From the NCBI GenBank assembly GCA_964350735.1, contig CAYGKO010000002.1:26134-90133 (forward strand): a DNA stretch of 64,000 nucleotides, written 5' to 3'. The notes beneath the pieces are model-generated. The model made no database searches. It saw only the letters and a program-made list of their open reading frames with translations, and had not been told where the DNA came from. The stretch comes from an uncultured Candidatus Saccharibacteria bacterium (GTDB lineage Bacteria > Patescibacteriota > Minisyncoccia > Phycocordibacterales > UBA918). How positions within the stretch are numbered: position 1 is the stretch's first letter; every line of letters begins with the position of its first letter. Positions 1 to 64,000 of the stretch are shown here, piece after piece. The translations under genes were made by a program, and so were the position numbers.

Positions 1-39
1 GTAATCAAGCTGGCGTTAACAAGTATTTAAAAAAATATT

Positions 40-195
40 ATGTTTAAAAGTATCGGTTTTGTGATCAGTCTATACGCGATCACTCAATTTTTTGCTTCAG
101 CGACAGCTTCATTTGAGCGAGCTATGGTAGCTACATTCGACACTATCGAATCGGCTGCTCTAGTATCAGAAACTCAAATTGAATCTCTTCGCTAA
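40..195 (+). CDS. possible small ORF (51 aa, MFKSIGFVISLYAITQFFASATASFERAMVATFDTIESAALVSETQIESLR); could be noncoding
   Basis: My own translation of an ATG-initiated frame not in the ORF track. It has no clear SD and is followed by a hairpin terminator. Confidence 0.2.
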   Translation: MFKSIGFVISLYAITQFFASATASFERAMVATFDTIESAALVSETQIESLR

Positions 196-203
196 TGCAC
201 CCA

Positions 204-240
204 CCGAGTCCCCAGGACTCGGTTTGTTGTGTCTGCTTTT
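204..240 (+). terminator. rho-independent terminator (ccgagtcc-cca-ggactcgg followed by a T-rich tract)
   Basis: Perfect 8-bp GC-rich inverted repeat followed by tttgttgtgtctgctttt. Confidence 0.55.
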
Positions 241-269
241 ATTGATAAAAATGCTACTATACTAGAAAT

Positions 270-1316
270 ATGGTCATGAATCGCATAGTCGAATATGTAT
301 TTTTCTTCGGGTTGATGGGGATCGTCGGCTATTTGGTCTGGGAGATCATTTCTCCCTTTGTCTCAGCCTTAGCGTTAGCTGCGATTATTGTCACAATCTG
401 CTATCCCTTATATACAAGGCTCATTCCACGGATGCCAAAACAGAATCAAACTTTAGCGGCACTTACGACCACAGTCTTAGTTTTGGTGGTAGTTATTATC
501 CCAGTCTTTCTATTGACGTCTGCCATTGTTGGAGAAGCAGTGACGGTATATCAGCTACTCAATAAAGATCAGGTTATTTTCGCTGAATCATTGGGAGCAT
601 TTGAAACAAGTTTGCAAGCATTTTTACCTGGTTTTGAACTTAACTTCACTGAATACTTACGTCAGGCAGCTGAATGGTTTGCTGGAAATCTTGGAGCAAT
701 CTTTGCCGGTACAGCATCTACCATTTTCCTCTTTTTTATTGCTATGATCGGTTCTTTTTACTTTTTTCGAGACGGTAAGGAGTTTACCCAGAAGTTAGTT
801 GTTATTAGTCCATTACCTGATGATGAAGATGAGCTAATTCTGTCACGTCTCGCGACAGCAGTTCGATCAGTTGCTACTGGTATTGTGTTAGTAGCGCTCA
901 TTCAGGGAACACTTACAGCCATCGGACTTTCAATTGTTGGTATTGAACGCGCAGTATTGTTTGGAGCGATTGCAGCGATTGGGGCGCTGATTCCTAGTGT
1001 TGGAACGTCGATTATATTTATTCCTGCTATCGGGTATCTTTTGTTCGCCGGTGAGTATGTAAATGCCATGATTTTGACAGCTTGGGGATTGACGTTTGTA
1101 GGACTGATCGACAATCTGCTCGGTCCGTATTTAATGGGACGGGGAAGCGCCATGCATCCATTCCTAATTTTGCTTGCGGTACTAGGGGGTATTTCAGTAT
1201 TTGGGCCAATCGGCTTTATAGTGGGACCGGTAGTAGTGAGCCTATTTATGGTTTTGCTGGAACTGTACTCAATCCATATTGCTGCTGATAATCAAACTGC
1301 GGAACAGAGCATATGA
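270..1316 (+). CDS. AI-2E family transporter (PerM/UPF0118-like permease)
   Basis: Polytopic membrane protein of about 348 aa with the characteristic central FFRDGKEF motif and 7-8 predicted TM helices. Confidence 0.75.
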   Translation: MVMNRIVEYVFFFGLMGIVGYLVWEIISPFVSALALAAIIVTICYPLYTRLIPRMPKQNQTLAALTTTVLVLVVVIIPVFLLTSAIVGEAVTVYQLLNKDQVIFAESLGAFETSLQAFLPGFELNFTEYLRQAAEWFAGNLGAIFAGTASTIFLFFIAMIGSFYFFRDGKEFTQKLVVISPLPDDEDELILSRLATAVRSVATGIVLVALIQGTLTAIGLSIVGIERAVLFGAIAAIGALIPSVGTSIIFIPAIGYLLFAGEYVNAMILTAWGLTFVGLIDNLLGPYLMGRGSAMHPFLILLAVLGGISVFGPIGFIVGPVVVSLFMVLLELYSIHIAADNQTAEQSI

Positions 1317-1723
1317 TCAGCCGACCGATTGTAGAAAAAATACTAGCAGCCAATGGTATTGAGGCAACTGCAGAAGATGAAGTGATCAAGTCTGTTTTAA
1401 TTGAAGCAAACTGGCATCAAGATGATGTTGACACTGCCTTAACAGTTCTTCGAGAGAATACAACAACTCACGTTGAGAAAGTTGATTCACTTCATAAGGT
1501 CTTTAGAACTGACGAACGATTAAAGCCAGAAACAATCTCAGCGCTCCTTGGTATTGATGTTGATGTGAAAAATTATGAAGAATTACGCCTCGACCGAAGT
1601 ACGCATCAGAGTTTCTTTTCGCAGGTTGCTAGTATTGCTTTGGTCTCAATTGGACTAGCTCTTATTTTTGTTATGGGCGGTATGTGGTTTTGGCAAATAG
1701 GAATTTTTCACCATAGCTATTAA
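1313..1723 (+). CDS. hypothetical protein with C-terminal TM anchor
   Basis: ATGA overlap with the upstream stop. Soluble N-terminal part followed by a hydrophobic C-terminus (IALVSIGLALIFVMGGMWFW). Confidence 0.45.
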   Translation: MISRPIVEKILAANGIEATAEDEVIKSVLIEANWHQDDVDTALTVLRENTTTHVEKVDSLHKVFRTDERLKPETISALLGIDVDVKNYEELRLDRSTHQSFFSQVASIALVSIGLALIFVMGGMWFWQIGIFHHSY

Positions 1724-1726
1724 GTC

Positions 1727-2812
1727 ATGAGACTTGGTATTATTTTTTTAAGCATATTTGTTCTTAGTGCAGCTTTTATCAGTACAGATGTACCACGGTT
1801 TGAGTACAATCCGTGGCCAGCTTTTCAGAAAGGTTTAATTGAATCAGTTTCAAATGAAGAGCCCGTATTCACCGTGGCGACAAGTAGCATGTTTTTTGGT
1901 GGTGATGTGCTGCTGGCGCGGGATGTAGAGAGAAATATGGTTAAGTATGGAGCAGACTATCCCTACAAGAACTTGAAAGAAATCTGGCGAGATGCCACTG
2001 ATATTGTAGTCAATTTTGAATCGACTGCCCCTAATACGCACGTACCAACGCCAGATCTCACAACGAGCTTCTCGTCGCCATTATGGGTGCTTGATGAGTT
2101 GGCGGAGGCTGGTGTAACACTGGTGAGTCTCGCCAACAATCACGCTTTAGATAAAGGTCAGCGAGCCTATATAGAAACGGTAGATAATATTGAGTCACTT
2201 GGAATTGAAGTTTTTGGTCATCCAAAAGAAATTGACAATGAATCTATTTCTTACGTAGAGTTTGGTGAGCAACGAGTGGCCTTGATTGCTTTACATGATA
2301 TTGATGGCGATATTGATACTGCAGCTATTTCTCAAACCTTCACCACGGCAGCTTCTAGTTCTGACCTGCAAATTGTATATATCCACTGGGGCCAAGAATA
2401 TAAATTGCTACACAGCACCCCCCAAGAAGCCTTAGCGACTTTCATGATTGATGCTGGAGCAGATATGATCATTGGGCACCATCCACACGTCGTTCAAGAT
2501 ATACAAATATATAAAGATACATTGATAGTGTATTCCCTAGGCAATTTAGTATTTGACCAATATTTTAGTGCCGCTGTGCAAGAAGGGTTACTGCTGGAAT
2601 TATCTTCTGATGAGAATAAAGTGATTAGGCTTAATTTACTGCCAGTTACAAGTATTGGCAGTCGAGTGCAGCCGCGATTGATGGCAGAGCGTGAACAAAG
2701 TGTATGGCTTGAGGCGTTAGCAAATAGAAGCGAAGCGTCAATAAAAACCGAAATCCTTACGGGCAGCATCAGTCTCGATAAAAACCTTGCAATTTCACCA
2801 CGTTTACCATAG
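1727..2812 (+). CDS. CapA/PgsA-family metallophosphatase (poly-gamma-glutamate synthesis/capsule-like)
   Basis: N-terminal signal anchor. Motifs SLANNHALDKG, YIHWGQEY and GHHPHVVQ are typical of the CapA family. Confidence 0.7.
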   Translation: MRLGIIFLSIFVLSAAFISTDVPRFEYNPWPAFQKGLIESVSNEEPVFTVATSSMFFGGDVLLARDVERNMVKYGADYPYKNLKEIWRDATDIVVNFESTAPNTHVPTPDLTTSFSSPLWVLDELAEAGVTLVSLANNHALDKGQRAYIETVDNIESLGIEVFGHPKEIDNESISYVEFGEQRVALIALHDIDGDIDTAAISQTFTTAASSSDLQIVYIHWGQEYKLLHSTPQEALATFMIDAGADMIIGHHPHVVQDIQIYKDTLIVYSLGNLVFDQYFSAAVQEGLLLELSSDENKVIRLNLLPVTSIGSRVQPRLMAEREQSVWLEALANRSEASIKTEILTGSISLDKNLAISPRLP

Positions 2813-2842
2813 TATGTCGAGACTTATAGTAATGAAACATGT

Positions 2843-3382
2843 ATGAACCTGAATAAATTTGAAACAATCGGAATCGGAGTAAGTATCGGTGCTATGGTGT
2901 TGGCGTTATTTTTACTGCGCGTAGAATCTAGCAACAATCTCACTCTCACCTCAGATACTGCGGCAGACCAAGCAGCAGCTATCATCGTTGGGTCTGAAGG
3001 TAACCAAGACGCTGAGCTCGCAACTGCGATCCTCGAAGGATCTTCTCCATCTGGTGAAATTCAGCGATTGATTATCGATGACGTTGCGTTTGGTTCTGGA
3101 CCAGAAGTGGTAACAGGGGATACTATTTCAGTAAATTACATTGGCACCCTCCAAAATGGACAGGAGTTCGATAACTCAATTAAGCGAGGGGAACCCTTTA
3201 CTTTCACTGTTGGCGCCGGGCGGGTGATTGCAGGCTGGGAACAGGGTGTGGTTGGGATGAAGGTGGGCGGGCAGCGTGTGTTGGTAATTCCCTCCGACCT
3301 AGCCTACGGCGACCGTGGGGCTGGTCCCATCCCTGGTGATGCGACGTTGGTGTTCGCGATTGAGCTACTTTCTATCAACTAA
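2843..3382 (+). CDS. FKBP-type peptidyl-prolyl cis-trans isomerase, membrane-anchored
   Basis: C-terminal FKBP domain (GDTISVNYIGTL..GQEFDNS..FTFTVGAGRVIAGWEQGVVGMKVGGQRVLVIP..YGDRGAG..IPGDATLVF). N-terminal hydrophobic anchor. Confidence 0.8.
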   Translation: MNLNKFETIGIGVSIGAMVLALFLLRVESSNNLTLTSDTAADQAAAIIVGSEGNQDAELATAILEGSSPSGEIQRLIIDDVAFGSGPEVVTGDTISVNYIGTLQNGQEFDNSIKRGEPFTFTVGAGRVIAGWEQGVVGMKVGGQRVLVIPSDLAYGDRGAGPIPGDATLVFAIELLSIN

Positions 3383-4590
3383 TGGCTGATAAACCAGTTA
3401 CATTTGAGATAATTAAGCGTCAAAAAGGCACTCTTGGCCGAGCTGGTGTTATTCATACTCCTCATGGTGATATCGAAACACCAGCTTTTGTGTGTGTAGG
3501 AACTAAGGGGACGGTAAAGAGTCTCAAGTCAGAAGATATGCGTGACTACGTCGGTAATCAAGTGGCACTTGCCAATACCTACCATCTTTTTTTGCAGCCA
3601 GGCGATGATGTAGTGAAAGAAGCGGGCGGTTTACACAAATTCTCTAACTGGGACATGCCGACTATTACTGATAGTGGGGGATTTCAGGTATTTAGTCTGG
3701 GAGCAGCTTTTGGGAAAGGAGTGACTAAATTTGCGCAAAATGCGGCCGAAGCTGATGCAGTCGCTGAGAAGTCGGGGCTTAATGTCTACTCACAAGAACT
3801 GGCCAGTGAGCATGGTAAGCTCTGCGTGATTGATGAAGAAGGGGTTACCTTCACCTCACATATCGACGGTTCAATGCACCGCTTCACCGCCGAACGTTCA
3901 ATTGATATTCAACACAACATTGGTGCGGACATTATTATCGCTTTTGATGAGTGTACGAGTCCAACTGCCGATAAGGAGTATCAGATCGAAGCGATGAACC
4001 GTACTCATCGCTGGGCGAAGCGTTCAATTATGGCGCATAAGCAGAACTATGACGCCTTAAAGAAGCAGGGTCTCTACGGTGTGGTACAAGGTGGACGACA
4101 TCTTGATCTACGGGCGGAGAGTGCTACCGCGCTGGCTGATATGGATTTTGATGGTTATGGGATTGGCGGCAGCTTCACCAAGGCTGACTTGGGTGAAGCA
4201 GTGCGTACCGTGAACGAAATTTTACCGGAAGACAAACCACGGCACTTGCTTGGAATCGGAGAACCCGGAGACATTGTGGAAGGAGTAGCGCTTGGCTGTG
4301 ACACGTTTGACTGTGTCGCTCCCACCCGTATCGCTCGTACCGGAACTATTTACGAAACTACCAATGCCGGGCACCAGCGAACCAACCTGTTAAATCAAAA
4401 ATACATCCGTGATTTTAGTAAGCCTGACGAATCATGCGATTGTTACGTCTGTACCCACTACACCAAAGCCTACCTAGCCCACCTCTTCCGCTCCAAAGAA
4501 ATGCTTGGTCCGCACTTAGCGTCACTGCATAATCTTTATTACATCGTGAATTTCACTAAGAAACTAAGGGAACAAATATTAACAAGCTGA
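3382..4590 (+). CDS. tgt: queuine tRNA-ribosyltransferase (tRNA-guanine transglycosylase)
   Basis: TGT-family motifs: the FDCVAPTRIARTG segment and the C-terminal zinc site CDCYVCTHYTKAYLAHL. The start overlaps the FKBP stop (TAATG). Confidence 0.88.
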   Translation: MADKPVTFEIIKRQKGTLGRAGVIHTPHGDIETPAFVCVGTKGTVKSLKSEDMRDYVGNQVALANTYHLFLQPGDDVVKEAGGLHKFSNWDMPTITDSGGFQVFSLGAAFGKGVTKFAQNAAEADAVAEKSGLNVYSQELASEHGKLCVIDEEGVTFTSHIDGSMHRFTAERSIDIQHNIGADIIIAFDECTSPTADKEYQIEAMNRTHRWAKRSIMAHKQNYDALKKQGLYGVVQGGRHLDLRAESATALADMDFDGYGIGGSFTKADLGEAVRTVNEILPEDKPRHLLGIGEPGDIVEGVALGCDTFDCVAPTRIARTGTIYETTNAGHQRTNLLNQKYIRDFSKPDESCDCYVCTHYTKAYLAHLFRSKEMLGPHLASLHNLYYIVNFTKKLREQILTS

Positions 4591-4645
4591 TATTTTTGAG
4601 GTATTGTTATAAGTAAGGAGATCCTCCTTTATAATTTATCTACTC

Positions 4646-4798
4646 ATGGGAGTAGAGAAGGTAGGGATAGGTGTTATGGGCGGCTATGTTATTTCAGCAA
4701 TTATCGGAGCGGTTGTATTCTTCGCTCTGACAGGAGTTCCTCTGACTATGGTCGTAGGAGCTCTTGCCGGAGCTATTGGATATCGACTTGGCAAATAG
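4646..4798 (+). CDS. small glycine-zipper membrane peptide (50 aa; possibly GlsB/YeaQ/YmgE-like)
   Basis: My own translation: MGVEKVGIGVMGGYVISAIIGAVVFFALTGVPLTMVVGALAGAIGYRLGK, with two short hydrophobic segments and GxxxG repeats. An alternative in-frame start lies at 4676. Confidence 0.35.
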   Translation: MGVEKVGIGVMGGYVISAIIGAVVFFALTGVPLTMVVGALAGAIGYRLGK

Positions 4799-4804
4799 CA
4801 CTTC

Positions 4805-4836
4805 GCGCGGCAGCAAGTTCAGCTGCCGCGTTTTTT
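4805..4836 (+). terminator. rho-independent terminator (gcggcagc-aagttca-gctgccgc + TTTTTT)
   Basis: Perfect 8-bp GC stem followed by a T6 run immediately after the small peptide ORF. It occupies the region the ORF track assigned to the uvrB N-terminus. Confidence 0.7.
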
Positions 4837-4920
4837 GTGTTTCGTTATAACGTTTGCAGTGTGCGCTTGGGTGCCCGATCTACCTTTTTTTATATTTTAA
4901 ATCTAAGGTATAGTACGGGG

Positions 4921-6951
<2,031 letters not shown>

Positions 6952-6967
6952 CATGCTAGGATAGGGT

Positions 6968-7327
6968 ATGAAAAAAATTGCCCTTATCGAAGATGATCAG
7001 TTTATTCAGGATTTTGTGTCTGGTAAATTGATAGAAGCTGGTTATGCCGTCACTGTCTGTAGTGATGGTGAAGCTGCTGTGGGTCATATTATCGAACAAA
7101 TACCGGATGTGGTTTTACTTGATCTTGATCTGCCAAACTTGTCTGGTCATGAAATTCTTAAAGTGTTACAAGTAGAAGAAAGTACTAAGAACATACCCGT
7201 GATTATTTTTTCCAATAACGATGACCCAGATTTGAAAGAGAAAATGATCGCCGCTGGAGCGAAAGATTTCTATATGAAAGCGGTGACTAACCCTGCAGAA
7301 CTCATCTCAAAGATTGAGTCGGTGTAA
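6968..7327 (+). CDS. response regulator, receiver (REC) domain only
   Basis: CheY-like fold: acidic pocket DD near the N-terminus, phospho-acceptor Asp in VVLLDLDLP, conserved K in the AAGAKDFYMK region. No output domain. Confidence 0.8.
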   Translation: MKKIALIEDDQFIQDFVSGKLIEAGYAVTVCSDGEAAVGHIIEQIPDVVLLDLDLPNLSGHEILKVLQVEESTKNIPVIIFSNNDDPDLKEKMIAAGAKDFYMKAVTNPAELISKIESV

Positions 7328-7380
7328 GTTATCGACAGGTGTTGAAAATATATGAGTAGAAGGGGCGTATACTATAGGAA

Positions 7381-10353
7381 ATGAGTCCGGCAAAAAAGGC
7401 AACGGCCCGAAAAACCGCACCTAAAAAACGAGCGGCATCTACGCGTACAACCAAGGTGACGCCAAAGAAGCGGGTGACCAAAAAACCGGCAGTTACAACT
7501 GTGCGTAAAAAGGTGGTGAAAAAGGTGATTAAGAAAAAGATCCTGGTTAAAAAAACCGCACCAAAAGCCGAAAAAAAACTAAAACCAAGAAAAAAGGGAA
7601 CTATTTCAAATACTTTTGCAAAAGGTGACAAGAAGCCTTTTTCGTTCCCACAATCTGTTTCGTTGGCTATTATTGCCATGCCTAAACTGCCGGTTGATAT
7701 TGACACCCTCGCAGTCAGTATGGCTCGTTACGGGGGACTTTCGATGGTTGTCGTAGGGGCCTGTTTTTCTTTGTTTTATGCCCAAGCAGTTGGGCTTCAA
7801 ATGCCAAGTGTTTCAAATATAGCCGAAGTTATTAGCGGTGTTGCTGGAAGCACAACCGAAACAAGTACCGGAGCGAACACTGCTTCAGTGACTATAAATA
7901 AAACCCCGGGAGCTAACTTTGAAGTATCTGGGCAAAATCCTAGAAGTCGTGATGTTCAGGTACGCATTGATGTACCTCTGGCCAAACGAGTCACGGTGTT
8001 TGCATTTCATACTGATACGCAAGAGTACATTTTGTTAGGACAAGCTTCGATGGAAGGATCAGACCAGTGGAGTCTGATTTGGGACACTACAAAATACGTT
8101 GATGGAGCATATAAACTAAAAGCGGTTATTTTAAATGAGTTTGGTTCCTATGATGGATTTAGCCAAAAACAATTTGATGTCAGTAATCAATCAGAAAGTA
8201 ACGATGATCAAACTGAAATAGATGAAGAAGAGGTTTCAGATGCTGCTCACGAAACAACTGAAGAGGAATCTCATTCGGAAACTGAAGCTGGGTCGCTAGA
8301 AACTACTGATACAACTGAAGGTTTAGAAGATGTTTTCAACCAAACTGAGACTGACGACACTGTAAAGCTTCCTAATGATCCTGTGGATTTACTTACTTCG
8401 GTCGCGCCAGATAAACTGGAAGCACTAATTTCTTTTTCACCTAAGGAAGCGGGGGTGGTGTCAGTGCTTGTTCGTCCTAATTATAGTGCAGATACTGTGT
8501 TACTTAAGGCAATTCATCGTGAAACAGGGACGTTGTATGATTTAGGTAAAACTACAAATACTGGGGATAGGCGATGGCGCTTTGATTGGCAAACAGCTAA
8601 CAAAGATGATGGTATCTACGCCGTGTATGCAGCTGTGAGTCTTGATGGAGAAAGTTATCTATCGAAAAAATTTAACTTTGAAGTAAATAAAAATTTCACT
8701 ACCGTCGAAGCGGTATCACTTGAAAGTCCAGATGAGAAGATTGAGACGACCGCACCGAATGCTGTTCCTGCAGAAGAAGCGGTAGTACCAACTGCAAATA
8801 ATTTCGCAGTGGCACTTACTATTCCGGTTCGTGATGTCTACACGGGACTAGTTGAAATCATTATCGCTGCGCCAGAGGCATCATTTGTTGAGCTGTATTC
8901 TCGTAATAAATCTGCTAAAAACGAACGCTTTTCAGGCTTGGCGAAAAAGGTAGGAGTTGATACCTGGAGATTTGTGTGGGATACAACTAATGTACCAAAT
9001 GGTGAATACGTACTTAAAAGTAAGGTGAGAGCCAATGGTCAGCTCATGGAAAAGACTTCTTCGGTACTTCGAGTAGAAAATAAAATAATTGCCTTTACCA
9101 CTGATACTGATGCAGTTAACGAAGCTCGACAAGAAGTCTTGAGCTCTAATGACTCTGCCGTTGAGCAGGTACGAGCAGCTGCCGAAGCTCTCACCGTAAG
9201 TGGTTCTGATGAGAGCGCTGCTGCGCCGGTGCAAAAAATTACACTATTGGAAAAAAGACGAATCGAAGAGCTGTCTCCAGCCAGGCTACTTGAAAGTTCA
9301 ATCCTGACAGTAGATGAATTTCCTGAGGCAATTGAATTAGATTCAGAGACTGAAGAAATTGTGGAAACTACAGTGGAAGATCTCTTCACTGCGTACCAGG
9401 AGCGGGTAAATGCTGTTATGCGGGGGGTGGCTTTGGCGGTACGTTCTGGTGACGAAACAGCAATTTCATTAGCTAAAAAAACAGTGGCTGACTTACGAGA
9501 AGATATCCTTTCGGAAGTACTTAACTCTGATGTATCAGCTGAACTTACGTCTTTCATTGATAATAGACTTTCCCGTGAGTTAGCTCGTTTAAAGGTACGT
9601 ACCGAGGCAGATGAAAAGCTAATTAATAACCGAGTCGATACCGATCTCTCAAAGGACTCGGACCAAGATGGGGTGACAGACTTTGACGAAATTAACTTGT
9701 ATGAGACTGATCCGCTGGTAGCGGACTCTGATAATGACGGTTTCAATGACGGAATTGAAATTCTAAGTGGTTACGATCCTCGTAATGCTTCAACTGAAGC
9801 TGTGGTTGAGTATGAGTCTCCAAAGAAGGCTGGTGTAGTACGTGAGGATTTATTTGTGATCGAATCTATTACCACACTTACTCCTGATAGTGCCTTATCT
9901 AGTAACAAAAAGACGCCCGAGGCAGTGATTAGTGGGCGAGCACTCCCAAATAGTTTCGTTACGTTGTATGTCTTCAGTAACCCCGTAGTGGTGACCGTGA
10001 AAACAGATGCTGATGGTAATTGGAGCTATCGGTTCGACAAAGAGATTGCAGATGGTACTCATGAAGTATATGTAGGAGTGACAGACAATGCTGGGCGGGT
10101 AGTGGCTAAAAGTGAACCAGTACGGTTTGTAAAGACGGCCGAAGCGTTTACTCCGGTAGATGCTGCTGAGAACGTTGCGGTTGCACAAACTGAAACCCAG
10201 AAGTCCCTTATTAGTTCCAGCTCAGTGCTGCTTATCGCTTCTGTTTCAGTTGTTGCTATTGGTTTAATTTTGATCCTCTTGGGTCTGCATTTACAAGGTC
10301 GCAAAGAAGATCATTTTATTTTTAGCGGAGAAAAAGACACTGCATCAGTATGA
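7381..10353 (+). CDS. large two-TM cell-surface protein with lysine-rich cytoplasmic N-tail and TSP3-like calcium-binding repeats
   Basis: Residues 1-80 are a KK/PAKK-rich basic tail. TM near SMVVVGACFSLFYAQAVGL. Long acidic/Thr-Ser-rich ectodomain with DSDQDGVTDFDE...DSDNDGFNDGIE (DxDxDG thrombospondin-type-3-like). C-terminal TM LLIASVSVVAIGLILILLGL. The 3' end overlaps the kinase start by 4 nt. Confidence 0.6.
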   Translation: MSPAKKATARKTAPKKRAASTRTTKVTPKKRVTKKPAVTTVRKKVVKKVIKKKILVKKTAPKAEKKLKPRKKGTISNTFAKGDKKPFSFPQSVSLAIIAMPKLPVDIDTLAVSMARYGGLSMVVVGACFSLFYAQAVGLQMPSVSNIAEVISGVAGSTTETSTGANTASVTINKTPGANFEVSGQNPRSRDVQVRIDVPLAKRVTVFAFHTDTQEYILLGQASMEGSDQWSLIWDTTKYVDGAYKLKAVILNEFGSYDGFSQKQFDVSNQSESNDDQTEIDEEEVSDAAHETTEEESHSETEAGSLETTDTTEGLEDVFNQTETDDTVKLPNDPVDLLTSVAPDKLEALISFSPKEAGVVSVLVRPNYSADTVLLKAIHRETGTLYDLGKTTNTGDRRWRFDWQTANKDDGIYAVYAAVSLDGESYLSKKFNFEVNKNFTTVEAVSLESPDEKIETTAPNAVPAEEAVVPTANNFAVALTIPVRDVYTGLVEIIIAAPEASFVELYSRNKSAKNERFSGLAKKVGVDTWRFVWDTTNVPNGEYVLKSKVRANGQLMEKTSSVLRVENKIIAFTTDTDAVNEARQEVLSSNDSAVEQVRAAAEALTVSGSDESAAAPVQKITLLEKRRIEELSPARLLESSILTVDEFPEAIELDSETEEIVETTVEDLFTAYQERVNAVMRGVALAVRSGDETAISLAKKTVADLREDILSEVLNSDVSAELTSFIDNRLSRELARLKVRTEADEKLINNRVDTDLSKDSDQDGVTDFDEINLYETDPLVADSDNDGFNDGIEILSGYDPRNASTEAVVEYESPKKAGVVREDLFVIESITTLTPDSALSSNKKTPEAVISGRALPNSFVTLYVFSNPVVVTVKTDADGNWSYRFDKEIADGTHEVYVGVTDNAGRVVAKSEPVRFVKTAEAFTPVDAAENVAVAQTETQKSLISSSSVLLIASVSVVAIGLILILLGLHLQGRKEDHFIFSGEKDTASV

Positions 10354-11687
10354 TCTCAAAATTGTTGTTTGCGCTTGAGACCGCCTGGTCGTATGTGAAG
10401 CAGCATCCGCAAATTCAATTTGCATTTTTACTTATCTTTGTACTACCATTACTTTTTTTGTATTCAAGTAATCAATTCCTTGAAGCAGGTCGTGCCAACC
10501 AAGATAAGTTGCAGCGTGATCGAGTTGGTCTTCTGCATGATTCATTCGCCTCACTATTGTCTGCTACAGAATTTAATCCGGCCACTGCACAAAAGGAATT
10601 AATGGCAATTTCTGAACTGAATCAGGATATTACAAAGTTTAGAGTTGTTTGGCAAAATGGTAAGGAGTTCACACCAATTGCAGCATTGGATGAGAGTATT
10701 TTAGGAAGATCCGAGGAAGGGATATCACTCTATCAAGCCTCGGCGGCACGCTTTGATGAATCCCTTATCTTTCCTTTCTTTTTAAATGATGTTCGTTATT
10801 GGCAATCAGTCAGGGCTATACAGGCTACCGATGGCCAAAATTTTTTTATACTTACTGAAAATTCATTTGAACAAGTTGATAGCTATCTAAAAAATCAGGA
10901 AAGAACAGCATACATGTCATTACTTTTGGTGTATGTGGTGCTGTTAGGGATAGCATTTTGGCTAATTAGACTCACAAATTATAGAAGCCTCTATGATCAA
11001 GCTGAGCAGGCGATTAAGACTAAGGATTTATTTTCAAATATGATTGCTCACGAGCTGAGAGCACCACTTACCGCTATCAAAGGATATTCAGCCATGGCTG
11101 CGGAAAGCGATGATTTAGCTAAAAATAAAGAACATGCTGGCAAAATCACTGCTGCTTCCGATAGATTACTTGCAATAGTAAATGATCTGCTTGATATAGC
11201 TCGCATTCAGTCAGGCAAGCTGTCTTTTGAAATTGAGAAGCATAATGTTCAAGATACTATTTCTGCGGTGCAGGCAGAACTGCTCATATCAGCCCAACAA
11301 AAAAATATAGCGATCTCTATCGAAAACGATGCCTCCGAAGCTATAGCTTTGGTTGACCCAAAGCGACTACATCAAGCGCTCACAAACTTGGTGAGTAATG
11401 CAATTAAATATACAAAAGAAGGCGAGATATCAATTAGTGCTGAAGAAAAAACTACTGTAGTTGAACTCCGTGTCAAAGATACTGGGATGGGGATTTCGGC
11501 GGAAGATCAGCAAAAACTGTTTGCTCCATTTTACCGAGTGGAATCTACTGATGTGAGCAAAATAACGGGTACTGGACTAGGTATGTGGATTACCCGTCAG
11601 CTGATCGAACTAATGGGCGGATCTATTGGGGTAGAGTCTATCAAGGGGGTTGGTACCCATGTGGTGATTTCACTGCAGAAGCGTTAG
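10350..11687 (+). CDS. sensor histidine kinase (two TM, periplasmic sensor, HisKA + HATPase_c)
   Basis: H-box [14 protein letters not shown]-box (LVSNAIKYT), G1 (DTGMGI) and G2 (GTGLGM) boxes. Two hydrophobic helices flank a sensor loop of about 150 aa. Confidence 0.85.
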
Positions 11688-11753
11688 TCTCTCGAGGCAG
11701 CTTTTGGTATACTCATCAGATAAATCCTCGGCTCCATCCGGAGAGATAATGCT

Positions 11754-14384
11754 ATGGCTAAGAAAAAAACTACAAAAACTGAATGGGGAGAAAATGATGA
11801 AAAAATCATTGTTCGAGGTGCGCGCACCCATAACTTAAAAAATATCGATGTTGAGATGCCGCGCGGTAAAATGATCGCGATTACCGGACCGTCTGGTTCT
11901 GGTAAGTCATCGCTTGCCTTTGATACTATCTTCGCTGAAGGGCAGCGACGCTATGTTGAGTCACTGTCCCCGTACGCACGACAGTTTTTAAACAAAATGC
12001 AGAAACCTGATGTGGATGAGATTTCCGGTCTGTCCCCAGCTATTTCAATTGATCAAAAGTCAGCCAGCCGTAATCCACGCTCAACCGTTGCAACAATTAC
12101 TGAGATTTATGATTATCTCCGTATTCTGTACGCTCGGGTTGGACAACCGTACTGCCTTGACGTAGATGTTGAGATTCAGAAGTTGTCTCAAGATGAGATT
12201 CTGGGCATCGTTTTAAAGTCAATTGAAGATAAAGAAGTTACAACGGCCAAGAAAGCTGCCGAAAAGGTGATGGGTATAGAGGTTAGTAAAGGACGAGTAA
12301 GTATCTTTGCGCCAGTTATAGTAGGACGAAAGGGTGAATACTACCAGTTACTCTATGACCTCCTCGGAAAAGGATTTGAAACCGTAAAGATTGACGGTCA
12401 GATCAAACAGCTACGAGACAAGATTGAGTTAACTAAAACAAAACGACATGACATTGATGTGTTAGTTGATGAGATCTACGTTAGTGAGTTTACTGACGAC
12501 CCAAAGGGCTCCCGCGAACGATTATCTGAAGCAGTGGAGCTCGCACTACAGCAAGCCAATGGATTGGTGAAGATTGAATCACCAGACGGCAGTGAGCGCA
12601 CCTTATCAGCCAAGTTTATTTGCCCAATTGATGGTTCATCATTCCCAGAAGTGGAACCGCGACTCTTTTCTTTCAATTCACCGTATGGTGCCTGTCCCGA
12701 ATGTAACGGTCTTGGTGTAGTGGGGATTTTTAATTCAGATGTGTGTGAAAGTTGTAAAGGGGCCCGGTTACGCCCTGAAGCCTTGAGGGTATACCTCGGT
12801 GGGGACGGTAAGAAGAATCTTGGGATGAACATCGTTGACTTCACTCGATTGACCGTGAAAGAAGCTACTGACTTCATTGACTCCCTTAAACTTAGTAAAA
12901 AACAGCACGATATTGCTTGGCCAGCCCTACGGGAAGTAATCGAGCGCTTACAATTTATGAATAATGTCGGGATCGAATACCTAACGCTTGACCGTCGTGC
13001 TAATACGCTTTCGGGTGGAGAAGCACAACGTATTCGATTAGCGTCTCAGCTTGGATCTGGTTTAGTGGGTGCGCTGTATGTGCTCGATGAACCGACCATT
13101 GGTTTACACCAGCGCGATAATGATAAGCTGATCGAAACCCTAACTGAGCTACGTGATCTGGGGAATACTATTATCGTCGTTGAACACGATGAAGATACAA
13201 TTTACGCTGCTGACTACATCGTTGATATTGGTCCTGGGGCGGGTATTCGGGGTGGGGAAGTGGTGGTGGCAGACTTCTTGCCAAAGTTACTTAACGCGCC
13301 TGCAAACACTTTTAACTCAATCACAATCGATTATCTACGTGGCGATAAAAAAATCGAGATCCCAGAGCGACGCACCGGAGAAAAGGGTTCAATCAAGATC
13401 CGCGGTGGTAAGGCATTTAATATCACTAACCTGAACGTCGACATTCCACTTGGTCGACTGATTAGCGTGACTGGAGTGTCAGGTTCGGGAAAGTCTACCT
13501 TCATGTACGAGTTGTTACACAAAAACTTACAAGCCAAAATGGAAAAGAAGTACCGTACTGCGAAGGTCTACAATATCAAATCAATCACCGGTACTGAGTA
13601 TTTAGGACGCTCTATTTTGATCGACCAATCTCCAATTGGTCGCACGCCACGCTCTAATCCAGCCACCTACACCGGGGCCTTCACTCATATTCGTGACATG
13701 TTCGCTGCCAGTAGTGAAGCCAGAGCGCGCGGTTGGAAACCAGGACGTTTCTCCTTCAATGTAAAAGGTGGACGCTGCGAAGCCTGTCAGGGTAATGGTG
13801 TAATTGCAGTTGAGATGCACTTTTTACCAACAGTGTACGTGGGGTGTGATGTGTGTGATGGTAAGCGTTTTACGAAAGAAACCTTGGAGGTGTATTACAA
13901 AGGCAAGAATATCCACGAGGTACTCCATATGACTGTTGAAGAAGCCACCGAATTCTTCAAAGAAGTCCCAGCTATTTATGAGCGACTGGCTAGTTTGGTA
14001 AATGTAGGATTAGGATACTTAGAGCTTGGTCAAAGCGCGACCACGCTCTCTGGTGGAGAAGCGCAGCGTGTGAAGATCGCCTCAGAGCTCTATCGTCCAC
14101 ATACGCAAAAAACTATTTATCTACTCGATGAACCAACGATTGGACTCCATTATGAAGATGTGAAGAAGTTGATTGAAATTCTCCAAGAGCTGGTAAATCG
14201 TGGTAATACCGTCATGGTCATCGAACACAACCTCGACCTGATCAAATGTTCTGACTACGTACTCGATATTGGTCCTGAAGGCGGCGCTGGTGGCGGTCAG
14301 CTAGTGGCCAAAGGCACCCCCGAAGAAGTGGCAGAAAATATCAAGTCGCATACTGGGAAATATCTTAAGAAACATCTTAGGTAG
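11754..14384 (+). CDS. uvrA: excinuclease ABC subunit A (UvrA)
   Basis: Two ABC ATPase modules (GPSGSGKSS and GVSGSGKST Walker A; LSGGEAQR signatures twice) and zinc-finger Cys clusters (CPECNG, CEAC/CDVCDG). Confidence 0.92.
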
Positions 14385-14386
14385 TT

Positions 14387-15163
14387 ATGTCTGAAAATTT
14401 TATTTTTAAGCCCAAAACTGAATCAGTACAGCCAGAAGACATTGTTGCTCTGGAAACACCAGAAGAGTATCTGAAGGTACTTTTCTGGAGTTTTTTACTA
14501 TCACAAGGTGATGGAGGAGCACAGGGTCAGGTGCTTCGGTTCTGCCACCAGATGACCGGCCCTGTCCCAAACGATGTATTTCAAGGTGCTGCAAATATGT
14601 TTATTGATAAGTATATGGTGCAGGGAGATTTTGCTGACAATCTTAAACGAATACATGGACATTATGGATTTCCAAATGTGACACCTGAGTACTATGATGC
14701 GCATGCACCTAGGCACACTACAGACACACCACGTAAATCTCTACAGTATACGCTCAGGCTGATGAATTTTAATCCAACGCGGGAAGGAGTTTCAGGGTAT
14801 ATTCCAGGGTTATTCGCAGGAAAGACTTGGAATACCGATTATAAATATTTGTGCAGTAAAAATAGCCAATTTGGTGACGGCCGACCTGAAGCGATCTTGC
14901 CTGCGAATGGTAAAGATCTTTGGGAAAGCTTTGGAGTTCGTTTCTTTATAAAACAAGAAGCTATGCCTCCAATACCTGTTTTAAAATTATTTTTACAAAA
15001 CGAAATGCAAAGAATGCCCTGTATCGAAAAAAAATATGATCAAGGTGAAGAGCTGTATGCTAAGGAAAAAGTTGCAGCAGTGATGGATGTGTACGATGCA
15101 AAGCATCCAGAGCAAACACTAACCAAGCAAGAACGAGATGCGTATCTCGGGGTTTACAATTAG
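14387..15163 (+). CDS. hypothetical protein (258 aa), translationally coupled to uvrA
   Basis: The start ATG lies 3 nt after the uvrA stop. I recognise no domain. Soluble, His/Tyr-rich. Confidence 0.45.
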   Translation: MSENFIFKPKTESVQPEDIVALETPEEYLKVLFWSFLLSQGDGGAQGQVLRFCHQMTGPVPNDVFQGAANMFIDKYMVQGDFADNLKRIHGHYGFPNVTPEYYDAHAPRHTTDTPRKSLQYTLRLMNFNPTREGVSGYIPGLFAGKTWNTDYKYLCSKNSQFGDGRPEAILPANGKDLWESFGVRFFIKQEAMPPIPVLKLFLQNEMQRMPCIEKKYDQGEELYAKEKVAAVMDVYDAKHPEQTLTKQERDAYLGVYN

Positions 15164-15206
15164 GAATGTTTTTGATTCTTCTGTTTCGCAAAACTGTTGA
15201 GAACTC

Positions 15207-15246
15207 TACCAGCTAATATATGTGTAGCTGGTATAGTTAATTTTTA
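15207..15246 (+). terminator. hairpin (taccagcta-N9-tagctggta) followed by a T-rich tract; probable terminator of the uvrA operon
   Basis: Perfect 9-bp inverted repeat followed by tagttaattttt. Could alternatively be an operator. Confidence 0.4.
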
Positions 15247-15255
15247 GGAGGCCGT

Positions 15256-15576
15256 GTGCCTCAAAATGCCGCAACTAAGAGGGAGAGCACCTTGCAGCAG
15301 CAAAACATAGACCCGTATAAAATCCTTCACGATTTAGCTGTTTATTTTGGATTGCGGACTTCAGGAAATCGCATAAGAGATTTCAATCTCTCATTTGCAG
15401 TAACTGTTGTTTTGAAAGTATACCAACTGCATCCTGAACGAAGGGAACCCCATAAACTTGCCGCCCAAGAAATTGCGCTACTTTTCGTATCGGGTGCTGT
15501 AAGAAACAGACCCATTTTAAAAACATGGGAAGAACACTGTGCCAGCGAACAGTCTGAAAAGATTGCTGCTGAATGA
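15256..15576 (+). CDS. hypothetical protein (106 aa)
   Basis: GTG start 4 nt after an AGGAGG. No recognisable domain. Followed by a hairpin terminator. Confidence 0.4.
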   Translation: MPQNAATKRESTLQQQNIDPYKILHDLAVYFGLRTSGNRIRDFNLSFAVTVVLKVYQLHPERREPHKLAAQEIALLFVSGAVRNRPILKTWEEHCASEQSEKIAAE

Positions 15577-15580
15577 ATCT

Positions 15581-15610
15581 GGCCGCTGGTGCAATACTGG
15601 CGGCCTTTTC
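15581..15610 (+). terminator. rho-independent terminator (ggccgc...gcggcc + TTTTCC)
   Basis: GC-rich 6-bp stem with a T-run, between the 106-aa ORF and uvrC. Confidence 0.45.
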
Positions 15611-15627
15611 CATGCTAGAGTAGCTCA

Positions 15628-16863
15628 GTGAAAAAAGAGGATTTAGTCAAAAAGAAATTACCTGACAACCCGGGGGTGTATTTCTTCTTAGGGTCTAGGA
15701 AGGAGATTTTATATATTGGGAAAGCTACCTCGCTGCGGAATAGAGTACGAAGTTATTTTACGCATGATATTAAAGAGAAGCGTTCAGAGTTGATAGAAAA
15801 AATGGTGACGGTCTCTAAAACAGTGGACTGGACAGAAACTGACAGCACTTTGGAGGCGCTTATCTTAGAGACAAACCTGATCCGTACTCATAAACCTTTT
15901 TATAATACTCGAAGTAAAGATGATAAGTCATACAACCACCTTATTATTACTAATGAAGAATGGCCGCGAGTATTAGTCATACGTGGTAAGGATCTGACTG
16001 AGCAATATACGGAAAAAGATATTAAGTATCATTTTGGGCCATTTCCGAGCGGCTTGCTATTCCGTGAGGCACTCAAAATAATCCGTAAGCTATTTAAATT
16101 TTATGACACGAAAGAACCATTAGGGGCAGAGAAGTCCAAGTTCGCTCGGGGTAAGATTGACTTCAATCGCCAAATTGGATTATATCCAGAGAATCATTCA
16201 AAAGCTGAATACTTACGAACGATTCGTCATATTAGACTCTTTTTTGAAGGTAAGAAACACCTGCTTATAAAAGAACTTAACAAAGATATGATGCGAGCAG
16301 CTAAGCAAGAAGAGTTTGAGATTGCTGGCAGTATAAAGAAGAAGATTTTTGCCTTAGAGCACATTCAGGATATCGCTCTGATTCGCGATGATACCAAGGT
16401 ATATAGAGATGAAAAAAGTGTCCGAATTGAAGCATATGACATTGCTCACATGGGTGGTCAGGACATGGTTGGTGTGATGACGGTAGTAGAAAATGGCGAA
16501 CCGAAAAAATCCGACTACCGCAAGTTTAAGATCCAGTCAGTGAGCGGCAGCAACGATCCTGCAGCACTGAAAGAAGTACTAGAGCGCCGTCTAGGGCACC
16601 CAGAATGGCCATTCCCGCAAATTATTGTGATGGATGGTAGTACAGCTCAGAAAAACGCTGCCGAATTTGTCTTACGGAAGCTTGGGCTGGTGATACCAGT
16701 GGTCGCTGTAGTGAAAGATGAAAAACATAAACCTATCAGGTTGATAGCTTCAAAGAAACTAACTGATCAATATAAGGATCTCATTTTGCTAGCAAACGCA
16801 GAGTCCCATCGTTTTGCAATCAATTATCACCGGCGTTCTAGTCGCAAAAGGAAACTTTTATAA
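15628..16863 (+). CDS. uvrC: excinuclease ABC subunit C, short form lacking the C-terminal HhH domain
   Basis: N-terminal GIY-YIG (GVYFFLGSRKEILYIGKATSLRNRVRSY), UVR motif (EFEIAGSIKKKIFALEHI) and RNase-H-like endonuclease domain (YDIAHMGGQDMVGV...IIVMDGSTAQ). It ends at 411 aa where UvrC is usually about 600. Confidence 0.8.
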   Translation: MKKEDLVKKKLPDNPGVYFFLGSRKEILYIGKATSLRNRVRSYFTHDIKEKRSELIEKMVTVSKTVDWTETDSTLEALILETNLIRTHKPFYNTRSKDDKSYNHLIITNEEWPRVLVIRGKDLTEQYTEKDIKYHFGPFPSGLLFREALKIIRKLFKFYDTKEPLGAEKSKFARGKIDFNRQIGLYPENHSKAEYLRTIRHIRLFFEGKKHLLIKELNKDMMRAAKQEEFEIAGSIKKKIFALEHIQDIALIRDDTKVYRDEKSVRIEAYDIAHMGGQDMVGVMTVVENGEPKKSDYRKFKIQSVSGSNDPAALKEVLERRLGHPEWPFPQIIVMDGSTAQKNAAEFVLRKLGLVIPVVAVVKDEKHKPIRLIASKKLTDQYKDLILLANAESHRFAINYHRRSSRKRKLL

Positions 16864-16887
16864 ACGCGTTTTTGTTCTACTGAGTAT

Positions 16888-17691
16888 ATGAACAATAAAG
16901 TAGCAATCATAGGACACGGGTACGTAGGGCAGGCACTAGAGAATTATTTTAAAGATAAGTTTGAGGTAGTTATATATGACCCAATAAAGGGTTTCGACGA
17001 CAAAGAACTGGTCAATGCCTGCGGATTAGCAGTGGTCAGTGTGCCGACTACTATGCTTGAGGATGGCAGTGTTGACCTTTCAATTGTTGATGAAATATTT
17101 CAGTGGCTGCAAACTGAATCAATTGTGATCAAGAGTACAATTCCACCAGGAACTACAAAAAAATTAGCTGAACAGTATAATTTTGCTGATCGGTTAGTAT
17201 TTTCACCTGAGTATATTGGTGAAGGTGGGTATCCGGTACCTCACTGGGAAGGAGTCCCGCATCCAACTGATGTGAAGTTACATCAACATATAATATTTGG
17301 TGGAAGTCGGGAAGCCAGAGATGCTGTGAGACCATATTTTGAACGTGTTTCAGGTCCGTTTGCGCACTACCACATGACTGATAGTACAACTGCAGAACTA
17401 ACTAAGTATATGGAAAATACTTGGATAGCTACTAAAGTCACTTTTTGTAATGAGTTTTATGATATAGCGGGGAGTTATGGTGTTGATTACGCAGAGCTCA
17501 GAGAGCTCTGGTTGACAGATGGACGGATAAATCCATCGCACACACTGGTATATGCTGATCAGCGAGGTTTTGATGGTAAGTGTATCCCAAAAGATACAAA
17601 TGGCATGGTGAAAAATGCGGCGAAACAAGGGTATGAGGCAAAGTTTTTGGCGGCAGTGCTGGATCGTAATGAGGACTTTAGACAACTCTAG
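16888..17691 (+). CDS. UDP-glucose/GDP-mannose dehydrogenase-family protein, C-terminally truncated (no UDP-sugar-binding domain)
   Basis: N-terminal Rossmann VAIIGHGYVGQALE and the catalytic-Cys motif FDGKCIPKDTNG (compare GGSCFPKD). Only 267 aa. Confidence 0.5.
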   Translation: MNNKVAIIGHGYVGQALENYFKDKFEVVIYDPIKGFDDKELVNACGLAVVSVPTTMLEDGSVDLSIVDEIFQWLQTESIVIKSTIPPGTTKKLAEQYNFADRLVFSPEYIGEGGYPVPHWEGVPHPTDVKLHQHIIFGGSREARDAVRPYFERVSGPFAHYHMTDSTTAELTKYMENTWIATKVTFCNEFYDIAGSYGVDYAELRELWLTDGRINPSHTLVYADQRGFDGKCIPKDTNGMVKNAAKQGYEAKFLAAVLDRNEDFRQL

Positions 17692-17721
17692 TTCAGATTA
17701 TGGCTGTGGTATTATTGTGAA

Positions 17722-18684
17722 ATGAAAGAAAACCACAAACCGAGAATTGCTGTCTTACGTGGTGGCCCCAGTGAGGAGCATGTGTTATCCATGCAAAATG
17801 GTGGAGAAGTCTCCTCAGTATTAAAAGCAACTGGTCTCTATGATGTTGTTGATATAAATGTCACAAAGAATGGCGAATGGCTCGAAGATGGTTTTGTCCG
17901 CTCATCTCAAGACATTCTAAATAAAGTTGATTCTGTCTATATTGGACTGCATGGTCTCTATGGCGAAGACGGCTCCGTGCAGCGAGTCATTGAACGAGCT
18001 GGAGTAAACTACAATGGCAGTAAACCATTTCAATCTGCTGTTGGGCTCAACAAGATGTTAACAAAGGAGCATGTAAAAAATACGCAAGTACAAAAAGCCG
18101 CCCATTTACGTCTCAGTAAATCAGGAGTAGCAGATGTACACGCCAGCGCCAATACAACCGAAAAACTCTTAGGCGGAGCATTTATTGTAAAGCCCACCTT
18201 TGGAGGTTCTGGTATTGGTATGCGAATTGCAAATGGTAGTTATGAACTAGCAAAAGTGCTAGCAGAAATGTTTGAAAAGTACGATGACGTATTAGTGGAA
18301 CAGCGAATTAATGGAGCGTCAGTGACTTGTGGAGTAGTTAATGATTTGCGAGGTACCGCACTCTATGCAACTCCCACGATCGAAGTGGTACATGATCTGG
18401 AGACAGATCAAGATGTGTTTGCAGCCGAAAAAATTGTTCCAGGACGATTTACAAAAAATACTAAAGATAGAATTGCAGATTTTTCAAAACAAATTCATAC
18501 TGAACTTGGGCTTTCAGATATGTCGAGGTCAGATTTTATTGTCACCCCAGAAGGTGAGATTTTCTTTTTGGAAGTAAACACACTACCAGCTGTTACTAAA
18601 AATTCGCCACTTATGGCTGGTATGGATAGTCTAGGTGTTTCACAAGAAGAGTTGGTATGTCATTTGTGTGGCGGTGCCGTCTAG
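17722..18684 (+). CDS. ddl: ATP-grasp ligase, D-alanine--D-alanine ligase-like
   Basis: IAVLRGGPSEEHVLS and LHGLYGEDGSVQ are Ddl-type N-domain motifs. C-terminal ATP-grasp motifs (EQRINGASVTCGVV, FLEVNTLP). Confidence 0.6.
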   Translation: MKENHKPRIAVLRGGPSEEHVLSMQNGGEVSSVLKATGLYDVVDINVTKNGEWLEDGFVRSSQDILNKVDSVYIGLHGLYGEDGSVQRVIERAGVNYNGSKPFQSAVGLNKMLTKEHVKNTQVQKAAHLRLSKSGVADVHASANTTEKLLGGAFIVKPTFGGSGIGMRIANGSYELAKVLAEMFEKYDDVLVEQRINGASVTCGVVNDLRGTALYATPTIEVVHDLETDQDVFAAEKIVPGRFTKNTKDRIADFSKQIHTELGLSDMSRSDFIVTPEGEIFFLEVNTLPAVTKNSPLMAGMDSLGVSQEELVCHLCGGAV

Positions 18685-19032
18685 GTGCATATCTTTAAAA
18701 ACCACTCTCGTGCGTCTGGTAAACTAGCAGTAATGAAAAAAGCTCCTAAGCTCTTAACGAAGAGAGAAATTTCAAGCTTTGCTAAAAAACATTCAGAGTG
18801 GACTTTGAACAAAAAAGAAACTGAGATAAAACGTGAATTTGAGATGACAGATTATATTTCTGGATTGATCTTTATGGCTCGGATTGCAGTGCATGCTGAG
18901 ATCGCAAATCATCATCCTGACATGCAACTGTCGTATGGTGCTGTAAAAGTCACTTTGTCGACGCATGACAGTAAGGGTCTGACAAAGCTCGATGTTGTGT
19001 TAGCGGGGAAAATTGACAAATTGTATAAATAA
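18685..19032 (+). CDS. pterin-4a-carbinolamine dehydratase (PCD/DCoH)
   Basis: EWTL...FMARIAVHAEIANHHPD with the H-H-P-D catalytic motif. The true start may be the internal Met at 18733. Confidence 0.7.
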   Translation: MHIFKNHSRASGKLAVMKKAPKLLTKREISSFAKKHSEWTLNKKETEIKREFEMTDYISGLIFMARIAVHAEIANHHPDMQLSYGAVKVTLSTHDSKGLTKLDVVLAGKIDKLYK

Positions 19033-19050
19033 CTTTGCTATAATTTCTGT

Positions 19051-19587
19051 ATGATAAATGAACGCGCCATTATTGTTGCACTTTCGTACGTAATTGGATT
19101 TGTAACCGCTTTTATAGCCTTTGGCATTTCACAGCAAACACCACACTACAGTCAGCATTATTCTGATGCTAACGCCTCTAAGTTTTCAAATGTGGTAGAT
19201 GTAGAAATGGCTGCGTCTTCTTTCCAGGCCTTTAAAAACGAAACCGGGCTATTTGTAGCCGTAGATGGAGATGAGCGGATTATAACAGCAAAACTTGAAG
19301 GCAAAGAAGGCGAGCCTGGCTTCCACTTTGATGTTCCATATTACGAAGTGTCTCCTGATATGCAGTACATTCATTACTGTGAACAAATGTCCGAAATCCC
19401 TACTGAGTGCACAAGCTTTGTATATGTAGTTGATCAACACGTTGTGTATCCAGCTGATTTTGATGGCAGCGGGATTGTGTCTAGTATCCTTGATATGCAC
19501 ACACATTGGCTAGATGATGGGCGCTTAGAAATTGGACCATTTGTATCGGCTTCAGCTGAAAAGCCATGGATGCTTGTACAATACTAA
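19051..19587 (+). CDS. hypothetical membrane-anchored protein
   Basis: N-terminal TM (IIVALSYVIGFVTAFIAFGI), then a soluble domain. No recognised family. Confidence 0.4.
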   Translation: MINERAIIVALSYVIGFVTAFIAFGISQQTPHYSQHYSDANASKFSNVVDVEMAASSFQAFKNETGLFVAVDGDERIITAKLEGKEGEPGFHFDVPYYEVSPDMQYIHYCEQMSEIPTECTSFVYVVDQHVVYPADFDGSGIVSSILDMHTHWLDDGRLEIGPFVSASAEKPWMLVQY

Positions 19588-19603
19588 CTTCTCTTCAAAA
19601 AGT

Positions 19604-19636
19604 AAAAGCCGCTTCTGAAAGAAGCGGCTTTTACTT
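19604..19636. terminator. bidirectional rho-independent terminator (aaaagccgcttc-tgaaa-gaagcggctttt)
   Basis: Perfect 12-bp stem flanked by A-runs and T-runs, between the plus-strand ORF and the minus-strand tRNA. Confidence 0.7.
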
Positions 19637-19640
19637 TACT

Positions 19641-19665
19641 ATGTGGAATCGACAGGACTTGGTCA
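19641..19665. repeat. near-identical copy of the tRNA-Ala 3' end (tggaatcgacaggacttgg versus tggactcgacaggacttga)
   Basis: About 17 of 19 nt match the 19857-19875 segment 210 bp away, in the same orientation. Further T-arm-like fragments (ttcaagtcctg) lie at 19771-19784. Confidence 0.45.
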
Positions 19666-19854
19666 CGAATCACTAAGCATATTATTTCGCTTCGCTCATA
19701 ATCTACCCAGTGTTCTCGACCCCGACTCGCCGACAAGCACTCGCTTCGCTCGTCTTGTGTACCGGCTCCGTCTTTCAAGTCCTGACGCAAAGCCTACCAG
19801 GCTTTGCTTCGAGTCCACCTAAAAACACAAAACCGCCTATTGGCGGTGTGTATT

Positions 19855-19930
19855 TGGTGGACTCGACAGGACTTGAACCCGCTACCTCCTCAGTGCAAAT
19901 GAGGCGCTCTACCAGATGAGCTACGAGCCC
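19855..19930 (-). tRNA. tRNA-Ala (anticodon UGC), CCA encoded
   Basis: The reverse complement gives GGGCTCGTAGCTCATCTGGTAGAGCGCCTCATTTGCACTGAGGAGGTAGCGGGTTCAAGTCCTGTCGAGTCCACCA. It has the G3:U70 Ala identity pair, anticodon-loop TTTGCAC and a cloverleaf alignment to E. coli tRNA-Ala(UGC). Confidence 0.85.
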
Positions 19931-19960
19931 TTGTGACAGGGACTTGAATATCAAGTGGGC

Positions 19961-19992
19961 ATTATACTACTCAGCAAATGTGATTTAGTCAA
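19961..19992 (-). promoter_or_regulatory. candidate sigma70-type promoter for tRNA-Ala (TTGACT-N17-TAGTAT on minus strand)
   Basis: Read on the minus strand: ttgact aaatcacatttgctgag tagtataat, about 25 nt upstream of the tRNA 5' end. Confidence 0.45.
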
Positions 19993-20207
19993 TGGTTAAA
20001 CTAAGCCAGTATGTGAGTACTCTTTTGATATCCCCACTTTATTTTTTAGTCAACATTTGCTACTATGCATCCGCAGGTTAGTTATAGATCTTACTTGGCT
20101 ACATTTTAGACAATAGAGTTTTTCATCAGAACAGGATTGATGAATACTTCCGGTTGTCTCGAATGAGTTTAGTTGGGTAGAAATGAACCGTCTGCAAGGT
20201 ATTTTCT

Positions 20208-20984
20208 ATGTTCAGTCTGATTAATACAGCACACGCTGCTGAAGGTATCTCAGTAAAGCTAGACCCCTATATCGTGGGGGAGTTTTTCGGTATTTCAATC
20301 ACCGCTACCATGCTTACAACCTGGCTGGCTATGGTCATCTTGATTGTTTTGGCAGTCACTGTGGGACGAAATCTTAAAAAAGTACCAGGGAAATTACAAC
20401 TGATCTTTGAAACTGTCGTAGGCGGTATTTACCAATACGTTGAAGACACGCTAGAAAGTAAGGATTTGGCCCGAAAGTACTTTCCAATCTTAATCACTAT
20501 GTTCTTGTTCCTTTTAGTGATGAACTGGGTGGGATTACTGCCAGGTGTTACTACTATCGGGTTGTTTGATGGTCATGGAGACGGTTCACACTTTACACCG
20601 TTCTTTTATCCTCCAGCTACTGACTTAAATGTTGCAATTGCCTTTGCGCTCATTGCAATGTTTACGATTGAGTTTGCTGGGATAGCAGCGCTTGGAGTGT
20701 GGAAGTATGGCGGTAAATTCATCAACTTCTCCTCGCCACTTAATTTCCTAGTAGGAATTATCGAACTTATCAGTGAAATCGGTCGATTAGTTTCGTTCTC
20801 ATTCCGACTTTTTGGAAATATCTTCGCCGGGAAAACACTCCTAGTAGTGGCCACATTCTTTGTGCCGTTTGTGCTGCCAGTACCGATTCTAGCCTATGAG
20901 GTGTTCGTGGGCTTTATCCAAGCCGGAGTGTTCTTCTTCTTGACGTTGGTCTTTATTAAGTTGGCCGTAGCGGAGCCGCACTAG
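20208..20984 (+). CDS. atpB: F0F1 ATP synthase subunit a
   Basis: Polytopic subunit a with the conserved Arg region (RLVSFSFRLFGNIFAG) and a C-terminal helix. First gene of the atp operon. Confidence 0.9.
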   Translation: MFSLINTAHAAEGISVKLDPYIVGEFFGISITATMLTTWLAMVILIVLAVTVGRNLKKVPGKLQLIFETVVGGIYQYVEDTLESKDLARKYFPILITMFLFLLVMNWVGLLPGVTTIGLFDGHGDGSHFTPFFYPPATDLNVAIAFALIAMFTIEFAGIAALGVWKYGGKFINFSSPLNFLVGIIELISEIGRLVSFSFRLFGNIFAGKTLLVVATFFVPFVLPVPILAYEVFVGFIQAGVFFFLTLVFIKLAVAEPH

Positions 20985-21073
20985 TGAATAATCACGAATC
21001 TCGCACATTGGGCGCGCGATTCGTACTTGTTCGTTAGAGCAGTACAAAATTAATTAATTAACTTACATATTTT

Positions 21074-21340
21074 ATGTCACCAGAAATGGAATTGGCGATG
21101 GCTGCATCACAAATGAGTGCAGACTCAATCAAAGCGATTGCGATGGCGCTTGCAGCAGGTCTTGGTGTGATGGGGCCAGGTATCGGTATTGGTATCCTTG
21201 TGTCAAAAGCACTTGAAGCAATTGGACGAAATCCAGAAGCAGCCAGCAAGATCCAAAGTACAATGATCCTCGGTATTGTATTCGTAGAAGCGTTGGCTAT
21301 TTTCGCCCTTGTAGTTGCTTTCGTTATTAAGTTTGCATAG
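21074..21340 (+). CDS. atpE: F0F1 ATP synthase subunit c
   Basis: Two-helix proteolipid with a GxGxGxG N-helix and the ion-binding carboxylate in VFVEALAIFALV. Confidence 0.9.
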   Translation: MSPEMELAMAASQMSADSIKAIAMALAAGLGVMGPGIGIGILVSKALEAIGRNPEAASKIQSTMILGIVFVEALAIFALVVAFVIKFA

Positions 21341-21394
21341 CAAATTAATTGCTTTAAAGCAGTAACTTAAGGTTTGCTTTAGCATATATACGTT

Positions 21395-21841
21395 ATGGAA
21401 CAACTTATTGAAGCATTCGGTATTGATGTTAAAGGCATCACCGTTCAGATTATCAACTTTATAATCCTGATGGGATTGTTGAGTTATTTCCTGTACAAAC
21501 CAGTTTTAAAACTGTTGCAAGATCGTGAAGATGCGATCAAGCAAGGTATTGCAGATGCCGAAGCAGCTGCTGCTGCAAAAGCAGAAGCGGATACAGAACG
21601 TAAAGCGGTGGTAGCACAAGCGCACAAAGAAGCAGAAGAGGTCAACACTCGAGCGAAGCAAGCAGCTGGCGAAAAATCTAACGAGATTATTGCCGCGGCT
21701 GAAGACAAGGCAGCCGGTGTTATCCGCAGCGCTGAGCAAAAAGGCACTGACATTCAGGCTCAAGCCCGAAAGGAGAGCGAAGCAGAAATTGCCAAGCTCG
21801 CAGTCCTTGCTACAGAAAAATTGCTTAAAAAAGACGCCTAA
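21395..21841 (+). CDS. atpF: F0F1 ATP synthase subunit b
   Basis: N-terminal TM followed by a long Ala/Glu/Lys-rich coiled coil. Its position follows atpE. Confidence 0.8.
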   Translation: MEQLIEAFGIDVKGITVQIINFIILMGLLSYFLYKPVLKLLQDREDAIKQGIADAEAAAAAKAEADTERKAVVAQAHKEAEEVNTRAKQAAGEKSNEIIAAAEDKAAGVIRSAEQKGTDIQAQARKESEAEIAKLAVLATEKLLKKDA

Positions 21842-21846
21842 ACACT

Positions 21847-22227
21847 ATGAAAGACACCTACATCACTGCAGTATTAGAAATGATCGCTGAAGGCGCAATG
21901 CCTGATGTTGTTCTTGCTGGACTGCAGCAGTCGCTGAAGAAGCACGGTCATGAACGACTGTATGCGTCTGTGCTACGTGGTGTTAGTCGGGTACTTAGTG
22001 CTGGTTCTGCTGATGCAGTTTCTGTTACTGTTGCCCAGTCATCTGATGTTGAAAAACATCAAACAGCCATTAAGGCAACTCTGACTGAACTCGGTGTCAC
22101 AACAGAACCAGTTGTTACTATCGACGAGTCACTTATCGGAGGGTATGTCGCTGAAGCCAATAACCAGCGGGTGGACGCTAGTTACAAATCAAAATTAGTT
22201 TCGGTCTACCGAAACGTCACCAAGTAA
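21847..22227 (+). CDS. atpH: F0F1 ATP synthase subunit delta (short, 126 aa)
   Basis: Sits between atpF and atpA. The C-terminal LIGGYVAEANNQRVDASYKSKL matches the delta C-domain. It is shorter than the usual 175-180 aa. Confidence 0.7.
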   Translation: MKDTYITAVLEMIAEGAMPDVVLAGLQQSLKKHGHERLYASVLRGVSRVLSAGSADAVSVTVAQSSDVEKHQTAIKATLTELGVTTEPVVTIDESLIGGYVAEANNQRVDASYKSKLVSVYRNVTK

Positions 22228-22261
22228 CTTATTCACTACATTTAATAACCAATCATTCACT

Positions 22262-23833
22262 ATGAGCACTGTATTAATCGACAAGATCAAACAAGAGATT
22301 GCAGACATTGACGCTGCCGGAATCACCCAAGAAGTAGGTATTGTCACCACTGTTGGTGATGGTATTGCTGAAATCGACGGACTTAAGACCGCCCAGATGA
22401 TGGAGATGGTTGTCTTCGATGATGGAGCTGGAAAGAGCCTCGAAGAAGTGATCGCGAGCGATGACGCCCTCTATGGCTTGATCTTGAACTTAGAAGAAGA
22501 TGCAGTGAAGGTGGTAGTGCTTGGTGAATCAAATCGGGTAAAAGAAGGTATGCGAGTGATGCGTACTAAAAAACTTCTTTCAGTACCCGTTGGTGACGGA
22601 ATTGTCGGGCGTGTAGTGAACGCTCTGGGCGAACCAATTGATGGCGAAGGTGCTATTGATGCTGACAAAGACATGCCGATCGAGCGAGTTGCTTACGGAG
22701 TAATGGATCGATCCGGAGTGAACGAACCAATTCACACTGGTATCAAGGCGATCGACTCAATGATTCCAATTGGACGAGGTCAACGAGAACTCATCATTGG
22801 TGATCGCCAAACAGGGAAGACAACAGTAGCGGTAGACACCATCATTAACCAAAAATACGAACCGGCAGATAAGCGCCCAATTTGTATCTACGTAGCCGTA
22901 GGTCAAAAACGTTCAAAGACCGTAAGTATTATGGCGAAGCTCCAAGAAGCAGGAGCGATGGAGTACACCACTATCGTGGCTACGTCTGCTTCTGAAGCAT
23001 CACCGATGCTCTTCCTGGCGCCATTTACAGGCGCAGCGATTGGTGAGTACTTTATGGAGCAAGGCAAAGACGTACTCGTGGTGTTTGACGACCTGTCGAA
23101 GCATGCGAACGCCTACCGACAAATGTCACTCCTACTGCGACGCCCACCAGGACGAGAAGCCTATCCAGGAGACATTTTTTACCTACACTCTCGTCTTCTC
23201 GAACGATCAGCCAAGCTTTCACAAGAACTGGGTGGTGGTTCAATCACCGCCTTGCCGATTATTGAAACGCAAGAAGGTGACGTGTCGGCGTACATCCCAA
23301 CCAACGTGATCTCAATTACGGATGGCCAGATCTTCCTCGATACCGATCTCTTCAACAAGGGGATCCGTCCAGCGCTCGACGTTGGTATCTCAGTATCACG
23401 AGTAGGATCGAGCGCTCAGACTAAAGCAATGAAGAAGGTGGCTGGGAAGATTCGTCTCGAGCTCGCGCAGTTCCGAGAACTGGAAGCTTTCATGCAGTTC
23501 GCCTCTGATCTCGATGAGGATACGAAAGCCCGTATCGAATCAGGCCGCAAGTACGTAGAAATGCTTAAGCAACCGCAAAACGCCCCGGTACCGTTCTACA
23601 AACAAGTGGTAGCCATCTACGCTGCTAATAATGGCATCTTCGATGGCGCACGAGTTGAGAACACTAGCAAGATTGAATCGGGCCTTCTGTCATTTGTAGA
23701 GCGAGACCGAAAAGAAATCCTCGACGCGCTTGAGACTGGGCGTGAACTAACTGATGAAGTAGTTGAGAATCTAAACAAGGCGATGGCAGACTTCAAAGAC
23801 GCTAATCAAAACCTCTACGTAGTAGCTGAATAA
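22262..23833 (+). CDS. atpA: F0F1 ATP synthase subunit alpha
   Basis: Walker A GDRQTGKTT and the highly conserved alpha-subunit blocks (ELIIGDRQTGKT, DDLSKHA..YRQMSLLLRRPPGREAYPGD). Confidence 0.95.
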   Translation: MSTVLIDKIKQEIADIDAAGITQEVGIVTTVGDGIAEIDGLKTAQMMEMVVFDDGAGKSLEEVIASDDALYGLILNLEEDAVKVVVLGESNRVKEGMRVMRTKKLLSVPVGDGIVGRVVNALGEPIDGEGAIDADKDMPIERVAYGVMDRSGVNEPIHTGIKAIDSMIPIGRGQRELIIGDRQTGKTTVAVDTIINQKYEPADKRPICIYVAVGQKRSKTVSIMAKLQEAGAMEYTTIVATSASEASPMLFLAPFTGAAIGEYFMEQGKDVLVVFDDLSKHANAYRQMSLLLRRPPGREAYPGDIFYLHSRLLERSAKLSQELGGGSITALPIIETQEGDVSAYIPTNVISITDGQIFLDTDLFNKGIRPALDVGISVSRVGSSAQTKAMKKVAGKIRLELAQFRELEAFMQFASDLDEDTKARIESGRKYVEMLKQPQNAPVPFYKQVVAIYAANNGIFDGARVENTSKIESGLLSFVERDRKEILDALETGRELTDEVVENLNKAMADFKDANQNLYVVAE

Positions 23834-23835
23834 AA

Positions 23836-24174
23836 ATGTTTTTGAAAATATTACAAATTGGATATTTAGTTTTCACTGGACAGCTTTTATTGCTGTTTGC
23901 AATTCGTAGTTTCCCGGCAACTGGTCTTCTTGAAGATTTAGCAGGAATACAAATGATAGTTTGGCTTATTTTCACACCATTTATTCTGATCACATCAGGT
24001 TATCGGCATTATAAAAGAATAAACTCAAGAATTGATAGCTTAGCATTCGTTATCTCAGTATGCTCATTCGTCTACTTATTTTTTATATTTTATTATGCTT
24101 ATAATTCTGGAGGTATAGTGGAAGAGTTTGACTACAGTCAAGAGAATATACCCTCAATACCAACGTCTATCTAA
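23836..24174 (+). CDS. small membrane protein (112 aa, three TM) inserted between atpA and atpG
   Basis: Hydrophobic ORF with visibly lower GC than the flanking atp genes. It starts 3 nt after the atpA stop and ends 3 nt before atpG. Confidence 0.5.
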   Translation: MFLKILQIGYLVFTGQLLLLFAIRSFPATGLLEDLAGIQMIVWLIFTPFILITSGYRHYKRINSRIDSLAFVISVCSFVYLFFIFYYAYNSGGIVEEFDYSQENIPSIPTSI

Positions 24175-24176
24175 AT

Positions 24177-25079
24177 ATGGCCCTCAAACAAATTAAAAAC
24201 AAAATAGTTTCGACCAAAAAGACCGGTAAAGTTACCAAGGCGATGGAGTCGGTGTCTGCGGTTAAGATGCGGAAAAGTCAGCAGCGCGCGTTTGCTGGCC
24301 GCCCGTACATCCATGCAGCACTACGAATTCTGTCGCAGCTAGCAACTTCACCAGATGGTCTCCAGCACCCACTGACGCAAAAGCGGACTGCAGGGAAGCG
24401 TTTGGCAGTGGTGGTTACTAGTGATAAAGGTTTGGCCGGGAGTGTGAACTCTGCGGTGCTTAAAAAAGCCTCTGAAACAATTGCTAAAGAAGGTGACTTG
24501 GAATTGATCTGCGTTGGACGCAAGGCAGTCGAGTTTGCTAGGCGGGAGAAGCAAGTACTGCTTGGTGAGTACACCAATATCTCAGATGAGGTCACGATCG
24601 AAGATGTGTATGAAATTGCTCAAACACTTGTCAATGCTTTTGAAGGCGGTGAGTATAAAGAGGTAGAAATCATCTATCAAAATTTCCTGTCTACGTTTGA
24701 GCAGGAGCCGACTCGTCGAACAGTGTTACCGCTCGACCCAGCGGAAATCCACTACATCATGCGAGGTATCCGTCCTAAGAAGGGAGTTGGTAGCGAGGAT
24801 GTAGAGCCAGCGGTAGAATCAACGGTGTATACCATCGAGCCATCACCAGAGGAGGTGCTGGAGTCACTCGTGCCGCGCTTAGTGCAGATTATGGTCTACC
24901 ACGCACTCTTGGAGAGCAAGGCCTGCGAACACTCTGCTCGAATGGTAGCCATGAAGAACGCCACCGATAAGTCTAAAGAGATGGCCAAGTCATTGACACT
25001 ACTCTTCAACAAACAGCGACAAGCAGCCATTACCGCTGAAGTGAGTGAAATCACCGGTGGTATTGAAGCCATGAAGTAG
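24177..25079 (+). CDS. atpG: F0F1 ATP synthase subunit gamma
   Basis: N-terminal IKNKIVSTKKTGKVTKAMESVSAVKMRK and C-terminal ITAEVSEITGGIEAMK are gamma-subunit hallmarks. Confidence 0.9.
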   Translation: MALKQIKNKIVSTKKTGKVTKAMESVSAVKMRKSQQRAFAGRPYIHAALRILSQLATSPDGLQHPLTQKRTAGKRLAVVVTSDKGLAGSVNSAVLKKASETIAKEGDLELICVGRKAVEFARREKQVLLGEYTNISDEVTIEDVYEIAQTLVNAFEGGEYKEVEIIYQNFLSTFEQEPTRRTVLPLDPAEIHYIMRGIRPKKGVGSEDVEPAVESTVYTIEPSPEEVLESLVPRLVQIMVYHALLESKACEHSARMVAMKNATDKSKEMAKSLTLLFNKQRQAAITAEVSEITGGIEAMK

Positions 25080-25085
25080 TTCTAA

Positions 25086-26563
<1,478 letters not shown>

Positions 26564-26564
<1 letters not shown>

Positions 26565-26776
26565 TGAAAATTGTTGCAATCTTCGTAGTGACTATTGTAG
26601 TTCTTGTAGGATATACAATTTACACAAATCCACAGGAATGCAACCACGGTGAAGGAATGCCTGGTGATCCATACAAAAGTTGTAACTGCTTAGGAGTGTG
26701 GGTTTCTGATGGAAAACCAACACCAGCCATTCCAGGAGCAATATCGGGTGGTCTGTGCTACGGATTAACTAATTAA
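26564..26776 (+). CDS. small Cys-containing membrane-anchored protein (70 aa) inserted between atpD and atpC
   Basis: N-terminal TM (IVAIFVVTIVVLVGYTIY) plus four Cys residues. Overlaps the atpD stop. Confidence 0.4.
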
Positions 26777-26782
26777 CAAATT

Positions 26783-27034
26783 ATGGCAGAACAAAACACA
26801 CTAAAACTCACTGTTTCAAAAGTAGACGCACCAATCTTCGATGGAGAAGCACTTTCAGTGATCGTGCCGGGTGTTGATGGTGAGATGGAAATCTTAGCCA
26901 ATCACACCGCTCTTATTTCTCCCCTTAAAGAGGGTGTTATCACTATCAAGAAAATTGATGGTGAAAAAGAAACCCATGAAATTCATTCGGGAACACTGGA
27001 AATCTCTCACAATCACGCAACTATTTTAATCTAA
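26783..27034 (+). CDS. atpC: F0F1 ATP synthase subunit epsilon (N-terminal beta-sandwich only, 83 aa)
   Basis: LKLTVSKVDAPIFDGEALSVIVPGVDGEMEILANHTALISPLKEG matches the epsilon N-domain. The C-terminal helical hairpin is absent. Confidence 0.8.
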   Translation: MAEQNTLKLTVSKVDAPIFDGEALSVIVPGVDGEMEILANHTALISPLKEGVITIKKIDGEKETHEIHSGTLEISHNHATILI

Positions 27035-27080
27035 AAATTGCACGCCTGTACACAAGCTGTATCCCTAAGGGACGCGGCTT

Positions 27081-27665
27081 TTGGTATTGTGTTCACATAT
27101 GTCATTACGTTCACAATTCTGGAGTTTGCTTAAAGCAGTAAGTTTGTTTTTTATTCTAGTGAGTTTTTGCTCGTTACTTGTGTGGCTAATTGTCAATCCT
27201 CCTTCAGATTACTACCATGATTCAGGTTGGGGAATACGCGGTGAAGTAAACTACCAAACCTATTGCACCAACAGTATGGGAGATATAGGTGTTGCTTTTT
27301 CAAACGCTCGATGTAATGGAAAACTAGAACATATTGAGGGTGGTATTCAGATATTACTGCTTCCGCTGGACTTTGTGCTCTATGGAGCTTACGGAGTTTA
27401 TTTTTATTGGTGGATTATACTACCGATGTACCTACTAGGTATAGTTCAGTTGGCCCATATTATTCATAGAAAAATATATAAATTTAATCTTAGTTGGAAG
27501 CTACATACAACTAGGTACCTAGCTGTCATTGTATTAACTGCAATATCACTTTGTTTACTAGCTCTGTTAGTTAATCAGGTTAGTAATCAGCTCATGCTAC
27601 TCGATGTAAACTCTCATCGGCCATATACAGATATTCCACTACCGCCAACACCGATTGCACAATAA
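27081..27665 (+). CDS. hypothetical polytopic membrane protein (AT-rich)
   Basis: Four hydrophobic helices, no recognised family, low GC. Confidence 0.4.
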   Translation: MVLCSHMSLRSQFWSLLKAVSLFFILVSFCSLLVWLIVNPPSDYYHDSGWGIRGEVNYQTYCTNSMGDIGVAFSNARCNGKLEHIEGGIQILLLPLDFVLYGAYGVYFYWWIILPMYLLGIVQLAHIIHRKIYKFNLSWKLHTTRYLAVIVLTAISLCLLALLVNQVSNQLMLLDVNSHRPYTDIPLPPTPIAQ

Positions 27666-27721
27666 ACATATACACACAGGAGCGGCGCCGCAGGCGCCGC
27701 TCTTTGCTATAGTTCTGGTAT

Positions 27722-28246
27722 ATGGAAATTATATTTACCCTCAGTTCGATCTTGCAGTCAGTTGCGATATCACTTGGTGTTGGTTGCTCAACCCTCGCTA
27801 TCCTTAACTTCTTTAGTGCAATTGCTGATGGTACGATCGACGAGACGGAACGACGAATGATGGGAGTGGTGTATGTTGTACTCCGGGTTGCTATGGTACT
27901 TATTTTAGTCACTACCTTTATTCTAGGGGCTGTTACATATCTGCAAACTGGCTCACTGCAGTTTGCACCGTATGTAGGAGCGCTTTGGACTTTGATAGCA
28001 GTGCTGTATACCAATGCTATTCTAATGACGCTACACGTAGTGCCGAGTACAGTAGGGCCCTCGATACAAGCTTCAAGTTGGTACACACTTGGAGTAGTTA
28101 CGGCATTAGTACCACTCGGTTTGGCTGGCTTTAATTATGGACAGTTCTTCCTCGGTTACCTGGCAGCCTTCTTGCTTGCAACAGCACTAGTAAATGGATT
28201 TATGGCCTATACAAAAAAGAAAAAACGACAAACTGACCAAGGCTAA
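27722..28246 (+). CDS. hypothetical polytopic membrane protein
   Basis: Four or five TM helices, C-terminal KKKKRQTDQG tail. Confidence 0.45.
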   Translation: MEIIFTLSSILQSVAISLGVGCSTLAILNFFSAIADGTIDETERRMMGVVYVVLRVAMVLILVTTFILGAVTYLQTGSLQFAPYVGALWTLIAVLYTNAILMTLHVVPSTVGPSIQASSWYTLGVVTALVPLGLAGFNYGQFFLGYLAAFLLATALVNGFMAYTKKKKRQTDQG

Positions 28247-28264
28247 GCTACGACAAAATAAAAA

Positions 28265-28296
28265 CCTCGAGAGAATTTCTCGGGGTTTTTGTTTTT
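28265..28296. terminator. bidirectional terminator (cctcgaga-N5-tctcgggg + T-runs) between convergent genes
   Basis: Hairpin flanked by A-runs on one side and T-runs on the other. Confidence 0.6.
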
Positions 28297-28297
28297 A

Positions 28298-31200
28298 TTA
28301 CTTAGGTAGTTCGCTTGGTTTTCGGTAGTAGATAATCGGAATCAAAAGCAAGGTAATAATGACTGAGAACACCAGTCCAAACATCACGGCGTAGGCGAGT
28401 GGCGCCCATAAGTCACCAGCGTAGGTAAGAGGGATCATTCCGAATACTGTCGTGACGGTAGTTAGAAGAATTGGCCGCAGTCGGTTACCAGCAGTTTCAA
28501 TCACTACGTCTCGGACTGATTTTTCTGGTTGTGCTTTACGCATGCCGATCATCATATCGATGAGCAGGATTGAGTTATTAACTACAATCCCGGAGAGAGC
28601 AATGAACCCCATAATGGAAGGGAAGGAGAGAGGGTTTTGTGTAATAGCCAGACCAATCATGATACCAATCAGTGAGAAAGGAAGAATTGAGAGTACATAG
28701 GCCATCGCTCGATACGAATTGAATTGCAAAGTTAGAATTGCAATCATAAGACCAACTCCCACAATAAGCGCAAAGAACATTTCAATAAAGGCCTGGTTTG
28801 ATTCGTCAGTCTCTCCACCACCAGTGCTAATCTCGACACCGTCAGGAATATTTAATTCATTTTGTACCCGCGCTAAAATATCAGCTTGGATTTCTCGAGC
28901 ATTTCCAGCTGCAGTGATATCAGCCGTTACCGACACAACTCGCTTTTTATCTTCGTGATTAATGACTGAGCTGGATTCGCGTAATCGCACTGTTACGAGT
29001 TCAGAGAGAGGAATCGAGCCAGATACAGTTGGAAGTGAAATACGAGTTAGATCATCAATAGTGGTGATATTAGTAGTTGACGGGTCGACAGTGTTTGAGT
29101 TATCAATATCCAGTTTTACCACTACATCAATGTCGTCATCAAGTGTCGTCAGTGATGTAGCATCAGCTCCAAATACCGCAGTTCGTGCTATTTGAGATAC
29201 CGTAAACGGATTAAGACCGAACGCAGCTGTCTTCTCGCGGTCGAGTTCTAGAACAAATTCAGTATTGTTATTGTTGGTACTACTTTGTACGTTCGTTGTG
29301 TTCTCAACCGATCGGATTAGTCCCGTAGTTTGATTAGCAAAGTTTGTGATCTCAGTTAAGTCATCACCGAGGAATTTAATCACGATAGCAGCTCCGGTTG
29401 GTGGACCGTCACTCGGTTGGTTGACCGTAACTTTTACATCTCGTATGAAGGCAAGATCTGCTCGTAACTCTTCCACAATTTCAGTACTAGTTTGAGCCCG
29501 GTCTTCTTTGAGAGAAATAAAGAGGTTAGCCAATTTTTCGCCGCTGCCACCAGCACCAAATTGACTACCGCTTCCGATCGTGGCTGTGAAGGATTCAATG
29601 TCGCTTCGAGTGTAGAGAACTTCTTCCACCCGACGAACTGCAATGTCGGTTAATTCTTTAACGGTGCCCTCAGGATTTTCAACTTCAAGAATGATGAAGT
29701 CTACGTTCCCTTGCTCAAAGAAGACTACTTTTACCAAACTATTGGATAAACCAGCTGCTTGCATTACAAAGATTGAGATTGCACCAACTGTAATCACTGA
29801 AATAAGTAGTGTAAAGATTTTAAGCCCTTCGCGATAACGTCGGACATTAATCCGTAGAACGCGCTTCACCACTATGTACACAAATGGTATAGCCAGAAGC
29901 CCAGCCCATACATTTGCTGGTAAAAGCAGTGAAAATACCAATGCAGCAGAAATACCAGCAATGAATTTGTTTTGAGTATCGAGATTATCAAGAATACTTG
30001 TAAGTTTTGTCTGGTACCAATTTTCGAGTTTTCGTGCGTTGGCTACCTGAATTTTTTCAAATCGAGTTTCACTTCGGCGTCGCAAGAAACCAGAAGCGAG
30101 TAGTGGGATGATAGCCAGAGCTACAAACATTGAAGCAAATAGCAGGAAAATCAGCGTGAACGGAATACTGGCAATGAATTGACCAATGACACCACCGACA
30201 ATGAACAGTCCAACAAACATCGAAACAGTCGTAAGCGTTCCAGAAATGAGAGGGGCACTGAATTCACGAATAGTTTCAATCGCGGCAGTTCGTTTATCGA
30301 TGTCAGGATTGTCTTTCATTCGGCGATTAATGCCTTCAACCATCACAATGGCTGAGTCAACTAAAATACCAATCCCCAGAATTAATGAAAAGAGACTTAG
30401 GAAGTTGATCGTGTTGCCTGATAGATACAGTCCAATAAAGCCGAACAAGAACGAGAGGGGAATAGCAGTACCGGCCAGCAAACCTTCGCGCCAGCCCAGG
30501 GCTACAATCAAAAGCAGAACCACCAGCACTACAGTTTGCAAGCCAGAGCTTGAAAGTCGGACCAGGTCTTCATTGATGTCAGCTCCAGCATCAAGCACTG
30601 TCTCGGTCACAATCCCATCGAGCGTATTTCCAGGGTTTTGTAACTCTGCCAATTTATCGTTAATTCCAGCTGTAATGGCAGTGATATCACCCCCAGTTTG
30701 TTTATAGACATCAAACGAGATAGATGAAGCCGAAGGTTGGTTATCGACGCTTAAGCGCGAAATTCGGTTCGCAGGAGCTAGTCCGTTAACCACTGTCGCA
30801 ATATCCCGCACATATACTGGCTGCCCACCGCGGGTAGTGATCGCAATGTTAGCAATTTGACTGGGATCAGTAATATCACCCTCAAAGGCAACATTATAGG
30901 AAACTCCGTTATTCTTGATCTGACCGATTGGAAACGTAATATTTGCATTCCGAACAGCGCTGGTTACTTCAGTTAGCGTTAATCCAAATAGCAGGAGTTG
31001 CGTTTGGTCTACAATAATTGTTACTTCTCGATCTCGAACACCATTGGTTTCAACCCGAGATACACCATTGAGCGATTCAATTTCTGCTTCAACGCTGTCA
31101 GCTAGTGAGGTAAATTCATCAGCCCGTAAGTCAGCTGCTAAGGCAAAAGTGAGGATTGGTTGATCAACAAAGTTTACTTCAGATACGACAGGGTCTTCAG

Positions 31201-31561
31201 CATCATCAGGCAGGTCAGGTTTCAGGGTATCGACTGTATCTTTTAGGTCTTGAATTGATTGGTCTAAATCAGCACTAGCATCAAATTCAACAGTAATAGA
31301 AGATACTCCTTCACGCGAAGTTGAAGTGATGTTTTTTACGTTTTCAATACTCGTCAAACCACGCTCGATTTCGTTGGTAATGAGGGATTCAATGTCTGCA
31401 GCTGGTGCTCCAGGGAGCACAGTTGAGACAATGCCGACTGGCACCACTACCTCCGGCGAAGATTCTTTTGGAATCGCCACCAGACTGTAAGTACCAAGAC
31501 CTATTAAGGCAATCAGAAAAAGATACGCGAACTTACTGTTTTTAATGAAAAATTCCCACAT
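28298..31561 (-). CDS. RND-family efflux transporter permease (AcrB/HAE-like, 12 TM, two large extracytoplasmic loops)
   Basis: 1087 aa. Duplicated 6-TM halves each preceded by a large soluble loop. Conserved AcrB-family TM4 and TM10 regions. Confidence 0.85.
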   Translation of the reverse strand: MWEFFIKNSKFAYLFLIALIGLGTYSLVAIPKESSPEVVVPVGIVSTVLPGAPAADIESLITNEIERGLTSIENVKNITSTSREGVSSITVEFDASADLDQSIQDLKDTVDTLKPDLPDDAEDPVVSEVNFVDQPILTFALAADLRADEFTSLADSVEAEIESLNGVSRVETNGVRDREVTIIVDQTQLLLFGLTLTEVTSAVRNANITFPIGQIKNNGVSYNVAFEGDITDPSQIANIAITTRGGQPVYVRDIATVVNGLAPANRISRLSVDNQPSASSISFDVYKQTGGDITAITAGINDKLAELQNPGNTLDGIVTETVLDAGADINEDLVRLSSSGLQTVVLVVLLLIVALGWREGLLAGTAIPLSFLFGFIGLYLSGNTINFLSLFSLILGIGILVDSAIVMVEGINRRMKDNPDIDKRTAAIETIREFSAPLISGTLTTVSMFVGLFIVGGVIGQFIASIPFTLIFLLFASMFVALAIIPLLASGFLRRRSETRFEKIQVANARKLENWYQTKLTSILDNLDTQNKFIAGISAALVFSLLLPANVWAGLLAIPFVYIVVKRVLRINVRRYREGLKIFTLLISVITVGAISIFVMQAAGLSNSLVKVVFFEQGNVDFIILEVENPEGTVKELTDIAVRRVEEVLYTRSDIESFTATIGSGSQFGAGGSGEKLANLFISLKEDRAQTSTEIVEELRADLAFIRDVKVTVNQPSDGPPTGAAIVIKFLGDDLTEITNFANQTTGLIRSVENTTNVQSSTNNNNTEFVLELDREKTAAFGLNPFTVSQIARTAVFGADATSLTTLDDDIDVVVKLDIDNSNTVDPSTTNITTIDDLTRISLPTVSGSIPLSELVTVRLRESSSVINHEDKKRVVSVTADITAAGNAREIQADILARVQNELNIPDGVEISTGGGETDESNQAFIEMFFALIVGVGLMIAILTLQFNSYRAMAYVLSILPFSLIGIMIGLAITQNPLSFPSIMGFIALSGIVVNNSILLIDMMIGMRKAQPEKSVRDVVIETAGNRLRPILLTTVTTVFGMIPLTYAGDLWAPLAYAVMFGLVFSVIITLLLIPIIYYRKPSELPK

Positions 31562-31562
31562 A

Positions 31563-33101
31563 CTATTGTTGTTTTATAGCTTCAACTTTCTGACCAATCA
31601 CTAATCCACGAGCATCAATAACAATAGTGTCTCCCAGATCTAATCCAGAAGTGATTTCAACGGAGGTGCCGGTGATGCGTCCTAGCTCTACTGGTTTTGA
31701 CTCCAGTACTCCCTCGGTCACAAAGAATACGCTACCAGCGATGTCGGTAAATTTAACAGCAGAAATAGGGATGAGGATAGTGGTGTTGGCTGCTTTTTCA
31801 ATCCCTGAAATTTCAATCCGGACAGTATCTCCATTGTTGAGGGTGTCAGATTCAGTGGCTATAACAACTTCAGTCTTTAAGGTCGTTGGGTTAATCGCGT
31901 TTGCGATCTTGGTTATAAGACCTGGATACTGACCGTCCAGCACTACTGTTTGTCCAATCTTTAGAGCATTTCGATCATTTTCTCCCACAAAAGTGGTGAC
32001 TTCCAAAGCATTATTATTCGCAATTTCAGCCACAATTGTTTGTTGTCCCACAAAATCACCAACTTTGATATCCATACTGTTAACTTCTCCTGCAATGGGT
32101 GCTCGTATGATTGTTTTAGACAGCGCCGCTTCTGCACTTCGAAGTGAGCCAAGCGCCTGTTTTATTTGAGCATCAGCGTTAGAGACTGAGCTGTTGCTCC
32201 CAGCGATTTTAGCCTGAGCGAGCGCTTCTTCCGCACTCCGGACATTTGTTTCTGCAGTTTGCAGAGCTGAAAGAGTTCCGTTCAGGGTTGCACGAGCTGT
32301 AGATAGACGGGATCGGTATGCATCGATACTGCCGCCAGCTACTGTTTTAGTTTTGTTATCTTCATCTAGAGTTGCTGAAATGAGATCGTCAATGATACTC
32401 AGAATAGTGTTTATATTCTGTTCTGATGTAGTTTGAATTGCAGCAAAGTCGTTTGCGGTAGAGAGCGTATTAACAGTCTGCCTCCAGGATGTTAATTCTG
32501 TCTGAAGTGCGACACGTCTGTTATTTAGAGAGATGGTGAATCCAGCACCGTCAATTCGCAAACCAGGGAAGCGACTCGTGGGGTCTGTAAAAACATCATC
32601 AATAATAGTCACTACTACATCATTCCCGGTGGTGTAGGTGTTTCTGTATGTTGTTAGAGCGGTGTTACGAGCTGCCCGAAGGTTCGTTTCTGAACCACTT
32701 ACTCCAACATCACTTTGAGCAGAGGCGGCAAGAGCCGATTCATAAGAACCTTCAGCCTGCAATACAGTTGCACGTTGAGCGGCGTTTTCAAGCTGTACCA
32801 ATATAGAACCAGCTGACACACTATCACCCAGTTTGGCATTGACTGCTACAACACGACCTGAAGCTTCACTTTGCACAGTAGCTTGACTCACTGCCTCAAC
32901 CGTTCCGATTAGACTGAGTGAAGATTCGCTCACAAGAGCACCAACAGAACTAACTTGTACGGTCGGTAACACTTCTTCTGCTTCAGTCAGAACTTCATCA
33001 GTTTGAGTCTTAAAGAAAACTCCTGCGACAATTAAAATAGCCACCGCAATTAACGTGCCTATGACCACCTTCCTCCCATACCATTTAAATAACGTTTGCA
33101 T
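31563..33101 (-). CDS. RND efflux periplasmic adaptor / membrane fusion protein (HlyD-like, extended coiled coil)
   Basis: N-terminal TM, a long alpha-helical hairpin (AQRATVLQAEGSYESALAASAQSDVG...), lipoyl and beta-barrel segments. Translationally coupled to the RND permease. Confidence 0.75.
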   Translation of the reverse strand: MQTLFKWYGRKVVIGTLIAVAILIVAGVFFKTQTDEVLTEAEEVLPTVQVSSVGALVSESSLSLIGTVEAVSQATVQSEASGRVVAVNAKLGDSVSAGSILVQLENAAQRATVLQAEGSYESALAASAQSDVGVSGSETNLRAARNTALTTYRNTYTTGNDVVVTIIDDVFTDPTSRFPGLRIDGAGFTISLNNRRVALQTELTSWRQTVNTLSTANDFAAIQTTSEQNINTILSIIDDLISATLDEDNKTKTVAGGSIDAYRSRLSTARATLNGTLSALQTAETNVRSAEEALAQAKIAGSNSSVSNADAQIKQALGSLRSAEAALSKTIIRAPIAGEVNSMDIKVGDFVGQQTIVAEIANNNALEVTTFVGENDRNALKIGQTVVLDGQYPGLITKIANAINPTTLKTEVVIATESDTLNNGDTVRIEISGIEKAANTTILIPISAVKFTDIAGSVFFVTEGVLESKPVELGRITGTSVEITSGLDLGDTIVIDARGLVIGQKVEAIKQQ

Positions 33102-33229
33102 ACTAAATTTGTTGATTATACTTGATTAAAATACGTATTTTTTACTGTTTTGTCAAGTCTTATCGACTTAAATACACCATATAGGCAGTAAACTTTACGA
33201 CAGCACTAGAACTGTTACAATAACGCTCT

Positions 33230-33547
33230 ATGTTAGGAAAATTGAAAAATATGGCCATGAAGAAGTTGTTGAAATCACAACTCAAAAATGTCCCTGAAGA
33301 TCAACAGCAAATGATTATGGAGCTGGTCGAGAAAGACCCGAAACTCTTTGAACAGATTGCAAAAGAGATGCAAGCCGAAATGAAAGCTAATGGCAACAAC
33401 CAGATGGCAGCGGCCATGAAAGTACTACCCAAGTACCAGCAACAACTCGCAGCAGCCATGAGTCCTGAGATGCGCCAGAAGATGATGCAGATGACCGGAG
33501 CACCGACAGCTGGGAAGTTTAACCCTAATGGTTCGATTAGAAAATAA
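33230..33547 (+). CDS. Met/Gln/Lys-rich small protein (105 aa), divergent from the RND operon
   Basis: Low-complexity helical protein with about 15% Met (MQAEMKANG..QMAAAMK..MRQKMMQM). Confidence 0.4.
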   Translation: MLGKLKNMAMKKLLKSQLKNVPEDQQQMIMELVEKDPKLFEQIAKEMQAEMKANGNNQMAAAMKVLPKYQQQLAAAMSPEMRQKMMQMTGAPTAGKFNPNGSIRK

Positions 33548-33571
33548 TTGCTAGAATACGGTTACCCACAG

Positions 33572-33600
33572 AAAGGGCGCGCCTTCGGCGCGCCCTTTCT
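33572..33600 (+). terminator. GC-rich hairpin (aaagggcgcgcc-ttcg-gcgcgcccttt)
   Basis: Perfect 12-bp stem with a TTCG tetraloop. The downstream U-tract is weak. Confidence 0.55.
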
Positions 33601-33616
33601 ATATACTAATACCACT

Positions 33617-34198
33617 ATGAAAACTAAAAAAATCCTCGTTCTCCTTGGGAACTCTGACAATGAAACCTTCTCTGGTTCAGTCGCTGATGCGTACCAAGTC
33701 GGAGCGGAAGAAGCCGGTCACGAAGTGCAGCGCGTAAATATTGGAGACATGAACTTCGATCCGATCTTGCACAAAGGCTACAAAGAAATCCAGGCTCTAG
33801 AACCCGACCTACTTGATCTACAAGACAAGTTCCGCTGGGCTGATCACGTAGTGATTGTATACCCAAACTGGTGGTGCACCATGCCAGCCATCCTTAAAGG
33901 TCTCTTTGATCGTTTTTGGATCCCGGGCTTTGCCTTCAATTTTAATAAAGAAACCAAGCAACTTGATAAGCACTTAGTTGGTAAGACTGGCCGCGTGATT
34001 ATCGTGATGGGAACTCACTCACCATTTAAAACGTGGTGGCAGTTTGGTGATTATACCAACGAAATTCAATACGGAATCCTCGAGTTTGCGGGGATCAAGA
34101 CAAAAGTAAGTGCCTACGGCCCGTGTGAGAAGGTGGGGCAGCCTTGTCGCGAAGGCTGGCTGAAGGATGTGGCCAAGTTGGGTAGAAAAGCTTGCTAG
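33617..34198 (+). CDS. flavodoxin-like NAD(P)H:quinone oxidoreductase family protein (Flavodoxin_2/KefF/MdaB-like)
   Basis: KILVLLGNS... N-terminus, VIVYPNWWCTMPAILKGLFDR and WIPGFAF motifs. I chose the start at MKTKKIL (33617) over the track start at 33548. Confidence 0.7.
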   Translation: MKTKKILVLLGNSDNETFSGSVADAYQVGAEEAGHEVQRVNIGDMNFDPILHKGYKEIQALEPDLLDLQDKFRWADHVVIVYPNWWCTMPAILKGLFDRFWIPGFAFNFNKETKQLDKHLVGKTGRVIIVMGTHSPFKTWWQFGDYTNEIQYGILEFAGIKTKVSAYGPCEKVGQPCREGWLKDVAKLGRKAC

Positions 34199-34225
34199 TT
34201 ATACCAAATTACCTATAATAGCTCT

Positions 34226-34365
34226 CACGAAGTCGACACTGCGTTATTCGTCCAGGGACGCTGCAGCAAGCCGACTTCGAGTAATGGGATTTGGGCGACC
34301 TCTACTTGTTAGTACTTTACCCTGGTTAGTGCAAAACAAGCAGGTCGTCCAAGTTCATTTTTATA
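34226..34365 (+). promoter_or_regulatory. structured leader or candidate sRNA upstream of ychF, ending in an intrinsic terminator
   Basis: TTGCTA-N16-TATAAT at 34191-34219. Nested stems CGAAGTCG...CGACTTCG around a CGUC-CAGG-GACG tetraloop hairpin. Terminator-like GACCTCTACTTGTT...AACAAGCAGGTCG followed by TTCATTTTTAT (34305-34365). Confidence 0.3.
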
Positions 34366-34424
34366 TTTGTGTCTACCCCAAGGGTATTCCTATTTTACTA
34401 ATTCACTTCGTTCATAACTAAAAT

Positions 34425-35525
34425 ATGTCACTTTCTGTAGGAATCGTAGGGTTACCGAACGTCGGGAAATCGACGCTTTTTACGGCACTTACCCGAAATG
34501 AAGTACTGATTGCTAATTATCCTTTTGCCACGATCGACCCGACAGTTGGCGTTGTTCCAGTCCCGGATAACCGCCTGCAGACCCTTTCAAGTATCTCTGG
34601 CAGCGATGAAATAATTCCAGCCGTGATTGAATTCGTTGATATTGCTGGACTTGTGAAGGGAGCTTCAGCTGGTGAAGGTTTGGGTAATAAATTCCTCGCT
34701 AATATCCGTGAGTGCGATATGATCGCCGAAGTGGTACGAATCTTTGAGGATGAAGACGTGCATCATGTTTCTGGAGTGATCGATCCAATGAGTGATATTG
34801 AGGTGATCAACCTCGAACTTATTATGGCTGACGCTGAGACAGTTGCTAAGCGCTTCGGTAACCTTGAGCGCGACGCTAAGCGCGGTGATAAAGCTGCTGT
34901 TGCAGAACATGACTTGCTGGGACGGCTATTGCCGCACCTTGAAGCGGGAAAGCTGGCTAATCAGTTTGAATATACGGAGGCGGAAGAGCTGCTTATTAAG
35001 GGCATGCACTTACTCACCAACAAAGCCTTTTTGTACATTTGCAACCGAAAAAATGGATCTTTCAATCTGGATGAGAATAACGACGAGCGTTGGACAGAGC
35101 TGTTAGAGTTTTTTGAAAAGACCAATAGCGAGTACGTAGTAGTTGATGCTGGTGTTGAACATGAGCTACGTGATCTAGCTGAAGACGAAAAAATGGATTT
35201 CAGGCGTGAATATGGCACGCAAGACAGTGGTGTCGACGCTTTGATCCGTGCTGCCTACCGCAAGCTTGGCCTCATGAGTTACTTTACTACTGGTGAGAAG
35301 GAAACCCGAGCCTGGACCGTAAAGGTGGGCGCTACTGGACCTGAGGCAGCTGGAGTGATCCATACTGACTTTCAGCAGAAGTACATACGGGCCCAAGTGA
35401 TGAAATTTGAGGATCTGGTAGCGGCTGGTTCAAAAGCAGCAGCTAAAGAGTCAGGCAAACTTAGAACTGAAGGAAAAGAATATATTGTACAAGAAGGGGA
35501 TGTGATTGAGTTTATGCATTCGTAA
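34425..35525 (+). CDS. ychF: redox-regulated ribosome-binding ATPase YchF (Obg-family GTPase)
   Basis: [14 protein letters not shown] Walker [12 protein letters not shown]3, NxxE-type G4 and a C-terminal TGS domain. Confidence 0.9.
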
Positions 35526-35533
35526 GCTGGAAT

Positions 35534-35575
35534 AAAGAAATAACCGATGAGCACTGCTCATCGGTTATTTCTTTA
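35534..35575. terminator. bidirectional terminator (gaaataaccgatgagc-act-gctcatcggttatttc)
   Basis: Perfect 16-bp stem flanked by A-runs and T-runs, between convergent ychF and the minus-strand ORF. Confidence 0.75.
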
Positions 35576-35851
35576 ACTGCCTTCTGTCGGAGGATTGGCG
35601 CGCTGGACCGGACTTACCACATTTGGATTCCATTCAGCGGTAATTTCACCGTTTTGGTCTTCAAAGTTTTTGATTTCATGTCCAAGATATTGTTGCAGTC
35701 GCTTCGCGTGCCCAGGAGTAAGTGAGTATACCTGAGCGTTGTTGCCTGAGCTGATGCCCATCACAAAGAATTCAGGTGAGAAACCAATTTTAATGTTTTC
35801 TGCTAGTAATTTAGGGGCTTTTTGTAAATCTTCTGGTTTCATATACAGCAT
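35573..35851 (-). CDS. hypothetical small protein (92 aa; possibly DUF3467-like)
   Basis: Soluble. The NIKIGFSPEFFVMGI...LTPGHAKRL pattern resembles DUF3467. Uncertain. Confidence 0.35.
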   Translation of the reverse strand: MLYMKPEDLQKAPKLLAENIKIGFSPEFFVMGISSGNNAQVYSLTPGHAKRLQQYLGHEIKNFEDQNGEITAEWNPNVVSPVQRANPPTEGS

Positions 35852-35868
35852 AGTATACTAGAAACATC

Positions 35869-36255
35869 ATGGCAGATCCACGTGCAGGTAAACCTTCATA
35901 TCGCTCACAGAAAATGAGAGCGGCGTACACCAAGTATATTGAAGCTGGGAAGTTGGCTGTTGGCTGCGCCCTTTGTGATAAAGAGGCAGACGGTGAGCTG
36001 CTAGAAAATTTCAATCTTTGGCAATTGGTAGACAATCGCTTTCCTTACGACACTATTACAGACACTCATCATATGCTGATGCCCAAGGCGCACATCACAG
36101 AAGAAGAACTTACGCCTGAACATCTGTCAGAACTCCGAGAACTGAAACAAACAATACTGAATGACCGTTATACTTTTATTTTTGAGACGCTACCTAATGC
36201 TAAATCAATACCCCCGCACCACCACCTACATTTGATTGTTGTCAAAAATCTCTAG
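35869..36255 (+). CDS. HIT-superfamily protein (histidine triad)
   Basis: C-terminal HHHLHLIV fits H-x-H-x-H-x-x. N-terminal CxxC (GCALCD), as in Hint-type zinc sites. Confidence 0.5.
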   Translation: MADPRAGKPSYRSQKMRAAYTKYIEAGKLAVGCALCDKEADGELLENFNLWQLVDNRFPYDTITDTHHMLMPKAHITEEELTPEHLSELRELKQTILNDRYTFIFETLPNAKSIPPHHHLHLIVVKNL

Positions 36256-36295
36256 TTGTTACTTTATTGGTGTGAACGGCGTATAATTAAAATAT

Positions 36296-37180
36296 ATGAA
36301 CACACCTAGAAACTTCGCCTTACAACTTGGCGCGCTTATTACGCTTTACGTATCACTAACATCGTTAATGGTATTACTGTTTTCAGTTATAAATCTGATG
36401 TTCCTCGATAGTGCTGATAGTTACTGGCAGATCGAAAGTGCGACTGGATCAATCCGATTTTCGATCGCGATGCTGATTGTGTTCTTCCCTGTGTACTTGT
36501 GGCTGACACGGCTTGTAAATCAGGTACGACGCAAAGAAGAGGGGATGTATCTCACGCTTACCAAGTGGCTGATTTACTTATCGCTGCTGGCTGGCGGGGC
36601 TGTGTTGTTGGGGGATTTAGTGGCTGTGATTAACGGCTTTCTAAGCGGGGAGCTCACGATTCGATTTGCTCTTAAGGCGGCTGTACTCGCGCTCGGTATT
36701 GGTGCGGCGTTTTATTACTATCTCAAAGATGCTCAGGGGTACTGGCAAGCTCATGAACGGCAGTCTATTTACTTTGGTGTTGCCGCCTCAATCGTAGTCC
36801 TGACAGCCTTGGTCTTAGGCTTTATGAATTCCGAAACTCCAGCTGAAGTACGCGAAATGAAGATCGACAGCAATCAGGTTGGGGATTTACAAGATATCCA
36901 GTGGCGGATCGAAGATCATTTCCGGGTAAATGAATCTTTACCTGAATCAACCGCTGAGCTGTTTGCCAATGCCTCAGCTCCAACTGCTCCCGAAGGCCGA
37001 GCTGCGTATGTCTATGAAATAGAAAGCGGGACGGAGTATCAGCTGTGTGCAGAATTTTCTCAGAATGCTACCAGAGATGAATTCACTCGCATGTATCCCT
37101 CAGAAAAGAACTACAACTGGAACTACCGTGAGGGGTACCACTGCTTTGAACGAGAGGTCGATAATCAGTATCGACAATAG
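36296..37180 (+). CDS. hypothetical 4-TM membrane protein (DUF5671-like, common in CPR genomes)
   Basis: Four hydrophobic helices followed by a C-terminal soluble tail. The family assignment is from memory only. Confidence 0.4.
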   Translation: MNTPRNFALQLGALITLYVSLTSLMVLLFSVINLMFLDSADSYWQIESATGSIRFSIAMLIVFFPVYLWLTRLVNQVRRKEEGMYLTLTKWLIYLSLLAGGAVLLGDLVAVINGFLSGELTIRFALKAAVLALGIGAAFYYYLKDAQGYWQAHERQSIYFGVAASIVVLTALVLGFMNSETPAEVREMKIDSNQVGDLQDIQWRIEDHFRVNESLPESTAELFANASAPTAPEGRAAYVYEIESGTEYQLCAEFSQNATRDEFTRMYPSEKNYNWNYREGYHCFEREVDNQYRQ

Positions 37181-37287
37181 TTAAATCCAGCGTCTCAATC
37201 CATACTTGTATTTACTAATTCTTTACATATCTTCAAATCAAGGCATAATGAAACCTCTGTTATTTACTAAGTACGTGAGGGATTGAT

Positions 37288-40056
37288 ATGCATAAAAAGT
37301 TTGATAATCAGGCGATTGAAAAGAAGTGGCAAGAGAAATGGGCGGCTAATGGTCTGTACGACGTAACTGAACGTGATACTTCTAAGGAGAAAGAGTACGT
37401 ACTGGTAGAACTGCCATACCCTTCGGGAAACCTGCATATTGGCCACTGGTACGCCTTTGGTGTGCCTGACATCTACGTGCGTTTCCAGCGTATGATGGGG
37501 AAGCAAGTGATCTACCCAATGGGCTTTGATGCCTTTGGTCTGCCAGCCGAAAACGCTGCCATAAAACGCGACATCAATCCTAAAGAGTGGACTGAAGGAA
37601 ACATTGAGTACATGAAAGAGCAGCTGGGCAATATGGGTAATTCCTATACCTGGAATATGACCGCTTCCACTACAGATCCCGACTATTACAAATGGACGCA
37701 GTGGATGTTCACGCAGTTTTTTGAGAAAGGGATTGCGTATCGTGGTAAAGGGAAAGTGAATTGGTGTCCTGGCTGCAATACTGTGATCGCAAATGAGCAA
37801 GTGCTGCCAGACGACACCTGTGAGCGCTCGGGTGACAAGATCGAGAAGAAAGAAATGCCGCAATGGATGCTGAAGATCACTGATTACGCTGACCGACTGG
37901 TAGATGATCTCGATGGACTTGATTGGCCAGAGCATATCAAAGAAGCGCAACGACAATGGATTGGCCGCTCAGAAGGGGCTGAGATTGATTTTAAGCTGTC
38001 TACTGATGATGCGATGACTGTCTTCACCACTCGCCCTGATACACTTTTTGGTGCCACCTACATGGTGCTAGCGCCTGAACACTCGCTAGTAACTAAGAAT
38101 AAAGACCAGATCTCCAACTGGGACGAAGTAGTACGATATATCGAACTAACCAAGCAGAAAGATGAGCAGGATCGTCTTAACGACACCAAGGAAAAGACCG
38201 GAGTGAAATTAGAAGGAATTACTGCTACCAATCCAGCTTCTGGAGAAGAAATTCCAGTCTATATCGCTGATTACGTCTTAGCTGGTTATGGAACCGGCGC
38301 GATTATGGCAGTACCCGCTCATGATGAGCGTGATTCGGCATTTGCAAAGAAGTTTGGTATTGATATTAAACAAGTTATTGAACCAGTTTCGGATCATCCA
38401 GTAAAAGCAATTGGTGCTTTTCTCATTGATGGCAATGGTGAAATATTATTGCAGAAGCGTACGGCAGATGCGCCGACTGGAGCGGGATTACATGGGATTT
38501 TTGGTGGCAGCATTGAATCAGGTGAGACAATGAAACAAGCTCTGGTTCGTGAAATTCAAGAAGAGTTAGAGATTGAAGTTGAAGAAAATAACATTCGTAT
38601 TTTATACTTTAAAGAGTCGCGTGAGCAAGGGAAAAACCTAGCCGCAGCTATCGTATCTGGTGTTGACTTTAGCAAAGCAATATTGCATGAAGGTGAAGCA
38701 ATTGTACGAGTAAAATCATTAGCTGAAATTGATAACAAGGATCGTAATCACATCTGGGAGACAGCTAATGACGATGATATTCATTCGCTATATTCTGGAG
38801 TAGGTGCTCTTTACAATTCAGCTGAATTTAACGGCATGAGTTCAGAAGAGGCTAAGAAAGCCATCACAGAGAAAGTGGGTGGGCGAATGACAAATACGTA
38901 TCGTCTCCGTGACTGGTCTGTCGGACGACAACGATATTGGGGGGTACCGATTCCGATTGTATATGATCCCGAAGGAAAGGCGCACCCAGTACCTAAAGAG
39001 CATTTGCCCTGGATTCTGCCGGAAGATGTGGACTTCAAACCGACTGGAGAACCACCATTAGCTAAAAGTGCTGAGCTGAAAAAACGAACTGAAGATATTT
39101 TTGGAGTCGGCTGGACGCCTGAAGTAGAAACTCTCGACACCTTCGTGGATTCTTCGTGGTATTTCATGCGGTATATCGACAATCAAAACTCAGAATCGCT
39201 CGCTAGCCTTGAGGCGCAGAAAGATTGGATGCAGGTGGATACGTACTTTGGTGGGGCTGAACACACCACCATGCACTTGCTGTATTCTCGCTTTTGGCAA
39301 AAAGCACTCTATGATCTTGGGGTCGCAGTACATGATGAACCTTATAAGCGACGAATCAACCGTGGACTCATTCTCGGTCCGGACGGGAACAAAATGAGTA
39401 AAAGTAAAGGCAATGTGATTGACCCAGACGAACAAGTGAAGTTAGTGGGTGCAGATGCGGTGAAGTTGTATCTCGGCTTCATGGGACCGTATGAAGGAAC
39501 CAACTATCCGTGGGACATGGGAGGTATTGCTGGCATCAGACGCTTCTTAGAGCGCCTAAATGGGCTTACAGGACACATTGTGGAAGCTGAACCAGTGCCA
39601 GTTACTAAACAAGTTCATAAAACTATCATTAAGTTGCGTGAGGACATTCCGCAGCATAAATTTAATACTGCAATCAGTGCGGTGATGGTGTTGGTGAATC
39701 TTATTGAAAAGGAAGGAGTTTCAAAAGAGTCATACCGGACTATTCTGCAAATGATGGCCCCATTGGCCCCGCATTTAACAGAAGAATTATGGGCTGATTT
39801 GGGAGAGAGTAATTCAATTCACCTTGAAAGTTTCCCCGAAGCAGATACAGCGTTAGCAAAAGATGAGCTAGTCACTATTGGAGTGCAGATTAATGGAAAA
39901 GTACGAGGTGATATTACTATTGCTCCTGATGCCTCTGAAGAAGAGGCTTTGGCTGCTGTAGCGGATGATGAGCAGCTGCAAAAACGCCTGACTGAAGGGG
40001 AGATGCAGAAAGTGATTTATAAAGCTGGAAAAATACTTAATATCATTGTTAGTTAG
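37288..40056 (+). CDS. leuS: leucine--tRNA ligase with an embedded Nudix-like domain
   Basis: HIGH (NLHIGHWYAF), CP1 editing domain (TTRPDTLFGATYMVLAPEH ... GTGAIMAVPAHDERD), YRLRDWSVGRQRYWG, KMSKSKGN and a C-terminal anticodon-binding region. About 140 extra residues sit between the editing domain and the LYNSAEFNG segment. Confidence 0.9.
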   Translation: MHKKFDNQAIEKKWQEKWAANGLYDVTERDTSKEKEYVLVELPYPSGNLHIGHWYAFGVPDIYVRFQRMMGKQVIYPMGFDAFGLPAENAAIKRDINPKEWTEGNIEYMKEQLGNMGNSYTWNMTASTTDPDYYKWTQWMFTQFFEKGIAYRGKGKVNWCPGCNTVIANEQVLPDDTCERSGDKIEKKEMPQWMLKITDYADRLVDDLDGLDWPEHIKEAQRQWIGRSEGAEIDFKLSTDDAMTVFTTRPDTLFGATYMVLAPEHSLVTKNKDQISNWDEVVRYIELTKQKDEQDRLNDTKEKTGVKLEGITATNPASGEEIPVYIADYVLAGYGTGAIMAVPAHDERDSAFAKKFGIDIKQVIEPVSDHPVKAIGAFLIDGNGEILLQKRTADAPTGAGLHGIFGGSIESGETMKQALVREIQEELEIEVEENNIRILYFKESREQGKNLAAAIVSGVDFSKAILHEGEAIVRVKSLAEIDNKDRNHIWETANDDDIHSLYSGVGALYNSAEFNGMSSEEAKKAITEKVGGRMTNTYRLRDWSVGRQRYWGVPIPIVYDPEGKAHPVPKEHLPWILPEDVDFKPTGEPPLAKSAELKKRTEDIFGVGWTPEVETLDTFVDSSWYFMRYIDNQNSESLASLEAQKDWMQVDTYFGGAEHTTMHLLYSRFWQKALYDLGVAVHDEPYKRRINRGLILGPDGNKMSKSKGNVIDPDEQVKLVGADAVKLYLGFMGPYEGTNYPWDMGGIAGIRRFLERLNGLTGHIVEAEPVPVTKQVHKTIIKLREDIPQHKFNTAISAVMVLVNLIEKEGVSKESYRTILQMMAPLAPHLTEELWADLGESNSIHLESFPEADTALAKDELVTIGVQINGKVRGDITIAPDASEEEALAAVADDEQLQKRLTEGEMQKVIYKAGKILNIIVS
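38386..38808 (+). other. Nudix-hydrolase-like insertion within LeuRS (aa 367-507)
   Basis: IGAFLIDGNGEILLQKRTADAPTGAGLHGIFGGSIESGETMKQALVREIQEELEIEV fits the Nudix box Gx5Ex7REUxEExGU except the terminal G is replaced by E. The equivalent E. coli LeuRS linker is about 20 aa. Confidence 0.6.
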
Positions 40057-40069
40057 TTCTACAATATAC

Positions 40070-40098
40070 TTGACCCTTGTCAAATACCATGATATAAA
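40070..40098 (+). promoter_or_regulatory. candidate sigma70 promoter TTGACC-N17-TATAAA
   Basis: Seen about 60 nt upstream of the 40161 ORF. The -35 is embedded in a TTGACcctTGTCAA palindrome. Confidence 0.4.
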
Positions 40099-40160
40099 AC
40101 CCATACGCATAGGGATTTGGACCTTACACCCAAACTGAAACCATCAAAACTACAAAAAAT

Positions 40161-41186
40161 ATGATCACATTTAAACCAAAACAAGCCACCAAACGACTTT
40201 TGTCGGTATTACCCGACCGAGCCCGTGACGTGCTAGAGAAGCGCTATGGTCTCGGCAAAGACGCTGATACTGCAACCCTGGAAGCGATTGGACAGACATA
40301 CGGTATTACTCGAGAACGTGTGCGACAGATTGAAAATTATGGTATTCAGTCCATCCAAAAATCAGATGTTTATGGTGAATTCCAGGCTATCTTTGAAGAA
40401 CTGCACGCTATCATTGACGAGCTTGGTGGAGGTCTCATTGCTGAACATATTCTCCTGGAAGAGATTGCAGCTGATCCAATCCTACGTAATCATATTTATT
40501 TCCTCCTCGTACTAGGCGATCCTTTCTACCGATCAAAAGAAAACCCTTCGTACTCCCACCGATGGTTTACTGAGAAGAAGATTGCTGACATAGTCGAAAA
40601 AGGCTTGAAGAGTGTTCATGCTTCTTTAGATCGTGATGAGCTTGTTTCAGAAGAAGAAATCCTAACTCGTTTTAAAAATGAACTGATTGAGTTAGCAGAC
40701 AAACATGATGAAAAAGTTCTCAAACGATGGCTCTTGATTTCAAAAGATATTGCTCCAAACCCGCTTGGAGAGTGGGGACACGCATCAAGTCCGAATGTTC
40801 GAGTCAAAGGAATTCGTGACTACGCGTATCTTGTAGTAAAGCGCCATGGTTCACCCATGCACTTCCGTGAAGTGGCGGAAGCAATTGAGGAACTGTTCAC
40901 TAAGAAAGCCCACACTGCTACTACTCATAACGAATTGATCAAAGATGGCCGTTTTGTATTAGTTGGACGAGGTCTATACGCACTGACAGAGTGGGGTTAT
41001 TCAGCTGGGGTGGTAAAAGATGTGTTACGAGACATCTTAGATACACATGGTCCGCTATCACGGGAAGAAATCATTGATAAAGTTCGCAAAGAACGTTACG
41101 TGAAAGACAATACTATCGTTGTTAATCTCCAAGATATGAACTTGTTTAAGCGACTTAGTAACGGAACCTACGTGGTGGCTGAGTAG
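40161..41186 (+). CDS. DNA-binding protein with N-terminal sigma-70 region 4 and C-terminal HARE-HTH
   Basis: The N-terminus LPDRARDVLEKRYGL...TLEAIGQTYGITRERVRQIE aligns to RpoD region 4.2. The C-terminus PMHFREVAEAIEEL...KDGRFVLVGRGLYALTEWGY matches the HARE-HTH of the RNAP delta subunit. Confidence 0.6.
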   Translation: MITFKPKQATKRLLSVLPDRARDVLEKRYGLGKDADTATLEAIGQTYGITRERVRQIENYGIQSIQKSDVYGEFQAIFEELHAIIDELGGGLIAEHILLEEIAADPILRNHIYFLLVLGDPFYRSKENPSYSHRWFTEKKIADIVEKGLKSVHASLDRDELVSEEEILTRFKNELIELADKHDEKVLKRWLLISKDIAPNPLGEWGHASSPNVRVKGIRDYAYLVVKRHGSPMHFREVAEAIEELFTKKAHTATTHNELIKDGRFVLVGRGLYALTEWGYSAGVVKDVLRDILDTHGPLSREEIIDKVRKERYVKDNTIVVNLQDMNLFKRLSNGTYVVAE

Positions 41187-41201
41187 AGAGCTGTTGGAGA
41201 T

Positions 41202-41240
41202 AAAGAGGGCGGGAATTACTTCGTAATTCCCGCCCTCTTT
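41202..41240 (+). terminator. rho-independent terminator (aaagagggcgggaattac-ttcg-taattcccgccctcttt)
   Basis: Stem of about 17 bp, essentially perfect. Confidence 0.7.
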
Positions 41241-41257
41241 CGTGTACAATAGTAGAT

Positions 41258-42655
41258 ATGTTAGAGCATCTTTTTGGTAATCCAAAAGATATTGCAGCCA
41301 AGATACCCATTTTGGCTTTTTTCATTCGCTTTGTTTCTTCTAATGACTCAGACTATGGTGGATTTGTAGCCATTCTTTCTGTGGTGCTTTTATTTTACGG
41401 TCTCGGATTTACTGACATTTCCCAAGCGCAAGTTTTCTCTATTGTTATCGCACTCACTCCACTCTGGCTTACTTGGTATATCTTTGTAAATTTCTTTGAT
41501 AAATGGTCAGAGTACACTGGTAAGAAATTTGGTTTATATAACGGCAGGACTACTTTGCGCATCAATCTTCCCCAAGAGGTATTAAAGTCTCCTGAAGCTA
41601 TGGAGTTCGTAATTTCTCAAATTCATAACACGGCTAATCCCGACAACTTAATGCAGACCTATTTACAGGGTAAACGTCCATTAAATTTTAGTTTCGAATT
41701 AGTTTCCATTGGTGGAGATGTGCGTTTTTATGCAAACCTACCAACTAGTAAAACAAAAGCTGCTTTTGAAGCAAACATGTATGCCCAATATCCTGGGGTT
41801 GAAATAGTCGAAGAACCGGTTGATTATGCAGCTGAAATTGGACTCGATAGTGACTGGGAGTGGTTTAGTTGTCATATGAGAAAGAAAAAGGACGAAGTAT
41901 TTCCGATTAAAACATATATTGATTTTGGACTGGATAAGCTCCCAAAAGAAGAAGAGAAAGTAGACCCAATGACACCAATGCTAGAAGTACTTGGTGGTGT
42001 TGGTCCATCAGAGCGTTTATATATTCAGTACATCTGTACACCTTTTCGACCATCAAGTTTTTCAAATGGACAATTAATGTTTGGGGAAGGATCTGGCTGG
42101 GATAAAGGAGTGACAGCAGCTCTAAATAAAATTATGAACCGCGATCCAGACACGAGGCAAGCTATAGACAGTGGGAACTCTGAAGAAGTGGCTCGACTTA
42201 CTCAAGGTGAACGAGATGCCGTCGCAGCAATGGAAAGAAATGCGGGTAAGTACGCCTATAACGTTGGTATCCGCTGGGTATATGCATCTCGCCCAGGGCA
42301 TTTCGCTGGTGATCGGATCAATCCGATTATTCGGTCGTTTAGTCAGTATGACATTATCAGCGATATTAGAAATCAAATTGGTGTAGCCTGGAGAACAGAC
42401 ATTGATTACAAAGACTTGATCCCCGGTTCATACAAGAAAATTGAAGCACTTAAAGTGCAGGAATTAAAAGAGTACAAATTGAGAAAATACTTTAATAAAG
42501 GGGGCGCAGACGGTATGAAGATATTTACAGCCGAGGAGCTAGCTACCATGTTTCATATTCCTGGTCAGGTTGCATTTACTCCTACCCTAAGTCGTGTTCC
42601 ATCTACTCGAAGTGAAGCGCCAAATAACTTACCGGTTGGAAATTTACCTGAATAA
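41258..42655 (+). CDS. hypothetical protein: N-terminal 3-TM region plus a soluble domain of about 380 aa (low GC)
   Basis: No recognised domain. Ends in the motif EELATMFHIPGQVAFTPTL. Confidence 0.4.
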   Translation: MLEHLFGNPKDIAAKIPILAFFIRFVSSNDSDYGGFVAILSVVLLFYGLGFTDISQAQVFSIVIALTPLWLTWYIFVNFFDKWSEYTGKKFGLYNGRTTLRINLPQEVLKSPEAMEFVISQIHNTANPDNLMQTYLQGKRPLNFSFELVSIGGDVRFYANLPTSKTKAAFEANMYAQYPGVEIVEEPVDYAAEIGLDSDWEWFSCHMRKKKDEVFPIKTYIDFGLDKLPKEEEKVDPMTPMLEVLGGVGPSERLYIQYICTPFRPSSFSNGQLMFGEGSGWDKGVTAALNKIMNRDPDTRQAIDSGNSEEVARLTQGERDAVAAMERNAGKYAYNVGIRWVYASRPGHFAGDRINPIIRSFSQYDIISDIRNQIGVAWRTDIDYKDLIPGSYKKIEALKVQELKEYKLRKYFNKGGADGMKIFTAEELATMFHIPGQVAFTPTLSRVPSTRSEAPNNLPVGNLPE

Positions 42656-42666
42656 ACATAACGACA

Positions 42667-43649
42667 TGGAAGATTATCCTGAATCGAACAACAACATACA
42701 AAAGAAGATTGGGCCACTGGGTTGGTTGGCCATTATTGTGATAGACGTACTGTTACTGCTCATTTTCATAGGCTATTTTTTAACTCTAGCACCAGGAAAT
42801 TTTACCGCACAAAGTGTATTAATCGAGAAAGGAAATTCAGCTCGAGAGATTTCGGAACAACTAGCTGAGAAAGATATTGTGAAGTCGGGCGATATGTTGT
42901 ACGCAGTGCTTGTGGCGAAATTTGACCCTAGTAACATTAAGGCAGGGAACTTTTATTTCGAGCAACCACTTTCTGTATTCGAAGTGGCAGAAAAAATTAC
43001 TACTGAAATTCCACAAGAAGAACAAATCACCATCACCTTTCCTGAAGGTTTCTCAGCGTATCAGTTGACTGACTTCATTCCATCTGAAATCTCAGCCAAC
43101 AATGACTTCGATCTTGATATACCAAACGTGGAAGGATACCTGTTCCCAGATACGTATTTAGTGCCGGTTACATTTGGGGAAACAGAGGTAATTGACTTAC
43201 TCCAGAACACCTTCAAACAAAAAGTAGCACCCCTTCGATCGGCAATAGAAAAATCACCCTACACTCTAGAAGAAGTGATTATTCTTGCCTCCATCATCGA
43301 ACGAGAGGCTAATGACAAAGAAAGCATGGGCATGGTAGCCGGGGTCTTAGAGAATCGCCTGGAGATCGGTATGGCTCTTCAGGTAGATGCTTCGATTGCG
43401 TACGGGCTACAGAAATCAGGCGTGGACTTAACCAGAGATGATATCGAAACTGATGGTCCGTATAACACCTACACCCGACCAGGATTGCCGCCAACCCCGA
43501 TCGCTAATCCTGGCTTACAAGCTATCAATGCTGTTCTGAACCCGATTCCGAACGATTATTTTTACTATATTACAGGCAATGACGGCAATTTCTACTACGC
43601 TGAAACTCTTGATCAGCACAACATAAATATCCAAAAATACTTGCGTTAG
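42667..43649 (+). CDS. mltG: endolytic murein transglycosylase MltG (YceG family)
   Basis: N-terminal TM, LASIIEREA and YNTYTRPGLPPTPIANPG motifs. I chose the start at MEDYPES over the track start at 42594. Confidence 0.85.
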
Positions 43650-43678
43650 TTAAAAAAATTAGTAGGCTACAATCAAAT

Positions 43679-44722
43679 ATGGAAACAGTATTTGTCGGAT
43701 TATCTGGTGGTGTTGACTCGTCAGTCGCCGCTTTAAGACTTAAAAACCAAGGCTACAATGTCGTGGGGGTTTTTATCAAAGTCTGGCAGCCAGATTTTCT
43801 TGAATGCAACTGGGAGGCTGAGCGACTTGACGCTATGCGAGTAGCTGCTCATTTAGAAATACCATTTCTCACGTGCGATGCAGAAGAGACCTATCGTACT
43901 GAAGTGGGTGAATTTTTTATCAACGAATATAAAAAAGGACGAACCCCAAACCCTGATGTTCTCTGTAACCAACAGGTAAAGTTCGGAGCTTTCTTGCGAT
44001 TTGCACTGGGGAAAGGAGCTGACTTTGTCGCTACCGGACACTACGCCCAACGAGTTGTAACCGAGGCAGGTATTGAGCTACACCGAGGCGTGGATACCAA
44101 TAAAGATCAATCGTACTTCCTCTGGACGCTTACTCAAGCTCAGCTGCAACATATTTTACTCCCCGTAGGAAATAGTCCTAAAGAACAAATTAGAAAGGAA
44201 GCAGCCGCCGCTGGTATCCCGGTCGCAGCCAAAAAGGATAGTCAGGGAGTTTGTTTCTTAGGACATATTGATATTCCAGAATTTTTAGCACACTTTATAA
44301 CACTCGAAACCGGAGCTGTTTTAAATACCGCTGGGGAACACATTGGTGAACATAAAGGGGCGTTGGTCTATACCATTGGCCAGAGGCAAGGATTTGATGT
44401 GACTAAAAAAGATGGAGCCCAAAAAGCTTTATACGTTGTAGATCGTGATATTCTTGAAAACACCATTACCGTACGTGCAGAACCACCTATTTTAAAAAAA
44501 GAGAATTTTGTTACCCTTCAAGATATACATTGGATAACAGAAGAATCTCAAAAAAATTTTGAAATTGAAGCTCAATTTCGATATCGCCAAACACCATTCG
44601 CTGTTCGACTTTTACCAAATGGCACCCTAGAGCTTAAAGTAACTACTGAAGCAGTTGCGGCTGGTCAATCCTGTGTATTGTATAGGGGCAGTCTGTGCCT
44701 TGGAGGTGGTATCATAGCCTAA
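43679..44722 (+). CDS. mnmA: tRNA-specific 2-thiouridylase MnmA
   Basis: PP-loop VGLSGGVDSSVAA, catalytic Cys (LCNQQVKFG) and the GHYAQ region. Confidence 0.9.
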   Translation: METVFVGLSGGVDSSVAALRLKNQGYNVVGVFIKVWQPDFLECNWEAERLDAMRVAAHLEIPFLTCDAEETYRTEVGEFFINEYKKGRTPNPDVLCNQQVKFGAFLRFALGKGADFVATGHYAQRVVTEAGIELHRGVDTNKDQSYFLWTLTQAQLQHILLPVGNSPKEQIRKEAAAAGIPVAAKKDSQGVCFLGHIDIPEFLAHFITLETGAVLNTAGEHIGEHKGALVYTIGQRQGFDVTKKDGAQKALYVVDRDILENTITVRAEPPILKKENFVTLQDIHWITEESQKNFEIEAQFRYRQTPFAVRLLPNGTLELKVTTEAVAAGQSCVLYRGSLCLGGGIIA

Positions 44723-45553
44723 ATGGTTACGGTAATAAAAGCTGATGGAACAGCGGAGGAGTTTCAAATCCAAAAATTAAAACGTTCGCTTCGTCGATCA
44801 GGTGCAGTTCGAGAAGAAGTACGCGAAATTGCTGCCGAAATAGAAAAGGAACTAGTTGATGGAATGAAGACTCAAGAGATCTACTCACGAGCCTTTTCAC
44901 TATTGCGTGACAGTGAGCAGCCAGTGGCCGCACGTTATTCACTTCGAAGAGCCTTGTTTGGACTTGGTCCTACCGGATTTCCATTCGAAGATTTCCTAGC
45001 TCGCTTGTTTGAAACCGAAGGGTATACAACAAGAACTAGGCTAGAGCTTAAAGGGAACTGTACCACTCATGAAATTGATGTAGCTGCATACAAAGATGAT
45101 CACTCATTCGTGGCGGAAGCAAAATTTCATGCCCGGCCAGGAATCAAATCTGATCTCCAGGTTGTAATGTATTCCAACGCTAGAAAAATGGATTTGGTGG
45201 ATGCAAAGATCTGCAACGCTGATATATGTGGTGTAACAAACCTCATGGTTATTACAAATACCAAATTTACTCACACTGCAGAATCATATTCTGAGTGTGC
45301 AGGACTTGAATTATTGAGCTGGGACTATCCAAAACAAAACAATTTACACGATCGCATTCAACGAGCCGGCATCTATCCCATCACTGTTTTGCAGTCACTG
45401 TCCGGCGCTCAAAAAAAGGCTTTAATTGAACGTGGGGTAATAATTTGTGGCGATATTCTTAAAAAACCCCACCTTCTTCGGCACATACACATCAGCACTA
45501 AAAAAACTGAGGCAGTACTTTCTGAAGCTCGTCAACTCTGTAAGGAAATATAA
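44723..45553 (+). CDS. ATP-cone domain fused to Mrr-like restriction-endonuclease (PD-(D/E)xK) domain
   Basis: The N-terminus MVTVIKADGTAEEFQIQKLKRSL resembles the ATP-cone of NrdR/RNR. Residues 75-150 (FEDFLARLFETEGYTTRT...HEIDVAAY...VAEAKF) follow the Mrr_cat D...(E/Q)xK layout. Confidence 0.5.
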   Translation: MVTVIKADGTAEEFQIQKLKRSLRRSGAVREEVREIAAEIEKELVDGMKTQEIYSRAFSLLRDSEQPVAARYSLRRALFGLGPTGFPFEDFLARLFETEGYTTRTRLELKGNCTTHEIDVAAYKDDHSFVAEAKFHARPGIKSDLQVVMYSNARKMDLVDAKICNADICGVTNLMVITNTKFTHTAESYSECAGLELLSWDYPKQNNLHDRIQRAGIYPITVLQSLSGAQKKALIERGVIICGDILKKPHLLRHIHISTKKTEAVLSEARQLCKEI

Positions 45554-45602
45554 AAGCTGATATACTTGCAGACATACAAGTGATTATTTCAGTATTATAG
45601 TT

Positions 45603-46154
45603 ATGTCAGAAGCAGAAAAGCAAGAAGGGCAAAAGACAGTAGTCGCCTTTATCGCTGGATTACTTATCGGTGGTCTACTCGTTTGGGTCTTCAGTGGTCC
45701 AACACATGATGGTGAGCATAAGGAAGGAATGCATGATGATGAAGCAGGCGAAATGGCTGAAGAAATGATGTCGGATGACTCGTCAGACGAAGCAGTGTCT
45801 ACTGGTCAAGAAATGACCATTGCGGCAGTTGAAATGCAAACTGGTGATGGTGCTATCGAGGTATCAGATCAGGCAGCTAGTTCTGCAGTTGTGATTGATA
45901 GCGCAACCTTCCCAAATGATGACGGCTGGATCGCTGTGCGATCATACCAAAATGACCAACTTGGAAACATTCTTGGAGCAGCTCGATTTAGTAAGGAACA
46001 AGGTTTGGTACCAGAAGAAGTACCACTACTAGTCCCTACTACAGTTGGAAACTCATACGCGGTAGTCTTCTTTACGGAAGATGGTAACCGTGAGTTTAAT
46101 CTTTCAGGCGATGCTCAAGTAGAAGGTGTGTGGTCAACGTTTGTGGCTAAATAG
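45603..46154 (+). CDS. hypothetical acidic membrane-anchored/secreted protein
   Basis: N-terminal TM (VVAFIAGLLIGGLLVWVF), then an Asp/Glu-rich low-complexity stretch and a beta-rich C-domain. Confidence 0.4.
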   Translation: MSEAEKQEGQKTVVAFIAGLLIGGLLVWVFSGPTHDGEHKEGMHDDEAGEMAEEMMSDDSSDEAVSTGQEMTIAAVEMQTGDGAIEVSDQAASSAVVIDSATFPNDDGWIAVRSYQNDQLGNILGAARFSKEQGLVPEEVPLLVPTTVGNSYAVVFFTEDGNREFNLSGDAQVEGVWSTFVAK

Positions 46155-46171
46155 CTTCTATCGATTGACAG

Positions 46172-46198
46172 AAAAAAGCCCTCATAAGGGCTTTTTTC
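46172..46198 (+). terminator. rho-independent terminator (aaaagccct-cata-agggctttttt)
   Basis: Hairpin followed by a T6 run. Confidence 0.65.
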
Positions 46199-46221
46199 TT
46201 GCGTGGTATACTAGATACATT

Positions 46222-47076
46222 ATGGCTGATTACGTATACAAATATAATCCAAATCGAAACGCTGATTGGAATTATGGTGGCAAAAAATGGCGGTTATCTC
46301 GCTCAAAACTCGACTATTTTATTGAGTGTCCTCGCTGTTTTTATGTTGATAACAAACTAGGGACAAAGCGACCTGGTTTTCCATCGTTCAATTTAAACAT
46401 TGCGGTAGATGAACTGTTTAAAAAAGAATTTGACGTACATCGAGCAGCTGGAACACGTCATCCAATTATGGAGCAGTACGAGATTGACGCTGTGCCGTTT
46501 CAGCACAAAGACATTGATACCTGGCGCGAAAACTTTGAAGGCATTGAATACAAAGACACTGAGACCGGTATGACTATCAGTGGAGCGGTGGATGATATTT
46601 GGGTCAAGCCAAACGGGGATCTCATTATTATTGACTACAAATCTACTTCTAAAGACGGGACTATAGACAAGTTAGGAGATAGTCCTTGGGAGCAGCAATA
46701 TACTAGACAACTCGGTGTGTACAAATGGCTCTTGGAACAAAATGGCTTTAAAGTAGCCGATATCGGATACTTGGTGTACGCAAATGCTAGTAAAGATGAG
46801 GCTGGATTTGATAACAAACTAATTTTTGAAAGTACTTTGGTCTCGGTGCCAACAGATACTGACTGGATCGATGGAACTTTGGATAAAATTAAGGCGTGTC
46901 TTGAAAGTGAATCAATCCCGCTCTCTGGCCCAAATTGTGAATTTTGCCCGTACCGTGAAGCTGCCGGGAAAAAGCTCTTAGCAATCCATCAAGCTCAAAA
47001 GACAGCCGCTAAAGAGACTGGTAGCACCAACCCTTCTGACACCATCGCAGCTATCAAGAGTAAATATGCCAAGTAG
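46222..47076 (+). CDS. Cas4/RecB-like PD-(D/E)xK nuclease with Fe-S cysteine cluster (DUF83-like), stand-alone
   Basis: GAVDDIWVKPNGDLIIIDYKST is the RecB-family D...D/EYK motif. N-terminal CPRC plus C-terminal C-x13-C-x2-C match the Cas4 4-Cys pattern. I chose the start at MADYVYK over the track start at 46126. Confidence 0.65.
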   Translation: MADYVYKYNPNRNADWNYGGKKWRLSRSKLDYFIECPRCFYVDNKLGTKRPGFPSFNLNIAVDELFKKEFDVHRAAGTRHPIMEQYEIDAVPFQHKDIDTWRENFEGIEYKDTETGMTISGAVDDIWVKPNGDLIIIDYKSTSKDGTIDKLGDSPWEQQYTRQLGVYKWLLEQNGFKVADIGYLVYANASKDEAGFDNKLIFESTLVSVPTDTDWIDGTLDKIKACLESESIPLSGPNCEFCPYREAAGKKLLAIHQAQKTAAKETGSTNPSDTIAAIKSKYAK

Positions 47077-47326
47077 TTTTACAGACCAAGTAAAAAAACT
47101 TGTTGCTGCAATCCCAAAAGGTGCGACCATGACGTATAAAGAAGTGGCTAGCGCGGCTGGTAACCCAAACGCTTCTCGAGCCGTAGCAAACATTATGGCA
47201 GCTAATTACGACCCAAAAGTACCGTGTCACCGTGTGATACGCACAGATGGTAGTTTGGGTGGTTATAACCGTGGTGGTATAGTAAAAAAACGAGAACTGT
47301 TACTAAGTGAAGGTGTAATACTCTAA
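47066..47326 (+). CDS. MGMT-family protein (O6-alkylguanine-DNA alkyltransferase DNA-binding/active-site domain only)
   Basis: YKEVASAAGNPNASRAVANIMAANYDPKVPCHRVIRTDGSLGGY carries the PCHRV active-site motif. Overlaps the nuclease gene by 11 nt. Confidence 0.75.
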   Translation: MPSSFTDQVKKLVAAIPKGATMTYKEVASAAGNPNASRAVANIMAANYDPKVPCHRVIRTDGSLGGYNRGGIVKKRELLLSEGVIL

Positions 47327-47333
47327 TTTTATT

Positions 47334-47768
47334 ATGGATCCAAATCAGAGACGACTTGAGGGAGAGCTTAAAAATATGGAGCGCGATCTAGACAGATTGC
47401 GAAAGGATCAAGATAAAAACCAAAGGGAACTTCGAACAAAAGCGGATAACTTAAAGACCCTACAAAGAAAGAGAGACCTTGCAATGGTAAAGTTTGAAAA
47501 AGCAGAAGCCAACTTGCGGAAATTTCAGTCTGAGCATGACACTGCAAAAACAAACGCTGATGAACTGAATCAGAAGTTTGAAACCGAGGAGAACGCAATC
47601 GTTCGCCCGCTCTCACAAAAAGCCATGGAGTTCGAACAATCTATCAATCATCTTGAACAAGAGTACGGCCGTAAAAAACAAGAACTTGGTATTTTGATTG
47701 AACGAATTGCTCGTGATAATGAGCGGAGTCGTGTCGCTGCAAATGATAATCGTGGTAAAGCTGCTTAA
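47334..47768 (+). CDS. hypothetical coiled-coil protein
   Basis: Charged heptad-rich sequence with no recognisable domain. Confidence 0.35.
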   Translation: MDPNQRRLEGELKNMERDLDRLRKDQDKNQRELRTKADNLKTLQRKRDLAMVKFEKAEANLRKFQSEHDTAKTNADELNQKFETEENAIVRPLSQKAMEFEQSINHLEQEYGRKKQELGILIERIARDNERSRVAANDNRGKAA

Positions 47769-47778
47769 TCAAATTTCT

Positions 47779-48033
47779 ATGTCAAAATCAAGTGAAATCT
47801 TAAAAAGTGAACTGGGAGACGAAGATGTTAAAGTACAAAGACGAGCTATAGAAGATGTTTTGAACGAGTTATTTTTATATACCGAAACCCAACAAGATGG
47901 AGAGGAAGATCTGAACAGTCTGGAAACCAACACTTCAGAATACAAAAGACTCAATCAAAAAATCAGGGAGCGCAAAGATATTTTTAAAATACTTAGAAAT
48001 AAGGCTGATCAACTAAGAAGAGCAATCAAGTAG
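47779..48033 (+). CDS. hypothetical coiled-coil protein (84 aa)
   Basis: I chose the start at MSKSSEIL. The 47698 start in the track overlaps the upstream gene. Confidence 0.3.
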   Translation: MSKSSEILKSELGDEDVKVQRRAIEDVLNELFLYTETQQDGEEDLNSLETNTSEYKRLNQKIRERKDIFKILRNKADQLRRAIK

Positions 48034-48035
48034 AT

Positions 48036-48635
48036 ATGTATTCATACCGCATTGAACAAGCTATCAAAGCAGCCAGTATCCTGCACAAAGGGCAAGTGCG
48101 TAAGGGGGAAGTGCCTTTACCCTATATTTCACATTTAGTAGCGGTGGCGTTTATTACAGCCGATTATACTGAGCACGGAGATACCGTTATTGCTGCTCTT
48201 TTACACGATACTGTTGAAGATACTGACTACACGTCTGAAGAGCTGCTCGAAGACTTTGGCGGTGATGTGCAACAAATAGTACTTGCTCTCTCTGAACCAG
48301 CAGATGAAGAAGGAGAATATACCTGGCGAGAGAAAAAACAAAAATACGCCAAACAACTAAAGAAAGCCCCTGAAGAAGCTCTGATAGTTGCGGCTGCGGA
48401 TAAGATTCACAACATGCGTACGATTGTCGAAGAGTATTATGATGATCACATTCGCTTTATGAACGAATTCCGTGGCTCACTCGATGATCGAGCCTTGATG
48501 TATGAAGATATCAGCAACGTACTCAACGCCCGGCTGAAAAATGATATAGTGGCAGAGTTCAACCACGTATTTACTGAATATAAAAATTTCCTTTCCGATG
48601 TCAAAAAAACCCAAGCCCGCAAAGAAGAGCTTTAA
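48036..48635 (+). CDS. HD-domain (p)ppGpp hydrolase-like protein (RelA/SpoT hydrolase domain only; small alarmone hydrolase)
   Basis: LHKGQVRKGEVPLPYISHLVAVA...AALLHDTVEDT matches the SpoT HD hydrolase core. There is no synthetase domain. Confidence 0.7.
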   Translation: MYSYRIEQAIKAASILHKGQVRKGEVPLPYISHLVAVAFITADYTEHGDTVIAALLHDTVEDTDYTSEELLEDFGGDVQQIVLALSEPADEEGEYTWREKKQKYAKQLKKAPEEALIVAAADKIHNMRTIVEEYYDDHIRFMNEFRGSLDDRALMYEDISNVLNARLKNDIVAEFNHVFTEYKNFLSDVKKTQARKEEL

Positions 48636-50445
48636 GTACAAAACCACAGCTACACTTCCCAAACTAGCGAAAGTCAAAACTGAGTGGGACTTAGCAAGTT
48701 TGTACTATTCATCTGAAAATGACCCGCAGATTGAAAAAAATATATCTAAGACTGAGAAAGCTTATTTAGCTTTCGCAAAAAAGTGGAAAAATAAAAAGTT
48801 TACAACTTCAGCAAAAACTCTACTAGTTGCCTTATCTGAAAAGGAAAAATTGGCAAAAATGCCAGAAGCTGCTCGTGCTGGTCGTTATTTCTCGTTCAGG
48901 ACTTGCTTGAACGCAAAAGATGAGGTGGCCAACAAAAAACAAGCCCTACTGGGACAAAGATTTAGGAAACTATCAAGCGAACTATTATTTTTCGGTCTTG
49001 AGATTGGAAAACTTTCAAAAACAGAACAAAAAAAACTACTGGCAGATACTTCATTGCAGCATTTTCATTATTACTTACACCAAATATTCTTATCTTCTAA
49101 ATATGACCTTTCTGAGGCCGAAGAGAAAATAATTAAACTCAAGAGAAACCAATCTTACGGAATGTGGACTGATGCAGTTGAGAGAATCATCAGTAACAGA
49201 ACCATAAGTTGGAAAGGTGCCGAAATGGCTATCCCTGAAGCACTCGAAACAATCAACACGCTTGGGACTAAAGACAAACGAAAACTTTGGGATATTCTCA
49301 TTTCTCAGATGGAACAAATTGGCGAATTCGCTGAGCATGAATTTAATGCAATTATTACCGATGTTCGTACGGAAGAAGATTTACGTGGCTACAAAAAACC
49401 GTACAGCTCAACCGCACTGAGTTACGAAGATTCGGAGAAAAGTATTGAGAACCTAGTGAGCACTGTTTCAACTGAAGGCTTTGAACTTAGTAAAAAATTC
49501 TACAAACTTAAAGCCGCTGCACACGGCGTTGATAAGCTGCACTACACTCAAAAATACGACTCAATTGGACAGGCTCCGTCAATTCCGTGGAAGCAAGCAG
49601 TCGAGATATGCCGGGATGTTTTTTATAACGTAAAAAATGAATACGGATCAGTTTTCGATCGGATGTTAGCAAATGGACAAATTGATGTTAGTCCCAAGAA
49701 AGGGAAGCGTGGTGGTGCCTTTATGAGCGCTGAAGTGAGTCAGCCCACACAGGTATTTCTCAATCATTTGGACGACTTTAAATCTCTAGAAACCCTAGCA
49801 CACGAAATGGGGCATGCTATTCATGCTGAACGTAGTAAAAAACAAACCCCTTTTTATGAAGGTCACTCCATCACAACTGCTGAAACGGCCAGCACTTTGT
49901 TTGAAAACTTACTATTTGACGCTGTCTACGACCAGGCTGAAGCAAAAACTAAACCAATTCTTTTGCATGACAGAATCACAAGAGATATTGCCACTATTCA
50001 GCGACAAATCGCCTTCTTTAATTGTGAACTTGAAATCCACAATACTATCAGCTCTCAAGGGGCAATGACCAATGACGAGTTGCGAGACTGTATGTATTCA
50101 CATCTAAAAACGTATCTGGGCCCTGCCATATCACTGGACAAGAGAGACGGATACTCCTACGTATATATTCCACACCTACGCTATGGATTTTATGTATACA
50201 CGTACACATTTGGAATCCTAATGAGTACCATCATGGCAAATCACTACAAAGCAGATCCTGGTTACATTGATGAGATTGATAAATTCCTATGCTCAGGGGC
50301 TGCTGCAAGCGTGGCCGATATATTCGCTTCGATTGGCATTGATACCAGCAAAGCAAACACGTTTTCAAACGCGTTGCAAAATCATGCCGCAGACATCAAA
50401 TCATTTGAGCAATACACAAAGCAAACAACGAAACGCAAAAAATAG
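48598..50445 (+). CDS. pepF: oligoendopeptidase F (M3B peptidase)
   Basis: LAHEMGHAIH zinc motif (HEXXH) and the PepF-type N-terminus (WDLASLY...). Overlaps the HD gene by 38 nt. Confidence 0.85.
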   Translation: MSKKPKPAKKSFKYKTTATLPKLAKVKTEWDLASLYYSSENDPQIEKNISKTEKAYLAFAKKWKNKKFTTSAKTLLVALSEKEKLAKMPEAARAGRYFSFRTCLNAKDEVANKKQALLGQRFRKLSSELLFFGLEIGKLSKTEQKKLLADTSLQHFHYYLHQIFLSSKYDLSEAEEKIIKLKRNQSYGMWTDAVERIISNRTISWKGAEMAIPEALETINTLGTKDKRKLWDILISQMEQIGEFAEHEFNAIITDVRTEEDLRGYKKPYSSTALSYEDSEKSIENLVSTVSTEGFELSKKFYKLKAAAHGVDKLHYTQKYDSIGQAPSIPWKQAVEICRDVFYNVKNEYGSVFDRMLANGQIDVSPKKGKRGGAFMSAEVSQPTQVFLNHLDDFKSLETLAHEMGHAIHAERSKKQTPFYEGHSITTAETASTLFENLLFDAVYDQAEAKTKPILLHDRITRDIATIQRQIAFFNCELEIHNTISSQGAMTNDELRDCMYSHLKTYLGPAISLDKRDGYSYVYIPHLRYGFYVYTYTFGILMSTIMANHYKADPGYIDEIDKFLCSGAAASVADIFASIGIDTSKANTFSNALQNHAADIKSFEQYTKQTTKRKK

Positions 50446-50460
50446 TCTATACTGCTAGTT

Positions 50461-50736
50461 ATGAGTTTACTTTTTTTAGGAATGACGTTGAGCGTGATCG
50501 GAAAAGGGATGATTGCACTCGGTGTCGTATGGGTGCATATCACTATGGCTACTGAGCGTAGTATTGATGATTTAGTGGTGCGTTCATTCAGAACTGAGCT
50601 GTATATCACTATCATAGGTTTTGCTTTGATAGTACTAGGGTATGTCTTTGAAGTGCACGCCCTTGGGGGATTTCCTGCTTTAATGCTATGTGAAAGCGCA
50701 GAATGCGCCGCTGCTATCGGTAACGCTGCTAATTAA
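50461..50736 (+). CDS. small hypothetical membrane protein (91 aa)
   Basis: Three hydrophobic segments. Confidence 0.35.
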   Translation: MSLLFLGMTLSVIGKGMIALGVVWVHITMATERSIDDLVVRSFRTELYITIIGFALIVLGYVFEVHALGGFPALMLCESAECAAAIGNAAN

Positions 50737-50777
50737 CCTTTAGTTTTTACGTCAATTTGCTAGTATAACGGCATTAT

Positions 50778-52733
50778 TTGGGTAATTGTATGTATATGGT
50801 ATCTGGAAACGACATCCGCACAAAGTACTTAGCTTTTATGGAGAAAAACGGCCACGCTGTCGTACCTTCATCCGCCTTAGTGCCAGAAAATGACCCAACC
50901 ACACTTTTTACCGGCAGTGGAATGCAGCCCATGGTTCCTTTTTTGCTGGGCGAAACGCACCCGAAGGGTACGCGTATAGCTGATTCGCAGAAATGTTTTC
51001 GAGCGGAAGACATTGAAGAGGTTGGTGACAACAGTCACACCACTTTCTTTGAAATGCTGGGCAACTGGTCACTCGGTGACTACTTCAAGGCGGAGCAAAT
51101 ACCTTGGATTGCCAGCTTCTATCTTGATGAAGTTGGACTTGATCTGAACAATTTCTACATAACTGCCTTTATTGGTGACGAGGTAGCTGGAGTACCCAAA
51201 GATACTGAGGCAGTTGAAATTTGGCAACAACTATTAGCAGACCGTGGGGTCAGTAATGGTGTGGGAGAAATGGGTTCAGCTGACGAGGCCGCTAAGCGTG
51301 GCATGAAAGACGGGGAGCGTATCTTCTACTATGACGCTAAAGAAAACTGGTGGAGTCGGGCTGGGGTACCCGACAATATGCCTATCGGTGAACCTGGTGG
51401 GGGTGACAGCGAGATGTTTTATGATTTTGGTACTGAGCATGATCCAAAGTTTGGTGAGCACTGTCATCCTGCTTGTGACTGCGGACGCTTTATGGAGATC
51501 GGCAACTCAGTCTTTATGGAATACATCAAAACTGACAATGGTTTTGAGTCTTTACCAGCCAAGAATATTGATTTTGGTGGAGGATTAGAACGAATTGCAG
51601 CAGCAGTAAACAACGATCCTGATGTTTATAAAGTTGATTTACTTTGGGGAGTTATCCAGAAAATCGAAGAGCTATCTGGCAAAAAATACAATGATAACAA
51701 AACAGCGTTTAGAATAATCACGGACCATATTAGAGGAGCAGTGTTTATGATTAATGACGGTGTTCTGCCCAGCAATACTGATCAGGGATATTTCGTTCGT
51801 CGCCTACTGCGGCGAGCGGTGCGCTATGCTGATCAACTTGAAATTGAAAGTGGTCAATTCCCAAAAATTGCTGACGGTGTAATTAATCTTTTTAAAGAGC
51901 ATTACCCTTCACTTGAGGAGCACAAACTAGAAATTAAGGGAGCAATCTCTGCAGAAGAAATCCAGTTCCGAAAAACTTTAGAAAAAGGCATGAAGCAATT
52001 CAACAAACTTTCGCTACAAGTACACGTGAATACAAAAATAGTCGATGGTAAAAAAGTAATCGACAAAGACACTGCTCGAGGCGTAAAAGCTATCAGCGCC
52101 CAAAATGCTTTTGATTTATTTACCACATACGGTTTTCCAATTGAACTAACTGAGGAAATCGCGGCTGAAAAAGAACTGGTTGTTGACCGTAAGGGCTTCG
52201 AAAAGCTAATGGAAGAGCATCGAACTTTATCTCGGGCTGGTGCCGAACAAAAATTCAAAGGCGGCTTAGCTGATCAGTCAAACATTGTTGTCCAGTACCA
52301 CACAACCACTCACCTTATGCTTGCAGCTTTACGCCATTTCCTTGGAAATCATGTACACCAAGCTGGTTCAAATATCACTGGTGAACGCATGCGTTTTGAT
52401 TTCACTCATCCTGAAAAAATTGAGAGAGAGACGCTCGATAAAATTGAAAATTGGGTAAATAGTGCTATCAAGACTGGAGGATTGGTAACTACAGATATGA
52501 TGACCAAAGATGCTGCTCAGGCTGACGAAACTATTGAAGCCAGCTTCTGGGACAGGTATCCTGATGAAGTGAAAGTGTACTCAATGACCGGAACTGATGG
52601 TACTGTGTTTTCTCGTGAACTATGCGGCGGTCCACACGTAGAAAAACTTGAAGATATTAAGGGTGAGTTCAAGATAAAGAAAGAGGAGTCTTCATCGGCT
52701 GGGGTCCGTCGAATCAAAGCAACACTCGTGTAG
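50778..52733 (+). CDS. alaS: alanine--tRNA ligase, short form lacking the C-terminal C-Ala/DHHA1 domain
   Basis: FFEMLGNWSLGDYFK, the FTGSGMQPMV region, and editing-domain HTTTHLMLAALRHFLGNHVHQAGS and CGGPHV motifs. The ORF ends at 651 aa where AlaRS is usually about 870. The true start may be 50796 (MVSGND). Confidence 0.85.
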   Translation: MGNCMYMVSGNDIRTKYLAFMEKNGHAVVPSSALVPENDPTTLFTGSGMQPMVPFLLGETHPKGTRIADSQKCFRAEDIEEVGDNSHTTFFEMLGNWSLGDYFKAEQIPWIASFYLDEVGLDLNNFYITAFIGDEVAGVPKDTEAVEIWQQLLADRGVSNGVGEMGSADEAAKRGMKDGERIFYYDAKENWWSRAGVPDNMPIGEPGGGDSEMFYDFGTEHDPKFGEHCHPACDCGRFMEIGNSVFMEYIKTDNGFESLPAKNIDFGGGLERIAAAVNNDPDVYKVDLLWGVIQKIEELSGKKYNDNKTAFRIITDHIRGAVFMINDGVLPSNTDQGYFVRRLLRRAVRYADQLEIESGQFPKIADGVINLFKEHYPSLEEHKLEIKGAISAEEIQFRKTLEKGMKQFNKLSLQVHVNTKIVDGKKVIDKDTARGVKAISAQNAFDLFTTYGFPIELTEEIAAEKELVVDRKGFEKLMEEHRTLSRAGAEQKFKGGLADQSNIVVQYHTTTHLMLAALRHFLGNHVHQAGSNITGERMRFDFTHPEKIERETLDKIENWVNSAIKTGGLVTTDMMTKDAAQADETIEASFWDRYPDEVKVYSMTGTDGTVFSRELCGGPHVEKLEDIKGEFKIKKEESSSAGVRRIKATLV

Positions 52734-52749
52734 TTTTCCTCATTGTTCG

Positions 52750-52786
52750 TATAACAGCGCGTACGCTTTGCGTACGCGCTGTTATA
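52750..52786 (+). terminator. long perfect hairpin (tataacagcgcgtacgc-ttt-gcgtacgcgctgttata)
   Basis: 17-bp perfect inverted repeat directly after alaS. It has no strong U-tract and could be a terminator or an RNA-processing site. Confidence 0.5.
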
Positions 52787-52794
52787 CTAGTCAT

Positions 52795-53988
52795 ATGTTT
52801 TCACTCGGCAAACACGGTCCTGACGGCAAATACGGAGCCATTATTGATATTGGATCAGGGAGTGTTGGTGTGGCAGTAGTTGTGTCCGAACCTGGACAAA
52901 AATTACCTAAGGTCATCTGGACTCATCGTGAGCACACGAGTATTAAAGATATTGAGAGTATTCAAGCTGCTTCAAAAGACATCACCACTGCGATTATAAA
53001 TGCGTTTCTTGAAGTCTCTAATACTGGCGGCAAAAAACTGCGTGAATACGACAAGGGGGCAAAAATAGCCGAAGTTCAAATCACAATCTCTGCTCCATGG
53101 TCGTATACCATCAGCAAGACTGTTAACTTCGAAGATCCAGTGATGTTTAAAGTTACACAGGCACTTTTAGACGATCTTGAAGCAACAGCTAAAAAAGAAA
53201 TTGCTGCAGTCTTAGAATCTAATGATGTGATGAGTAAATTGGGATTATCCGTCATCTCTGAGAGCACACTTAACATCACAGCTAACGGATACCTCATCAA
53301 CCATCCTGATGATCAAATGGTCAACACCCTTTCTTTAAGTCAGATTGATGGCGTAGCAGAGGAGAAAATGCTTGCTGTTGTATACGACGCTAAAGATAAG
53401 GTATACCCAAAAGCTAAACAAAATACGCATACTTTTATGAACGTATTTTTTAGCACTCTTACAAATCTGCACCCGCAATCGACCGAGATATGCCTCATTG
53501 ATGTAACTGCTGAAGCAGTTGAGCTGGGTATAGTACGTGATGGAATTCTACAGTACGTTACTCATATTCCGTATGGTACTTATACTATAGCTAGAGAAAT
53601 CAGCGGTCTCTGTAGCATCCCTAAAACTGAAGCGCTAGCGTATATAAAAAATACTGACGCCTTACTGCTGCCAAACTTGTCAACAGCAAAGGAAGCGGAA
53701 TTTAAAGCCATTATAGATTCTTTTGAGGAAAAAATAGCCGATCTTCTTAAGCGAACTGGTGATGCGCTCTCAATCCCAAAAACTATTTATATTCATACGG
53801 ACTCACTGTCTGAAGTTTTCTATAAAAAGCGCATCGTAAATGCGACCAAGCGGGCAACCCAAGCAGATCACTCTGTTCATTTGATAACCTCCAAGTTGTT
53901 TGGTAAAAGCGACTCCAGTGACAGCGCGATTCTGCTCTCAGCATTTGTTTTCCACAAAAAAAATATCGACTCTACGTTCAGGATGTAA
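52795..53988 (+). CDS. actin-fold (ASKHA) ATPase, FtsA/PilM-like
   Basis: Phosphate-1 AIIDIGSGSVGVAVV. The phosphate-2/adenosine region CLIDVTAEAVELGIVRDGILQYVTHIPYGTYTIAREIS aligns to FtsA VALIDIGGGSTTIAVFQNGHL..RVIPLGGENITKDIS. I moved the start to 52795 so the ORF does not begin inside the hairpin. Confidence 0.5.
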   Translation: MFSLGKHGPDGKYGAIIDIGSGSVGVAVVVSEPGQKLPKVIWTHREHTSIKDIESIQAASKDITTAIINAFLEVSNTGGKKLREYDKGAKIAEVQITISAPWSYTISKTVNFEDPVMFKVTQALLDDLEATAKKEIAAVLESNDVMSKLGLSVISESTLNITANGYLINHPDDQMVNTLSLSQIDGVAEEKMLAVVYDAKDKVYPKAKQNTHTFMNVFFSTLTNLHPQSTEICLIDVTAEAVELGIVRDGILQYVTHIPYGTYTIAREISGLCSIPKTEALAYIKNTDALLLPNLSTAKEAEFKAIIDSFEEKIADLLKRTGDALSIPKTIYIHTDSLSEVFYKKRIVNATKRATQADHSVHLITSKLFGKSDSSDSAILLSAFVFHKKNIDSTFRM

Positions 53989-54002
53989 TTAAAGGTATAC
54001 TA

Positions 54003-55313
54003 GTGAGTATTATGGATAAAAAGTGGAACCTTCAAGACATCAAGCCAGTAGAACGCAGAAAGCGATCTACGCCCCCAGAAATGCGCCCACAACGGGAAGC
54101 TGCCCCCAAACGTACTGTCTCAAGTACTGACGATGGGACGATGCACATAGAAATCAAAGACGGCAAGAAGAAACGTCGTTTTAGTTTTGTATCAATCATA
54201 CTAGTTTTTGCCTTAATTATTACGGCAGTATTTACTGCCAGTTATTTAACTAGTGGCGCTGAAGTTACGGTATTTCCTCGACATCGTGAACCAAATGTAA
54301 ATGCCGAATTTACTGCCTATAGAATTCCACAAACTGATGAGCTGGCTTACGAAATCCTCACCCTTGAAGCAGATGGCGAGCGACAAGTGAGCGCTACTGG
54401 TCAAGAAGATGTGACTGAATTAGCTACTGGGGTACTAAACGTCTTTAAAACTACTGAAGGAGCTCAGCGACTTATCAAAAACACCCGTTTTGAAGCACCT
54501 GATGGTAGGATTTATCGAGCAAAAGAAACGGTTATTGTACCTGGAGCAGTAGATGGTACCCCAGGATCTATTAGAGCTGAGGTATTTGCTGATGTTGCAG
54601 GAGAAGAATACAATCTAAATTCTGCAAAGTTCACCATCCCTGGACTGGAAGATGATGAAGCGTTATTCAACGCTATTTATGCAGAGGTGGCAGACCCGAT
54701 TGCAGGTGGATTCTCTGGCCAAAAATTTATCATTGATGATACTGAACTAGCAACCGCAAAACAGGCCTTACAGATGGAATTGCGCGATGCTTTATTAGAG
54801 CGAGTGCCTAATGAAAAACCAGCTGGTTTCGTTGCGTTTGATGATGCAGTAACATTTACGTACGAATCCCTGCCGGCAGTAGAGTACGGGGAAAACCTTG
54901 CTACTATCAAAGAGAAAGCTTTGCTTCAGATCCCACTCTTTAAGCGCGAGGAGTTTGCAGCCTACTTAGCCGCTGCAACAGTGCCTGGATACGAAGATAG
55001 TCCTGTTAGAGTCAATGACTATGATGTGCTTTCCTTCAACTACACCTCAGCTACAACATCATCATCAAATATCTCTAATTTGGACTCAGTGACATTCAAA
55101 CTTATTGGCCGACCGCTGATTGTGTGGACATACGATGCAGGCAAGCTGTCTACTGACCTAATCGGAGCAGCAAAGACTGCATTACCGAGTATCTTAGGAG
55201 GTTATCCTGCGATTGAAAAAGCCGAAGCGGTTATCCGACCATTCTGGAAACGATCGTTTCCGACCTCAATTGCCGACATAGAAGTCATAGAAGTAGTAGG
55301 AGAAGCAGAGTAA
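54003..55313 (+). CDS. bitopic membrane protein: basic cytoplasmic N-tail, one TM, extracytoplasmic domain of about 350 aa
   Basis: Lys/Arg-rich residues 1-58, TM FSFVSIILVFALIITAVFTASYL, then a beta-rich domain. Immediately follows the actin-like ATPase. Confidence 0.45.
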   Translation: MSIMDKKWNLQDIKPVERRKRSTPPEMRPQREAAPKRTVSSTDDGTMHIEIKDGKKKRRFSFVSIILVFALIITAVFTASYLTSGAEVTVFPRHREPNVNAEFTAYRIPQTDELAYEILTLEADGERQVSATGQEDVTELATGVLNVFKTTEGAQRLIKNTRFEAPDGRIYRAKETVIVPGAVDGTPGSIRAEVFADVAGEEYNLNSAKFTIPGLEDDEALFNAIYAEVADPIAGGFSGQKFIIDDTELATAKQALQMELRDALLERVPNEKPAGFVAFDDAVTFTYESLPAVEYGENLATIKEKALLQIPLFKREEFAAYLAAATVPGYEDSPVRVNDYDVLSFNYTSATTSSSNISNLDSVTFKLIGRPLIVWTYDAGKLSTDLIGAAKTALPSILGGYPAIEKAEAVIRPFWKRSFPTSIADIEVIEVVGEAE

Positions 55314-55327
55314 TGTGTACAGCTCTA

Positions 55328-55356
55328 TTGACCTTTCTTACTCAGTCTGTTAAACT
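55328..55356 (+). promoter_or_regulatory. candidate promoter TTGACC-N17-TAAACT upstream of infA
   Basis: Seen directly in the sequence; the spacing is 17. Confidence 0.4.
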
Positions 55357-55368
55357 CACTCCCGTTTA

Positions 55369-55587
55369 ATGTCAGAGCAACAAAAAGAGGAACTTGTCTA
55401 TGGAACCGTCGAAGAGGCGCTACCAAACGCTCTTTTTCGTATTGTTCTTGACGATACAAACGAGACCGTACTAGCATATCTAGCAGGAAAGATGCGACGC
55501 TTCCGTATCCGAGTGTTAGTGGGCGACAAGGTGGCTATTGTTTCCGATCCTTATGGAGGAAAAGGAAGAATAACTAAACGACTGTAA
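55369..55587 (+). CDS. infA: translation initiation factor IF-1
   Basis: S1-like fold: GTVEEALPNALFRIVLDDTNETVLAYLAGKMRRFRIRVLVGDKVAIVSDPYGGKGRITKR aligns to E. coli IF-1. Confidence 0.88.
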   Translation: MSEQQKEELVYGTVEEALPNALFRIVLDDTNETVLAYLAGKMRRFRIRVLVGDKVAIVSDPYGGKGRITKRL

Positions 55588-55599
55588 AATATAATTAAT

Positions 55600-55716
55600 A
55601 TGAAAGTTCGATCATCATTAAAACTACGAGGAAAAGGAAGCTTTTTCGTTAAGCGAAAAGGTGTGCTGTTTATGCGCAACAAGAAGAACCCTCGACTTAA
55701 TGCTCGACAAGGCTAA
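55600..55716 (+). CDS. rpmJ: 50S ribosomal protein L36, Cys-less variant (38 aa)
   Basis: My own translation: MKVRSSLKLRGKGSFFVKRKGVLFMRNKKNPRLNARQG. It has an L36-like N- and C-terminus (MKVR...RQG) and the canonical infA-rpmJ-rpsM position. It is absent from the ORF track. Confidence 0.7.
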   Translation: MKVRSSLKLRGKGSFFVKRKGVLFMRNKKNPRLNARQG

Positions 55717-55725
55717 CGCAACACT

Positions 55726-56103
55726 ATGAGAATTTCAGGTATTACAATTCCAGACGACAAACATCTCTCACACGGCCTTACCGCTGTATACGGGATCGGC
55801 TACTCTCGTGCTGCTGACATCCTTACGGAGCTCAGTATTGACCCGGATATCAAGCCAACTGATCTTTCAACTGATCAAGAGACTGCCATCCGAGAGAAAG
55901 TTGAGAGTTTTTCTATTGAAGGAGAACTTAAGCGAAAGATCTCATCAGACATCAAGCGATTGAAGGATATTTCTTCATACCGCGGATCACGACACGCAAA
56001 GCGTCTACCAGCTCGAGGACAGCGAACTAAAACAAATGCTCGTACCCTCAAAGGAGCTAAGAAGACTATGGGTAGTGGTAAGCGTAAGCTTGAAAAGACG
56101 TAA
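55726..56103 (+). CDS. rpsM: 30S ribosomal protein S13
   Basis: MRISGITIPDDKHLSHGLTAVYGIGYSRAADIL aligns to S13. Confidence 0.9.
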   Translation: MRISGITIPDDKHLSHGLTAVYGIGYSRAADILTELSIDPDIKPTDLSTDQETAIREKVESFSIEGELKRKISSDIKRLKDISSYRGSRHAKRLPARGQRTKTNARTLKGAKKTMGSGKRKLEKT

Positions 56104-56143
56104 AATTATTAGTAACTTTTCATCTTGTATTTGAAATTGACCT

Positions 56144-56575
56144 ATGGGTAAGAAACGAATCATAAAAAAAGGTGGTGGATCAGATGTAGCGGGAACTTCG
56201 CGCGCTCTTAATCGTATCCCTAAAAAGAAAGTTGCTGTTGGGCGTCTTAACATCCTAGCTACTTTTAACAACACACTAGTGACTTTATGTGACCAAAAGG
56301 GAAACAGCATCATTGCTGCTTCTTCAGGAGCACTTGGCTTCAAAGGATCACGAAAAAGTACTCCATTTGCAGCGGCAAAAGTAGGAGAAATCATTGGTGA
56401 CAAAGCACAACAGATGGGTATGAAGGAAGCAGAAGTTGTTATTAGAGGAGTTGGAGCTGGACGAGAATCTGCACTCCGTGCATTTGCGGGTAAAGGTATT
56501 TCAGTCACTAAGATTGTTGACCGAACTCCAGTACCACACAACGGGCCACGTCCTAAAAAGGCTCGTCGCGTTTAA
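56144..56575 (+). CDS. rpsK: 30S ribosomal protein S11
   Basis: The conserved S11 core NNTLVTLCDQKGN...GALGFKGSRKSTPFAAA...RGVGAGRESALRA. Confidence 0.9.
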   Translation: MGKKRIIKKGGGSDVAGTSRALNRIPKKKVAVGRLNILATFNNTLVTLCDQKGNSIIAASSGALGFKGSRKSTPFAAAKVGEIIGDKAQQMGMKEAEVVIRGVGAGRESALRAFAGKGISVTKIVDRTPVPHNGPRPKKARRV

Positions 56576-56588
56576 TCTATATTTGCTT

Positions 56589-57197
56589 ATGAAAATTGGA
56601 CCAAAATTCAAAATTGCAAAGCGTCTCGGAGCACCGATCTTTGAGAAAACTCAAACTCAAAAGTTTGCTCTTTCTGAAGCTCGTGGTGGACGCATGAAAA
56701 AGCGACGACCAGGTAATATGTCTGACTACAAGCGTCAGCTCATTGAAAAGCAAAAAATGCGTTTCAGCTACGGAATCACCGAAAAACAACTTCGTCGATA
56801 TGTTAACGAAGCAGTAGCAAAAAGTCATCAACCTGCCAACCTTCTCGTTGAACGTCTAGAGTCTCGACTCGACAATGTCGTGTACCGAATGAAACTTGCT
56901 AAAACCCGTCAAATGGCTCGGCAAATGGTTGCTCATGGGCACATCTGTTCAAACGGACGTAAACTGACTATTCCTTCTCACAAAGTTAAGATCGGTGAGG
57001 TAATTACCGTACGAGAGGGTAGTAAATCAGCCAAACTGTTTGAAAACTTTACTGATGAACATGAAGCTGCTGGGGTTCCAGCGTGGGTCAAGTTTGATCC
57101 AAAAAAGCTTGAGGGGAGTATGGTAGCACTACCGGTCTACCAACCAACAGAAACACTATTCGATCCTGCACAGGTGCTTGAGTACTACAGCCGATAA
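56589..57197 (+). CDS. rpsD: 30S ribosomal protein S4
   Basis: MKIGPKFKIAKRLGAPIF... and the S4 domain LESRLDNVVYRMKLAKTRQMARQMVAHGHI. I chose the start at 56589 over the track start at 56436. Confidence 0.9.
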   Translation: MKIGPKFKIAKRLGAPIFEKTQTQKFALSEARGGRMKKRRPGNMSDYKRQLIEKQKMRFSYGITEKQLRRYVNEAVAKSHQPANLLVERLESRLDNVVYRMKLAKTRQMARQMVAHGHICSNGRKLTIPSHKVKIGEVITVREGSKSAKLFENFTDEHEAAGVPAWVKFDPKKLEGSMVALPVYQPTETLFDPAQVLEYYSR

Positions 57198-57229
57198 AGT
57201 ACATTTAGTAACACATAAGAAAAATCATC

Positions 57230-58189
57230 ATGTTAGAAACAAATGTATCACTACCAAGCAAGCCACGTGTAGTTAAAGAAGAAGAATTCCACGGCGTCTA
57301 CGAAATCGATGGCCTTTTTCCTGGTTACGGACACACGCTCGGTAACTCTCTTCGACGAATCATCCTTTCTTCACTTCCAGGTGCTGCAATTACACATGTG
57401 AAGATTGATGGAGTTAAGCACGAGTTTGACACCATTGATGGCGTAAAAGATGATGTCATCACAATCCTTTTAAACCTTAAGCGGATTCGACTGGCGCTTC
57501 ATGGTGATGAACCAGTTACGGTTACACTAAAGAAGTCTGGGGTTGGTATGGTTACAGCTGCTGATATCGAATCACCTTCACAAATCGAAATTCTCAGTCC
57601 AGAACAACCAATTGCTGAAATCACGAGCAAAAGCGCTACCCTGGATATGGAAATTACAATCGAGCGTGGCCTTGGTTATGTTGCACGGGAAGTGCACGCT
57701 AAAGAGAAGGTGGAGATTGGCACAGTTGCTCTTGACGCCGTATTTACTCCAATCCGCCGAGCTAACTACGAAGTTGAAAACATGCGTGTCGGTGATCGAA
57801 CAGACTACAACCGACTTCGTATAGCGATCGAAACTGATGGTACTCTCACTCCTCGAGAAGCACTTGAGCAGTCAATTGAAATCATGATCCACCAACTTAA
57901 AGCGGTGATTGGATTCCAAGATACTACTCCTGTTGCAGCTGAAGTTGAGGCTCCAGCTGAAGCTGAGGAAAAGAAAGATGTAGATCCCGACGTACTGAAG
58001 ACCCGAATTGAAACTCTAGATCTATCAGCACGAACATTAGCTGCCTTGGAAGAAGCTAACATTCGAACTGTTGGAGGGCTTGTGCGAAAGAAAAAAGATG
58101 ATATTCTAGCGCTCGACGGAATCGGTCCAAAAGGAGTTGATGAAATCACTGAGCTCCTAAGCACAATGGGTGCTGAATTGACTGAATAA
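57230..58189 (+). CDS. rpoA: DNA-directed RNA polymerase subunit alpha
   Basis: NTD GYGHTLGNSLRRIILSSLPGAA and the alpha-CTD HhH (LDLSARTLAALEEANIRTVGGL). Confidence 0.92.
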   Translation: MLETNVSLPSKPRVVKEEEFHGVYEIDGLFPGYGHTLGNSLRRIILSSLPGAAITHVKIDGVKHEFDTIDGVKDDVITILLNLKRIRLALHGDEPVTVTLKKSGVGMVTAADIESPSQIEILSPEQPIAEITSKSATLDMEITIERGLGYVAREVHAKEKVEIGTVALDAVFTPIRRANYEVENMRVGDRTDYNRLRIAIETDGTLTPREALEQSIEIMIHQLKAVIGFQDTTPVAAEVEAPAEAEEKKDVDPDVLKTRIETLDLSARTLAALEEANIRTVGGLVRKKKDDILALDGIGPKGVDEITELLSTMGAELTE

Positions 58190-58201
58190 TTCTGAACTAC
58201 T

Positions 58202-58552
58202 ATGCAACACGGTAAACAAAAAAGAACATTAAGTCGGCCAGCGGGACAACGCACTGCTCTTATTCGTGGTCTGGCAATCTCATTAATTGAGAACGGACAA
58301 ATCACTACAACGTCTGCAAAGGCAAAAGAACTACGTCCGTTTGCTGAACGACTAATTACAATCGGCAAAGAAGGAACTATAGCAGCCCGCCGAAAAGCAG
58401 CCGCTAAACTTGGTGAACCAGCAGCTTCTGTTGTAAAAAAGCTTTTCGATGAGCTAGCGCCAAACTACACAGAACGAAACGGAGGATACACTCGTATTAT
58501 CAAAATGGGTCAGACAAGTGGGCGTGACGAGTCTGTAATTGAATTTGTATAA
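58202..58552 (+). CDS. rplQ: 50S ribosomal protein L17
   Basis: The KRTLSRPAGQRTALIRGLAISLIENGQITTT pattern of L17. Confidence 0.9.
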   Translation: MQHGKQKRTLSRPAGQRTALIRGLAISLIENGQITTTSAKAKELRPFAERLITIGKEGTIAARRKAAAKLGEPAASVVKKLFDELAPNYTERNGGYTRIIKMGQTSGRDESVIEFV

Positions 58553-58556
58553 GCTT

Positions 58557-58919
58557 ATGACAACCACAGACACAACAAAAACTCACGTAATTGACGCTGC
58601 TGGCAAGCGACTCGGAAAAGTTGCTACTGAAGCAGCCACCATTTTGATGGGGAAGGATACACCAGACTTCGCAAAGCATATTCTTACTGAAGTATCAGTA
58701 AAAATTGAAAATGCAAGCAAGCTTGATGTTCCTGAAAAGAAAAAGGGAGAAATCTACCAGAGCTACTCTGGGTACCCAGGGGGACGAAATGAAGAAACTT
58801 TAGAGCATCTTGGTAAACGACTAGGGTACGCTGAAGTGGTACGTCGTACAGTAAACGGCATGCTTCCAAAAAATAAATTACAAGCTCGCATGATGAAGAA
58901 TCTCGAGGTAACTGAATAA
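58557..58919 (+). CDS. rplM: 50S ribosomal protein L13
   Basis: HVIDAAGKRLGKVATEAATILMGK aligns to the L13 N-terminus. I chose the start at 58557, directly after the rplQ stop. Confidence 0.85.
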   Translation: MTTTDTTKTHVIDAAGKRLGKVATEAATILMGKDTPDFAKHILTEVSVKIENASKLDVPEKKKGEIYQSYSGYPGGRNEETLEHLGKRLGYAEVVRRTVNGMLPKNKLQARMMKNLEVTE

Positions 58920-58923
58920 GTAT

Positions 58924-59325
58924 ATGGCAACTGCAAAATACATTGAAGGTATCGGACGTCGAAAGACCGCATCAGCGCGAGTTCGTTTGACTCCAGCCAA
59001 AGAAACCACTATCGATATTAACGGAAAGAAGTTAGAAGAATACTTCCCACACCTTTCACTACAAAGTGACGTGCAGTCTATTCTTAGTACTGCAGAGGCT
59101 GGTATTGAGCACTACACCATCACTGCGAAAGTATCAGGTGGAGGTATCTCATCTCAAGCCGAAGCAATCCGACTTGGAATTGCTCGTGCTCTGGTAAAAG
59201 AAAAGGCAGACCGACGTGGTGTACTGAAGCCACTTGGTTTCCTTAAGCGAGACCCGCGTTCAGTGGAACGTAAGAAGTTCGGTCTCCGAAAAGCTCGTCG
59301 AGCACCACAATGGTCGAAGCGTTAA
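58924..59325 (+). CDS. rpsI: 30S ribosomal protein S9
   Basis: GRRKTASARVRL... with the C-terminal KFGLRKARRAPQWSKR. Confidence 0.9.
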   Translation: MATAKYIEGIGRRKTASARVRLTPAKETTIDINGKKLEEYFPHLSLQSDVQSILSTAEAGIEHYTITAKVSGGGISSQAEAIRLGIARALVKEKADRRGVLKPLGFLKRDPRSVERKKFGLRKARRAPQWSKR

Positions 59326-59343
59326 TCTATACATACGTAAAAC

Positions 59344-59371
59344 AAAAAAAGCCCAATTGGGCTTTTTTTGT
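59344..59371 (+). terminator. rho-independent terminator (aaaagcccaattgggcttttttt)
   Basis: Palindromic GC stem with a T7 run after rpsI. Confidence 0.75.
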
Positions 59372-59374
59372 TTA

Positions 59375-59600
59375 CTGTGAGTTCGTACCACTGTATGCCT
59401 ACCAAATATATATTTGTCCTCCAAGGCACAGAACCAGCGTGGGTTCTGTACAGCTCCTCATCCTCAGCAGCATTCTTTGACGAGAAAGTTGAGCGACTTG
59501 CGTTCACACAACCTAGCTTCAAAAGAATGATCAGTCGTCTGTAGAGCAAGACGGTGATGATCCATTCCCACTTACAAAAGCAAGTGGTGTATACATAATA
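59375..59600 (+). ncRNA. candidate small structured RNA (about 220 nt) with its own intrinsic terminator; alternatively a 49-aa ORF (59395..59544)
   Basis: Three local hairpins (ACAGAACC-agcgtg-GGTTCTGT; the tgatca...tgatca stem; CCACTT-acaaaagc-AAGTGG). Then GTGTATAC...GTACTACAC followed by a T7 run at 59590-59600. It lies between the rpsI terminator and the grpE promoter. Confidence 0.3.
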
Positions 59601-59697
59601 CTCCGTACTACACTTTTTTTATATTAGACAACACATGTCAAGGATGTACAATAGTTTCAGGCTCAAAATATGAGAAAATAGCGAATCAAAATTATTT

Positions 59698-59726
59698 TTG
59701 ACGGGAATAAAAATCGACGGTATAAT
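59698..59726 (+). promoter_or_regulatory. consensus-like sigma70 promoter for grpE-dnaK-dnaJ (TTGACG-N17-TATAAT)
   Basis: The hexamers and the 17-nt spacing are read directly, 10 nt upstream of grpE. No CIRCE inverted repeat is present. Confidence 0.55.
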
Positions 59727-59735
59727 GCGTACGCT

Positions 59736-60305
59736 ATGTTAGAAAATAGAAATGAAAACGAGTTGGATGACATCGAGATGACTGGTGAAGATAACGTAGA
59801 TGAACCAGCTTTAGAACACATAGAAGAATTAGGACAAGACAAGTTAAAGGCATTACGAGAAAAATTAAAAGTTTGCGAGTCTGAAAAAATGCAGTATCTG
59901 GAAGATCTGCAACGAGCCAAGGCTGAATTTCTCAATAGTAAAAAGCGGGTTGAAGATCAACGAATACAAGATAAAGAGCGCGCTGTTGAAACGCAGATTG
60001 AGAAATTACTACCGTTGTGTGACAGCTTTGATATGGCAATGCAGAACACTGAAGCCTGGGAAGCAATTGATGCTAACTGGAGGAGTGGCATAGAAGGTAT
60101 CTACACGCAACTGATCAGCATTCTTGATAGTTACGGAGTCACAAAGCACAGTGAAATCAACGAAGCCTTTGACCCCGAGAAACACGAAGCTGTCGGCACA
60201 AAGGATTCAGACCAAGAGACTGACACCGTAACTGAAGTCTTACAGGCAGGATATAGTAGAAATGGAAACAATATCAGAGTAGCAAAAGTAATCTTAAGTA
60301 CATAA
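59736..60305 (+). CDS. grpE: nucleotide exchange factor GrpE
   Basis: Coiled-coil N-terminus and a GrpE C-domain. The canonical position precedes dnaK. Confidence 0.88.
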
Positions 60306-60307
60306 AT

Positions 60308-62203
60308 ATGGCAAAAATTTTAGGAATTGACCTTGGAACTACAAACTCAGCGATGGCTATTATCGAAGCTGGAGAACCGGTTATTATTGAAAATAACGAA
60401 GGTAACCGAACCACTCCTTCAATTGTCGCTATCTCTAAGAAAGAAGAGCGCTTAGTGGGGCAAATTGCTAAACGACAGGCGGTGACTAATCCGACTAATA
60501 CCATTTATGGTATTAAGCGTTTCATGGGTCACACCTACGCAGACGAAGTAGTTCAGAAAGACAAAGATGTTGTACCGTACGAAATTAGCGCTGGGAAAGA
60601 TGGTGGGGTTGAAGTAAAAATGGGCGAAAAGAAATATCGTCCAGAAGAAGTATCGGCGATGATTCTCTCTAAAATGAAAGCCGATGCGGAAGCCAAAACT
60701 GGAGAGACTATCACCGAGGCAGTAATTACTGTTCCTGCGTACTTTAACGACAGCCAACGTAAGGCCACCCAAGACGCCGGTAAAATTGCTGGTCTGGATG
60801 TAAAACGTATTATCAACGAACCAACCGCTGCTGCGCTCTCATACGGATTTAACAAAAAGAAGGACGAAAAAATTGTCGTATATGACTTCGGTGGAGGAAC
60901 CTTTGACGTTACTGTACTTGAAGTGGGAGATGAAGTGGTAGAAGTGCAATCAACTGACGGTGACGCGCACATGGGTGGTCGTGACATTGACCAAGACATT
61001 GTGAAGTACTTGATCAGTGAATTTAAAAAGGAAGAGGGAATAGACCTCAGTAAAGACCCGCTCGCTCTACAGCGCCTCGACGATGAAGCCGAGAAAGCTA
61101 AGAAAGAACTATCAAGTTCTGGCGAAACTGAAATCAACATTCCGTTTATTGCCAATGTTGATGGTACTCCAAAAAATCTACTCATTACGCTCACACGCTC
61201 AAAACTAGAAGAGCTAGCGGCTGAATATATCGATCGTTCAGTTGAAATTACAAAGCGGGCGTTAGAAGCATCTCCGTTTAAAGCTAGTGAGATTGATGAA
61301 ATCATTCTCGTTGGTGGTCAGACGCGTATGCCAGCAGTTCAGGCAGCAGTAAAGGAACTCTTCGGTAAGGAGCCCAATAAAACAATCAATCCAGATGAAG
61401 TTGTAGCTCTTGGGGCTGCTATCCAGGCTGGGATTCTCCAGGGAGACGTTCAGGACATTACTCTAGTTGATGTAATCCCGTTGTCTCTTGGGATTGAAAC
61501 TATGGGTGGAGTAGCTACAAAGCTCATCGAAAAAAACTCACATATTCCAACCAAGAAAGAGCAAGTATTCTCAACCGCAGCTGACAATCAAACCTCAACT
61601 GAGATTCATATCACCCAAGGAGAACGTCCGATGGCAGCTGACAATAAATCTCTCGGTAAGTTTGTGCTCGATGGTATTCCACCAGCACCACGAGGTGTGC
61701 CCCAGATTGAAGTGCAGTTTGACGTCGACAGTAACGGTGTGCTCAATGTGACGGCGAAAGATAAATCTACTGGCAAGGAACAATCTATCCGAATTGAAGC
61801 TAATTCTGGTTTGACTGAAGAAGATATCGAAAAAATGAAATCAGATGCCGAAGCGCACGCAGACGAAGATAAGAAAAAACAAGAAATCATCGAAGTTCGC
61901 AATGTAGCTGATCAAATGATTTACACTGCTGAAAAGTCAGTTAAAGATCACGGGGAAGCCGCCGGCGAAGAAATCACAAAGAGTATCAATGAAAAAATCG
62001 CTGCTCTAAAAGAGGTTAAAGACCAAGACGATAAAGATGCTATCCAATCAGCCTCAGAAACACTTTCAACTGAGATGCAGAAAATTGGCGAAGTGATGCA
62101 AAAGGCTGCCGAAACCGAGGCGGCTCCAGCTAGTGACACACCGGTCGATGACAACGAAAATGTCCGAGATGCAGACGTAACTGAAGAAGAGAAAAAAGAC
62201 TAA
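60308..62203 (+). CDS. dnaK: molecular chaperone DnaK (Hsp70)
   Basis: [18 protein letters not shown] and the EKAKKELS motif. Full Hsp70 with an acidic C-terminus. Confidence 0.95.
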
Positions 62204-62218
62204 GTTAGAGATTCTGAC

Positions 62219-62246
62219 GGTGGAAAATCATATCTGATTTTCCACC
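62219..62246 (+). promoter_or_regulatory. hairpin between dnaK and dnaJ (ggtggaaaatca-tatc-tgattttccacc); partial terminator or attenuator
   Basis: Perfect 12-bp inverted repeat with no U-tract. Confidence 0.4.
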
Positions 62247-62273
62247 TTACAGAGCACTTAACGCTCAATCTAT

Positions 62274-63341
62274 ATGGCACAACGAGATTACTACGAAACC
62301 CTTGGCCTCCAAAAAGGAGCTGGGAAAGATGACGTGAAAAAGGCTTTTCGCAAGCTTGCTGCGCAGTATCACCCTGACAAAAAAACTGGTGATGAAGCTA
62401 AATTTAAAGAAATCAGTGAAGCCTATGCGGTATTGTCTGATGAAAAGAAAAAGGCTGAATATGATGCGTACGGACAGGCCTTTAATGGAGCTGGTGGTAG
62501 TGCTGGACAAGGTTTTGGTGGATTCGACTTTAACGGCTTCCAACAAGGTGCTGGCCAAGGATTTGAATTTGACATCAATGATATATTTGGCGAAATGTTT
62601 GGCGGTGGCGGACAACGACAAGCTCGAGGACGCGACATTTCTATCGATGTAGAACTGCCATTCAAGGACTCTATCCAGGGCACAGTTCGTAAGGTTCTCC
62701 TGACAAAGAATAACACTTGTGACGAATGTACTGGATCGGGTGCCAAGACTGGCACTGAAATGAAAACCTGCGATACTTGTAACGGAAATGGAAAAGTGCG
62801 GGAAACACGACAAAGTATCATGGGTAGTTTCCAGACAGTTCGTGAATGTAATACCTGTAACGGAACGGGGAAGATTCCAAAAGAACGTTGTGGTCATTGT
62901 GCTGGCATGGGAGTGCGTCGTAGTGAAGAAGAAATTGAGATCAACATTCCTGCCGGTATTCAACCTGGCGAAATGATTCGCATGACTGGTCGCGGAGAAG
63001 CGATTCCGGGTGGTACACCAGGCGATTTATACGTTAAAGTGCACGTGAAGGCCCACGACACCATTAACCGTGAAGGAGCTAACTTAGTCTCTCAATTGCC
63101 TGTTAAATTAACTGATGCCCTCCTCGGTAATACTTATTCAATAGAGACACTTGATGGCGCTGTCGAGCTCAAGATCCCCGCTGGCGTAAAGCACGGCGAA
63201 ATGCTCCGTATGAAAGGGAAGGGAGTGCCTCAAAACGGCCGACAGGGTGATTTCTTAGTAAAGATCCAAATTGAAACACCAGGGAAGCTCTCTAGAAAAG
63301 CCCGCAAGCTAGTGGAAGAGCTTAGAGAAGAAGGCATATAG
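62274..63341 (+). CDS. dnaJ: molecular chaperone DnaJ
   Basis: J-domain with HPD (YHPDKK), a G/F-rich region and four CxxCxGxG zinc-finger repeats. Confidence 0.92.
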   Translation: MAQRDYYETLGLQKGAGKDDVKKAFRKLAAQYHPDKKTGDEAKFKEISEAYAVLSDEKKKAEYDAYGQAFNGAGGSAGQGFGGFDFNGFQQGAGQGFEFDINDIFGEMFGGGGQRQARGRDISIDVELPFKDSIQGTVRKVLLTKNNTCDECTGSGAKTGTEMKTCDTCNGNGKVRETRQSIMGSFQTVRECNTCNGTGKIPKERCGHCAGMGVRRSEEEIEINIPAGIQPGEMIRMTGRGEAIPGGTPGDLYVKVHVKAHDTINREGANLVSQLPVKLTDALLGNTYSIETLDGAVELKIPAGVKHGEMLRMKGKGVPQNGRQGDFLVKIQIETPGKLSRKARKLVEELREEGI

Positions 63342-63348
63342 CGTTAAG

Positions 63349-63376
63349 AAATGATGTCCTTGCTGACATCATTTTA
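63349..63376 (+). terminator. rho-independent terminator (aaatgatgtc-cttgct-gacatcattt + TTTT)
   Basis: 10-bp stem with a short T-run, after dnaJ. Confidence 0.55.
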
Positions 63377-63510
63377 GCTATATGAGCCGGAGATATATTT
63401 TATTTCCTTTCCTAGAAATAAAATCATCGAGGCGGGACAGCAGATTCTTATGAGTACAATGAATTAGAAATCTGCGTTCAGCGCAAGAAATCGCACTTAA
63501 GTCCAAACTA

Positions 63511-63927
63511 ATGCCGTATCAAAACACACAATTTGACTTTGGGGATGCCAGGCAGCCTCAGAGTCTTTTTGTATTACATGAAAAAATTATCGAAGATCGG
63601 GGAAGTAAATACTCAGTGAGTATTGGTAGGGTTGAGAACAAGGATGACATCAAACAATTCCTCAAAACTCTCAAGCAAAATAAAAAATACGCCAAAGCCA
63701 CCCATAACTCCTGGGCAGTACGCATTGCACGTGAAGGCACCATCTATGAAAGTAAATCCGACGATGGAGAGACCGGAGCTGGCATCGTGATACTGCGGGT
63801 ACTACAAAAAACCGATGTGTCTAACTGCATTATCTGTGTGACAAGATGGTTTGGAGGAGTGAAGCTAATGGGAGATCGATTCAAACATATCCAAGACGCT
63901 TCTCAATATGCAATCGATAAGATCTGA
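63511..63927 (+). CDS. IMPACT/YigZ-family protein (UPF0029 N-terminal domain only)
   Basis: The KATHNSWAVRIAREG...SDDGETGAGIVILRVL...CVTRWFGGVKLMGDRF pattern of the YigZ N-domain. Confidence 0.7.
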   Translation: MPYQNTQFDFGDARQPQSLFVLHEKIIEDRGSKYSVSIGRVENKDDIKQFLKTLKQNKKYAKATHNSWAVRIAREGTIYESKSDDGETGAGIVILRVLQKTDVSNCIICVTRWFGGVKLMGDRFKHIQDASQYAIDKI

Positions 63928-64000
63928 TCTTGGCTTGATAAACCTAAAATAATCAGTATAGTAATAAATGGCATTAACCCTTTCAAGGAGGTCGCTGTCA

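Follow-up and report, generated by a model that had tools for sequence, protein, structure and literature searches.

Sensor histidine kinases (HKs) with operon-encoded auxiliary membrane proteins are exemplified by WalK with YycH/YycI in Firmicutes, MtrB with LpqB, LiaS with LiaF and SaeS with SaeP/Q. The accessory proteins of the WalK type act via contacts of their TM helices. In this work we have analyzed a stretch of 64 kb (referred to below as the window) from a tiny-celled bacterium of the candidate phyla radiation (CPR), in which the gene of a 990-aa membrane protein, called here the big protein, is directly followed by that of a WalK-like kinase. We infer that the big protein represents an uncharacterised Patescibacteria family and is an accessory co-sensor or adhesin of this kinase.

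Gene order, linkage and promoter elements

According to the ORF list the gene order in the window is uvrB, a receiver-only (REC) gene, the 990-aa ORF, the HK gene, uvrA and uvrC (Table 1), in agreement with the order and coordinates of the first-pass annotation. In the list uvrB starts at 4837; the GTG at 4921 is the probable true start, since together with the preceding TATAGT (4909-4914) it matches the leaderless pattern of this genome. UvrB alignments of relatives begin at query residue 13-30.

Table 1 Features of the locus; nt coordinates refer to the 64-kb window
Feature	Coordinates	Strand	Basis or remark
uvrB	4921..6951	+	upstream context gene; Pfam UvrB, UvrB_inter, Helicase_C
receiver-only response regulator, 119 aa	6968..7327	+	Pfam Response_reg only
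conserved upstream box GTTATCGACA	7328..7337	+	30-32 nt 5′ of the −10-like box of the big gene
−10-like TATACT	7368..7373	+	7 nt 5′ of the big gene ATG
big membrane protein, 990 aa	7381..10353	+	ORF
polycationic disordered cytoplasmic N-tail (aa 1-105)	7381..7695	+	AlphaFold disorder, composition, reading frame
juxtamembrane helix and TM1 (aa 107-139)	7699..7797	+	hydropathy; AlphaFold helix 107-136
three Ig-like beta-sandwich domains (aa 176-268, 348-436, 478-566)	7906..9078	+	AlphaFold
extracellular helical bundle (aa 575-757)	9103..9651	+	AlphaFold helices 575-757
two TSP3-type DxDxDG Ca-binding motifs (aa 758-800)	9652..9780	+	TSP3_bac profile, invariant Asp/Glu
membrane-proximal Big_13 Ig-like domain (aa 826-925)	9856..10155	+	Pfam; AlphaFold strands
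TM2 (aa 945-972), then short cytoplasmic tail	10213..10296	+	AlphaFold helix 946-972; hydropathy 3.1
sensor histidine kinase, 445 aa	10350..11687	+	Pfam HisKA and HATPase_c
PDC-like domain of the HK (aa 42-185)	10473-10904
uvrA	11754..14384	+	downstream context gene; Pfam UvrA_inter, ABC_tran
uvrC	15628-16863		ORF list

The REC, big protein and HK genes had been regarded as a trio lodged among the uvr genes. Synteny comparison did not bear out a constant uvr context: the uvrB...uvrA placement is kept only inside the clade whose UvrA proteins are 78-88% identical, and the distant big gene/HK pairs (L023, L024, L025 and L028) have no uvr match. The two distant pairs with annotated neighbours are surrounded by unrelated genes, PIF1, AbiEii and RadC in L024 and DUF2339 and DUF3999 in L028. 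Judged by these comparisons, the placement of the big and HK genes at uvr is lineage-specific synteny.

In the window the ATG of the HK gene overlaps the stop codon of the big gene in a 4-nt ATGA, just as had been annotated. In all 20 loci measured the HK gene comes straight after the big gene, at −17 to +15 nt, four of these loci being distant relatives with no uvr match, no REC gene and no lysine tail; the ATGA overlap is present in 11, and the called big and HK genes of L099 and L100 also overlap by 4 nt. The pairing persists at only 28-33% HK identity amid changed neighbourhoods, where the distant partners share with the big protein only its C-terminal helical/TSP3/Big_13/TM module and carry signal peptides of the ordinary kind. 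In the genomes compared the conserved unit is the big-protein/HK gene pair and not the trio.

The REC gene starts 16 nt after the stop codon of uvrB, with which it is probably co-transcribed. The gap between the REC and big genes is 53 nt, which leaves no room for an output domain lost from the REC gene. A TATA[AC]T motif stands 6-10 nt ahead of the Met-1 ATG of the big gene in all orthologous loci examined, the same arrangement being found for 13 of the 64 ORFs of the window. The upstream box precedes the big gene in nearly all loci of the family, in a degenerate, TTATCTACA-like form in L095 and L096, and the combined box pattern occurs once in the window (0 expected by chance). Both boxes are kept with or without the REC gene upstream. 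One simple operon, as at first envisaged, does not fit this conserved promoter-like element separating the REC gene from the big gene. TATACT is predicted to be a promoter of the leaderless type from which the big and HK genes would be expressed as a separate transcription unit, and the box GTTATCGACA is a candidate regulator-binding site.

Anatomy of the big protein and its kinase

At E<1e-30 the big protein matches over 1000 clusters (50% identity), and nearly all of the best 150 are 800-1050 aa long; the earlier label "giant" was overstated for a protein of 990 aa. Its parts follow in the order N-tail, TM1, three Ig-like domains, helical bundle, two Ca motifs, Big_13 and TM2, and hydropathy and AlphaFold helices agree with the topology of two TM segments proposed previously. 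The ectodomain has a net charge of −68. The Ig-like domains are modelled with pLDDT >90, the acidic linkers between them are disordered (pLDDT <50), and the helical bundle (aa 575-757) has no significant Pfam match. Of the calcium repeats described in the first-pass annotation the DxDxDG motifs are real, but there are only two (aa 759-770 and 782-793) and not a long array. They are predicted Ca sites: TSP3_bac (PF18884) reaches 24.2 bits against a cut-off of 25 at aa 782-797, and D759, D761, D763, D769, E770, D782 and D790 are invariant in 134 relatives. The domain search proposed at the outset placed Big_13 (PF19077) above its cut-off (49.6 bits vs 27, aa 842-911). No LPxTG motif occurs in the translated big protein, so that it does not fit the sortase-anchored (LPxTG) surface proteins; a conserved TAEAF(T/S)P is found ~20 variable residues ahead of TM2.

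Conservation is graded along the protein. Median identity to relatives is 71% for Big_13, the most conserved part, 65% for TSP3, 56% for TM2, 35% for TM1 and 21-31% for Ig1-3, the fast-evolving distal part. R116 and G126 of the juxtamembrane/TM1 region are invariant, and TM2 shows more conservation than is usual for an anchor (S954, G961, L964, G968).

The kinase comprises TM1, an extracytoplasmic PDC-like domain of ~145 aa, TM2, DHp and CA; HAMP is absent and DHp comes straight after TM2 in the AlphaFold model. HisKA and HATPase_c score 59.4 and 98.4 bits (Pfam), 111 homologues show no change at H234 or the N/G-box residues, and TM1 and the first sensor helix have median identities of 52-53%. 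The sensor, modelled with pLDDT >90, has the order helix-helix-five-strand-helix. In Foldseek the HK model comes closest to full-length WalK as it stands in the WalK-YycH model 9a5d, and among NCBIfam HK profiles WalK and PnpS score highest.

With an anatomy of this kind the big protein could also have a purely structural or adhesive function at the surface, spacing the envelope or serving as a doubly anchored stalk for attachment to a host. The HK would then just be co-expressed with it or regulate its expression, and the two would not be physical partners in sensing. All Foldseek matches were generic arrays of the adhesin, S-layer or FnIII kind, those of the Ig region being tandem Ig/FnIII adhesin extenders (e.g. 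6xi3 and SiiE 2yn5). The very acidic ectodomain with its Ca motifs is typical of Ca-stabilised adhesins, Ca_tandemer (NF033510, NCBIfam) scoring 35.9 bits, under the cut-off of 50, in a single stretch only, and fast evolution of the distal Ig domains would be expected of a host-facing adhesin. At L029 the big gene lies between uvrB and uvrA without a membrane HK, so the big protein can exist without its kinase partner. Close linkage of the two genes fits mere co-expression too; however, an adjacency of ≤17 nt, mostly with start/stop overlap, that survives ~30% HK identity and new neighbourhoods exceeds usual co-regulation. TM2 is far more conserved than a passive anchor requires, and no linked DNA-binding regulator that could act on transcription of the big gene was found at the locus or in the window. 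We regard a purely structural role as rather unlikely.

The receiver-only gene and the lysine-rich tail

The description of the 119-aa protein as a REC-only regulator without DNA-binding output proved correct: it carries Response_reg alone (76.3 bits, Pfam), no output domain was detected with Pfam and NCBIfam profiles, and the acidic phospho-acceptor pocket read from the sequence is complete (E8, D9, D10, D52, S82, K104). Among NCBIfam profiles it comes closest to the receiver halves of OmpR/PhoB-type regulators, with scores far under cut-off in every case. No further REC or HK is encoded in the 64-kb window. The REC gene is present in the window, L002-5, L016, L099, L100/101 and one JGI contig; it is missing in five of ~15 related loci (L006, L015, L017, L095 and L096), though the tail, big gene and HK are all present there, and the distant loci L023-25 and L028 have no REC gene beside the HK. 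Across related genomes the gene is facultative, or dispensable, at this locus. Of the elements of a classical transcriptional two-component system, the kinase domains and a receiver with an Asp pocket are found here, and a DNA-binding output and a conserved HK-regulator linkage are not.

The lysine-rich tail, predicted earlier, is really translated. Its frame is open for ~100 codons as the single open one, the two others being full of stops, 128 of 134 relatives retain a tail of at least 60 aa with a net charge of at least +12, and Met-1 is the start codon that follows the conserved TATA[AC]T. The tail is polycationic as had been described; its length is ~104 aa and not 80. It contains 29 K, 6 R, 1 D and 1 E (net +33; K+R 33%), is rich in K, A, P, T and V, and has pLDDT <50 over aa 1-102. 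Conservation in the tail columns is only 25%, and composition is kept while sequence is not; neither a conserved motif in the alignment of relatives nor a regular Lys-Ala-Pro repeat was found in the tail. Distant HK-linked relatives have no lysine tail altogether. By its distribution the tail is independent of the receiver gene. No comparably cationic stretch occurs elsewhere in the 64-kb window except in two ORFs, 55726-56103 and 58924-59325; these look like ribosomal proteins and are unannotated here.

The first-pass annotation suggested a signalling or scaffold module; in such a model phosphorylated REC would dock on the polycationic tail, and REC, big protein and HK would form a three-part membrane scaffold. 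The REC protein has a net charge of −11 and the tail one of +33, REC lacks an output domain, and the three genes are adjacent in the window and ~9 related loci. We find this model improbable, as an interaction of REC with the tail cannot be the core function when five loci keep tail, big gene and HK and lack the REC gene. Moreover, the REC gene follows uvrB directly, with the separate promoter of the big gene lying further downstream, the tail is conserved in composition but not in sequence, and charge complementarity is unspecific since most receiver domains are acidic.

The tail could otherwise be a non-specific nucleic-acid binder and the big protein an output, a membrane-tethered nucleoid or RNA binder linking surface events to the chromosome with ToxR-like logic but no helix-turn-helix. 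Its length, disorder and H1-like composition, kept in the 128 relatives, and a weak compositional similarity to chlamydial HC2 are in line with such a role. The likeness to H1 or AlgP put forward earlier is compositional only, however: HC2 matches the tail with 11.4 bits (E=0.33, Pfam), far under the cut-off of 40. The tail has no conserved motif, it is absent from the distant HK-linked relatives, and acidic-lipid binding or a purely topogenic role would account for its composition too, which makes a nucleic-acid-binding output a poor candidate in our opinion.

Proposed role and comparison with known systems

We favour a two-gene unit in which the big protein is an accessory co-sensor of the kinase, and give this reading as a whole a probability of about 0.5. 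The big protein is a cell-surface protein anchored like a hairpin, its two termini lying in the cytoplasm; the three Ig-like domains on flexible acidic linkers and the helical bundle make up a variable outer stalk. The conserved membrane-proximal part (two TSP3 motifs, Big_13 and TM2) would be placed beside, and may contact, the PDC-like sensor and TM helices of the co-translated WalK-like kinase. By reporting stalk contacts, envelope state or Ca2+ the big protein may set the kinase/phosphatase activity, phosphate then passing to output-less receiver proteins which act via protein-protein contact; the adjacent 119-aa REC, where present, would be one such receiver. The polycationic N-tail would be a later addition in one large clade. 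It would hold the protein's N terminus in the cytoplasm, and its most likely ligand is a polyanion (DNA, RNA, polyphosphate or acidic lipid).

The REC protein resembles the single-domain regulators of the CheY/DivK kind in its size of 119 aa, full phospho-acceptor pocket and missing output domain. It differs from them in lacking a chemotaxis or DivJ/PleC context, in its best profiles, those of OmpR/PhoB-type receiver halves, and in the dispensability of its gene at the locus. The tail shares a long disordered K/A/P/T-rich polycationic segment with chlamydial Hc1/HC2, Pseudomonas AlgP and the C-tail of mycobacterial HupB/MDP1; unlike these, it forms the cytoplasmic N terminus of a membrane protein, lacks a regular KPAA/PAKK repeat and matches no profile significantly, and its DNA binding is putative. 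With the Ca2+-stabilised Ig-repeat adhesins (SiiE, BIg-extender adhesins, TSP3/Big_13 proteins) the big protein has in common tandem Ig-like beta-sandwiches, an acidic ectodomain, DxDxDG Ca motifs and a Big_13 domain, but it has four Ig-like domains instead of dozens, TM anchors at both ends instead of T1SS secretion or sortase linkage, and a kinase as partner.

Compared with WalK, the HK lacks HAMP and a cytoplasmic PAS and scores 170 bits with HK_WalK (NF033092) against a cut-off of 725, and the linked regulator has no DNA-binding domain. The big protein contains no YycH or YycI domain (Pfam) and has no sequence match to known families of accessory proteins (YycH, YycI and others). Its gene lies upstream of the HK gene and is translationally coupled to it, not downstream, and the 990-aa product has two TM anchors, Ig/TSP3 domains and a polycationic tail. 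What the locus shares with WalK-YycH/YycI is a membrane HK with an extracytoplasmic PDC-like domain, whose model finds its best structural match in WalK (9a5d), encoded beside a membrane-anchored extracellular protein.

Transcription units around the BIG gene

From 2.8 to 18.7 kb of the window, every gene lies on the + strand (see the table). ORF positions and Pfam searches of the products bear out the coordinates and gene order of the first-pass annotation, which had placed a receiver-only response regulator (REC), a 990-aa membrane protein (BIG) and a sensor histidine kinase (HK) in a uvr neighbourhood. Its description of the three genes as a two-component operon wrapped around BIG proved wrong, as the REC gene goes with uvrB and BIG-HK has a cis element of its own. 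Upstream of uvrB a strong terminator (4805-4831) is followed by a TATAGT box (4909-4914 within the region 4909-4923) and GTG at 4921, which makes 4921 the probable start of uvrB in place of the listed 4837. Ahead of this intrinsic terminator, a short ORF in the segment 4647-4831 encodes a hydrophobic product of about 50 aa.

Downstream of uvrB, after 16 nt, comes the REC gene, which has no promoter box of its own; since BIG does have boxes, the REC gene probably rides with uvrB. The putative BIG promoter consists of TATACT (7368-7373) and, about 30-32 nt farther upstream, GTTATCGACA (7328-7337). The pair of GTTATCGACA and a −10-like box is unique in the window (0 expected), precedes BIG in nearly all loci of the family irrespective of the presence of the REC gene, and is otherwise rare in the approximately 1 Mb of fetched DNA, where GTTATCGACA is found almost only before BIG. 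GTTATCGACA occupies the same place in the related loci L002-L006, L015-L017, L097 and L099-L101. A role of GTTATCGACA as a general promoter element was rejected, its one-mismatch matches in the window being near chance (6 vs 3.5 expected). Judged by this distribution, GTTATCGACA is specific to the BIG promoter and BIG-HK forms a unit under a conserved cis element of its own. No terminator was found at the HK-uvrA junction.

The spacing of TATA[AC]T and ATG at BIG is, from the sequence, that of a leaderless mRNA. The motif TA[TC]A[AC]T lies 5-9 nt before ATG in 13 of the 64 long ORFs of the window (e.g. those at 270, 19051, 36296, 46222, 52795 and 59736; about 0.6 expected by a rough estimate) and an SD-like motif was found in only 5, so leaderless mRNAs look common in this CPR genome.

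Genes of the uvr neighbourhood, segments of BIG and HK, and their median identity to the window. The BIG layout was derived from an AlphaFold model (70 relatives, mean pLDDT 72), hydropathy and composition.
Feature	Position	Strand	Content	Median identity
FKBP	2843-3382	+		
TGT	3382-4590	+		
uvrB	listed 4837-6951, probable start 4921	+	Pfam: bona fide uvrB	
REC, 119 aa	6968-7327	+	Pfam: receiver domain alone	
BIG, 990 aa	7381-10353	+	Pfam: Big_13 49.6 bits; TSP3_bac 24.2 vs threshold 25 bits	
BIG N-tail	aa 1-102		disordered; 29 K + 6 R vs 1 D + 1 E, net +33	
BIG TM1	aa 107-136		helix	35%
BIG Ig1-3	aa 179-267, 348-435, 478-565		three confident Ig-like sandwiches	21-31%
BIG linkers	aa 273-344, 440-473		disordered, acidic, between Ig-like sandwiches	<20%
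BIG helical bundle	aa 575-757			
BIG TSP3 motifs	aa 759-770, 782-793		two DxDxDG motifs	65%
BIG Big_13	aa 826-925		fourth sandwich	71%
BIG TM2	aa 946-972		followed by 18-aa tail	56%
HK, 445 aa	10350-11687	+	Pfam: HisKA + HATPase_c	
HK TM1 + first sensor helix				52-53%
HK TM2				48%
uvrA	11754-14384	+	Pfam: bona fide uvrA	
258-aa ORF	14387-15163	+	between uvrA and uvrC	
uvrC	15628-16863	+	Pfam: bona fide uvrC	

Coupling of BIG to the kinase across related loci

An exhaustive HMMER search assigned to the BIG family more than 1000 clusters (50% identity) at E<1e-30, with lengths of 800-1050 aa for nearly all of the best 150 matches. Word-index searches with BIG or a 70-sequence profile returned only 2-4 matches, low-complexity words having probably crowded the list of candidates. 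Neither a family name in the sources searched nor, within the literature accessible, a description of the family or of its pairing with HK was found. Loci of the close clade, reached through HK homologues, share the block FKBP-TGT-uvrB-[REC]-BIG-HK-[variable]-uvrA-uvrC-Ddl, and their UvrA is 78-88% identical to that of the window. HK has more than 100 orthologues at 50-77% identity, covered over the whole length including the sensor.

The start of HK overlaps the end of BIG by 4 nt in the window, as it also does for the genes called in L099 and L100. In the 20 loci measured HK directly follows BIG with a gap of −17 to +15 nt, and the overlap is ATGA in 11 of them. REC occurs in the window, L002-L005, L016, L099, L100/L101 and one JGI contig, and is missing from L006, L015, L017, L095 and L096. 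In the distant loci L023, L024, L025 and L028, where HK is 28-33% identical, no uvr or REC match was found in the fetched flanks; in L024 and L028, the two with annotated neighbours, BIG-HK lies among unrelated genes. An alternative genetic code in L023 and L025 was considered and dismissed, the HK ORFs being intact under table 11. Of the proposed linkage of the three genes to each other and to uvr, the constant part is thus BIG-HK; REC is optional and the uvr adjacency is confined to the close clade. A functional tie to nucleotide excision repair is unsupported, as the distant pairs lie elsewhere.

Other variation was seen in the same block. A gene for an HD_4 (RelA/SpoT-type HD) protein stands between TGT and uvrB in L096 (3702-4334) and in the JGI 3300056388 contig, which indicates that the block tolerates insertions at several junctions. 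The 258-aa ORF between uvrA and uvrC matched nothing in Pfam nor, by tblastn, in the related loci, which carry other small ORFs or none at this position. Three extra genes separate HK from uvrA in L003 (8391-11280), L004 (14131-17026) and L005 (12811-15714), encoding a FIST protein, a soluble HisKA/HATPase kinase core and a double receiver, none with an output domain; in L029, which has no membrane HK, a similar soluble-kinase/double-receiver set lies upstream of BIG.

The lysine-rich tail and the conserved module of BIG

The only sensible topology of BIG is N-in, loop-out, C-in, because the N-tail carries a net charge of +33 and the predicted Ca-binding and Ig domains lie mid-protein; by composition the ectodomain has a net charge of −68. 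The first-pass annotation was right that the lysine-rich region is translated. Its frame is open, with 5 and 6 stops per 105 codons in the other two, and in 128 of 134 full-length relatives (about 30-44% identity) the N-tail has at least 60 aa and a net charge of at least +12 (median tail, 104 aa and +22), although its sequence is hardly conserved. In every orthologous locus read, TATA[AC]T precedes the Met-1 ATG at 6-10 nt. The alternative start at Met-100, which would leave a simple signal peptide, fails: it is preceded by neither a −10 box nor an SD motif, in the relatives the reading frame extends upstream of it, and the spacing between the −10 box and Met-1 is constant. Nor are lysine-rich tails a general habit of the proteome encoded in the window, where only two other ORFs, ribosomal-protein-like, come near. 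In L098, the closest relative, the BIG gene is cut by the contig start. The tail-coding DNA (7392-7595) contains six runs of 6-8 A (A8 at 7571, A7 at 7549), at which polymerase or ribosome might slip in this gene for a surface protein.

The tail occurs in REC-less loci and in L029, and is thus independent of both the REC gene and the membrane HK; since it is also absent from distant HK-linked relatives, it is, on this comparison, an addition specific to one clade. The persistence of tail, BIG and HK where REC is missing weakens the scaffold of REC and tail first proposed, which we regard as improbable. BIG as a membrane-tethered binder of polyanions or the nucleoid would fit the tail composition but is improbable, the HC2 profile scoring only 11.4 bits (cut-off 40).

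In the distant loci an ordinary signal peptide replaces the tail and TM1, and only the C-terminal helical/TSP3/Big_13/TM module is kept. This membrane-proximal module is under the strongest constraint in BIG. Judged by its identity values the TM2 anchor helix, with the conserved small residues S954, G961 and G968, is conserved beyond the need of a passive anchor.

BIG-HK as a candidate sensing unit

In the AlphaFold model of HK (pLDDT >90 in residues 40-200) TM1 continues into a long helix, which is followed by another helix, five strands and a last helix that runs into TM2. This order, read from secondary structure and not from a scored match, appears to be of the PDC/single-Cache type. DHp follows TM2 directly, with no HAMP. 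The best Foldseek match was full-length WalK in the WalK-YycH integrative model (601 aligned columns); the best NCBIfam matches, WalK and PnpS, are both far below cut-off.

Gene coupling and conservation suggest, with a probability of about one half, that BIG is an extracellular partner of HK, comparable to the auxiliary membrane proteins known for other kinases, with its variable Ig stalk turned outward and its conserved Ca/Big_13/TM2 module turned to the kinase. For BIG, Foldseek against the PDB returned generic tandem Ig/FnIII arrays only, headed by adhesin extender domains and SiiE, and a search of PDB sequences with the family profile gave no match. That BIG is a plain adhesin co-expressed beside a kinase is distinctly less probable than the partner role; the finding would then be an ordinary one.

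Much of bacterial diversity falls within the Patescibacteria (CPR), which live in attachment to other cells with a very small set of regulators; to our knowledge almost nothing has been learned of how they sense the host. BIG-HK offers a concrete candidate surface-sensing unit for such work, and the coming and going of receiver-only proteins, the FIST protein and the soluble kinase at one site hints at a phosphorelay with non-transcriptional output. A more speculative and rather unlikely extension is that ultra-small episymbiotic bacteria have in BIG-HK a device of their own for sensing contact. Contact of the variable Ig stalk with the host surface would be relayed to the kinase by the conserved Ca2+/Big_13/TM2 module and, in the large tail-bearing clade, the cytoplasmic tail of +20 to +35 would hold nucleoid, RNA or polyphosphate directly at the contact site. 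If true, one surface receptor would feed a phosphorelay that has no transcription-factor output and would also be linked to an intracellular polyanion, a combination for which we know of no described bacterial receptor.

Each domain type of BIG and HK is known, as are kinases with accessory membrane proteins. New are the very widespread unannotated CPR family, its translational coupling, nearly obligate, to a single kinase lineage, the anchoring at both ends together with a polycationic disordered tail, and a signalling site populated by output-less receivers only.

Follow-up and report, generated by a model that had tools for sequence, protein, structure and literature searches.

The window, a 64,000-nucleotide stretch of DNA from an uncultured Candidatus Saccharibacteria bacterium, encodes on its forward (+) strand a leucyl-tRNA synthetase (LeuRS) of 922 amino acids (leuS, 37288..40056). 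The promoter-like site, motifs and domains of leuS described below lie on this strand. The protein scored 882 bits against the bacterial leuS equivalog profile TIGR00396 (cut-off 548), and its AF2 model (pLDDT 89.9) had E. coli LeuRS (5omw_A) as the top Foldseek match, with TM scores of 0.78/0.83. The LeuRS motifs are HIGH (aa 50-53; 37435..37446), TTRPDT (aa 247-252; 38026-38043), the editing site H345-D346 (D346 at 38323-38325), YRLRDWSVGRQRYWG (aa 538-552) and KMSKS (aa 702-706; 39391..39405). LeuRS itself is intact and has no need of the module described below. Its editing and synthetic motifs are invariant in an alignment of 113 LeuRS (H50, G52 and H53 of HIGH; T247, R249, T252 and D346 of the editing site; K702 to S706). 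A promoter-like site (TTTACA-16-CATAAT, 10/12 matches; 37222..37249) lies upstream of leuS and is weak evidence of a promoter, as the region has no more such sites than expected from shuffled sequence. No Rfam leader or riboswitch was found. A HIT-family reading of an upstream ORF (35869-36255), based on the motif HHHLHLI, had no Pfam or PDB support and was rejected.

The CP1 editing domain of this LeuRS is split. Its first part (aa 222-366; 37951..38385) was identified by a PF13603 match that is interrupted at the split, with aa 222-370 covering profile positions 1-146 of 185. The last part (aa 508-537; 38809..38898) was placed by alignment to residues 374-450 of T. thermophilus LeuRS, and consists in the AF2 model of a helix (519-529) and the return strand (533-537). 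Between them, bounded by ...FGIDIKQVIEP and LYNSAEFNG, are 141 extra residues (aa 367-507; 38386..38808), with Pro-Val and Ala-Leu as junction residues. The module begins about 20 residues past Asp346 and stands in place of the 8-residue loop formed by T. thermophilus residues 366-373, inside CP1. This stretch is 156 residues long in the window LeuRS, compared with 26-80 in insert-free relatives. The GC content is 0.41 in the insert and 0.46-0.48 in the flanks, and the ORF is unbroken throughout.

Residues 367-507 are a complete MutT/NudG-like Nudix domain nested in a canonical LeuRS. Searched alone, the insert matched PF00293 (NUDIX) at E 8.8e-14 and 52.1 bits (48.7 bits for the whole protein; gathering score 21.1), a match that spans the N-terminal half of the profile. 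A profile of the cassette family aligned over its full length to NudG (2rrk, E 5.9e-16), and also matched MutT (1e-13), MutT-related proteins and NudI. Full-length matches to Ap4A hydrolases were obtained as well (1kt9, 4.3e-13; NUDT2 3u53, 9.2e-13). The AF2 model of the insert alone (pLDDT 87.9) has the complete alpha/beta/alpha Nudix fold of about 130 residues. Its best full-length Foldseek match was MutT 3a6t (TM 0.70/0.77, 123 columns, rmsd 2.6), and the best 50 of the 515 PDB matches at E<=0.001 were all Nudix proteins. Scores were far below the NCBIfam equivalog cut-offs for MutT (TIGR00586, 43.1 vs 97.9), NudG (PRK10546, 42.3 vs 156) and NudI (32.1 vs 95). By these comparisons the cassette resembles the MutT, NudG and NudI families but is not assignable as an ortholog of any of them; some cassette families are closer to RppH in appearance. 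The closest relative (P0002) scored 20.4 bits, slightly under the Pfam threshold of 21.1.

The Nudix box, GSIESGETMKQALVREIQEELEI (aa 407-429; 38506..38574), reads G407-x5-E413-x7-R421-E422-I-Q-E425-E426-L-E428-I429. Its sole departure from GX5EX7REUXEEXGU is the replacement of Gly by Glu at 428, a position that is not known to be a metal ligand. All 11 aligned members of the cassette family to which the window's insert belongs have Glu428, and among 83 inserts 56 have G and 21 have E at this position. The catalytic glutamates E422, E425 and E426 were found in 83/83 inserts, G407 in 82, R421 in 75 and E413 in 73, and despite the invariant REx2EE glutamates overall identity among the inserts is merely 13-38%. 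The pattern [RKA]ExxEE is kept in 222 of 234 LeuRS-embedded cassettes, and a catalytic Glu is lost in a few (L019 "REVEEK," L022 "RELLEK" and L054 "REIEKT"). Downstream of the box, the HEGE motif (aa 467-470; 38686..38697) contains the conserved acidic residue E468, which reaches at least 90% conservation across 39 diverse cassettes, aligns with the HE of NudG "HEHQALVW" (2rrk alignment) and is presumably equivalent to MutT Glu98. We take Ser408 to be the residue of the window cassette that matches MutT Lys39. Conservation between cassette families is limited to metal-binding residues, and neither of the two insert alignments has any conserved stretch of 7-10 columns.

For two pairs of sequences, dN/dS was 0.151 and 0.068 in the cassette, and the respective LeuRS cores gave 0.094 and 0.040. 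Thus, the cassette is under purifying selection, and the cassette values (0.07-0.15) rule out fast drift as the reason for the low identity among inserts. Judged by residue conservation and dN/dS, the nested domain appears catalytically competent. The earlier sequence-only reading had described an otherwise canonical LeuRS with about 140 additional residues at 38386-38808, located between the two boundary peptides and forming a Nudix-like domain whose REx2EE box deviates once, from G to E. It had suggested a Pfam search of aa 367-507, and the profile match, the split of PF13603, the MutT-like fold and the conserved glutamates agree with it on each of these points.

Homologs were recovered with the full-length LeuRS and with an HMM profile, and related loci with a single-protein query spanning the junction; when only the insert was used as query, a word-indexed search gave no homologs. 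The insert is present in 83 of the best 120 homologs, a proportion biased by the bit-score ranking, which favours insert-bearing proteins. Among 80 loci sampled from GTDB species representatives, 66 carry the module at the same site. The carriers, by the taxon labels given by submitters, are Patescibacteria and a second, distant LeuRS lineage in gut MAGs. The insertion is confined to certain lineages, as had been supposed from the sequence, and the possibility that unrelated LeuRS carry a non-Nudix linker of the same length does not hold, since the insert of the distant lineage at this site is also a Nudix domain. The same in-frame architecture occurs in dozens of independent assemblies (NCBI, JGI, ENA and Logan), and a single cassette-bearing cluster comprises 861 sequences. 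At NCBI, four named relatives with the insert are labeled only as "class I tRNA ligase family protein." Some sister LeuRS contain two to three Nudix copies in one chain. Others nest Ham1/ITPase, HAD or alpha/beta-hydrolase domains, which are located in other LeuRS loops, and the LeuRS of P0175 and P0168 combine Nudix with a HAD phosphatase.

Comparison of closely related alleles revealed that the cassette can be present or absent. L041 (940 aa) has the Nudix domain and P0272 (799 aa) lacks it, and the flanking protein sequences are 99.7% and 97.9% identical. At the DNA level, L041 and L081 (the contig of P0275, which is near-identical) share 98-100% identity over >5 kb, except for 453 bp vs 30 bp at the site. 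In patescibacterial pairs with and without the insert, core identity is 96%. Given near-identical alleles (96-99.7% core identity) of both kinds, the module is evidently dispensable for LeuRS. The cassette can also be replaced. P0063 and P0109 have cores that are 97% identical and inserts that are 19% identical, and their DNA identity falls from 88-100% to 39-58% across the cassette only. P0082 and P0109 have 80% identical cores and 85% identical inserts. Core and insert identity are uncorrelated over 3403 pairs (Spearman rho 0.036), which rules out co-divergence of the cassette and LeuRS. These alignments indicate that non-orthologous Nudix domains have been exchanged within almost identical LeuRS backgrounds. 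The NJ tree is crude, and the with/without and swap conclusions are drawn from pairwise identities and DNA alignments.

The only repeat at the borders of the insert is an 11-nt chance repeat, and there are no target-site duplications. No Hint, splicing or homing-endonuclease Pfam domain, such as an intein would have, was detected in LeuRS, and the junction residues (Pro-Val and Ala-Leu) are not the Cys, Ser or Thr of intein borders. Stand-alone Nudix genes occur beside leuS in only 3/89 loci, so there is no general neighbourhood link between the two. Toxin or defence genes consistently next to leuS were not found. In PADLOC the only match was a generic one, to PDC-S07 (135 positions; 43 bits), at the same level as MutT.

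The with/without alleles, the Nudix swaps and the unrelated folds in other loops together indicate an optional accessory cassette, not an integrated editing step. With modest confidence, we favour the explanation that the cassette acts as an autonomous nucleotide pyrophosphohydrolase that is tethered to LeuRS but dispensable. The Nudix domain sits on a short two-strand stalk in a surface loop of CP1. It can be passed on or lost, and recombination in the conserved LeuRS sequence on either side allows it to be swapped, with selection apparently maintaining it as a working metal-dependent hydrolase. It may act alone, independently of the LeuRS reaction cycle, on a soluble nucleoside-diphosphate-X compound, whose pyrophosphate bond would be split at a Mg2+ site formed by Glu422, Glu425 and Glu426, with Glu468. 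The substrate might be a non-canonical or oxidised (d)NTP, a dinucleoside polyphosphate of the kind that aminoacyl-tRNA synthetases (aaRSs) make, or a (p)ppGpp-type nucleotide. Ham1 and MutT-type Nudix proteins are both non-canonical-NTP pyrophosphatases. From LeuRS the module would gain chiefly constitutive expression and, in a streamlined genome, a scaffold that tolerates it. Three observations are not readily explained by house-cleaning alone: the fast turnover of the cassettes, the choice of LeuRS as host, and the presence of up to three copies per chain. Also counting against this explanation are the NCBIfam scores far below cut-off, the RppH-like appearance of some cassette families and Ser408 at the position of MutT Lys39.

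The cassettes could instead reflect conflict, which we regard as unlikely. In streamlined bacteria, CP1 would then serve to dock exchangeable hydrolases (Nudix, HAD, alpha/beta-hydrolase and Ham1), diversified by an arms race, that deblock toxin-modified tRNA CCA ends (e.g., 3′-pyrophosphorylated ones) or destroy nucleotide toxins, alarmones or LeuRS inhibitors. Strain-level presence/absence, non-orthologous replacement and lack of co-divergence are typical of diversifying or frequency-dependent selection, and L082 and L083 are only 88-96% identical in leuS, compared with 99-100% in a downstream stretch of about 2.3 kb (L082 ~3600-5850). CP1 of LeuRS binds the tRNA 3′ end, and the CCA end is the target of toxSAS toxins, as would suit a repair function. 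The combination of Nudix and HAD phosphatase in P0175 and P0168 fits such a role, and the IleRS with a GNAT domain in NCBIfam (NF040702) illustrates that other aaRS-enzyme fusions exist. ToxSAS toxins block aminoacylation by pyrophosphorylating the CCA end (bioRxiv 10.1101/2021.04.30.441581; PMC11559606), and MutT and NudG, the families closest to the cassette, cleave the 3′-diphosphate of (p)ppGpp to give pGp (PMC5845004). However, this support is purely circumstantial. The PADLOC match is to a generic Nudix candidate only, toxin and defence genes are not consistently adjacent, Ham1 has no obvious role in tRNA repair, and within cassette families we found strong purifying selection and no positive selection. 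If the conflict reading is true, polymorphic in-frame modules of an essential gene would constitute an unrecognised immunity layer of the translation apparatus.

The sequence-only reading had proposed an added proofreading or signalling activity of LeuRS. In this case the target of the Nudix domain would be something that the LeuRS reaction generates as a by-product or intermediate (Ap4A or Ap3A formed from Leu-AMP and ATP, or adenylate-like species), and its hydrolysis would serve local clean-up, pre-transfer proofreading or signalling. The location inside the editing domain, about 20 residues past D346, is in line with this, as are the full-length matches of the cassette profile to Ap4A hydrolases. 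At position 442, in the strand after the Nudix box, 55 of the 83 inserts have Y and 13 have F; the window cassette has Tyr440/Phe441 at +11/+12 past the box, and in other cassette families a Tyr lies at about +17/+18. This residue may be reminiscent of the specificity tyrosine of the ApnA-hydrolase subfamily, a residue of the X-loop that follows the Nudix box (PMC5389931). Reviews describe aaRSs as the chief source of cellular Ap4A, which also favours the proposal. Nevertheless, we consider an integrated activity of this kind rather improbable. The module is dispensable and is swapped between near-identical LeuRS, only metal-binding residues are conserved between cassette families, and Ham1, HAD and alpha/beta-hydrolase folds sit in other LeuRS loops. 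Moreover, aminoacyl-adenylates are not nucleoside-diphosphate-X substrates, and in both profile and fold the cassette is best matched by NTP pyrophosphatases rather than Ap4A hydrolases.

It is very unlikely that the insert is non-catalytic or decaying, either retained as a spacer with a structural, tRNA-binding or regulatory role or carried in frame as a neutral passenger nearing loss. Its dispensability, the Glu in place of the last Nudix-box Gly in the window's family, the missing catalytic Glu in L019, L022 and L054, and the sub-threshold Pfam score of P0002 could all be read in this way. On the other hand, REx2EE persists in all 83 inserts and in 222 of the 234 cassettes at 13-38% overall identity, E468 is conserved, dN/dS is low and the fold is predicted with confidence. 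An assembly, frameshift or gene-fusion artefact, a concern raised by the sequence-only reading and by the uncultured-type genome and slightly lower GC of the insert, has a negligible chance of being correct and is refuted by the unbroken ORF, the dozens of independent assemblies with the module in frame and the 861-member cluster.

This case shows that the editing domain of a bacterial LeuRS can accommodate an entire enzyme within one of its loops. The CP1 loop is a recombination-accessible cassette site, at which a module is gained, lost and replaced between strains under purifying selection. Hydrolases of four different folds can be carried by LeuRS, with as many as three Nudix copies, and the natural pairs of alleles with and without the cassette are well suited to experiments. 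The results raise the testable question of what links nucleotide hydrolases to LeuRS in bacteria with reduced genomes, with nucleotide sanitation, Ap4A or alarmone turnover and tRNA-end repair as possible answers. The suspicion that a LeuRS with an in-line Nudix module had not been described is supported by our literature search, which found no publication describing a LeuRS-nested Nudix domain or such a cassette arrangement.

The cassette has the fold of MutT, NudG (Orf135) and NudI, the small bacterial Nudix NTP pyrophosphohydrolases, and shares with them the REx2EE box, a conserved Glu further downstream, within an hEG/HE motif, and LLxxR before the box. It differs in being nested inside another enzyme, as these proteins are stand-alone (about 130 aa), in having Glu for the last Gly of the box and Ser, not Lys, after GG, and in its sub-cut-off scores. 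The Nudix Ap4A hydrolases (human NUDT2 and C. elegans 1KT9) likewise share the Nudix fold, have significant profile matches and are linked conceptually through aaRS-made Ap4A, but they are not the best matches to the cassette, and known Ap4A hydrolases are proteins separate from aaRSs. The host resembles canonical LeuRS (E. coli 4AQ7/5OMW and T. thermophilus 1H3N; 35-36% identity) in having all catalytic, editing and anticodon-binding elements, and departs from it in carrying a 141-residue enzyme domain in place of an 8-residue loop. None of the LeuRS structures retrieved by fold and sequence searches is long enough to include such a module.

Domain accretion in aaRSs is associated chiefly with eukaryotes, and the architecture of bacterial LeuRS is regarded as fixed. 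As in eukaryotic accretion, an extra domain has been added to an aaRS chain, and as in NF040702 ([quoted passage not shown]), one polypeptide combines an aaRS with an enzyme that modifies small molecules. The extra domain of such fusions is presumably appended at an end, whereas the Nudix domain is nested in the CP1 loop, and the LeuRS cassette is polymorphic at the strain level and exchanged between alleles, unlike other aaRS fusions. Inteins and other in-frame insertions in housekeeping genes show the same in-frame presence/absence polymorphism at a fixed site in a conserved essential gene. Unlike inteins, however, the cassette has no Hint, splicing or homing-endonuclease domain and no border repeats, and it encodes a conserved enzyme that is presumably kept in the mature protein.

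The window encodes a 922-aa leucyl-tRNA synthetase (LeuRS; leuS, 37288-40056, + strand) that scores 882 bits against the bacterial LeuRS equivalog TIGR00396 (NCBIfam cut-off 548) and has an identical entry in the database. The motifs HIGH (aa 50-53), TTRPDT (Thr-rich editing motif, aa 247-252), H345-D346 (editing Asp), YRLRDWSVGRQRYWG (aa 538-552) and KMSKS (aa 702-706) are intact, and their positions are invariant across 113 aligned relatives. The full-length AlphaFold model (overall pLDDT 89.9) matched E. coli LeuRS 5omw (Foldseek, TM 0.78/0.83). Nested in the CP1 editing domain are 141 additional residues (aa 367-507; 38386-38808, +), flanked by FGIDIKQVIEP (ending at aa 366) and LYNSAEFNG (starting at aa 508). 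In alignment, this insert replaces T. thermophilus LeuRS residues 366-373 and has no counterpart in solved LeuRS. The LeuRS structures among the matches listed by the fold search are ~620-880 residues long, all without a Nudix module. The Pfam editing-domain model is split at this site. The sequence-only reading had placed the insert correctly, with the right flanks and sequence.

The insert is a complete Nudix domain with a conserved catalytic set. Searched alone, it matches Pfam NUDIX with an E-value of 8.8e-14 (52.1 bits; gathering score 21.1), in an alignment that spans only the first half of the profile. When 39 LeuRS inserts are combined into a profile, it aligns over its full length with E. 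coli NudG (2rrk, 5.9e-16) and also matches MutT-related proteins, NudI, MutT and Ap4A hydrolases. The insert-only AlphaFold model is a complete, confident Nudix fold (pLDDT 87.9), and within the full-protein model the insert blocks have pLDDT values of 83-94, except for two loops. All Foldseek matches listed for the insert model are Nudix proteins, the best full-length one being MutT-8-oxo-dGMP (3a6t, TM 0.70/0.77). The Nudix box (38506-38574, +) reads G407-x5-E413-x7-R421-E422-I-Q-E425-E426-L-E428-I429. Its sole departure from the consensus, Glu in place of Gly at 428, is shared by all 11 aligned members of the window's cassette family.

Although LeuRS inserts share only 13-38% overall identity with that of the window, E422, E425 and E426 occur in 83 of 83 inserts at this site, G407 in 82, R421 in 75 and E413 in 73. 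The downstream Glu, E468 in an HEGE motif (38686-38697, +) aligned to HE of NudG, is ≥90% conserved, and [RKA]ExxEE is kept in 222 of 234 Nudix cassettes from 214 LeuRS-like proteins. Purifying selection is evident from Nei-Gojobori dN/dS for vertically inherited pairs of the same cassette family: 0.151 for the cassette and 0.094 for the LeuRS core (the sequence outside the insert) in a gut-lineage pair (L041/L087), and 0.068 and 0.040 in a Patescibacteria pair (L088/L089). Residue conservation and low dN/dS thus indicate a selected protein domain whose predicted metal-binding residues are under constraint, and which is probably catalytic.

Many 918-952-aa relatives of the window LeuRS carry PF00293, in homologue lists that are biased towards insert-bearing proteins. 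The named ones carry submitters' labels of Nomurabacteria, Kaiserbacteria, Pacebacteria, Parcubacteria or Patescibacteria, and share with the window the gene order YchF, DUF5671, leuS, Sigma70_r4/HARE-HTH protein, DUF8128. Among 80 loci obtained by scanning one genome for each GTDB species, 66 have Nudix at this LeuRS site. About 30 of the 66 are from MAGs, many gut-derived, labeled by their submitters as Bacilli, Mycoplasmatota, Tenericutes, Clostridia, Muribaculaceae or Bdellovibrionales. The LeuRS core of this group shares only ~50% identity with the window's in its N-terminal part and ~40% in its C-terminal part, and those of its inserts that were read out have canonical Nudix boxes. Thus, the architecture is widespread, occurring in two or more LeuRS lineages that are distant from each other, and an assembly artefact is ruled out.

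The module behaves as a dispensable and exchangeable cassette. In the gut lineage, a 940-aa LeuRS with Nudix (L041) and 799-aa proteins without it (the near-identical P0272 and P0275) have flanking identities of 99.7% and 97.9%. The DNA of L041 and of the P0275 contig (L081) is 98-100% identical over >5 kb, save for a 453-bp cassette versus a 30-bp linker. The closest Patescibacteria pairs with and without the insert (P0038/P0041 and P0085/P0098) have 96% core identity, and loci L084 and L085 are distinguished by a clean ~411-bp gap. Replacement also occurs: core and insert identities are 97% and 19% for P0063/P0109, 94% and 20% for P0064/P0114, and 93% and 18% for P0054/P0065. The DNA of P0063 and P0109 (L082, L083) is 88-100% identical in the gene and flanks (99-100% over ~2.3 kb downstream) and drops to 39-58% across aa ~347-527 only. 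Conversely, the cassettes of P0082 and P0109 are 85% identical and their cores only 80%. P0002, the nearest relative of the window, matches it at 87% identity in the core and 29% in the insert (DNA ~80-86% versus ~32-53%). Overall, core and insert identities are uncorrelated (Spearman 0.036, 3403 pairs), the cassettes form 21 clusters at ≥40% identity (23 members in the window's), and a rough NJ core tree of 120 sequences shows at least 26 changes of insert state. No flanking repeats were found at the window cassette; exchange presumably occurs via the conserved flanking LeuRS codons. Around leuS, close relatives (L041/L081, L082/L083 and L084/L085) have mosaic DNA, with 99-100% stretches beside 81-96% stretches, and this suggests frequent homologous recombination at the locus.

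Other enzymes are nested in LeuRS as well. The first CP1 hairpin, at the site equivalent to window aa 238-242 (~37999-38013), holds Ham1/ITPase (PF01725) in P0014, P0092, P0093 and P0102, and an alpha/beta Ser-hydrolase (PF06821) in P0053; P0014 (locus L001) combines Ham1 with the Nudix cassette. Further C-terminal are HAD phosphatase-like domains (HAD_2; P0175, 654-808, and P0168), an alpha/beta-hydrolase (P0246, 787-967), Nudix (P0132, 677-821) and, just before the anticodon-binding domain, a strong Ham1 match (P0216, 984-1167, 197 bits). These proteins and P0141 are 1141-1344 aa long, with some LeuRS reaching 1283-1344 aa. Two or three Nudix copies per chain occur in P0121-P0125 and P0132 (up to three in P0121 and P0122). 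Separately, the 1318-aa P0160 is a leucyl-aminopeptidase (Peptidase_M17) chain with two GNAT domains and one Nudix.

Directly downstream of leuS are genes for a 341-aa Sigma70_r4 and HARE-HTH domain protein (40161-41186, +) and a 465-aa protein (41258-42655, +) annotated DUF8128 in relatives, for which Pfam gave no hit in the window's own copy. Related Patescibacteria (L082, L083, L086) keep both genes in this position; the order also holds in L085, where no Pfam hit is recorded for the 445-aa protein. An ORF 1 kb upstream (35869-36255, +, 128 aa) ends in PPHHHLHLIVV, an HxHxHxx pattern resembling the histidine-triad (HIT) nucleotide-hydrolase motif, with no Pfam match at E≤0.01 and no PDB sequence match at E≤1. 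Of 89 loci, only three have a stand-alone Nudix gene (~132-146 aa) beside a cassette-bearing leuS: L088 and L089 (both 1-399), where it immediately precedes leuS, and L017 (836-1273), where it lies ~0.8 kb upstream. That of L088 has a degenerate box, RALAEE. A Zeta-toxin-like kinase gene (3414-3823) after cassette-bearing leuS in gut-lineage L087, and a Fic-domain gene (6964-7761) that follows the cassette-free L081 allele at a distance of ~1.5 kb, are possibly coincidental. No RNA gene other than a tRNA-Ala(TGC) (19855-19930, -) was detected in the window's 64 kb; no other Rfam family reached its gathering score.

Our best reading, held with moderate confidence, is that the nested Nudix would work autonomously as a Mg2+-dependent pyrophosphohydrolase on a soluble nucleotide, with LeuRS as a permissive, constitutively expressed scaffold. 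Its resemblance to MutT and NudG, together with the nesting of a further non-canonical-NTP pyrophosphatase, Ham1, in some LeuRS, favours nucleotide-pool sanitation as the role. Ap4A/NpnN turnover, as the sequence-only reading proposed, is possible. A conflict-type role of nested cassettes appears unlikely; rapid cassette turnover, multiplicity and preference for the domain that binds the tRNA 3′ end leave scope for it. Possibly relevant here are the cleavage of the 3′-diphosphate of (p)ppGpp by MutT and NudG (PMC5845004) and the blocking of tRNAs by toxSAS toxins via 3′-pyrophosphorylation (bioRxiv 10.1101/2021.04.30.441581; PMC11559606). The proofreading role also proposed from the sequence, if obligatory, is hard to reconcile with natural cassette-free LeuRS alleles.

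Full-text literature searches found no description of the LeuRS-Nudix architecture, and a 2017 Nudix-clan survey never mentions tRNA or synthetase (PMC5389931). Such sequences are already public with precomputed PF00293 hits, and four NCBI-named relatives are annotated only as “class I tRNA ligase family protein.” The insert resembles the NTP pyrophosphatases MutT, NudG and NudI, but cannot be assigned to any of them as an ortholog because it scores well under the cut-offs of their NCBIfam equivalogs. An aminoacyl-tRNA synthetase with an accessory domain and a Nudix hydrolase are both known in kind; the surprising element is the cassette behaviour.

Follow-up and report, generated by a model that had tools for sequence, protein, structure and literature searches.

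One gene in the 64,000-nucleotide stretch of DNA analyzed here (the window) encodes a 341-aa protein composed of an N-terminal sigma-70 region 4 domain (hereafter sigma4) followed, according to structural modeling, by four tandem winged helices similar to that of the RNA polymerase (RNAP) delta subunit. Judging from sequence comparisons, the gene is real, very strongly conserved in Parcubacteria and subject to strong purifying selection, and its product most likely binds -35-like DNA, that of its own promoter included. The interpretation we favor, with a probability of roughly 0.4, is that the protein is a -35-reading DNA binder that competes with sigma-A and represses its own gene. The features on which this interpretation is built are listed in Table 1.

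Table 1. Features of the gene, its product and its immediate surroundings (AF2, AlphaFold2 model)
Feature	Position (nt)	Residues	Strand	Remarks
-35 element TTGACC inside an inverted pair of -35-type hexamers (TTGACC-CT-TGTCAA), putative operator	40070..40083		+	from the sequence, which reads TTGACCCTTGTCAA
Extended -10 element TGaTATAAA	40090..40098		+	17 nt past the -35 hexamer
'+1 box' ACGCATAGG at the predicted transcription start	40105..40113		+	family consensus CACGCATTGAGG
Open reading frame	40161..41186		+	ATG start, 341 aa
Sigma-70 region 4 domain	40161..40364	1-68	+	four helices including the -35-reading HTH; net charge +5
Winged-helix unit 1	40374..40571	72-137	+	acidic, less conserved; predicted H-E-H-H-E-E (AF2)
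Winged-helix unit 2	40572..40790	138-210	+	neutral to acidic, less conserved; predicted (AF2)
HARE-HTH winged helix	40800..41003	214-281	+	basic, most conserved domain; PF05066
Winged-helix unit 4	41004..41183	282-341	+	HARE-like, basic across the family; predicted (AF2)
Intrinsic-terminator-like hairpin	41200..41250		+	stem of about 20 bp, then UCUUUCGU; MFE -39.4 kcal/mol, z -8.4
DUF8128-type membrane protein gene	41258..42655		+	conserved downstream neighbour

Two domains of the protein are recognized by Pfam above the respective gathering scores. Sigma70_r4 (PF04545) matches aa 13-67 over the entire profile (positions 1-50 of 50; 51.4 bits against a gathering score of 24.1, E 7.4e-14), and HARE-HTH (PF05066) matches aa 220-278 (37.6 bits against 25.9, E 2.9e-9). 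This agrees with the preliminary description of the locus, which had placed both domains in one protein and quoted the peptides TLEAIGQTYGITRERVRQIE and GRFVLVGRGLYALTEWGY, located at aa 39-58 and 263-280, respectively. That description had also assigned the HARE-HTH to the C-terminal end and counted two fused modules; both modules are genuine, but the HARE-HTH is the third of four winged-helix units, so that the complexity of the protein was understated. The claimed absence of sigma regions 1, 2, and 3 was borne out by Pfam and NCBIfam, which detected none of them. Specifically, region 2 (PF04542) gave no Pfam match, and E. coli regions 2-4 used as a tblastn query aligned at region 4 only. 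The NCBIfam sigma models all score 7- to 15-fold below their cut-offs (the best ones reach 45-48 bits, with cut-offs of 354-555), the ECF superfamily model of NCBIfam reaches 27.5 bits against a cut-off of 42.9, and a PDB sequence search retrieved exclusively sigma region 4 chains, the best being 4g8x (E 1.2e-8).

The sigma4 domain is modeled by AlphaFold2 with a pLDDT of 94-97 over aa 1-70, and Foldseek places the N-terminus on solved structures of sigma region 4 with a probability of 1.0 and rmsd values of 1.0-2.4 Å (1ku3, 1rio, 4g6d, 7kuf, and others). With the group 1/2 sigma-70 factors (RpoD/SigA/RpoS), the domain shares the full four-helix region 4 and the recognition helix TRERVRQIE with all -35-contact residues; unlike in these factors, it is detached from regions 1-3, is N-terminal rather than C-terminal, and is followed by four winged helices. 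Its sequence identity amounts to 33-51% with region 4 of Patescibacterial RpoDs and to 35% with that of E. coli sigma-70. In the latter, R584, E585, R588, and Q589 touch the -35 element, and R51, E52, R55, and Q56 of the window protein align with them. Among 100 family representatives, whose identity to the query is only 32-59%, R51, E52, and R55 do not vary and Q56 is conserved in at least 90%, whereas all four residues are invariant in a second alignment of 104 family sequences. The motif TRER[VI]RQ[IL]E is retained in 341 of 376 family members, and TRER[I/V]RQIE occurs in region 4 of 116 of the 119 Patescibacterial RpoDs. A module dedicated solely to RNAP docking would have no need of the -35-contact residues.

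The intact -35-reading residues, along with database records that call some relatives RpoD, would also be expected of a minimal or degenerated sigma factor with a remaining role in promoter recognition. However, a protein devoid of region 2 would lack core binding, -10 recognition and promoter melting; region 3 is missing as well, the NCBIfam sigma models score far below their cut-offs, and complete RpoDs exist in the phylum. Furthermore, sigma4 is N-terminal and is trailed by winged helices, which, together with the lack of regions 2 and 3, upholds the earlier distinction between this protein and a standard sigma factor in which these two regions have degenerated. This possibility retains almost no probability and is refuted for practical purposes. 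A split sigma factor, in which region 4 is lent to a deficient sigma, was likewise rejected: all 119 Patescibacterial RpoDs have full sets of regions.

For the whole protein, the AlphaFold model is confident (pLDDT 93) and predicts four winged helices in addition to sigma4. The HARE unit is predicted to contain helices at residues 218-229, 235-246, and 252-261 and strands at residues 265-267 and 272-275 (pLDDT about 95). Unit 4 is modeled with a pLDDT of 75-92, and its Pfam matches are confined to weak ones with DUF7669/DUF3320. Comparison of the profiles with hhalign connected unit 1 to unit 2 (probability 77%, E 2e-5), unit 2 to unit 4 (92%, E 5.6e-7) and to the HARE unit (76%, E 2.4e-5), and unit 4 to the HARE unit (90%, E 1.8e-6), so that the four winged helices can be regarded as HARE-like repeats. 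The predicted array of four interrelated units behind sigma4 is a new observation. Three or four consecutive winged helices are also found in the C-terminal domain of SelB, in RPC62/RPC82, Dcc1, and UFL1/DDRGK1 (Foldseek E 4e-3 to 5e-2); at TM scores of 0.15-0.24, rmsd above 12 Å and no sequence relationship, the similarity is an analogy of architecture only.

The domains differ in charge and conservation. Across the family, sigma4, the HARE unit, and unit 4 each have a mean charge of about +5 and a pI of about 10 (HARE unit, +5.2 and about 9.8; unit 4, +5.1, with a net charge of 0 in the window protein), whereas units 1 and 2 are acidic or neutral (unit 1, -8 in the window protein and -2.3 on average in the family). 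As a whole, the window protein is mildly acidic, with a pI of 6.3 against a family median of 9.5. The HARE unit shows the highest mean majority-residue frequency of all domains (0.66), a degree of conservation that a conserved protein partner would also fit.

The HARE-HTH signature (D)GRF..(G)RG.Y.L..W is shared with the delta subunit of Firmicutes (RpoE, TIGR04567), and relatives of the window protein are named 'RNA polymerase delta subunit' by JGI. Delta consists of an N-terminal domain of ~90 aa and an acidic disordered tail of ~80 aa with a net charge of -47, the latter being its functional part (PMC7749165). In contrast, the HARE domain of the window protein is internal, basic, and one of four repeats; there is no delta-type acidic tail, the protein ending instead in a folded winged helix of high pLDDT in the AlphaFold model; and TIGR04567 scores 29.1 bits, under its 42-bit cut-off. 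The JGI name is therefore an over-annotation.

The kinship of both modules with RNAP-docking modules nevertheless raises the question of whether the protein is, as the preliminary description proposed, an RNAP-bound accessory subunit that modulates initiation, sigma exchange, or recycling, rather than a free DNA-binding regulator. In such an arrangement, sigma4 would replace sigma-A region 4 at the beta flap tip, and the HARE unit would sit on beta-prime in the manner of the delta N-terminal domain. Sigma4 is indeed known to dock on the beta flap tip. The N-terminal domain of delta is located between the beta-prime shelf and jaw (PMC7749165). By analogy with these roles of the two modules in other proteins, the window protein might bind RNAP. 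An accessory subunit would further be consistent with the HARE unit being the most conserved part, with a conservation exceeding that of neighbouring aminoacyl-tRNA synthetase and tRNA-modification genes, as core machinery would show, and with a natural in-frame fusion of a family protein to a complete sigma factor (P0263). Nonetheless, we consider this reading somewhat unlikely. The part through which delta functions is absent and the delta model is not reached, while the invariant -35-contact residues and the three basic domains indicate nucleic-acid binding. As Patescibacterial RpoDs retain their own region 4, no docking site would be vacant. Finally, no synteny with rpoA, rpoB, rpoC, rpoD, or rpoE was found in 80 related loci, and neither rpoD nor rpoE is present in the window. 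The preliminary description had suggested looking for proximity to rpoD or rpoE orthologs, and none was found in these loci; the sole link to a sigma factor is the P0263 fusion, a singleton present on two contigs, and the gene downstream of it shows no homology to the downstream gene of the window.

The family is large: clustering at 90% identity yields more than 8000 clusters, and at 50% identity there are 573 cluster representatives with E<=1e-30, most of the best 150 of which match over their full length. The top 120 matches are 78-100% identical to the window protein, span 319-372 aa (mostly exactly 341), and contain both Pfam domains; all named members belong to Patescibacteria/Parcubacteria. 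The NCBI name for the family is 'sigma factor-like helix-turn-helix DNA-binding protein'. Hence, the family is already catalogued, under generic names and with both Pfam domains precomputed, yet it is uncharacterized. Literature searches for this family in bacteria of the candidate phyla radiation (CPR), for PF05066, and for DUF8128 returned nothing. Aravind and Iyer, in defining HARE-HTH in 2012, reportedly mentioned bacterial proteins that join this domain with sigma-like features. The protein had initially been called novel, which is an overstatement, considering that thousands of database entries combine both domains and the family has a name.

The genomic surroundings are those of a housekeeping gene, with synteny involving leuS, yceG, and mnmA conserved in 80 related loci and a uniform composition. 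The protein is encoded in a single copy in the loci examined and is more conserved than the adjacent aminoacyl-tRNA synthetase: its mean identity is 77%, compared with 64.5% for the LeuRS encoded in these loci, and their MnmA and YceG reach about 61% (median) and 45%, respectively. The DUF8128-type gene lies downstream in 77 of the 80 close loci and also follows the genes of distant family members, where it is annotated as PF26449; the products of the neighbours in the window and in locus L082 are related with a BLASTP E value of 2e-52.

This setting bears on the idea that the protein recognizes modified DNA or is part of a defence system, which is where HARE-HTH domains usually occur in prokaryotes. 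A HARE-type winged helix is shared with proteins from restriction, BREX, and Dnd contexts, and fusions of HARE-HTH to restriction-endonuclease domains have been proposed, from comparative genomics, to discriminate modified DNA (PMC10853773). One distant homologue encoded on a plasmid of Abditibacteriota (BCM94557.1, 568 aa) aligns with aa 15-337 of the query (E 2e-15), that is, with sigma4 and the entire winged-helix array, and its gene is directly upstream of an Eco57I/MmeI-like methylase. Furthermore, the best NCBIfam and PADLOC match is to MzaA of the MZA anti-phage system; this match is restricted to the sigma4 part (NCBIfam, 51.8 bits against a cut-off of 800, positions 645-704 of 726 only). 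However, unlike BCM94557.1 and the restriction, BREX, and Dnd proteins, which occur beside methylases or nucleases, the Parcubacterial family resides in stable housekeeping synteny across 80 loci, is far more conserved, and displays uniform composition, the opposite of what characterizes defence islands. Membership in a defence system was rejected given that PADLOC yielded no full-length match, and a role of this kind is very improbable. A phage or plasmid origin was rejected as well: a phage collection, BFVD, and PHROGs gave matches at the level of sigma4 only, with no phage homologues beyond this domain, and the one plasmid homologue is the distant protein of Abditibacteriota.

By its sequence signals, the gene is an independent transcription unit with its own promoter and terminator. 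At the upstream end, TTGACC is separated by a 17-nt spacer from TATAAA at 40093-40098, with TG at 40090-40091. The previously proposed promoter embedded in a TTGAC/GTCAA palindrome is real (40070-40098), and the consensus TTGAC...ATGnTATAAAT is kept in 77 of 81 orthologous upstream regions, far above chance. A generic consensus promoter scan was uninformative (25 sites versus 37.7 expected); it demands T at the last -10 position and hence does not list the TATAAA promoter of this gene. At the downstream end, none of 200 shuffled sequences was as stable as the terminator-like hairpin, and 73 of 80 related loci have a hairpin of -20 kcal/mol or lower no more than 90 nt from the stop codon.

The inverted -35 pair TTGACnnnTGTCAA overlaps the -35 element in 31 of the 81 orthologous promoters and does so with one mismatch in 6 more. 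When palindromes were counted as exact TTGAC-N3-5-GTCAA, 848 kb of related loci contained 32, of which 30 were at the promoter of this gene, and the half-sites were invariant across 17 different spacer sequences. In the 64-kb window, the palindrome occurs only twice, the second time within the ATP synthase operon. It is missing upstream of the distant members L081-L083, and in L084 the gene overlaps leuS. Being limited to roughly the closer relatives, the palindrome cannot underlie the core function of the family through autoregulation.

Alternatively, the palindrome could be the operator of another regulator, for example, one of the CRP/FNR type, with the protein itself acting elsewhere or binding non-specifically in the manner of nucleoid-associated proteins. 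FNR/FixK-type boxes follow the consensus TTGA-N6-TCAA, to which TTGAC-N4-GTCAA conforms; moreover, one-mismatch variants frequently read ATCAA, and the second palindrome of the window lies in the ATP synthase operon. Conversely, read on the opposite strand, the right half-site matches TTGACA perfectly, as expected for a sigma4 reader, and the concentration of 30 of 32 palindromes at one gene would be odd for the box of a global regulator. No CRP/FNR homologue was detected by tblastn in the window or the 80 loci, a weak test in that it covers loci rather than whole genomes. We regard another regulator as an improbable owner of this site.

A second gene-specific element, the '+1 box', coincides with the predicted transcription start. 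CGCAT[AT]G occurs in 43 of the 81 orthologous upstream regions. When both strands of 848 kb were searched for CGCATTG[AG][AG]G, 29 copies mapped to this promoter and 6 to other places, those 6 being without promoter context. A conserved RNA element in the 5' leader was considered and rejected: RNAalifold revealed no consensus structure, per-sequence z-scores were near 0, and no Rfam match exceeded its gathering score. With no conserved RNA structure in the leader, the box probably acts as DNA. When the palindrome and the '+1 box' were used to look for a regulon across the 848 kb of related loci, no convincing sites emerged beyond this promoter.

Under the favored interpretation, the protein would be a housekeeping-grade DNA-binding protein of Parcubacteria, the N-terminal sigma4 of which reads TTGAC(A) hexamers through the very residues used by the primary sigma. 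The two basic C-terminal HARE-type winged helices (HARE and unit 4) would supply additional contacts with DNA or RNAP, and the acidic units 1 and 2 in between could serve as a spacer or a protein-contact region. Because the hexamer is the one read by sigma-A region 4, the protein would compete with the holoenzyme at -35 elements. Its own promoter, combining a consensus -35 with an extended -10, is predicted to be very strong, and since a second, inverted hexamer lies 2 bp from this -35, the site could accommodate two protein copies, which would shut the promoter, the outcome being negative autoregulation. We infer each component of this scheme, namely, that the protein binds DNA, that it is specific for TTGAC and occupies the palindrome as a dimer, that it competes with sigma-A, and that the regulation is negative. 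In part, it converges with the anti-sigma-like competitor put forward in the preliminary description: competition at the -35 element fits the contact residues and the palindrome, but an anti-sigma factor of the usual kind does not, for nothing suggests sigma binding, and searches of Pfam, NCBIfam, PADLOC, and PDB sequences returned no homology of the protein to known anti-sigma families.

Regulators of the LuxR/GerE/FixJ type carry a sigma4-type HTH outside a sigma factor and pair on inverted repeats at or near the -35 element, a working principle that the window protein may share by analogy. It differs from these regulators in that no GerE/LuxR profile matches at E<=1 and in that its N-terminal domain resembles genuine sigma region 4 far more closely and retains the sigma residues for reading the -35 element; in place of a receiver or ligand-binding domain, its effector part consists of an array of winged helices.

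A bolder and rather unlikely proposition is that the protein constitutes a universal, near-essential factor of Parcubacteria that provides a second sigma region 4 in trans and reads the -35 element while docked on RNAP, with sigma4 at the flap and/or a HARE winged helix at the beta-prime jaw. If true, -35 recognition in these reduced genomes would be divided between sigma-A and a separate polypeptide, or gated by the latter, and the protein would belong to a previously undescribed class, that of a general initiation factor or a global promoter gatekeeper, different from sigma and delta as well as from classical repressors.

Transcription in the CPR is essentially unstudied, and very few regulators are encoded in these genomes. 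The present analysis corrects two misleading database names for relatives of the protein, 'RNA polymerase delta subunit' and 'RpoD', and offers the hypothesis of a competitor of the holoenzyme with affinity for TTGACA hexamers and for the inverted pair at its own promoter. Should the protein turn out to be merely an ordinary autoregulated DNA-binding protein, the main value would lie in the improved annotation of a large, functionally uncharacterized family. Collectively, however, its conservation, the intact -35-reading module, and the gene-specific promoter elements make the protein a strong candidate for a central player in Parcubacterial promoter choice.

The domain assignment proposed for the sigma4-HARE protein in the preliminary description is right, and the finding is real. 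Pfam recovers both sigma-70 region 4 (Sigma70_r4, aa 13–67; 51.4 bits against a gathering score of 24.1, E = 7.4e-14, 50 of 50 profile positions) and HARE-HTH (aa 220–278; 37.6 against 25.9 bits, E = 2.9e-9), and the peptides quoted as diagnostic lie at aa 39–58 and 263–280. Sigma regions 1–3 are indeed absent: the NCBIfam sigma models align over the region 4 part alone, with scores far under the whole-protein cut-offs, and a sigma factor was rejected on these grounds. A PDB sequence search returned sigma region 4 chains only. Identity with the RNAP delta subunit was rejected, given that model TIGR04567 reached 29.1 bits against a cut-off of 42 and that the acidic tail is lacking; MzaA was rejected too. 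We built an alignment of 104 family members, and the AlphaFold2 model (mean pLDDT 93.2, pTM 0.78) comprises sigma4 followed by four winged-helix units, so that HARE-HTH is not the C-terminal end, as had been stated, but is followed by wH4. In Foldseek comparisons against the PDB, the N-terminus superposes on sigma region 4 structures at 1–2 Å, and the rest gives weak matches, at the level of multi-winged-helix architecture, to UFL1/DDRGK1, Dcc1, SelB, and RPC62. Profile–profile comparison of domain sub-alignments relates wH2 to wH4 (92%, E = 5.6e-7), HARE to wH4 (90%, E = 1.8e-6), wH1 to wH2 (77%), and wH2 to HARE (76%), so the array probably consists of four diverged HARE-type repeats. The basic units, with a family mean charge of about +5 and a pI of about 10, are sigma4, HARE, and wH4, which are also the best conserved; wH1 and wH2, acidic or neutral, vary more.

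Features of the sigma4-HARE gene, its product, and adjacent genes
Feature	Position	Strand	Remarks
sigma4 domain	aa 1–68		four helices; AlphaFold2
wH1	aa 72–137		helix-strand-helix-helix-strand-strand winged helix; AlphaFold2
wH2	aa 138–210		same fold; AlphaFold2
HARE unit (Pfam HARE-HTH)	aa 214–281		same fold; AlphaFold2
wH4	aa 282–341		same fold; AlphaFold2
-35 TTGACC	40070–40075	+	upstream sequence
Extended -10 TG-a-TATAAA	40090–40098	+	17-nt spacer from -35
Start-site box ACGCATAGG (consensus CACGCATTGAGG)	40105–40113	+	at predicted transcription start
sigma4-HARE ORF	40161–41186	+	ATG start, 341 aa
LeuRS gene	37288–40056		inserted NUDIX part ~38401–38607
DUF8128-type (PF26449) membrane protein	window 41258–42655; L082 7091–8314; L083 7137–8369; L084 7016–8176		L082–L084, loci with distant family members

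A word-indexed search yielded at least 8000 matches; the best 120 of these are 78–100% identical to the query and 319–372 aa long (most exactly 341), and all 120 carry both Pfam domains. Exhaustive search of 50%-identity representatives gave 573 with E ≤ 1e-30, most of the 150 listed aligning across the full ~340 aa, and a profile search added members at ~40–60% identity. Bar a few evidently mislabelled MAGs, all source names are Patescibacteria/Parcubacteria (Kaiser-, Nomura-, Niyogi- and Nealsonbacteria, Paceibacterota, Minisyncoccia). Family members go by generic names, namely "sigma factor-like helix-turn-helix DNA-binding protein" (NCBI), "hypothetical protein," or "DNA-directed RNA polymerase delta subunit" (JGI), and a literature search for the Parcubacterial family found no paper. 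Because the abstract of the paper defining HARE-HTH reportedly mentions bacterial HARE-HTH proteins with sigma-factor and RNAP alpha subunit features, the pairing of these two domains is in itself probably not novel. The factor described as novel belongs to a family that is uncharacterised but large and already catalogued. A distant homologue resides on the Abditibacteriota plasmid pIAD-21 (AP024153.1; locus L085): a 568-aa protein annotated "RpoD" (26–1732), in which Pfam finds region 4 alone, aligns with the whole sigma4 and winged-helix array of the query (E = 2e-15) and is a non-CPR relative, likely misannotated, in a restriction-modification context. Directly downstream (1733–5092) lies a 1119-aa Eco57I/MmeI-like methylase, an adjacency that suggests a role in defence or in reading modified DNA, at odds, however, with the housekeeping behaviour of the Parcubacterial family.

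Among 100 representatives just 32–59% identical to the query, residues R51, E52, and R55 never vary and Q56 is kept in at least 90%; the 104-member alignment shows no variation at any of the four. They align with R584, E585, R588, and Q589 of Escherichia coli sigma-70, through which that factor contacts the -35 hexamer. Of 376 family members, 341 carry the motif TRER[VI]RQ[IL]E, and of 119 RpoDs from the same phylum, 116 carry TRER[I/V]RQIE; from this shared motif and the conserved contact residues, both proteins should read the same hexamer. Such conservation is the strongest argument that sigma4 serves DNA recognition and not docking alone. The Patescibacterial RpoDs are complete and retain region 4 with TRERIRQIE, and the idea that the sigma4-HARE protein supplies a missing region 4 was therefore rejected.

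The most economical reading is that of a -35-hexamer-recognising DNA-binding protein competing with sigma-A. The bona fide sigma4 module would recognise -35-type hexamers, the two basic HARE-type winged helices (HARE and wH4) would add nucleic-acid or RNAP contacts, and at promoters the protein would compete with sigma-A region 4 on DNA. The anti-sigma-like competitor envisaged previously overlaps with this reading, except that competition would occur at DNA and not via sigma binding. The chief alternative is a true accessory factor bound to RNAP. Sigma region 4 docks on the beta flap. For the N-terminal domain of delta, the binding site lies between the shelf and the jaw of beta-prime (PMC7749165). 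Two observations favour this alternative: the HARE unit is extremely conserved, and P0263 (L081, 6001–8301), a singleton protein found on two contigs, carries a complete sigma factor, with regions 2 to 4, fused in frame upstream of a family member. Arguments against a delta-like mechanism are that the acidic tail is missing, that the delta score stays under its threshold, that domains are basic, and that the DNA-contact residues are invariant. Binding to RNAP and competition on DNA are compatible with each other. Two other rare fusions, P0226 and P0157, involve a C-terminal DnaA domain IV HTH in one case and an N-terminal SecF in the other; the SecF fusion may be a gene-calling artefact.

The consensus-like promoter embedded in a TTGAC/GTCAA palindrome, noted earlier, is present, and of 81 orthologous upstream regions, 77 share the TTGAC...ATGnTATAAAT arrangement. 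The -35 belongs to TTGACnnnTGTCAA, a pair of inverted -35-type hexamers with 2 bp between them, in the window and in 30 loci; six further loci have one mismatch. The half-sites are invariant across 17 different spacer sequences, and 30 of the 32 exact copies within 848 kb of related loci are at the sigma4-HARE promoter. Half-site centres ~8–9 bp apart would be compatible with two HTH modules on one helix face, a likeness to LuxR/GerE-type dimers that is drawn here from spacing. In the Kaiserbacteria-like clade, occupation of the hexamer pair by the sigma4-HARE protein would repress its own very strong promoter. Such autoregulation comes with a caveat: an FNR/FixK-type box, read by another regulator, fits the palindrome as well. 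A search of the window and the 80 related loci showed no CRP/FNR homologue. More distant family members lack the palindrome in their promoters, so it is a lineage-level regulatory feature, not core function. Elsewhere in the window, a TTGAC-N4-GTCAA palindrome occurs just once, as TTGACTACAGTCAA (24128–24141), within a ~340-bp intergenic region that separates the ATP synthase genes for alpha and gamma. The start-site box occupies the predicted start in 43 of the 81 regions and is gene-specific (29 occurrences here versus 6 elsewhere in 848 kb, 0 of 6 with promoter context). No conserved RNA structure was found in the 5′ leader, and Rfam gave no match above threshold. A terminator-grade hairpin (-39.4 kcal/mol, z = -8.4) 3′ of the stop codon, kept strong in 73 of 80 loci, makes the gene its own transcription unit. 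Shine-Dalgarno-like motifs (within -20 to -4) are rare, preceding 6 of 35 plus-strand ORFs in the window and 8 of 80 sigma4-HARE orthologues.

Across the 80 loci, which come from GTDB species representatives, genes on one strand follow the order leuS, sigma4-HARE, DUF8128-type membrane protein, yceG, mnmA, and an ATP-cone/Mrr-like gene, with uniform base composition; the vicinity of rpoD or rpoE, raised previously, was not borne out, with no sigma, rpoA/B/C, or rpoE gene nearby. Mean identity to the window copy is 77% for the sigma4-HARE protein, against 64.5% for LeuRS and 45% for YceG; medians are 74% for YchF and 61% for MnmA. The DUF8128 gene remains adjacent in distant members that lost the leuS linkage, and the two genes may form a functional pair; they overlap in L084, and a VirD4/TraG-like ATPase comes next in L082. 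LeuRS carries, after its editing domain, a NUDIX hydrolase insert (aa 372–440, Pfam E = 9.7e-13), a rare, lineage-specific insertion because only 2 of the 80 loci match it. The ATP-cone, Mrr_cat (restriction-endonuclease fold), and AF1548-like C-terminal domains are combined in one protein (44723–45553), whose gene behaves like a housekeeping and not a defence gene, since it keeps its position in 63 of 80 loci at ~63% identity. A few genes downstream, the same conserved block includes a PD-(D/E)XK/Cas4-like nuclease gene (46126–47076), and L083 likewise has a PDDEXK_1 gene.

Collectively, what is new is the architecture of sigma4 with four HARE repeats, the finding that the -35-reading residues do not vary, the above-average conservation of the protein, and the gene-specific promoter elements (palindrome and start-site box). 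Were the protein to prove a general RNAP-associated reader of the -35 element, it would be of high interest.

Follow-up and report, generated by a model that had tools for sequence, protein, structure and literature searches.

Gene content of the locus

The locus lies on the + strand of a 64-kb window (the whole stretch of DNA that was analysed) and contains the following genes and domains:

43679..44722, + strand: mnmA, tRNA 2-thiouridine synthase (NCBIfam NF001138, E 6.8e-117); upstream housekeeping flank
44723..45553, + strand: ATP-cone nuclease, 276 aa (Pfam, PDB 1Y88, AF2 model)
44729-44953, + strand: ATP-cone (aa 3-77), part of the ATP-cone nuclease
44975-45319, + strand: nuclease core of the AF1548-type PD-(D/E)xK (aa 85-199), part of the ATP-cone nuclease
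45374-45538, + strand: helical HhH-like C-terminal domain (aa 218-272), part of the ATP-cone nuclease
45603..46154, + strand: membrane-anchored acidic protein, 183 aa (sequence; DUF7282 below cut-off)
46222..47076, + strand: solo Cas4-like RecB-family nuclease, 284 aa (PDDEXK_1, Cas_Cas4)
47066..47326, + strand: single-domain MGMT, 86 aa (DNA_binding_1, TIGR00589)
47334..47768, + strand: coiled-coil ORF 1, 144 aa (sub-threshold coiled-coil matches)
47779..48033 (most likely), + strand: coiled-coil ORF 2, ~84 aa from an internal ATG
48036..48635, + strand: stand-alone HD_4 hydrolase, 199 aa (HD_4 profile)
48598..50445, + strand: pepF, M3 oligoendopeptidase F (TIGR02290, E 2.2e-95); downstream housekeeping flank
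50778..52733, + strand: alaS, alanyl-tRNA synthetase (Pfam tRNA-synt_2c, E 2.5e-115); downstream anchor of the syntenic block

All ORFs of the first-pass annotation were found at their coordinates on the + strand, which confirmed its observation; its interpretation was supported in part, as set out below. The TAA stop codon of mnmA directly abuts the ATG of the ATP-cone gene, as read at the junction. The start of the Cas4-like gene was placed at ATG 46222 and not at GTG 46126, giving a product identical to database protein P0291. That the ORFs are real genes rather than chance ORFs is shown by their homologues in the 90% collection, which number 2965 for the ATP-cone protein and 4535 for the Cas4-like protein. 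The surroundings of the locus in the window include LeuRS, YchF, MltG, MnmA, AlaS, S4, and RpoA, and nearly all genes of the window are co-directional and tightly packed. No CRISPR array was detected in the 64-kb window and no cas genes among those annotated from 34425 to 58189, in agreement with the earlier statement that the Cas4-like gene has no cas neighbours.

Properties of the encoded proteins

The gene following mnmA had been described as an ATP-cone fused to an Mrr-like PD-(D/E)xK domain. Profile searches, which supported each domain that had been proposed for the locus, matched its product to the ATP-cone (PF03477, E 1.4e-9, 38.8 bits vs. a cut-off of 25.8), Mrr_cat (PF04471, E 5.5e-6, above cut-off), and AF1548-like_C (PF22357, E 6.6e-6), and residues 91-272 matched PDB 1Y88 (AF1548; E 1.6e-29). 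The AF2 model of the protein showed a pLDDT of 83, and Foldseek retrieved 1Y88 (E 1.4e-13), followed by the nuclease domains of Can2/Cdn1 and the cones of RNR/NrdR. Residues K6, G9, E89, H116, E117, D119, E132, and K134 were invariant in 41 family members, down to 33% identity; based on the last six of them, the protein is probably an active nuclease. The cone (a predicted beta-hairpin plus four helices) was compared by hhalign with the E. coli NrdA cone sequence (probability 82%, E 1.1e-5), and K6, E12, K18, and T50 aligned with K9, E15, K21, and T55 of NrdA. However, family members throughout have Ala or Ser in place of NrdA R10, the canonical ATP-cone Arg, and Tyr in place of H59, so the ligand may not be ATP/dATP.

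The best 120 homologues of the ATP-cone protein showed 66-82% identity. At E<1e-30 the family comprised 413 50%-identity clusters, nearly all of 275-290 aa, and a chlamydial member used as query retrieved >6500 90% clusters. The family is large and widespread, and it is uncharacterised: literature searches found no biochemical characterisation of any member. The interest of the locus rests on this family, solo Cas4 being already known in CPR bacteria.

The next protein had been described as acidic and secreted. Its acidic character was verified, but the N-terminal transmembrane helix indicated a membrane-anchored protein instead, in which a tract rich in D/E follows the helix and the C-terminal domain is beta-rich (DUF7282, 23.2 bits, under the cut-off of 27).

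The Cas4/RecB-like assignment of the following gene was corroborated by PDDEXK_1 (E 2.9e-14) and Cas_Cas4 (E 3.9e-5), the score against TIGR00372 being 33 bits, below the cut-off of 65. Foldseek matches of this protein were RecE, AdnAB, Cas4, Exo5, and AddB. The four cysteines noted earlier (C36, C39, C239, and C242) were invariant in 18-20 orthologues, as were D124/D125, D138-Y-K140, and Q163..Y167, but their CxxC...CxxC arrangement differs from the canonical Cas4 spacing. Solo Cas4 proteins of CPR bacteria, vertically inherited and under non-arms-race selection, have already been published (PMC5704561), and the Cas4-like protein is most likely one of these. It is probably an Fe-S-stabilised nuclease processing DNA ends in the 5'->3' direction.

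The 86-aa MGMT corresponds to only the C-terminal domain of O6-alkylguanine-DNA alkyltransferase (DNA_binding_1, E 1e-27; TIGR00589, 74 bits vs. a cut-off of 46) and contains the PCHRV motif, as had been reported. PCHR[VI] was kept in 79/80 orthologues, and the protein is most likely a genuine suicide alkyltransferase. The overlap of 11 nt between its start and the end of the Cas4-like gene was read directly in the sequence. In most loci the distance from the Cas4-like stop to the MGMT start was -14 to +8 nt, and translational coupling of the two genes is probable; the conserved overlap could reflect functional coupling rather than plain compaction. This agrees with the proposed Cas4-like–MGMT module as far as spacing is concerned. 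However, MGMT was missing in 9/66 loci spanning the Cas4-like gene to the HD gene, and it followed the Cas4-like gene in <=1/33 loci outside the syntenic class; MGMT is dispensable.

The two coiled-coil ORFs were present as described, but they did not qualify as members of a conserved cluster. ORF 1 is rich in K/E/R/Q and had no homologue in its slot in 66 loci, where relatives had either no ORF or an unrelated coiled-coil ORF of 90-200 aa, and no relative compared had a homologue of either ORF at the corresponding place. They are most likely lineage-specific, fast-evolving fillers. The last protein matched HD_4 (E 4.7e-17), and its alignment with the RelA/SpoT model, which has 687 positions, was confined to positions 1-122; it is thus a SpoT-type HD hydrolase lacking a synthetase, as proposed. 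HDxxED was kept in 69/70 orthologues and the gene was present in all 66 loci with enough flank. The protein is of the small-alarmone-hydrolase/Mesh1-like type and most likely hydrolyses small alarmones or related nucleotide pyrophosphates.

Gene order in Paceibacteria and other CPR lineages

Gene order was compared in 80 species-level Paceibacteria genomes and scored where the contig reached far enough. The order mnmA–ATP-cone gene–membrane protein gene–Cas4-like gene–MGMT–HD gene–alaS recurred in 80/80 genomes with enough flank. In these 80 loci mnmA was always upstream of the ATP-cone gene, whose position never changed, and the acidic membrane protein (~48% identity) always occupied its slot, which in other CPR lineages holds MgtC instead or is empty. 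The segment ATP-cone gene–Cas4-like gene–MGMT was found in 57 of the 66 loci spanning the region; pepF was present in 33 loci, and alaS was kept even in distant CPR loci. Mean identities over the 80 genomes were ~65% for the ATP-cone protein, ~61% for MnmA, and ~68% for AlaS.

A second CPR sample comprised 43 Cas4-like loci from more divergent lineages. In 19 of them the ATP-cone gene preceded the Cas4-like gene (directly adjacent in 9), and in 24 the Cas4-like gene was alone. MGMT followed in 12/20 syntenic loci and UDG was present in 12/20, as in locus L088 (ATPcone-MgtC-x-PDDEXK_1-MGMT-PCMT-UDG-PepF-AlaS). The string ATPcone-Cas4-like-MGMT-UDG thus recurs in these lineages, in line with the DNA-repair flavour that had been attributed to the genes.

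Since the housekeeping flanks are equally conserved, the arrangement represents vertically inherited core-genome synteny and not a mobile island. The first-pass annotation had regarded the genes as a functional mini-cluster. This was not borne out: yceG/mltG, mnmA, pepF, and alaS are equally syntenic, so that gene order singles out no functional module, and the two nuclease genes are separable, the ATP-cone gene occurring without the Cas4-like gene in L086 and the reverse in L105 and L121. Rather than a dedicated system or a defence island, the locus looks like a tightly packed part of the Paceibacteria (Patescibacteria/CPR) core genome.

Possible roles of the ATP-cone nuclease

In the Planctomycetota, Bacteroidota, Chlamydiota, and Acidobacteriota contexts examined, none of the neighbour genes of the window was found beside the ATP-cone nuclease. 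Instead, a TTHA0252-type beta-CASP RNase gene adjoined it in 6/12 non-CPR contexts (L087, L169, L170, L174, L175, and L177), with a full-length match to the characterised ribonuclease TTHA0252 (E 3e-79). In 3/12 contexts, archaeal-type nucleoside/AMP-phosphorylase-like and PRPP-synthetase-like genes were also present. The phosphorylase-like gene, which follows in three phyla, passed PRK04350 and TIGR02645; on the AMP phosphorylase model its scores of 500-506 bits fell slightly short of the 535 cut-off. It is followed by a PRK07199 ribose-phosphate diphosphokinase gene. In Criblamydia the set is flanked by phosphoketolase/glgP and acetate kinase. This operon showed 54-66% identity across phyla and a plasmid location, and the association may go back to a single mobile module instead of having arisen many times independently.

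These RNase and salvage-type partners suggest that the substrate of the ATP-cone nuclease may not be DNA, and make turnover or salvage more likely than the defence or repair switch proposed at first. We consider it about 50% probable that the locus is an inherited core-genome string of independent housekeeping genes, in which the ATP-cone protein acts as an adenine-nucleotide-gated nuclease in turnover or salvage. In the ATP-cones of RNR and NrdR, nucleotide binding alters the oligomeric state. By analogy, the cone would bind ATP, dATP, or some related adenine-nucleotide ligand, the resulting shift in oligomeric state would turn a sequence-non-specific nuclease on or off, and DNA and/or RNA would be degraded in line with the nucleotide or energy pool of the cell, the products then passing to salvage enzymes and to a partner exonuclease of 5'->3' polarity. 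The remaining genes of the locus most likely each act on their own. CPR bacteria have been predicted to depend on nucleotide salvage (PMC7304191).

Within CPR, the picture is different: no beta-CASP, phosphorylase, or Prs-like gene was found within 6-10 kb of the ATP-cone gene in ~160 CPR loci, and its neighbours there are of DNA-repair type instead (Cas4-like, MGMT, and UDG), a setting no less compatible with a repair role than with salvage. With a lower probability, the locus could be a CPR DNA-repair supra-operon, in which the ATP-cone endonuclease and the Cas4-like 5'->3' exonuclease would process damaged or broken DNA ends, MGMT (and elsewhere UDG) would remove alkyl/uracil lesions, and the cone would link repair to dNTP availability. 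Where a genome has few repair genes, chance is unlikely to place four DNA enzymes in a row, and the 57/66 Paceibacteria loci, the close Cas4-like/MGMT spacing, and the recurrence in divergent lineages point the same way. However, a compact genome with co-directional genes has an inertia that accounts for much of this, since the order of yceG, mnmA, pepF, and alaS is kept too. Moreover, the two nuclease genes have a gene for MgtC or for the acidic protein, both membrane proteins, between them and are separable, the Cas4-like gene is often solitary, MGMT can be lost, and outside CPR the ATP-cone gene has no repair neighbours and is paired with an RNase.

An anti-phage role is unlikely, and the observations contradict the defence reading of the first-pass annotation. 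In such a role the protein would be a solitary Mrr-type enzyme that cleaves DNA, by way of abortive infection or restriction, once its cone senses that a phage has altered the dATP/ATP pool. Consistent with this, the catalytic domain is Mrr_cat, databases often label the family 'restriction endonuclease', and similar nuclease cores occur in Can2 and Cdn1, defence nucleases gated by a ligand. In addition, the chlamydial member has a weak PADLOC CARF_PDDEXK match, a variable region adjoining the gene in Planctomycetota carries an integrase, an SNF2/NOV_C helicase, and a fragment of BrxC, and two members lie on plasmids. Nevertheless, a protein ~65% identical across genera, fixed in 80/80 CPR genomes, and conserved like aminoacyl-tRNA synthetases behaves in the opposite way to defence genes. 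There is no methyltransferase partner, the PADLOC search gave no meaningful match (E 0.0012 only), homologues were absent from 50,697 phage records, and neighbours elsewhere are usually metabolic.

Rather less probable still is that the protein is not a nuclease in vivo but an NrdR-like nucleotide-sensing DNA-binding regulator of dNTP/nucleotide-metabolism genes, the nuclease fold and HhH-like domain standing in for the zinc ribbon of NrdR. To our knowledge, NrdR is the only other small protein combining an ATP-cone and a DNA-binding module. NrdR cones were among the Foldseek matches, no second ATP-cone protein was found in the 64-kb window, the very high conservation is typical of regulators with fixed partners, and the nucleotide-metabolism neighbours in other phyla would suit a local regulator. 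However, inactivated PD-(D/E)xK regulators usually lose catalytic residues, and here all six were invariant in 41 diverse members. Finally, chance adjacency of genes with no common history, to which co-directional, tight packing might lend an operon-like look, was rejected as very improbable, since the order is kept in 80 independent species-level genomes and partly in the second CPR sample.

Conserved gene order around the ATP-cone nuclease

Between 43.6 and 52.7 kb of the window all genes lie on the + strand and are closely packed. They include the following string:

43679-44722, + strand: mnmA, whose stop directly abuts the start of the ATP-cone gene (junction read in the sequence)
44723-45553, + strand: ATP-cone/Mrr_cat/AF1548-like_C protein, 276 aa, here called the ATP-cone nuclease
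45603-46154, + strand: membrane protein, 183 aa, with an acidic tract; DUF7282 matched below threshold
46222-47076, + strand: Cas4-like PDDEXK_1 nuclease, 284 aa, true start 46222, identical to database protein P0291
47066-47326, + strand: MGMT active-site domain, 86 aa
47334-47768 and about 47779-48033, + strand: two coiled-coil ORFs
48036-48635, + strand: HD_4 hydrolase (HD), 199 aa
downstream of HD, + strand: oligoendopeptidase F (pepF), then alaS

The wider flanks code for YchF, LeuRS, a sigma-r4/HARE-HTH protein, MltG/YceG, ribosomal protein S4 and RpoA. The region is core genome, and its nearest relatives are MAGs labelled Paceibacteria, Kaiserbacteria, Nomurabacteria and Parcubacteria. 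In a scan of 41-53 kb, promoter-like sites were rarer than in shuffled sequence and no + strand terminator was found between genes; a second ATP-cone protein (NrdR or RNR) was sought in the window and none was found. The first-pass annotation was confirmed in its observations with small corrections, while its interpretation was partly supported. One correction concerned the 183-aa product, described as an acidic secreted protein, which is indeed acidic but is anchored in the membrane by a single N-terminal transmembrane helix.

Gene order was compared in 80 species-level genomes chosen as carriers of the ATP-cone protein (Paceibacteria loci L001-L080), in which the window proteins were located by tblastn. 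The order 465-aa protein, yceG, mnmA, ATP-cone gene, membrane protein gene, Cas4-like gene, MGMT, HD, (pepF), alaS was retained in each locus with a long enough contig, pepF being optional. Chance adjacency, which the first-pass annotation had considered, was rejected because the order is kept across these 80 genomes.

Presence of the genes in the Paceibacteria loci and mean protein identity over the 80 genomes
YceG: identity about 44%
MnmA: 80/80 loci; identity about 61%
ATP-cone protein: identity about 65%
Membrane protein: 80/80 loci
Cas4-like protein: 72/72 loci with enough flank; identity about 70%
MGMT: 57/66 loci spanning the Cas4-like gene to HD; identity about 64%
HD: 66/66 loci with enough flank; identity about 60%
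AlaS: identity about 68%

The conserved order is not specific to "DNA" genes. In direct contrast to defence genes, both nucleases never change place, and their evolution is as slow as that of translation genes. Our preferred reading of the segment is an inherited core-genome order of independent housekeeping genes, among which only the ATP-cone/AF1548 nuclease is of interest.

The coiled-coil ORFs had no homologue in any relative among the Paceibacteria loci, and in PADLOC-DB 2.0 the coiled-coil ORF gave weak coiled-coil matches to SMC-like models only. In L001-L080, one or two coiled-coil ORFs, 90-200 aa long and rich in K, E, R and Q, nearly always fill the slot from MGMT to HD (window 47334-48033), which is sometimes empty. 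These ORFs form several unrelated clusters with no detectable homology between genera, so that position and composition are kept while the sequence evolves fast.

Three proteins encoded upstream, all on the + strand, were also recorded. The 465-aa protein (41258-42655) has no Pfam match, lies just 5' of yceG in 73/80 loci, and shows 22-35% identity in remoter CPR (Patescibacteria) loci. A 341-aa protein (40161-41186) consists of a Sigma70 region 4 domain and a HARE-HTH domain. In the leucyl-tRNA synthetase (37288-40056, 922 aa) an inserted NUDIX domain (Pfam E 9.7e-13) occupies aa 372-440, right behind the editing domain, and has an almost intact Nudix box, GSIESGETMKQALVREIQEELEI; a matching segment at the equivalent position occurred in only 3/55 related loci (L036, L071 and L078).

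Domains and residues of the ATP-cone nuclease

An ATP-cone fused to an Mrr-like PD-(D/E)xK domain had been called from the sequence, and profile searches upheld both domains: PF03477 scored 38.8 bits against a gathering score of 25.8 (E 1.4e-9, 2-84 of 88 model positions) and Mrr_cat 26.9 bits against 21. In the AlphaFold model (pLDDT 83) the cone is a beta-hairpin plus four helices (predicted elements E3-5, E11-13, H16-25, H30-43, H50-62 and H68-79), and Foldseek matched it to the RNR, NrdD, NrdB and NrdR cones with probabilities of 0.97-1.0 but E values of only 0.02-0.1. As the ATP-cone segment by itself matched nothing but designed helical repeats in a PDB sequence search, the cone is assigned from Pfam, the model, Foldseek and hhalign. 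Residues 91-272 matched AF1548 (1Y88) with E 1.6e-29 by phmmer and E 1.4e-13 by Foldseek (TM 0.73 on target). After 1Y88, Foldseek ranked the Can2 and Cdn1 nuclease domains, then the RNR/NrdR cones.

AF1548, a structural-genomics protein of Archaeoglobus fulgidus, has a nuclease core and a helical C-terminal domain homologous to those of the window protein, its D38/E51/K53 corresponding to D119/E132/K134. Its crystallised chain of 199 residues aligns with window residues 91-272 only and is thus without an ATP-cone. In 2007 AF1548 was predicted in the GOS data to be a restriction-type nuclease, with D38/E51/K53 as predicted catalytic residues (PMC1821046). In 41/41 diverse members of the family, down to 33% identity, E89, H116, E117, D119, E132 and K134 were invariant, as were K6 and G9 of the cone and the linker GP.G..FE. 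On sequence grounds, the ATP-cone protein is probably active as a nuclease. Its C-terminal domain contains a "G-I/L-S-x2-K-x4-L" hairpin reminiscent of helix-hairpin-helix motifs, which would favour binding of the backbone rather than sequence-specific binding.

An hhalign comparison of the family profile with the E. coli NrdA cone placed K6, E12, K18 and T50 on K9, E15, K21 and T55; K9, R10, E15, K21, T55 and H59 are the NrdA residues that we take to be nucleotide-contacting. RNR and NrdR cones have the Arg of K-R-D-G and a His that reads ATP versus dATP, whereas the nuclease family has Ala or Ser in most members at the R10 position and Tyr at the H59 position. Nucleotide binding by the cone is plausible from these alignments, and because of these two replacements its specificity for ATP/dATP is not certain.

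Almost every member of the family has C113 and C192. C164 and C169, which lie in a clade-specific loop absent from AF1548, occur only in the Paceibacteria clade, where all four Cys are invariant. The four may form a lineage-specific metal site; a family-wide site was dropped from consideration because C164 and C169 are confined to this clade.

Clustered at 50% identity, the family numbered 1173 clusters with E<=1e-3 and 413 with E<1e-30, nearly all full-length (275-290 aa), and a chlamydial query gave >6500 90% clusters. These thousands of sequences range over CPR bacteria, Bacteroidota, Chlamydiota, Planctomycetota and Acidobacteriota, under database labels as varied as "ATPase", "restriction endonuclease", "YraN family", "Holliday junction resolvase-like" and "ATP cone domain-containing protein". 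Literature searches on the ATP-cone combined with nuclease, restriction endonuclease, Mrr_cat or beta-CASP, and on AF1548, found no functional study. The window protein would be a PD-(D/E)xK nuclease of the ligand-gated kind that uses an ATP-cone as sensor; it is present in databases but uncharacterised.

The Cas4-like, MGMT and HD proteins

The gene at 46222 had been described as a Cas4/RecB-like nuclease with a four-Cys cluster and no cas neighbours. Its RecB motifs were invariant (D124/D125, D138-Y-K140 and Q163..Y167), and its start codon had to be corrected. The four Cys were likewise invariant, but their spacing is C36xxC39...C239xxC242 instead of the canonical C...CxxCx5C; position 248, the Cys of the canonical CxxCx5C, is Cys in 6/18 orthologues and Ala in the window protein, and one putative Fe-S ligand seems to have shifted to the N-terminal CxxC. 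No cas genes were found among the annotated neighbours and no CRISPR array in the window. TIGR00372 (Cas4 equivalog) gave 33.3 bits, short of its cut-off of 65, and PF12705 scored better than PF01930. The model (pLDDT 79) resembles RecE, AdnAB, Cas4, Exo5 and AddB with TM-scores of only 0.35-0.45, and the alignment profile found nothing significant in the PDB (Cas4 4R5Q, E 0.63), so that the protein is placed by fold comparison only. In PADLOC-DB 2.0 it matched generic Cas4 models only.

Solo Cas4 proteins in CPR bacteria are already known: Hudaiberdiev et al. (2017; PMC5704561) found stand-alone Cas4 over-represented among CPR genomes, those of Parcubacteria and Nomurabacteria included, and describe vertical inheritance and ordinary selection. 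The solo Cas4 of CPR/DPANN shares with the Cas4-like protein a stand-alone position in a small genome, the lack of cas neighbours, vertical descent and four Cys; in the sections consulted, the frequent mini-MGMT overlap seen here has no mention. The Solo-Cas4 of M. mazei is an Fe-S dsDNA nuclease (PMC12501428).

The MGMT domain, reported as an 86-aa PCHRV protein overlapping the nuclease gene by 11 nt, was verified on both counts, with 96.3 bits for DNA_binding_1 (cut-off 27), 74.2 for TIGR00589 (cut-off 46.4) and the overlap read directly in the sequence. From Cas4-like stop to MGMT start the distance was -14 to +8 nt in most loci. PCHR[VI] with its acceptor Cys was present in 79/80 orthologues. 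The protein is entirely C-terminal domain and lies below the Ogt and Ada equivalog cut-offs. It shares DNA_binding_1 with PCHRV with the C-terminal domain of Ogt/Ada and with single-domain "MGMT family proteins", but lacks the N-terminal Methyltransf_1N of Ogt and, unlike ATL proteins, keeps the acceptor Cys. The sequence also has what are presumably the Arg finger (RAV), Tyr, Asn and C-terminal Glu of such enzymes.

The call of a SpoT-type HD hydrolase without synthetase was also borne out: HD_4 scored 62.6 bits against 27.2, and the protein aligns with positions 1-122 only of TIGR00691 and has no RelA_SpoT synthetase domain. HDxxED was found in 69/70 orthologues. Small alarmone hydrolases and Mesh1 likewise have a single HD_4 with HDxxED and no synthetase; the candidate substrates of the window protein would be (p)ppGpp, (p)ppApp or NADPH. 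The mini-MGMT and the small HD hydrolase are of known kinds, and apart from the ATP-cone nuclease the "cluster" is ordinary.

Neighbourhoods in other lineages and a proposed role

Twelve independent contexts of the ATP-cone nuclease outside CPR were analysed, from Planctomycetota, Bacteroidota, Chlamydiota, Acidobacteriota and unassigned MAGs. Cas4-like, MGMT or HD_4 neighbours were found in 0/12. In 6/12 (L087, L169, L170, L174, L175 and L177) a 450-470-aa beta-CASP metallo-beta-lactamase nuclease was directly adjacent, often overlapping, and this partner gave a full-length match (E 3e-79) to TTHA0252, a characterised ribonuclease of T. thermophilus. Two more genes follow it in three phyla, on a Criblamydia plasmid, a Pontibacter plasmid and the Aridibacter chromosome. 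The first codes for an archaeal-type, thymidine/AMP-phosphorylase-like protein of roughly 500 aa that exceeds the PRK04350 and TIGR02645 cut-offs and, at 500-506 bits, falls narrowly short of that of the AMP phosphorylase model (535); the second codes for a PRK07199 ribose-phosphate diphosphokinase. In Criblamydia the set is flanked by phosphoketolase/glycogen phosphorylase and acetate kinase genes. Neighbours that recur in this way suggest a role in breaking down nucleic acid, possibly RNA, together with nucleotide or ribose salvage. No description of the recurrent non-CPR set was found, and in PADLOC the chlamydial operon proteins had no hits save a weak CARF_PDDEXK match. Beta-CASP, phosphorylase and Prs-like genes were not found near the CPR copies; nor were these, or UDG, PCMT and MgtC genes, found in the window and the 80 close loci.

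The set was located at 7001-11608 of L169, 1972-6597 of L170 and 7001-11103 of L172, and also in L087, L174, L175 and L177. With partner proteins that share 54-66% identity between phyla, it may be a mobile module; two copies, those of Criblamydia and Pontibacter, are plasmid-borne.

From domains, catalytic residues, conservation and partners in other phyla, we infer ligand, gating, substrate and physiological role, and propose that the ATP-cone/AF1548 protein takes part in nucleic-acid turnover or salvage as a non-specific nuclease gated by an adenine nucleotide. ATP-cones are allosteric switches of ribonucleotide reductases and NrdR, and in class I/III ribonucleotide reductases and NrdR the binding of ATP/dATP works through a change of oligomeric state; by analogy, the nuclease would be gated through oligomerisation. 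The protein might further be the sensor-effector of an unrecognised, widespread, nucleotide-pool-gated nucleic-acid recycling pathway, a reading to which we give a probability of about one in four. A change of the adenine-nucleotide signal would lead the ATP-cone nuclease to open nucleic acid endonucleolytically, and a non-homologous 5'->3' exonuclease partner would carry the breakdown on. In CPR this partner would be the solo Cas4-like nuclease, and in Bacteroidota, Chlamydiota and others a beta-CASP RNase of the TTHA0252 type. The resulting mononucleotides would pass to the AMP-phosphorylase-like and PRPP-synthetase-like enzymes.

A serious rival is that the CPR genes form a true DNA-repair operon, and deeper CPR lineages bear on it. 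In L088, whose ATP-cone protein is 43% identical to that of the window, the order is ATPcone-MgtC-x-PDDEXK_1-MGMT(overlapping)-PCMT methyltransferase-UDG-PepF-x-AlaS, while L086 reads GatC-ATPcone-(HSP20)-AlaS, without Cas4-like gene or MGMT. A second CPR sample comprised 80 metagenome loci (L089-L168) anchored on Cas4-like relatives of L088 (51-63% identity). The ATP-cone gene lay upstream of the Cas4-like gene in 19/43 loci with >3 kb upstream, directly adjacent in 9 of the 19; in the other 24/43 the Cas4-like gene had unrelated, non-recurrent surroundings. MGMT followed the Cas4-like gene in 12/20 syntenic loci and in at most 1/33 loci outside the syntenic class, and UDG was present in 12/20 syntenic loci. 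This is an old CPR neighbourhood of DNA-repair flavour, with two nucleases, an alkyltransferase and a glycosylase; each member is separable, and the whole is embedded in housekeeping synteny. We regard a repair operon as possible but doubtful.

In L088 (2942-4348) and the syntenic loci among L089-L168, UDG and sometimes a PCMT-type methyltransferase occupy the position after MGMT that the coiled-coil ORFs and HD have in the window, and MgtC lies between the two nucleases in place of the acidic membrane protein. In L093 and L094 the solo Cas4-like gene directly adjoins, on its upstream side, the C-terminal part of a UvrD/AddA-like helicase-nuclease that itself carries RecB motifs and, at the C-terminus, a Cys cluster. 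The arrangement is reminiscent of the UvrD-Cas4 associations of PMC5704561.

Less likely than a repair operon, and improbable, is an anti-phage defence nuclease. Can2/Card1 and Cdn1 follow the same design as the window protein, in which a sensor for a ligand derived from adenine nucleotides is joined to a non-specific nuclease of PD-(D/E)xK type, and the Can2/Cdn1 nuclease domains are its next-best structural match after 1Y88. Their sensor, however, is a cyclic-oligoadenylate-activated CARF or related domain, different from the ATP-cone in fold and ligand, and the ATP-cone nuclease has no CRISPR or CBASS neighbours and is core, not accessory, in CPR. With E. coli Mrr, a type IV modification-dependent restriction endonuclease, it shares the Mrr_cat family, but Mrr has an Mrr_N winged helix where the window protein has the ATP-cone, the ATP-cone gene in CPR is neither patchy nor laterally mobile, and nothing points to modification dependence. 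In PADLOC-DB 2.0 the ATP-cone nuclease reached E 0.0012 only, to PDC-S02, and a search of phage records gave no homologue. The defence role that the first-pass annotation had allowed runs counter to its slow evolution and fixed place in 80 genomes; a defence island was rejected on the invariance of the locus and the absence of a significant PADLOC-DB 2.0 system match. Also less likely than a repair operon, and very improbable, is an NrdR-like regulator. By Pfam, predicted fold and hhalign the sensor domain of the window protein is that of RNR and NrdR; their output is a reductase or a zinc ribbon and that of the window protein a nuclease.

A dependence of CPR bacteria on nucleotide salvage has been predicted (PMC7304191). 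If the recycling reading is true, recycling would be an essential supply line for such bacteria, and this would be why the ATP-cone protein is as conserved as a tRNA synthetase. Since in Paceibacteria it is conserved like core translation genes, the protein is a good candidate for a missing housekeeping function in salvage-dependent bacteria. An ATP-cone-controlled nuclease would carry the logic of the cone from the making of nucleotides to their release from polymers and, if the gating is true, the cone would be a new sensor type among ligand-gated PD-(D/E)xK nucleases such as Can2 and Card1. Pontibacter, Psychroserpens and Chitinophaga are culturable carriers, which makes the family directly testable.

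In Planctomycetota, three otherwise identical contigs (L081-L083) diverge downstream of the ATP-cone nuclease, one continuing with a SNF2/NOV_C helicase, one with a phage integrase and one with unrelated genes. With a BrxC fragment upstream, the region looks like an integration hotspot.
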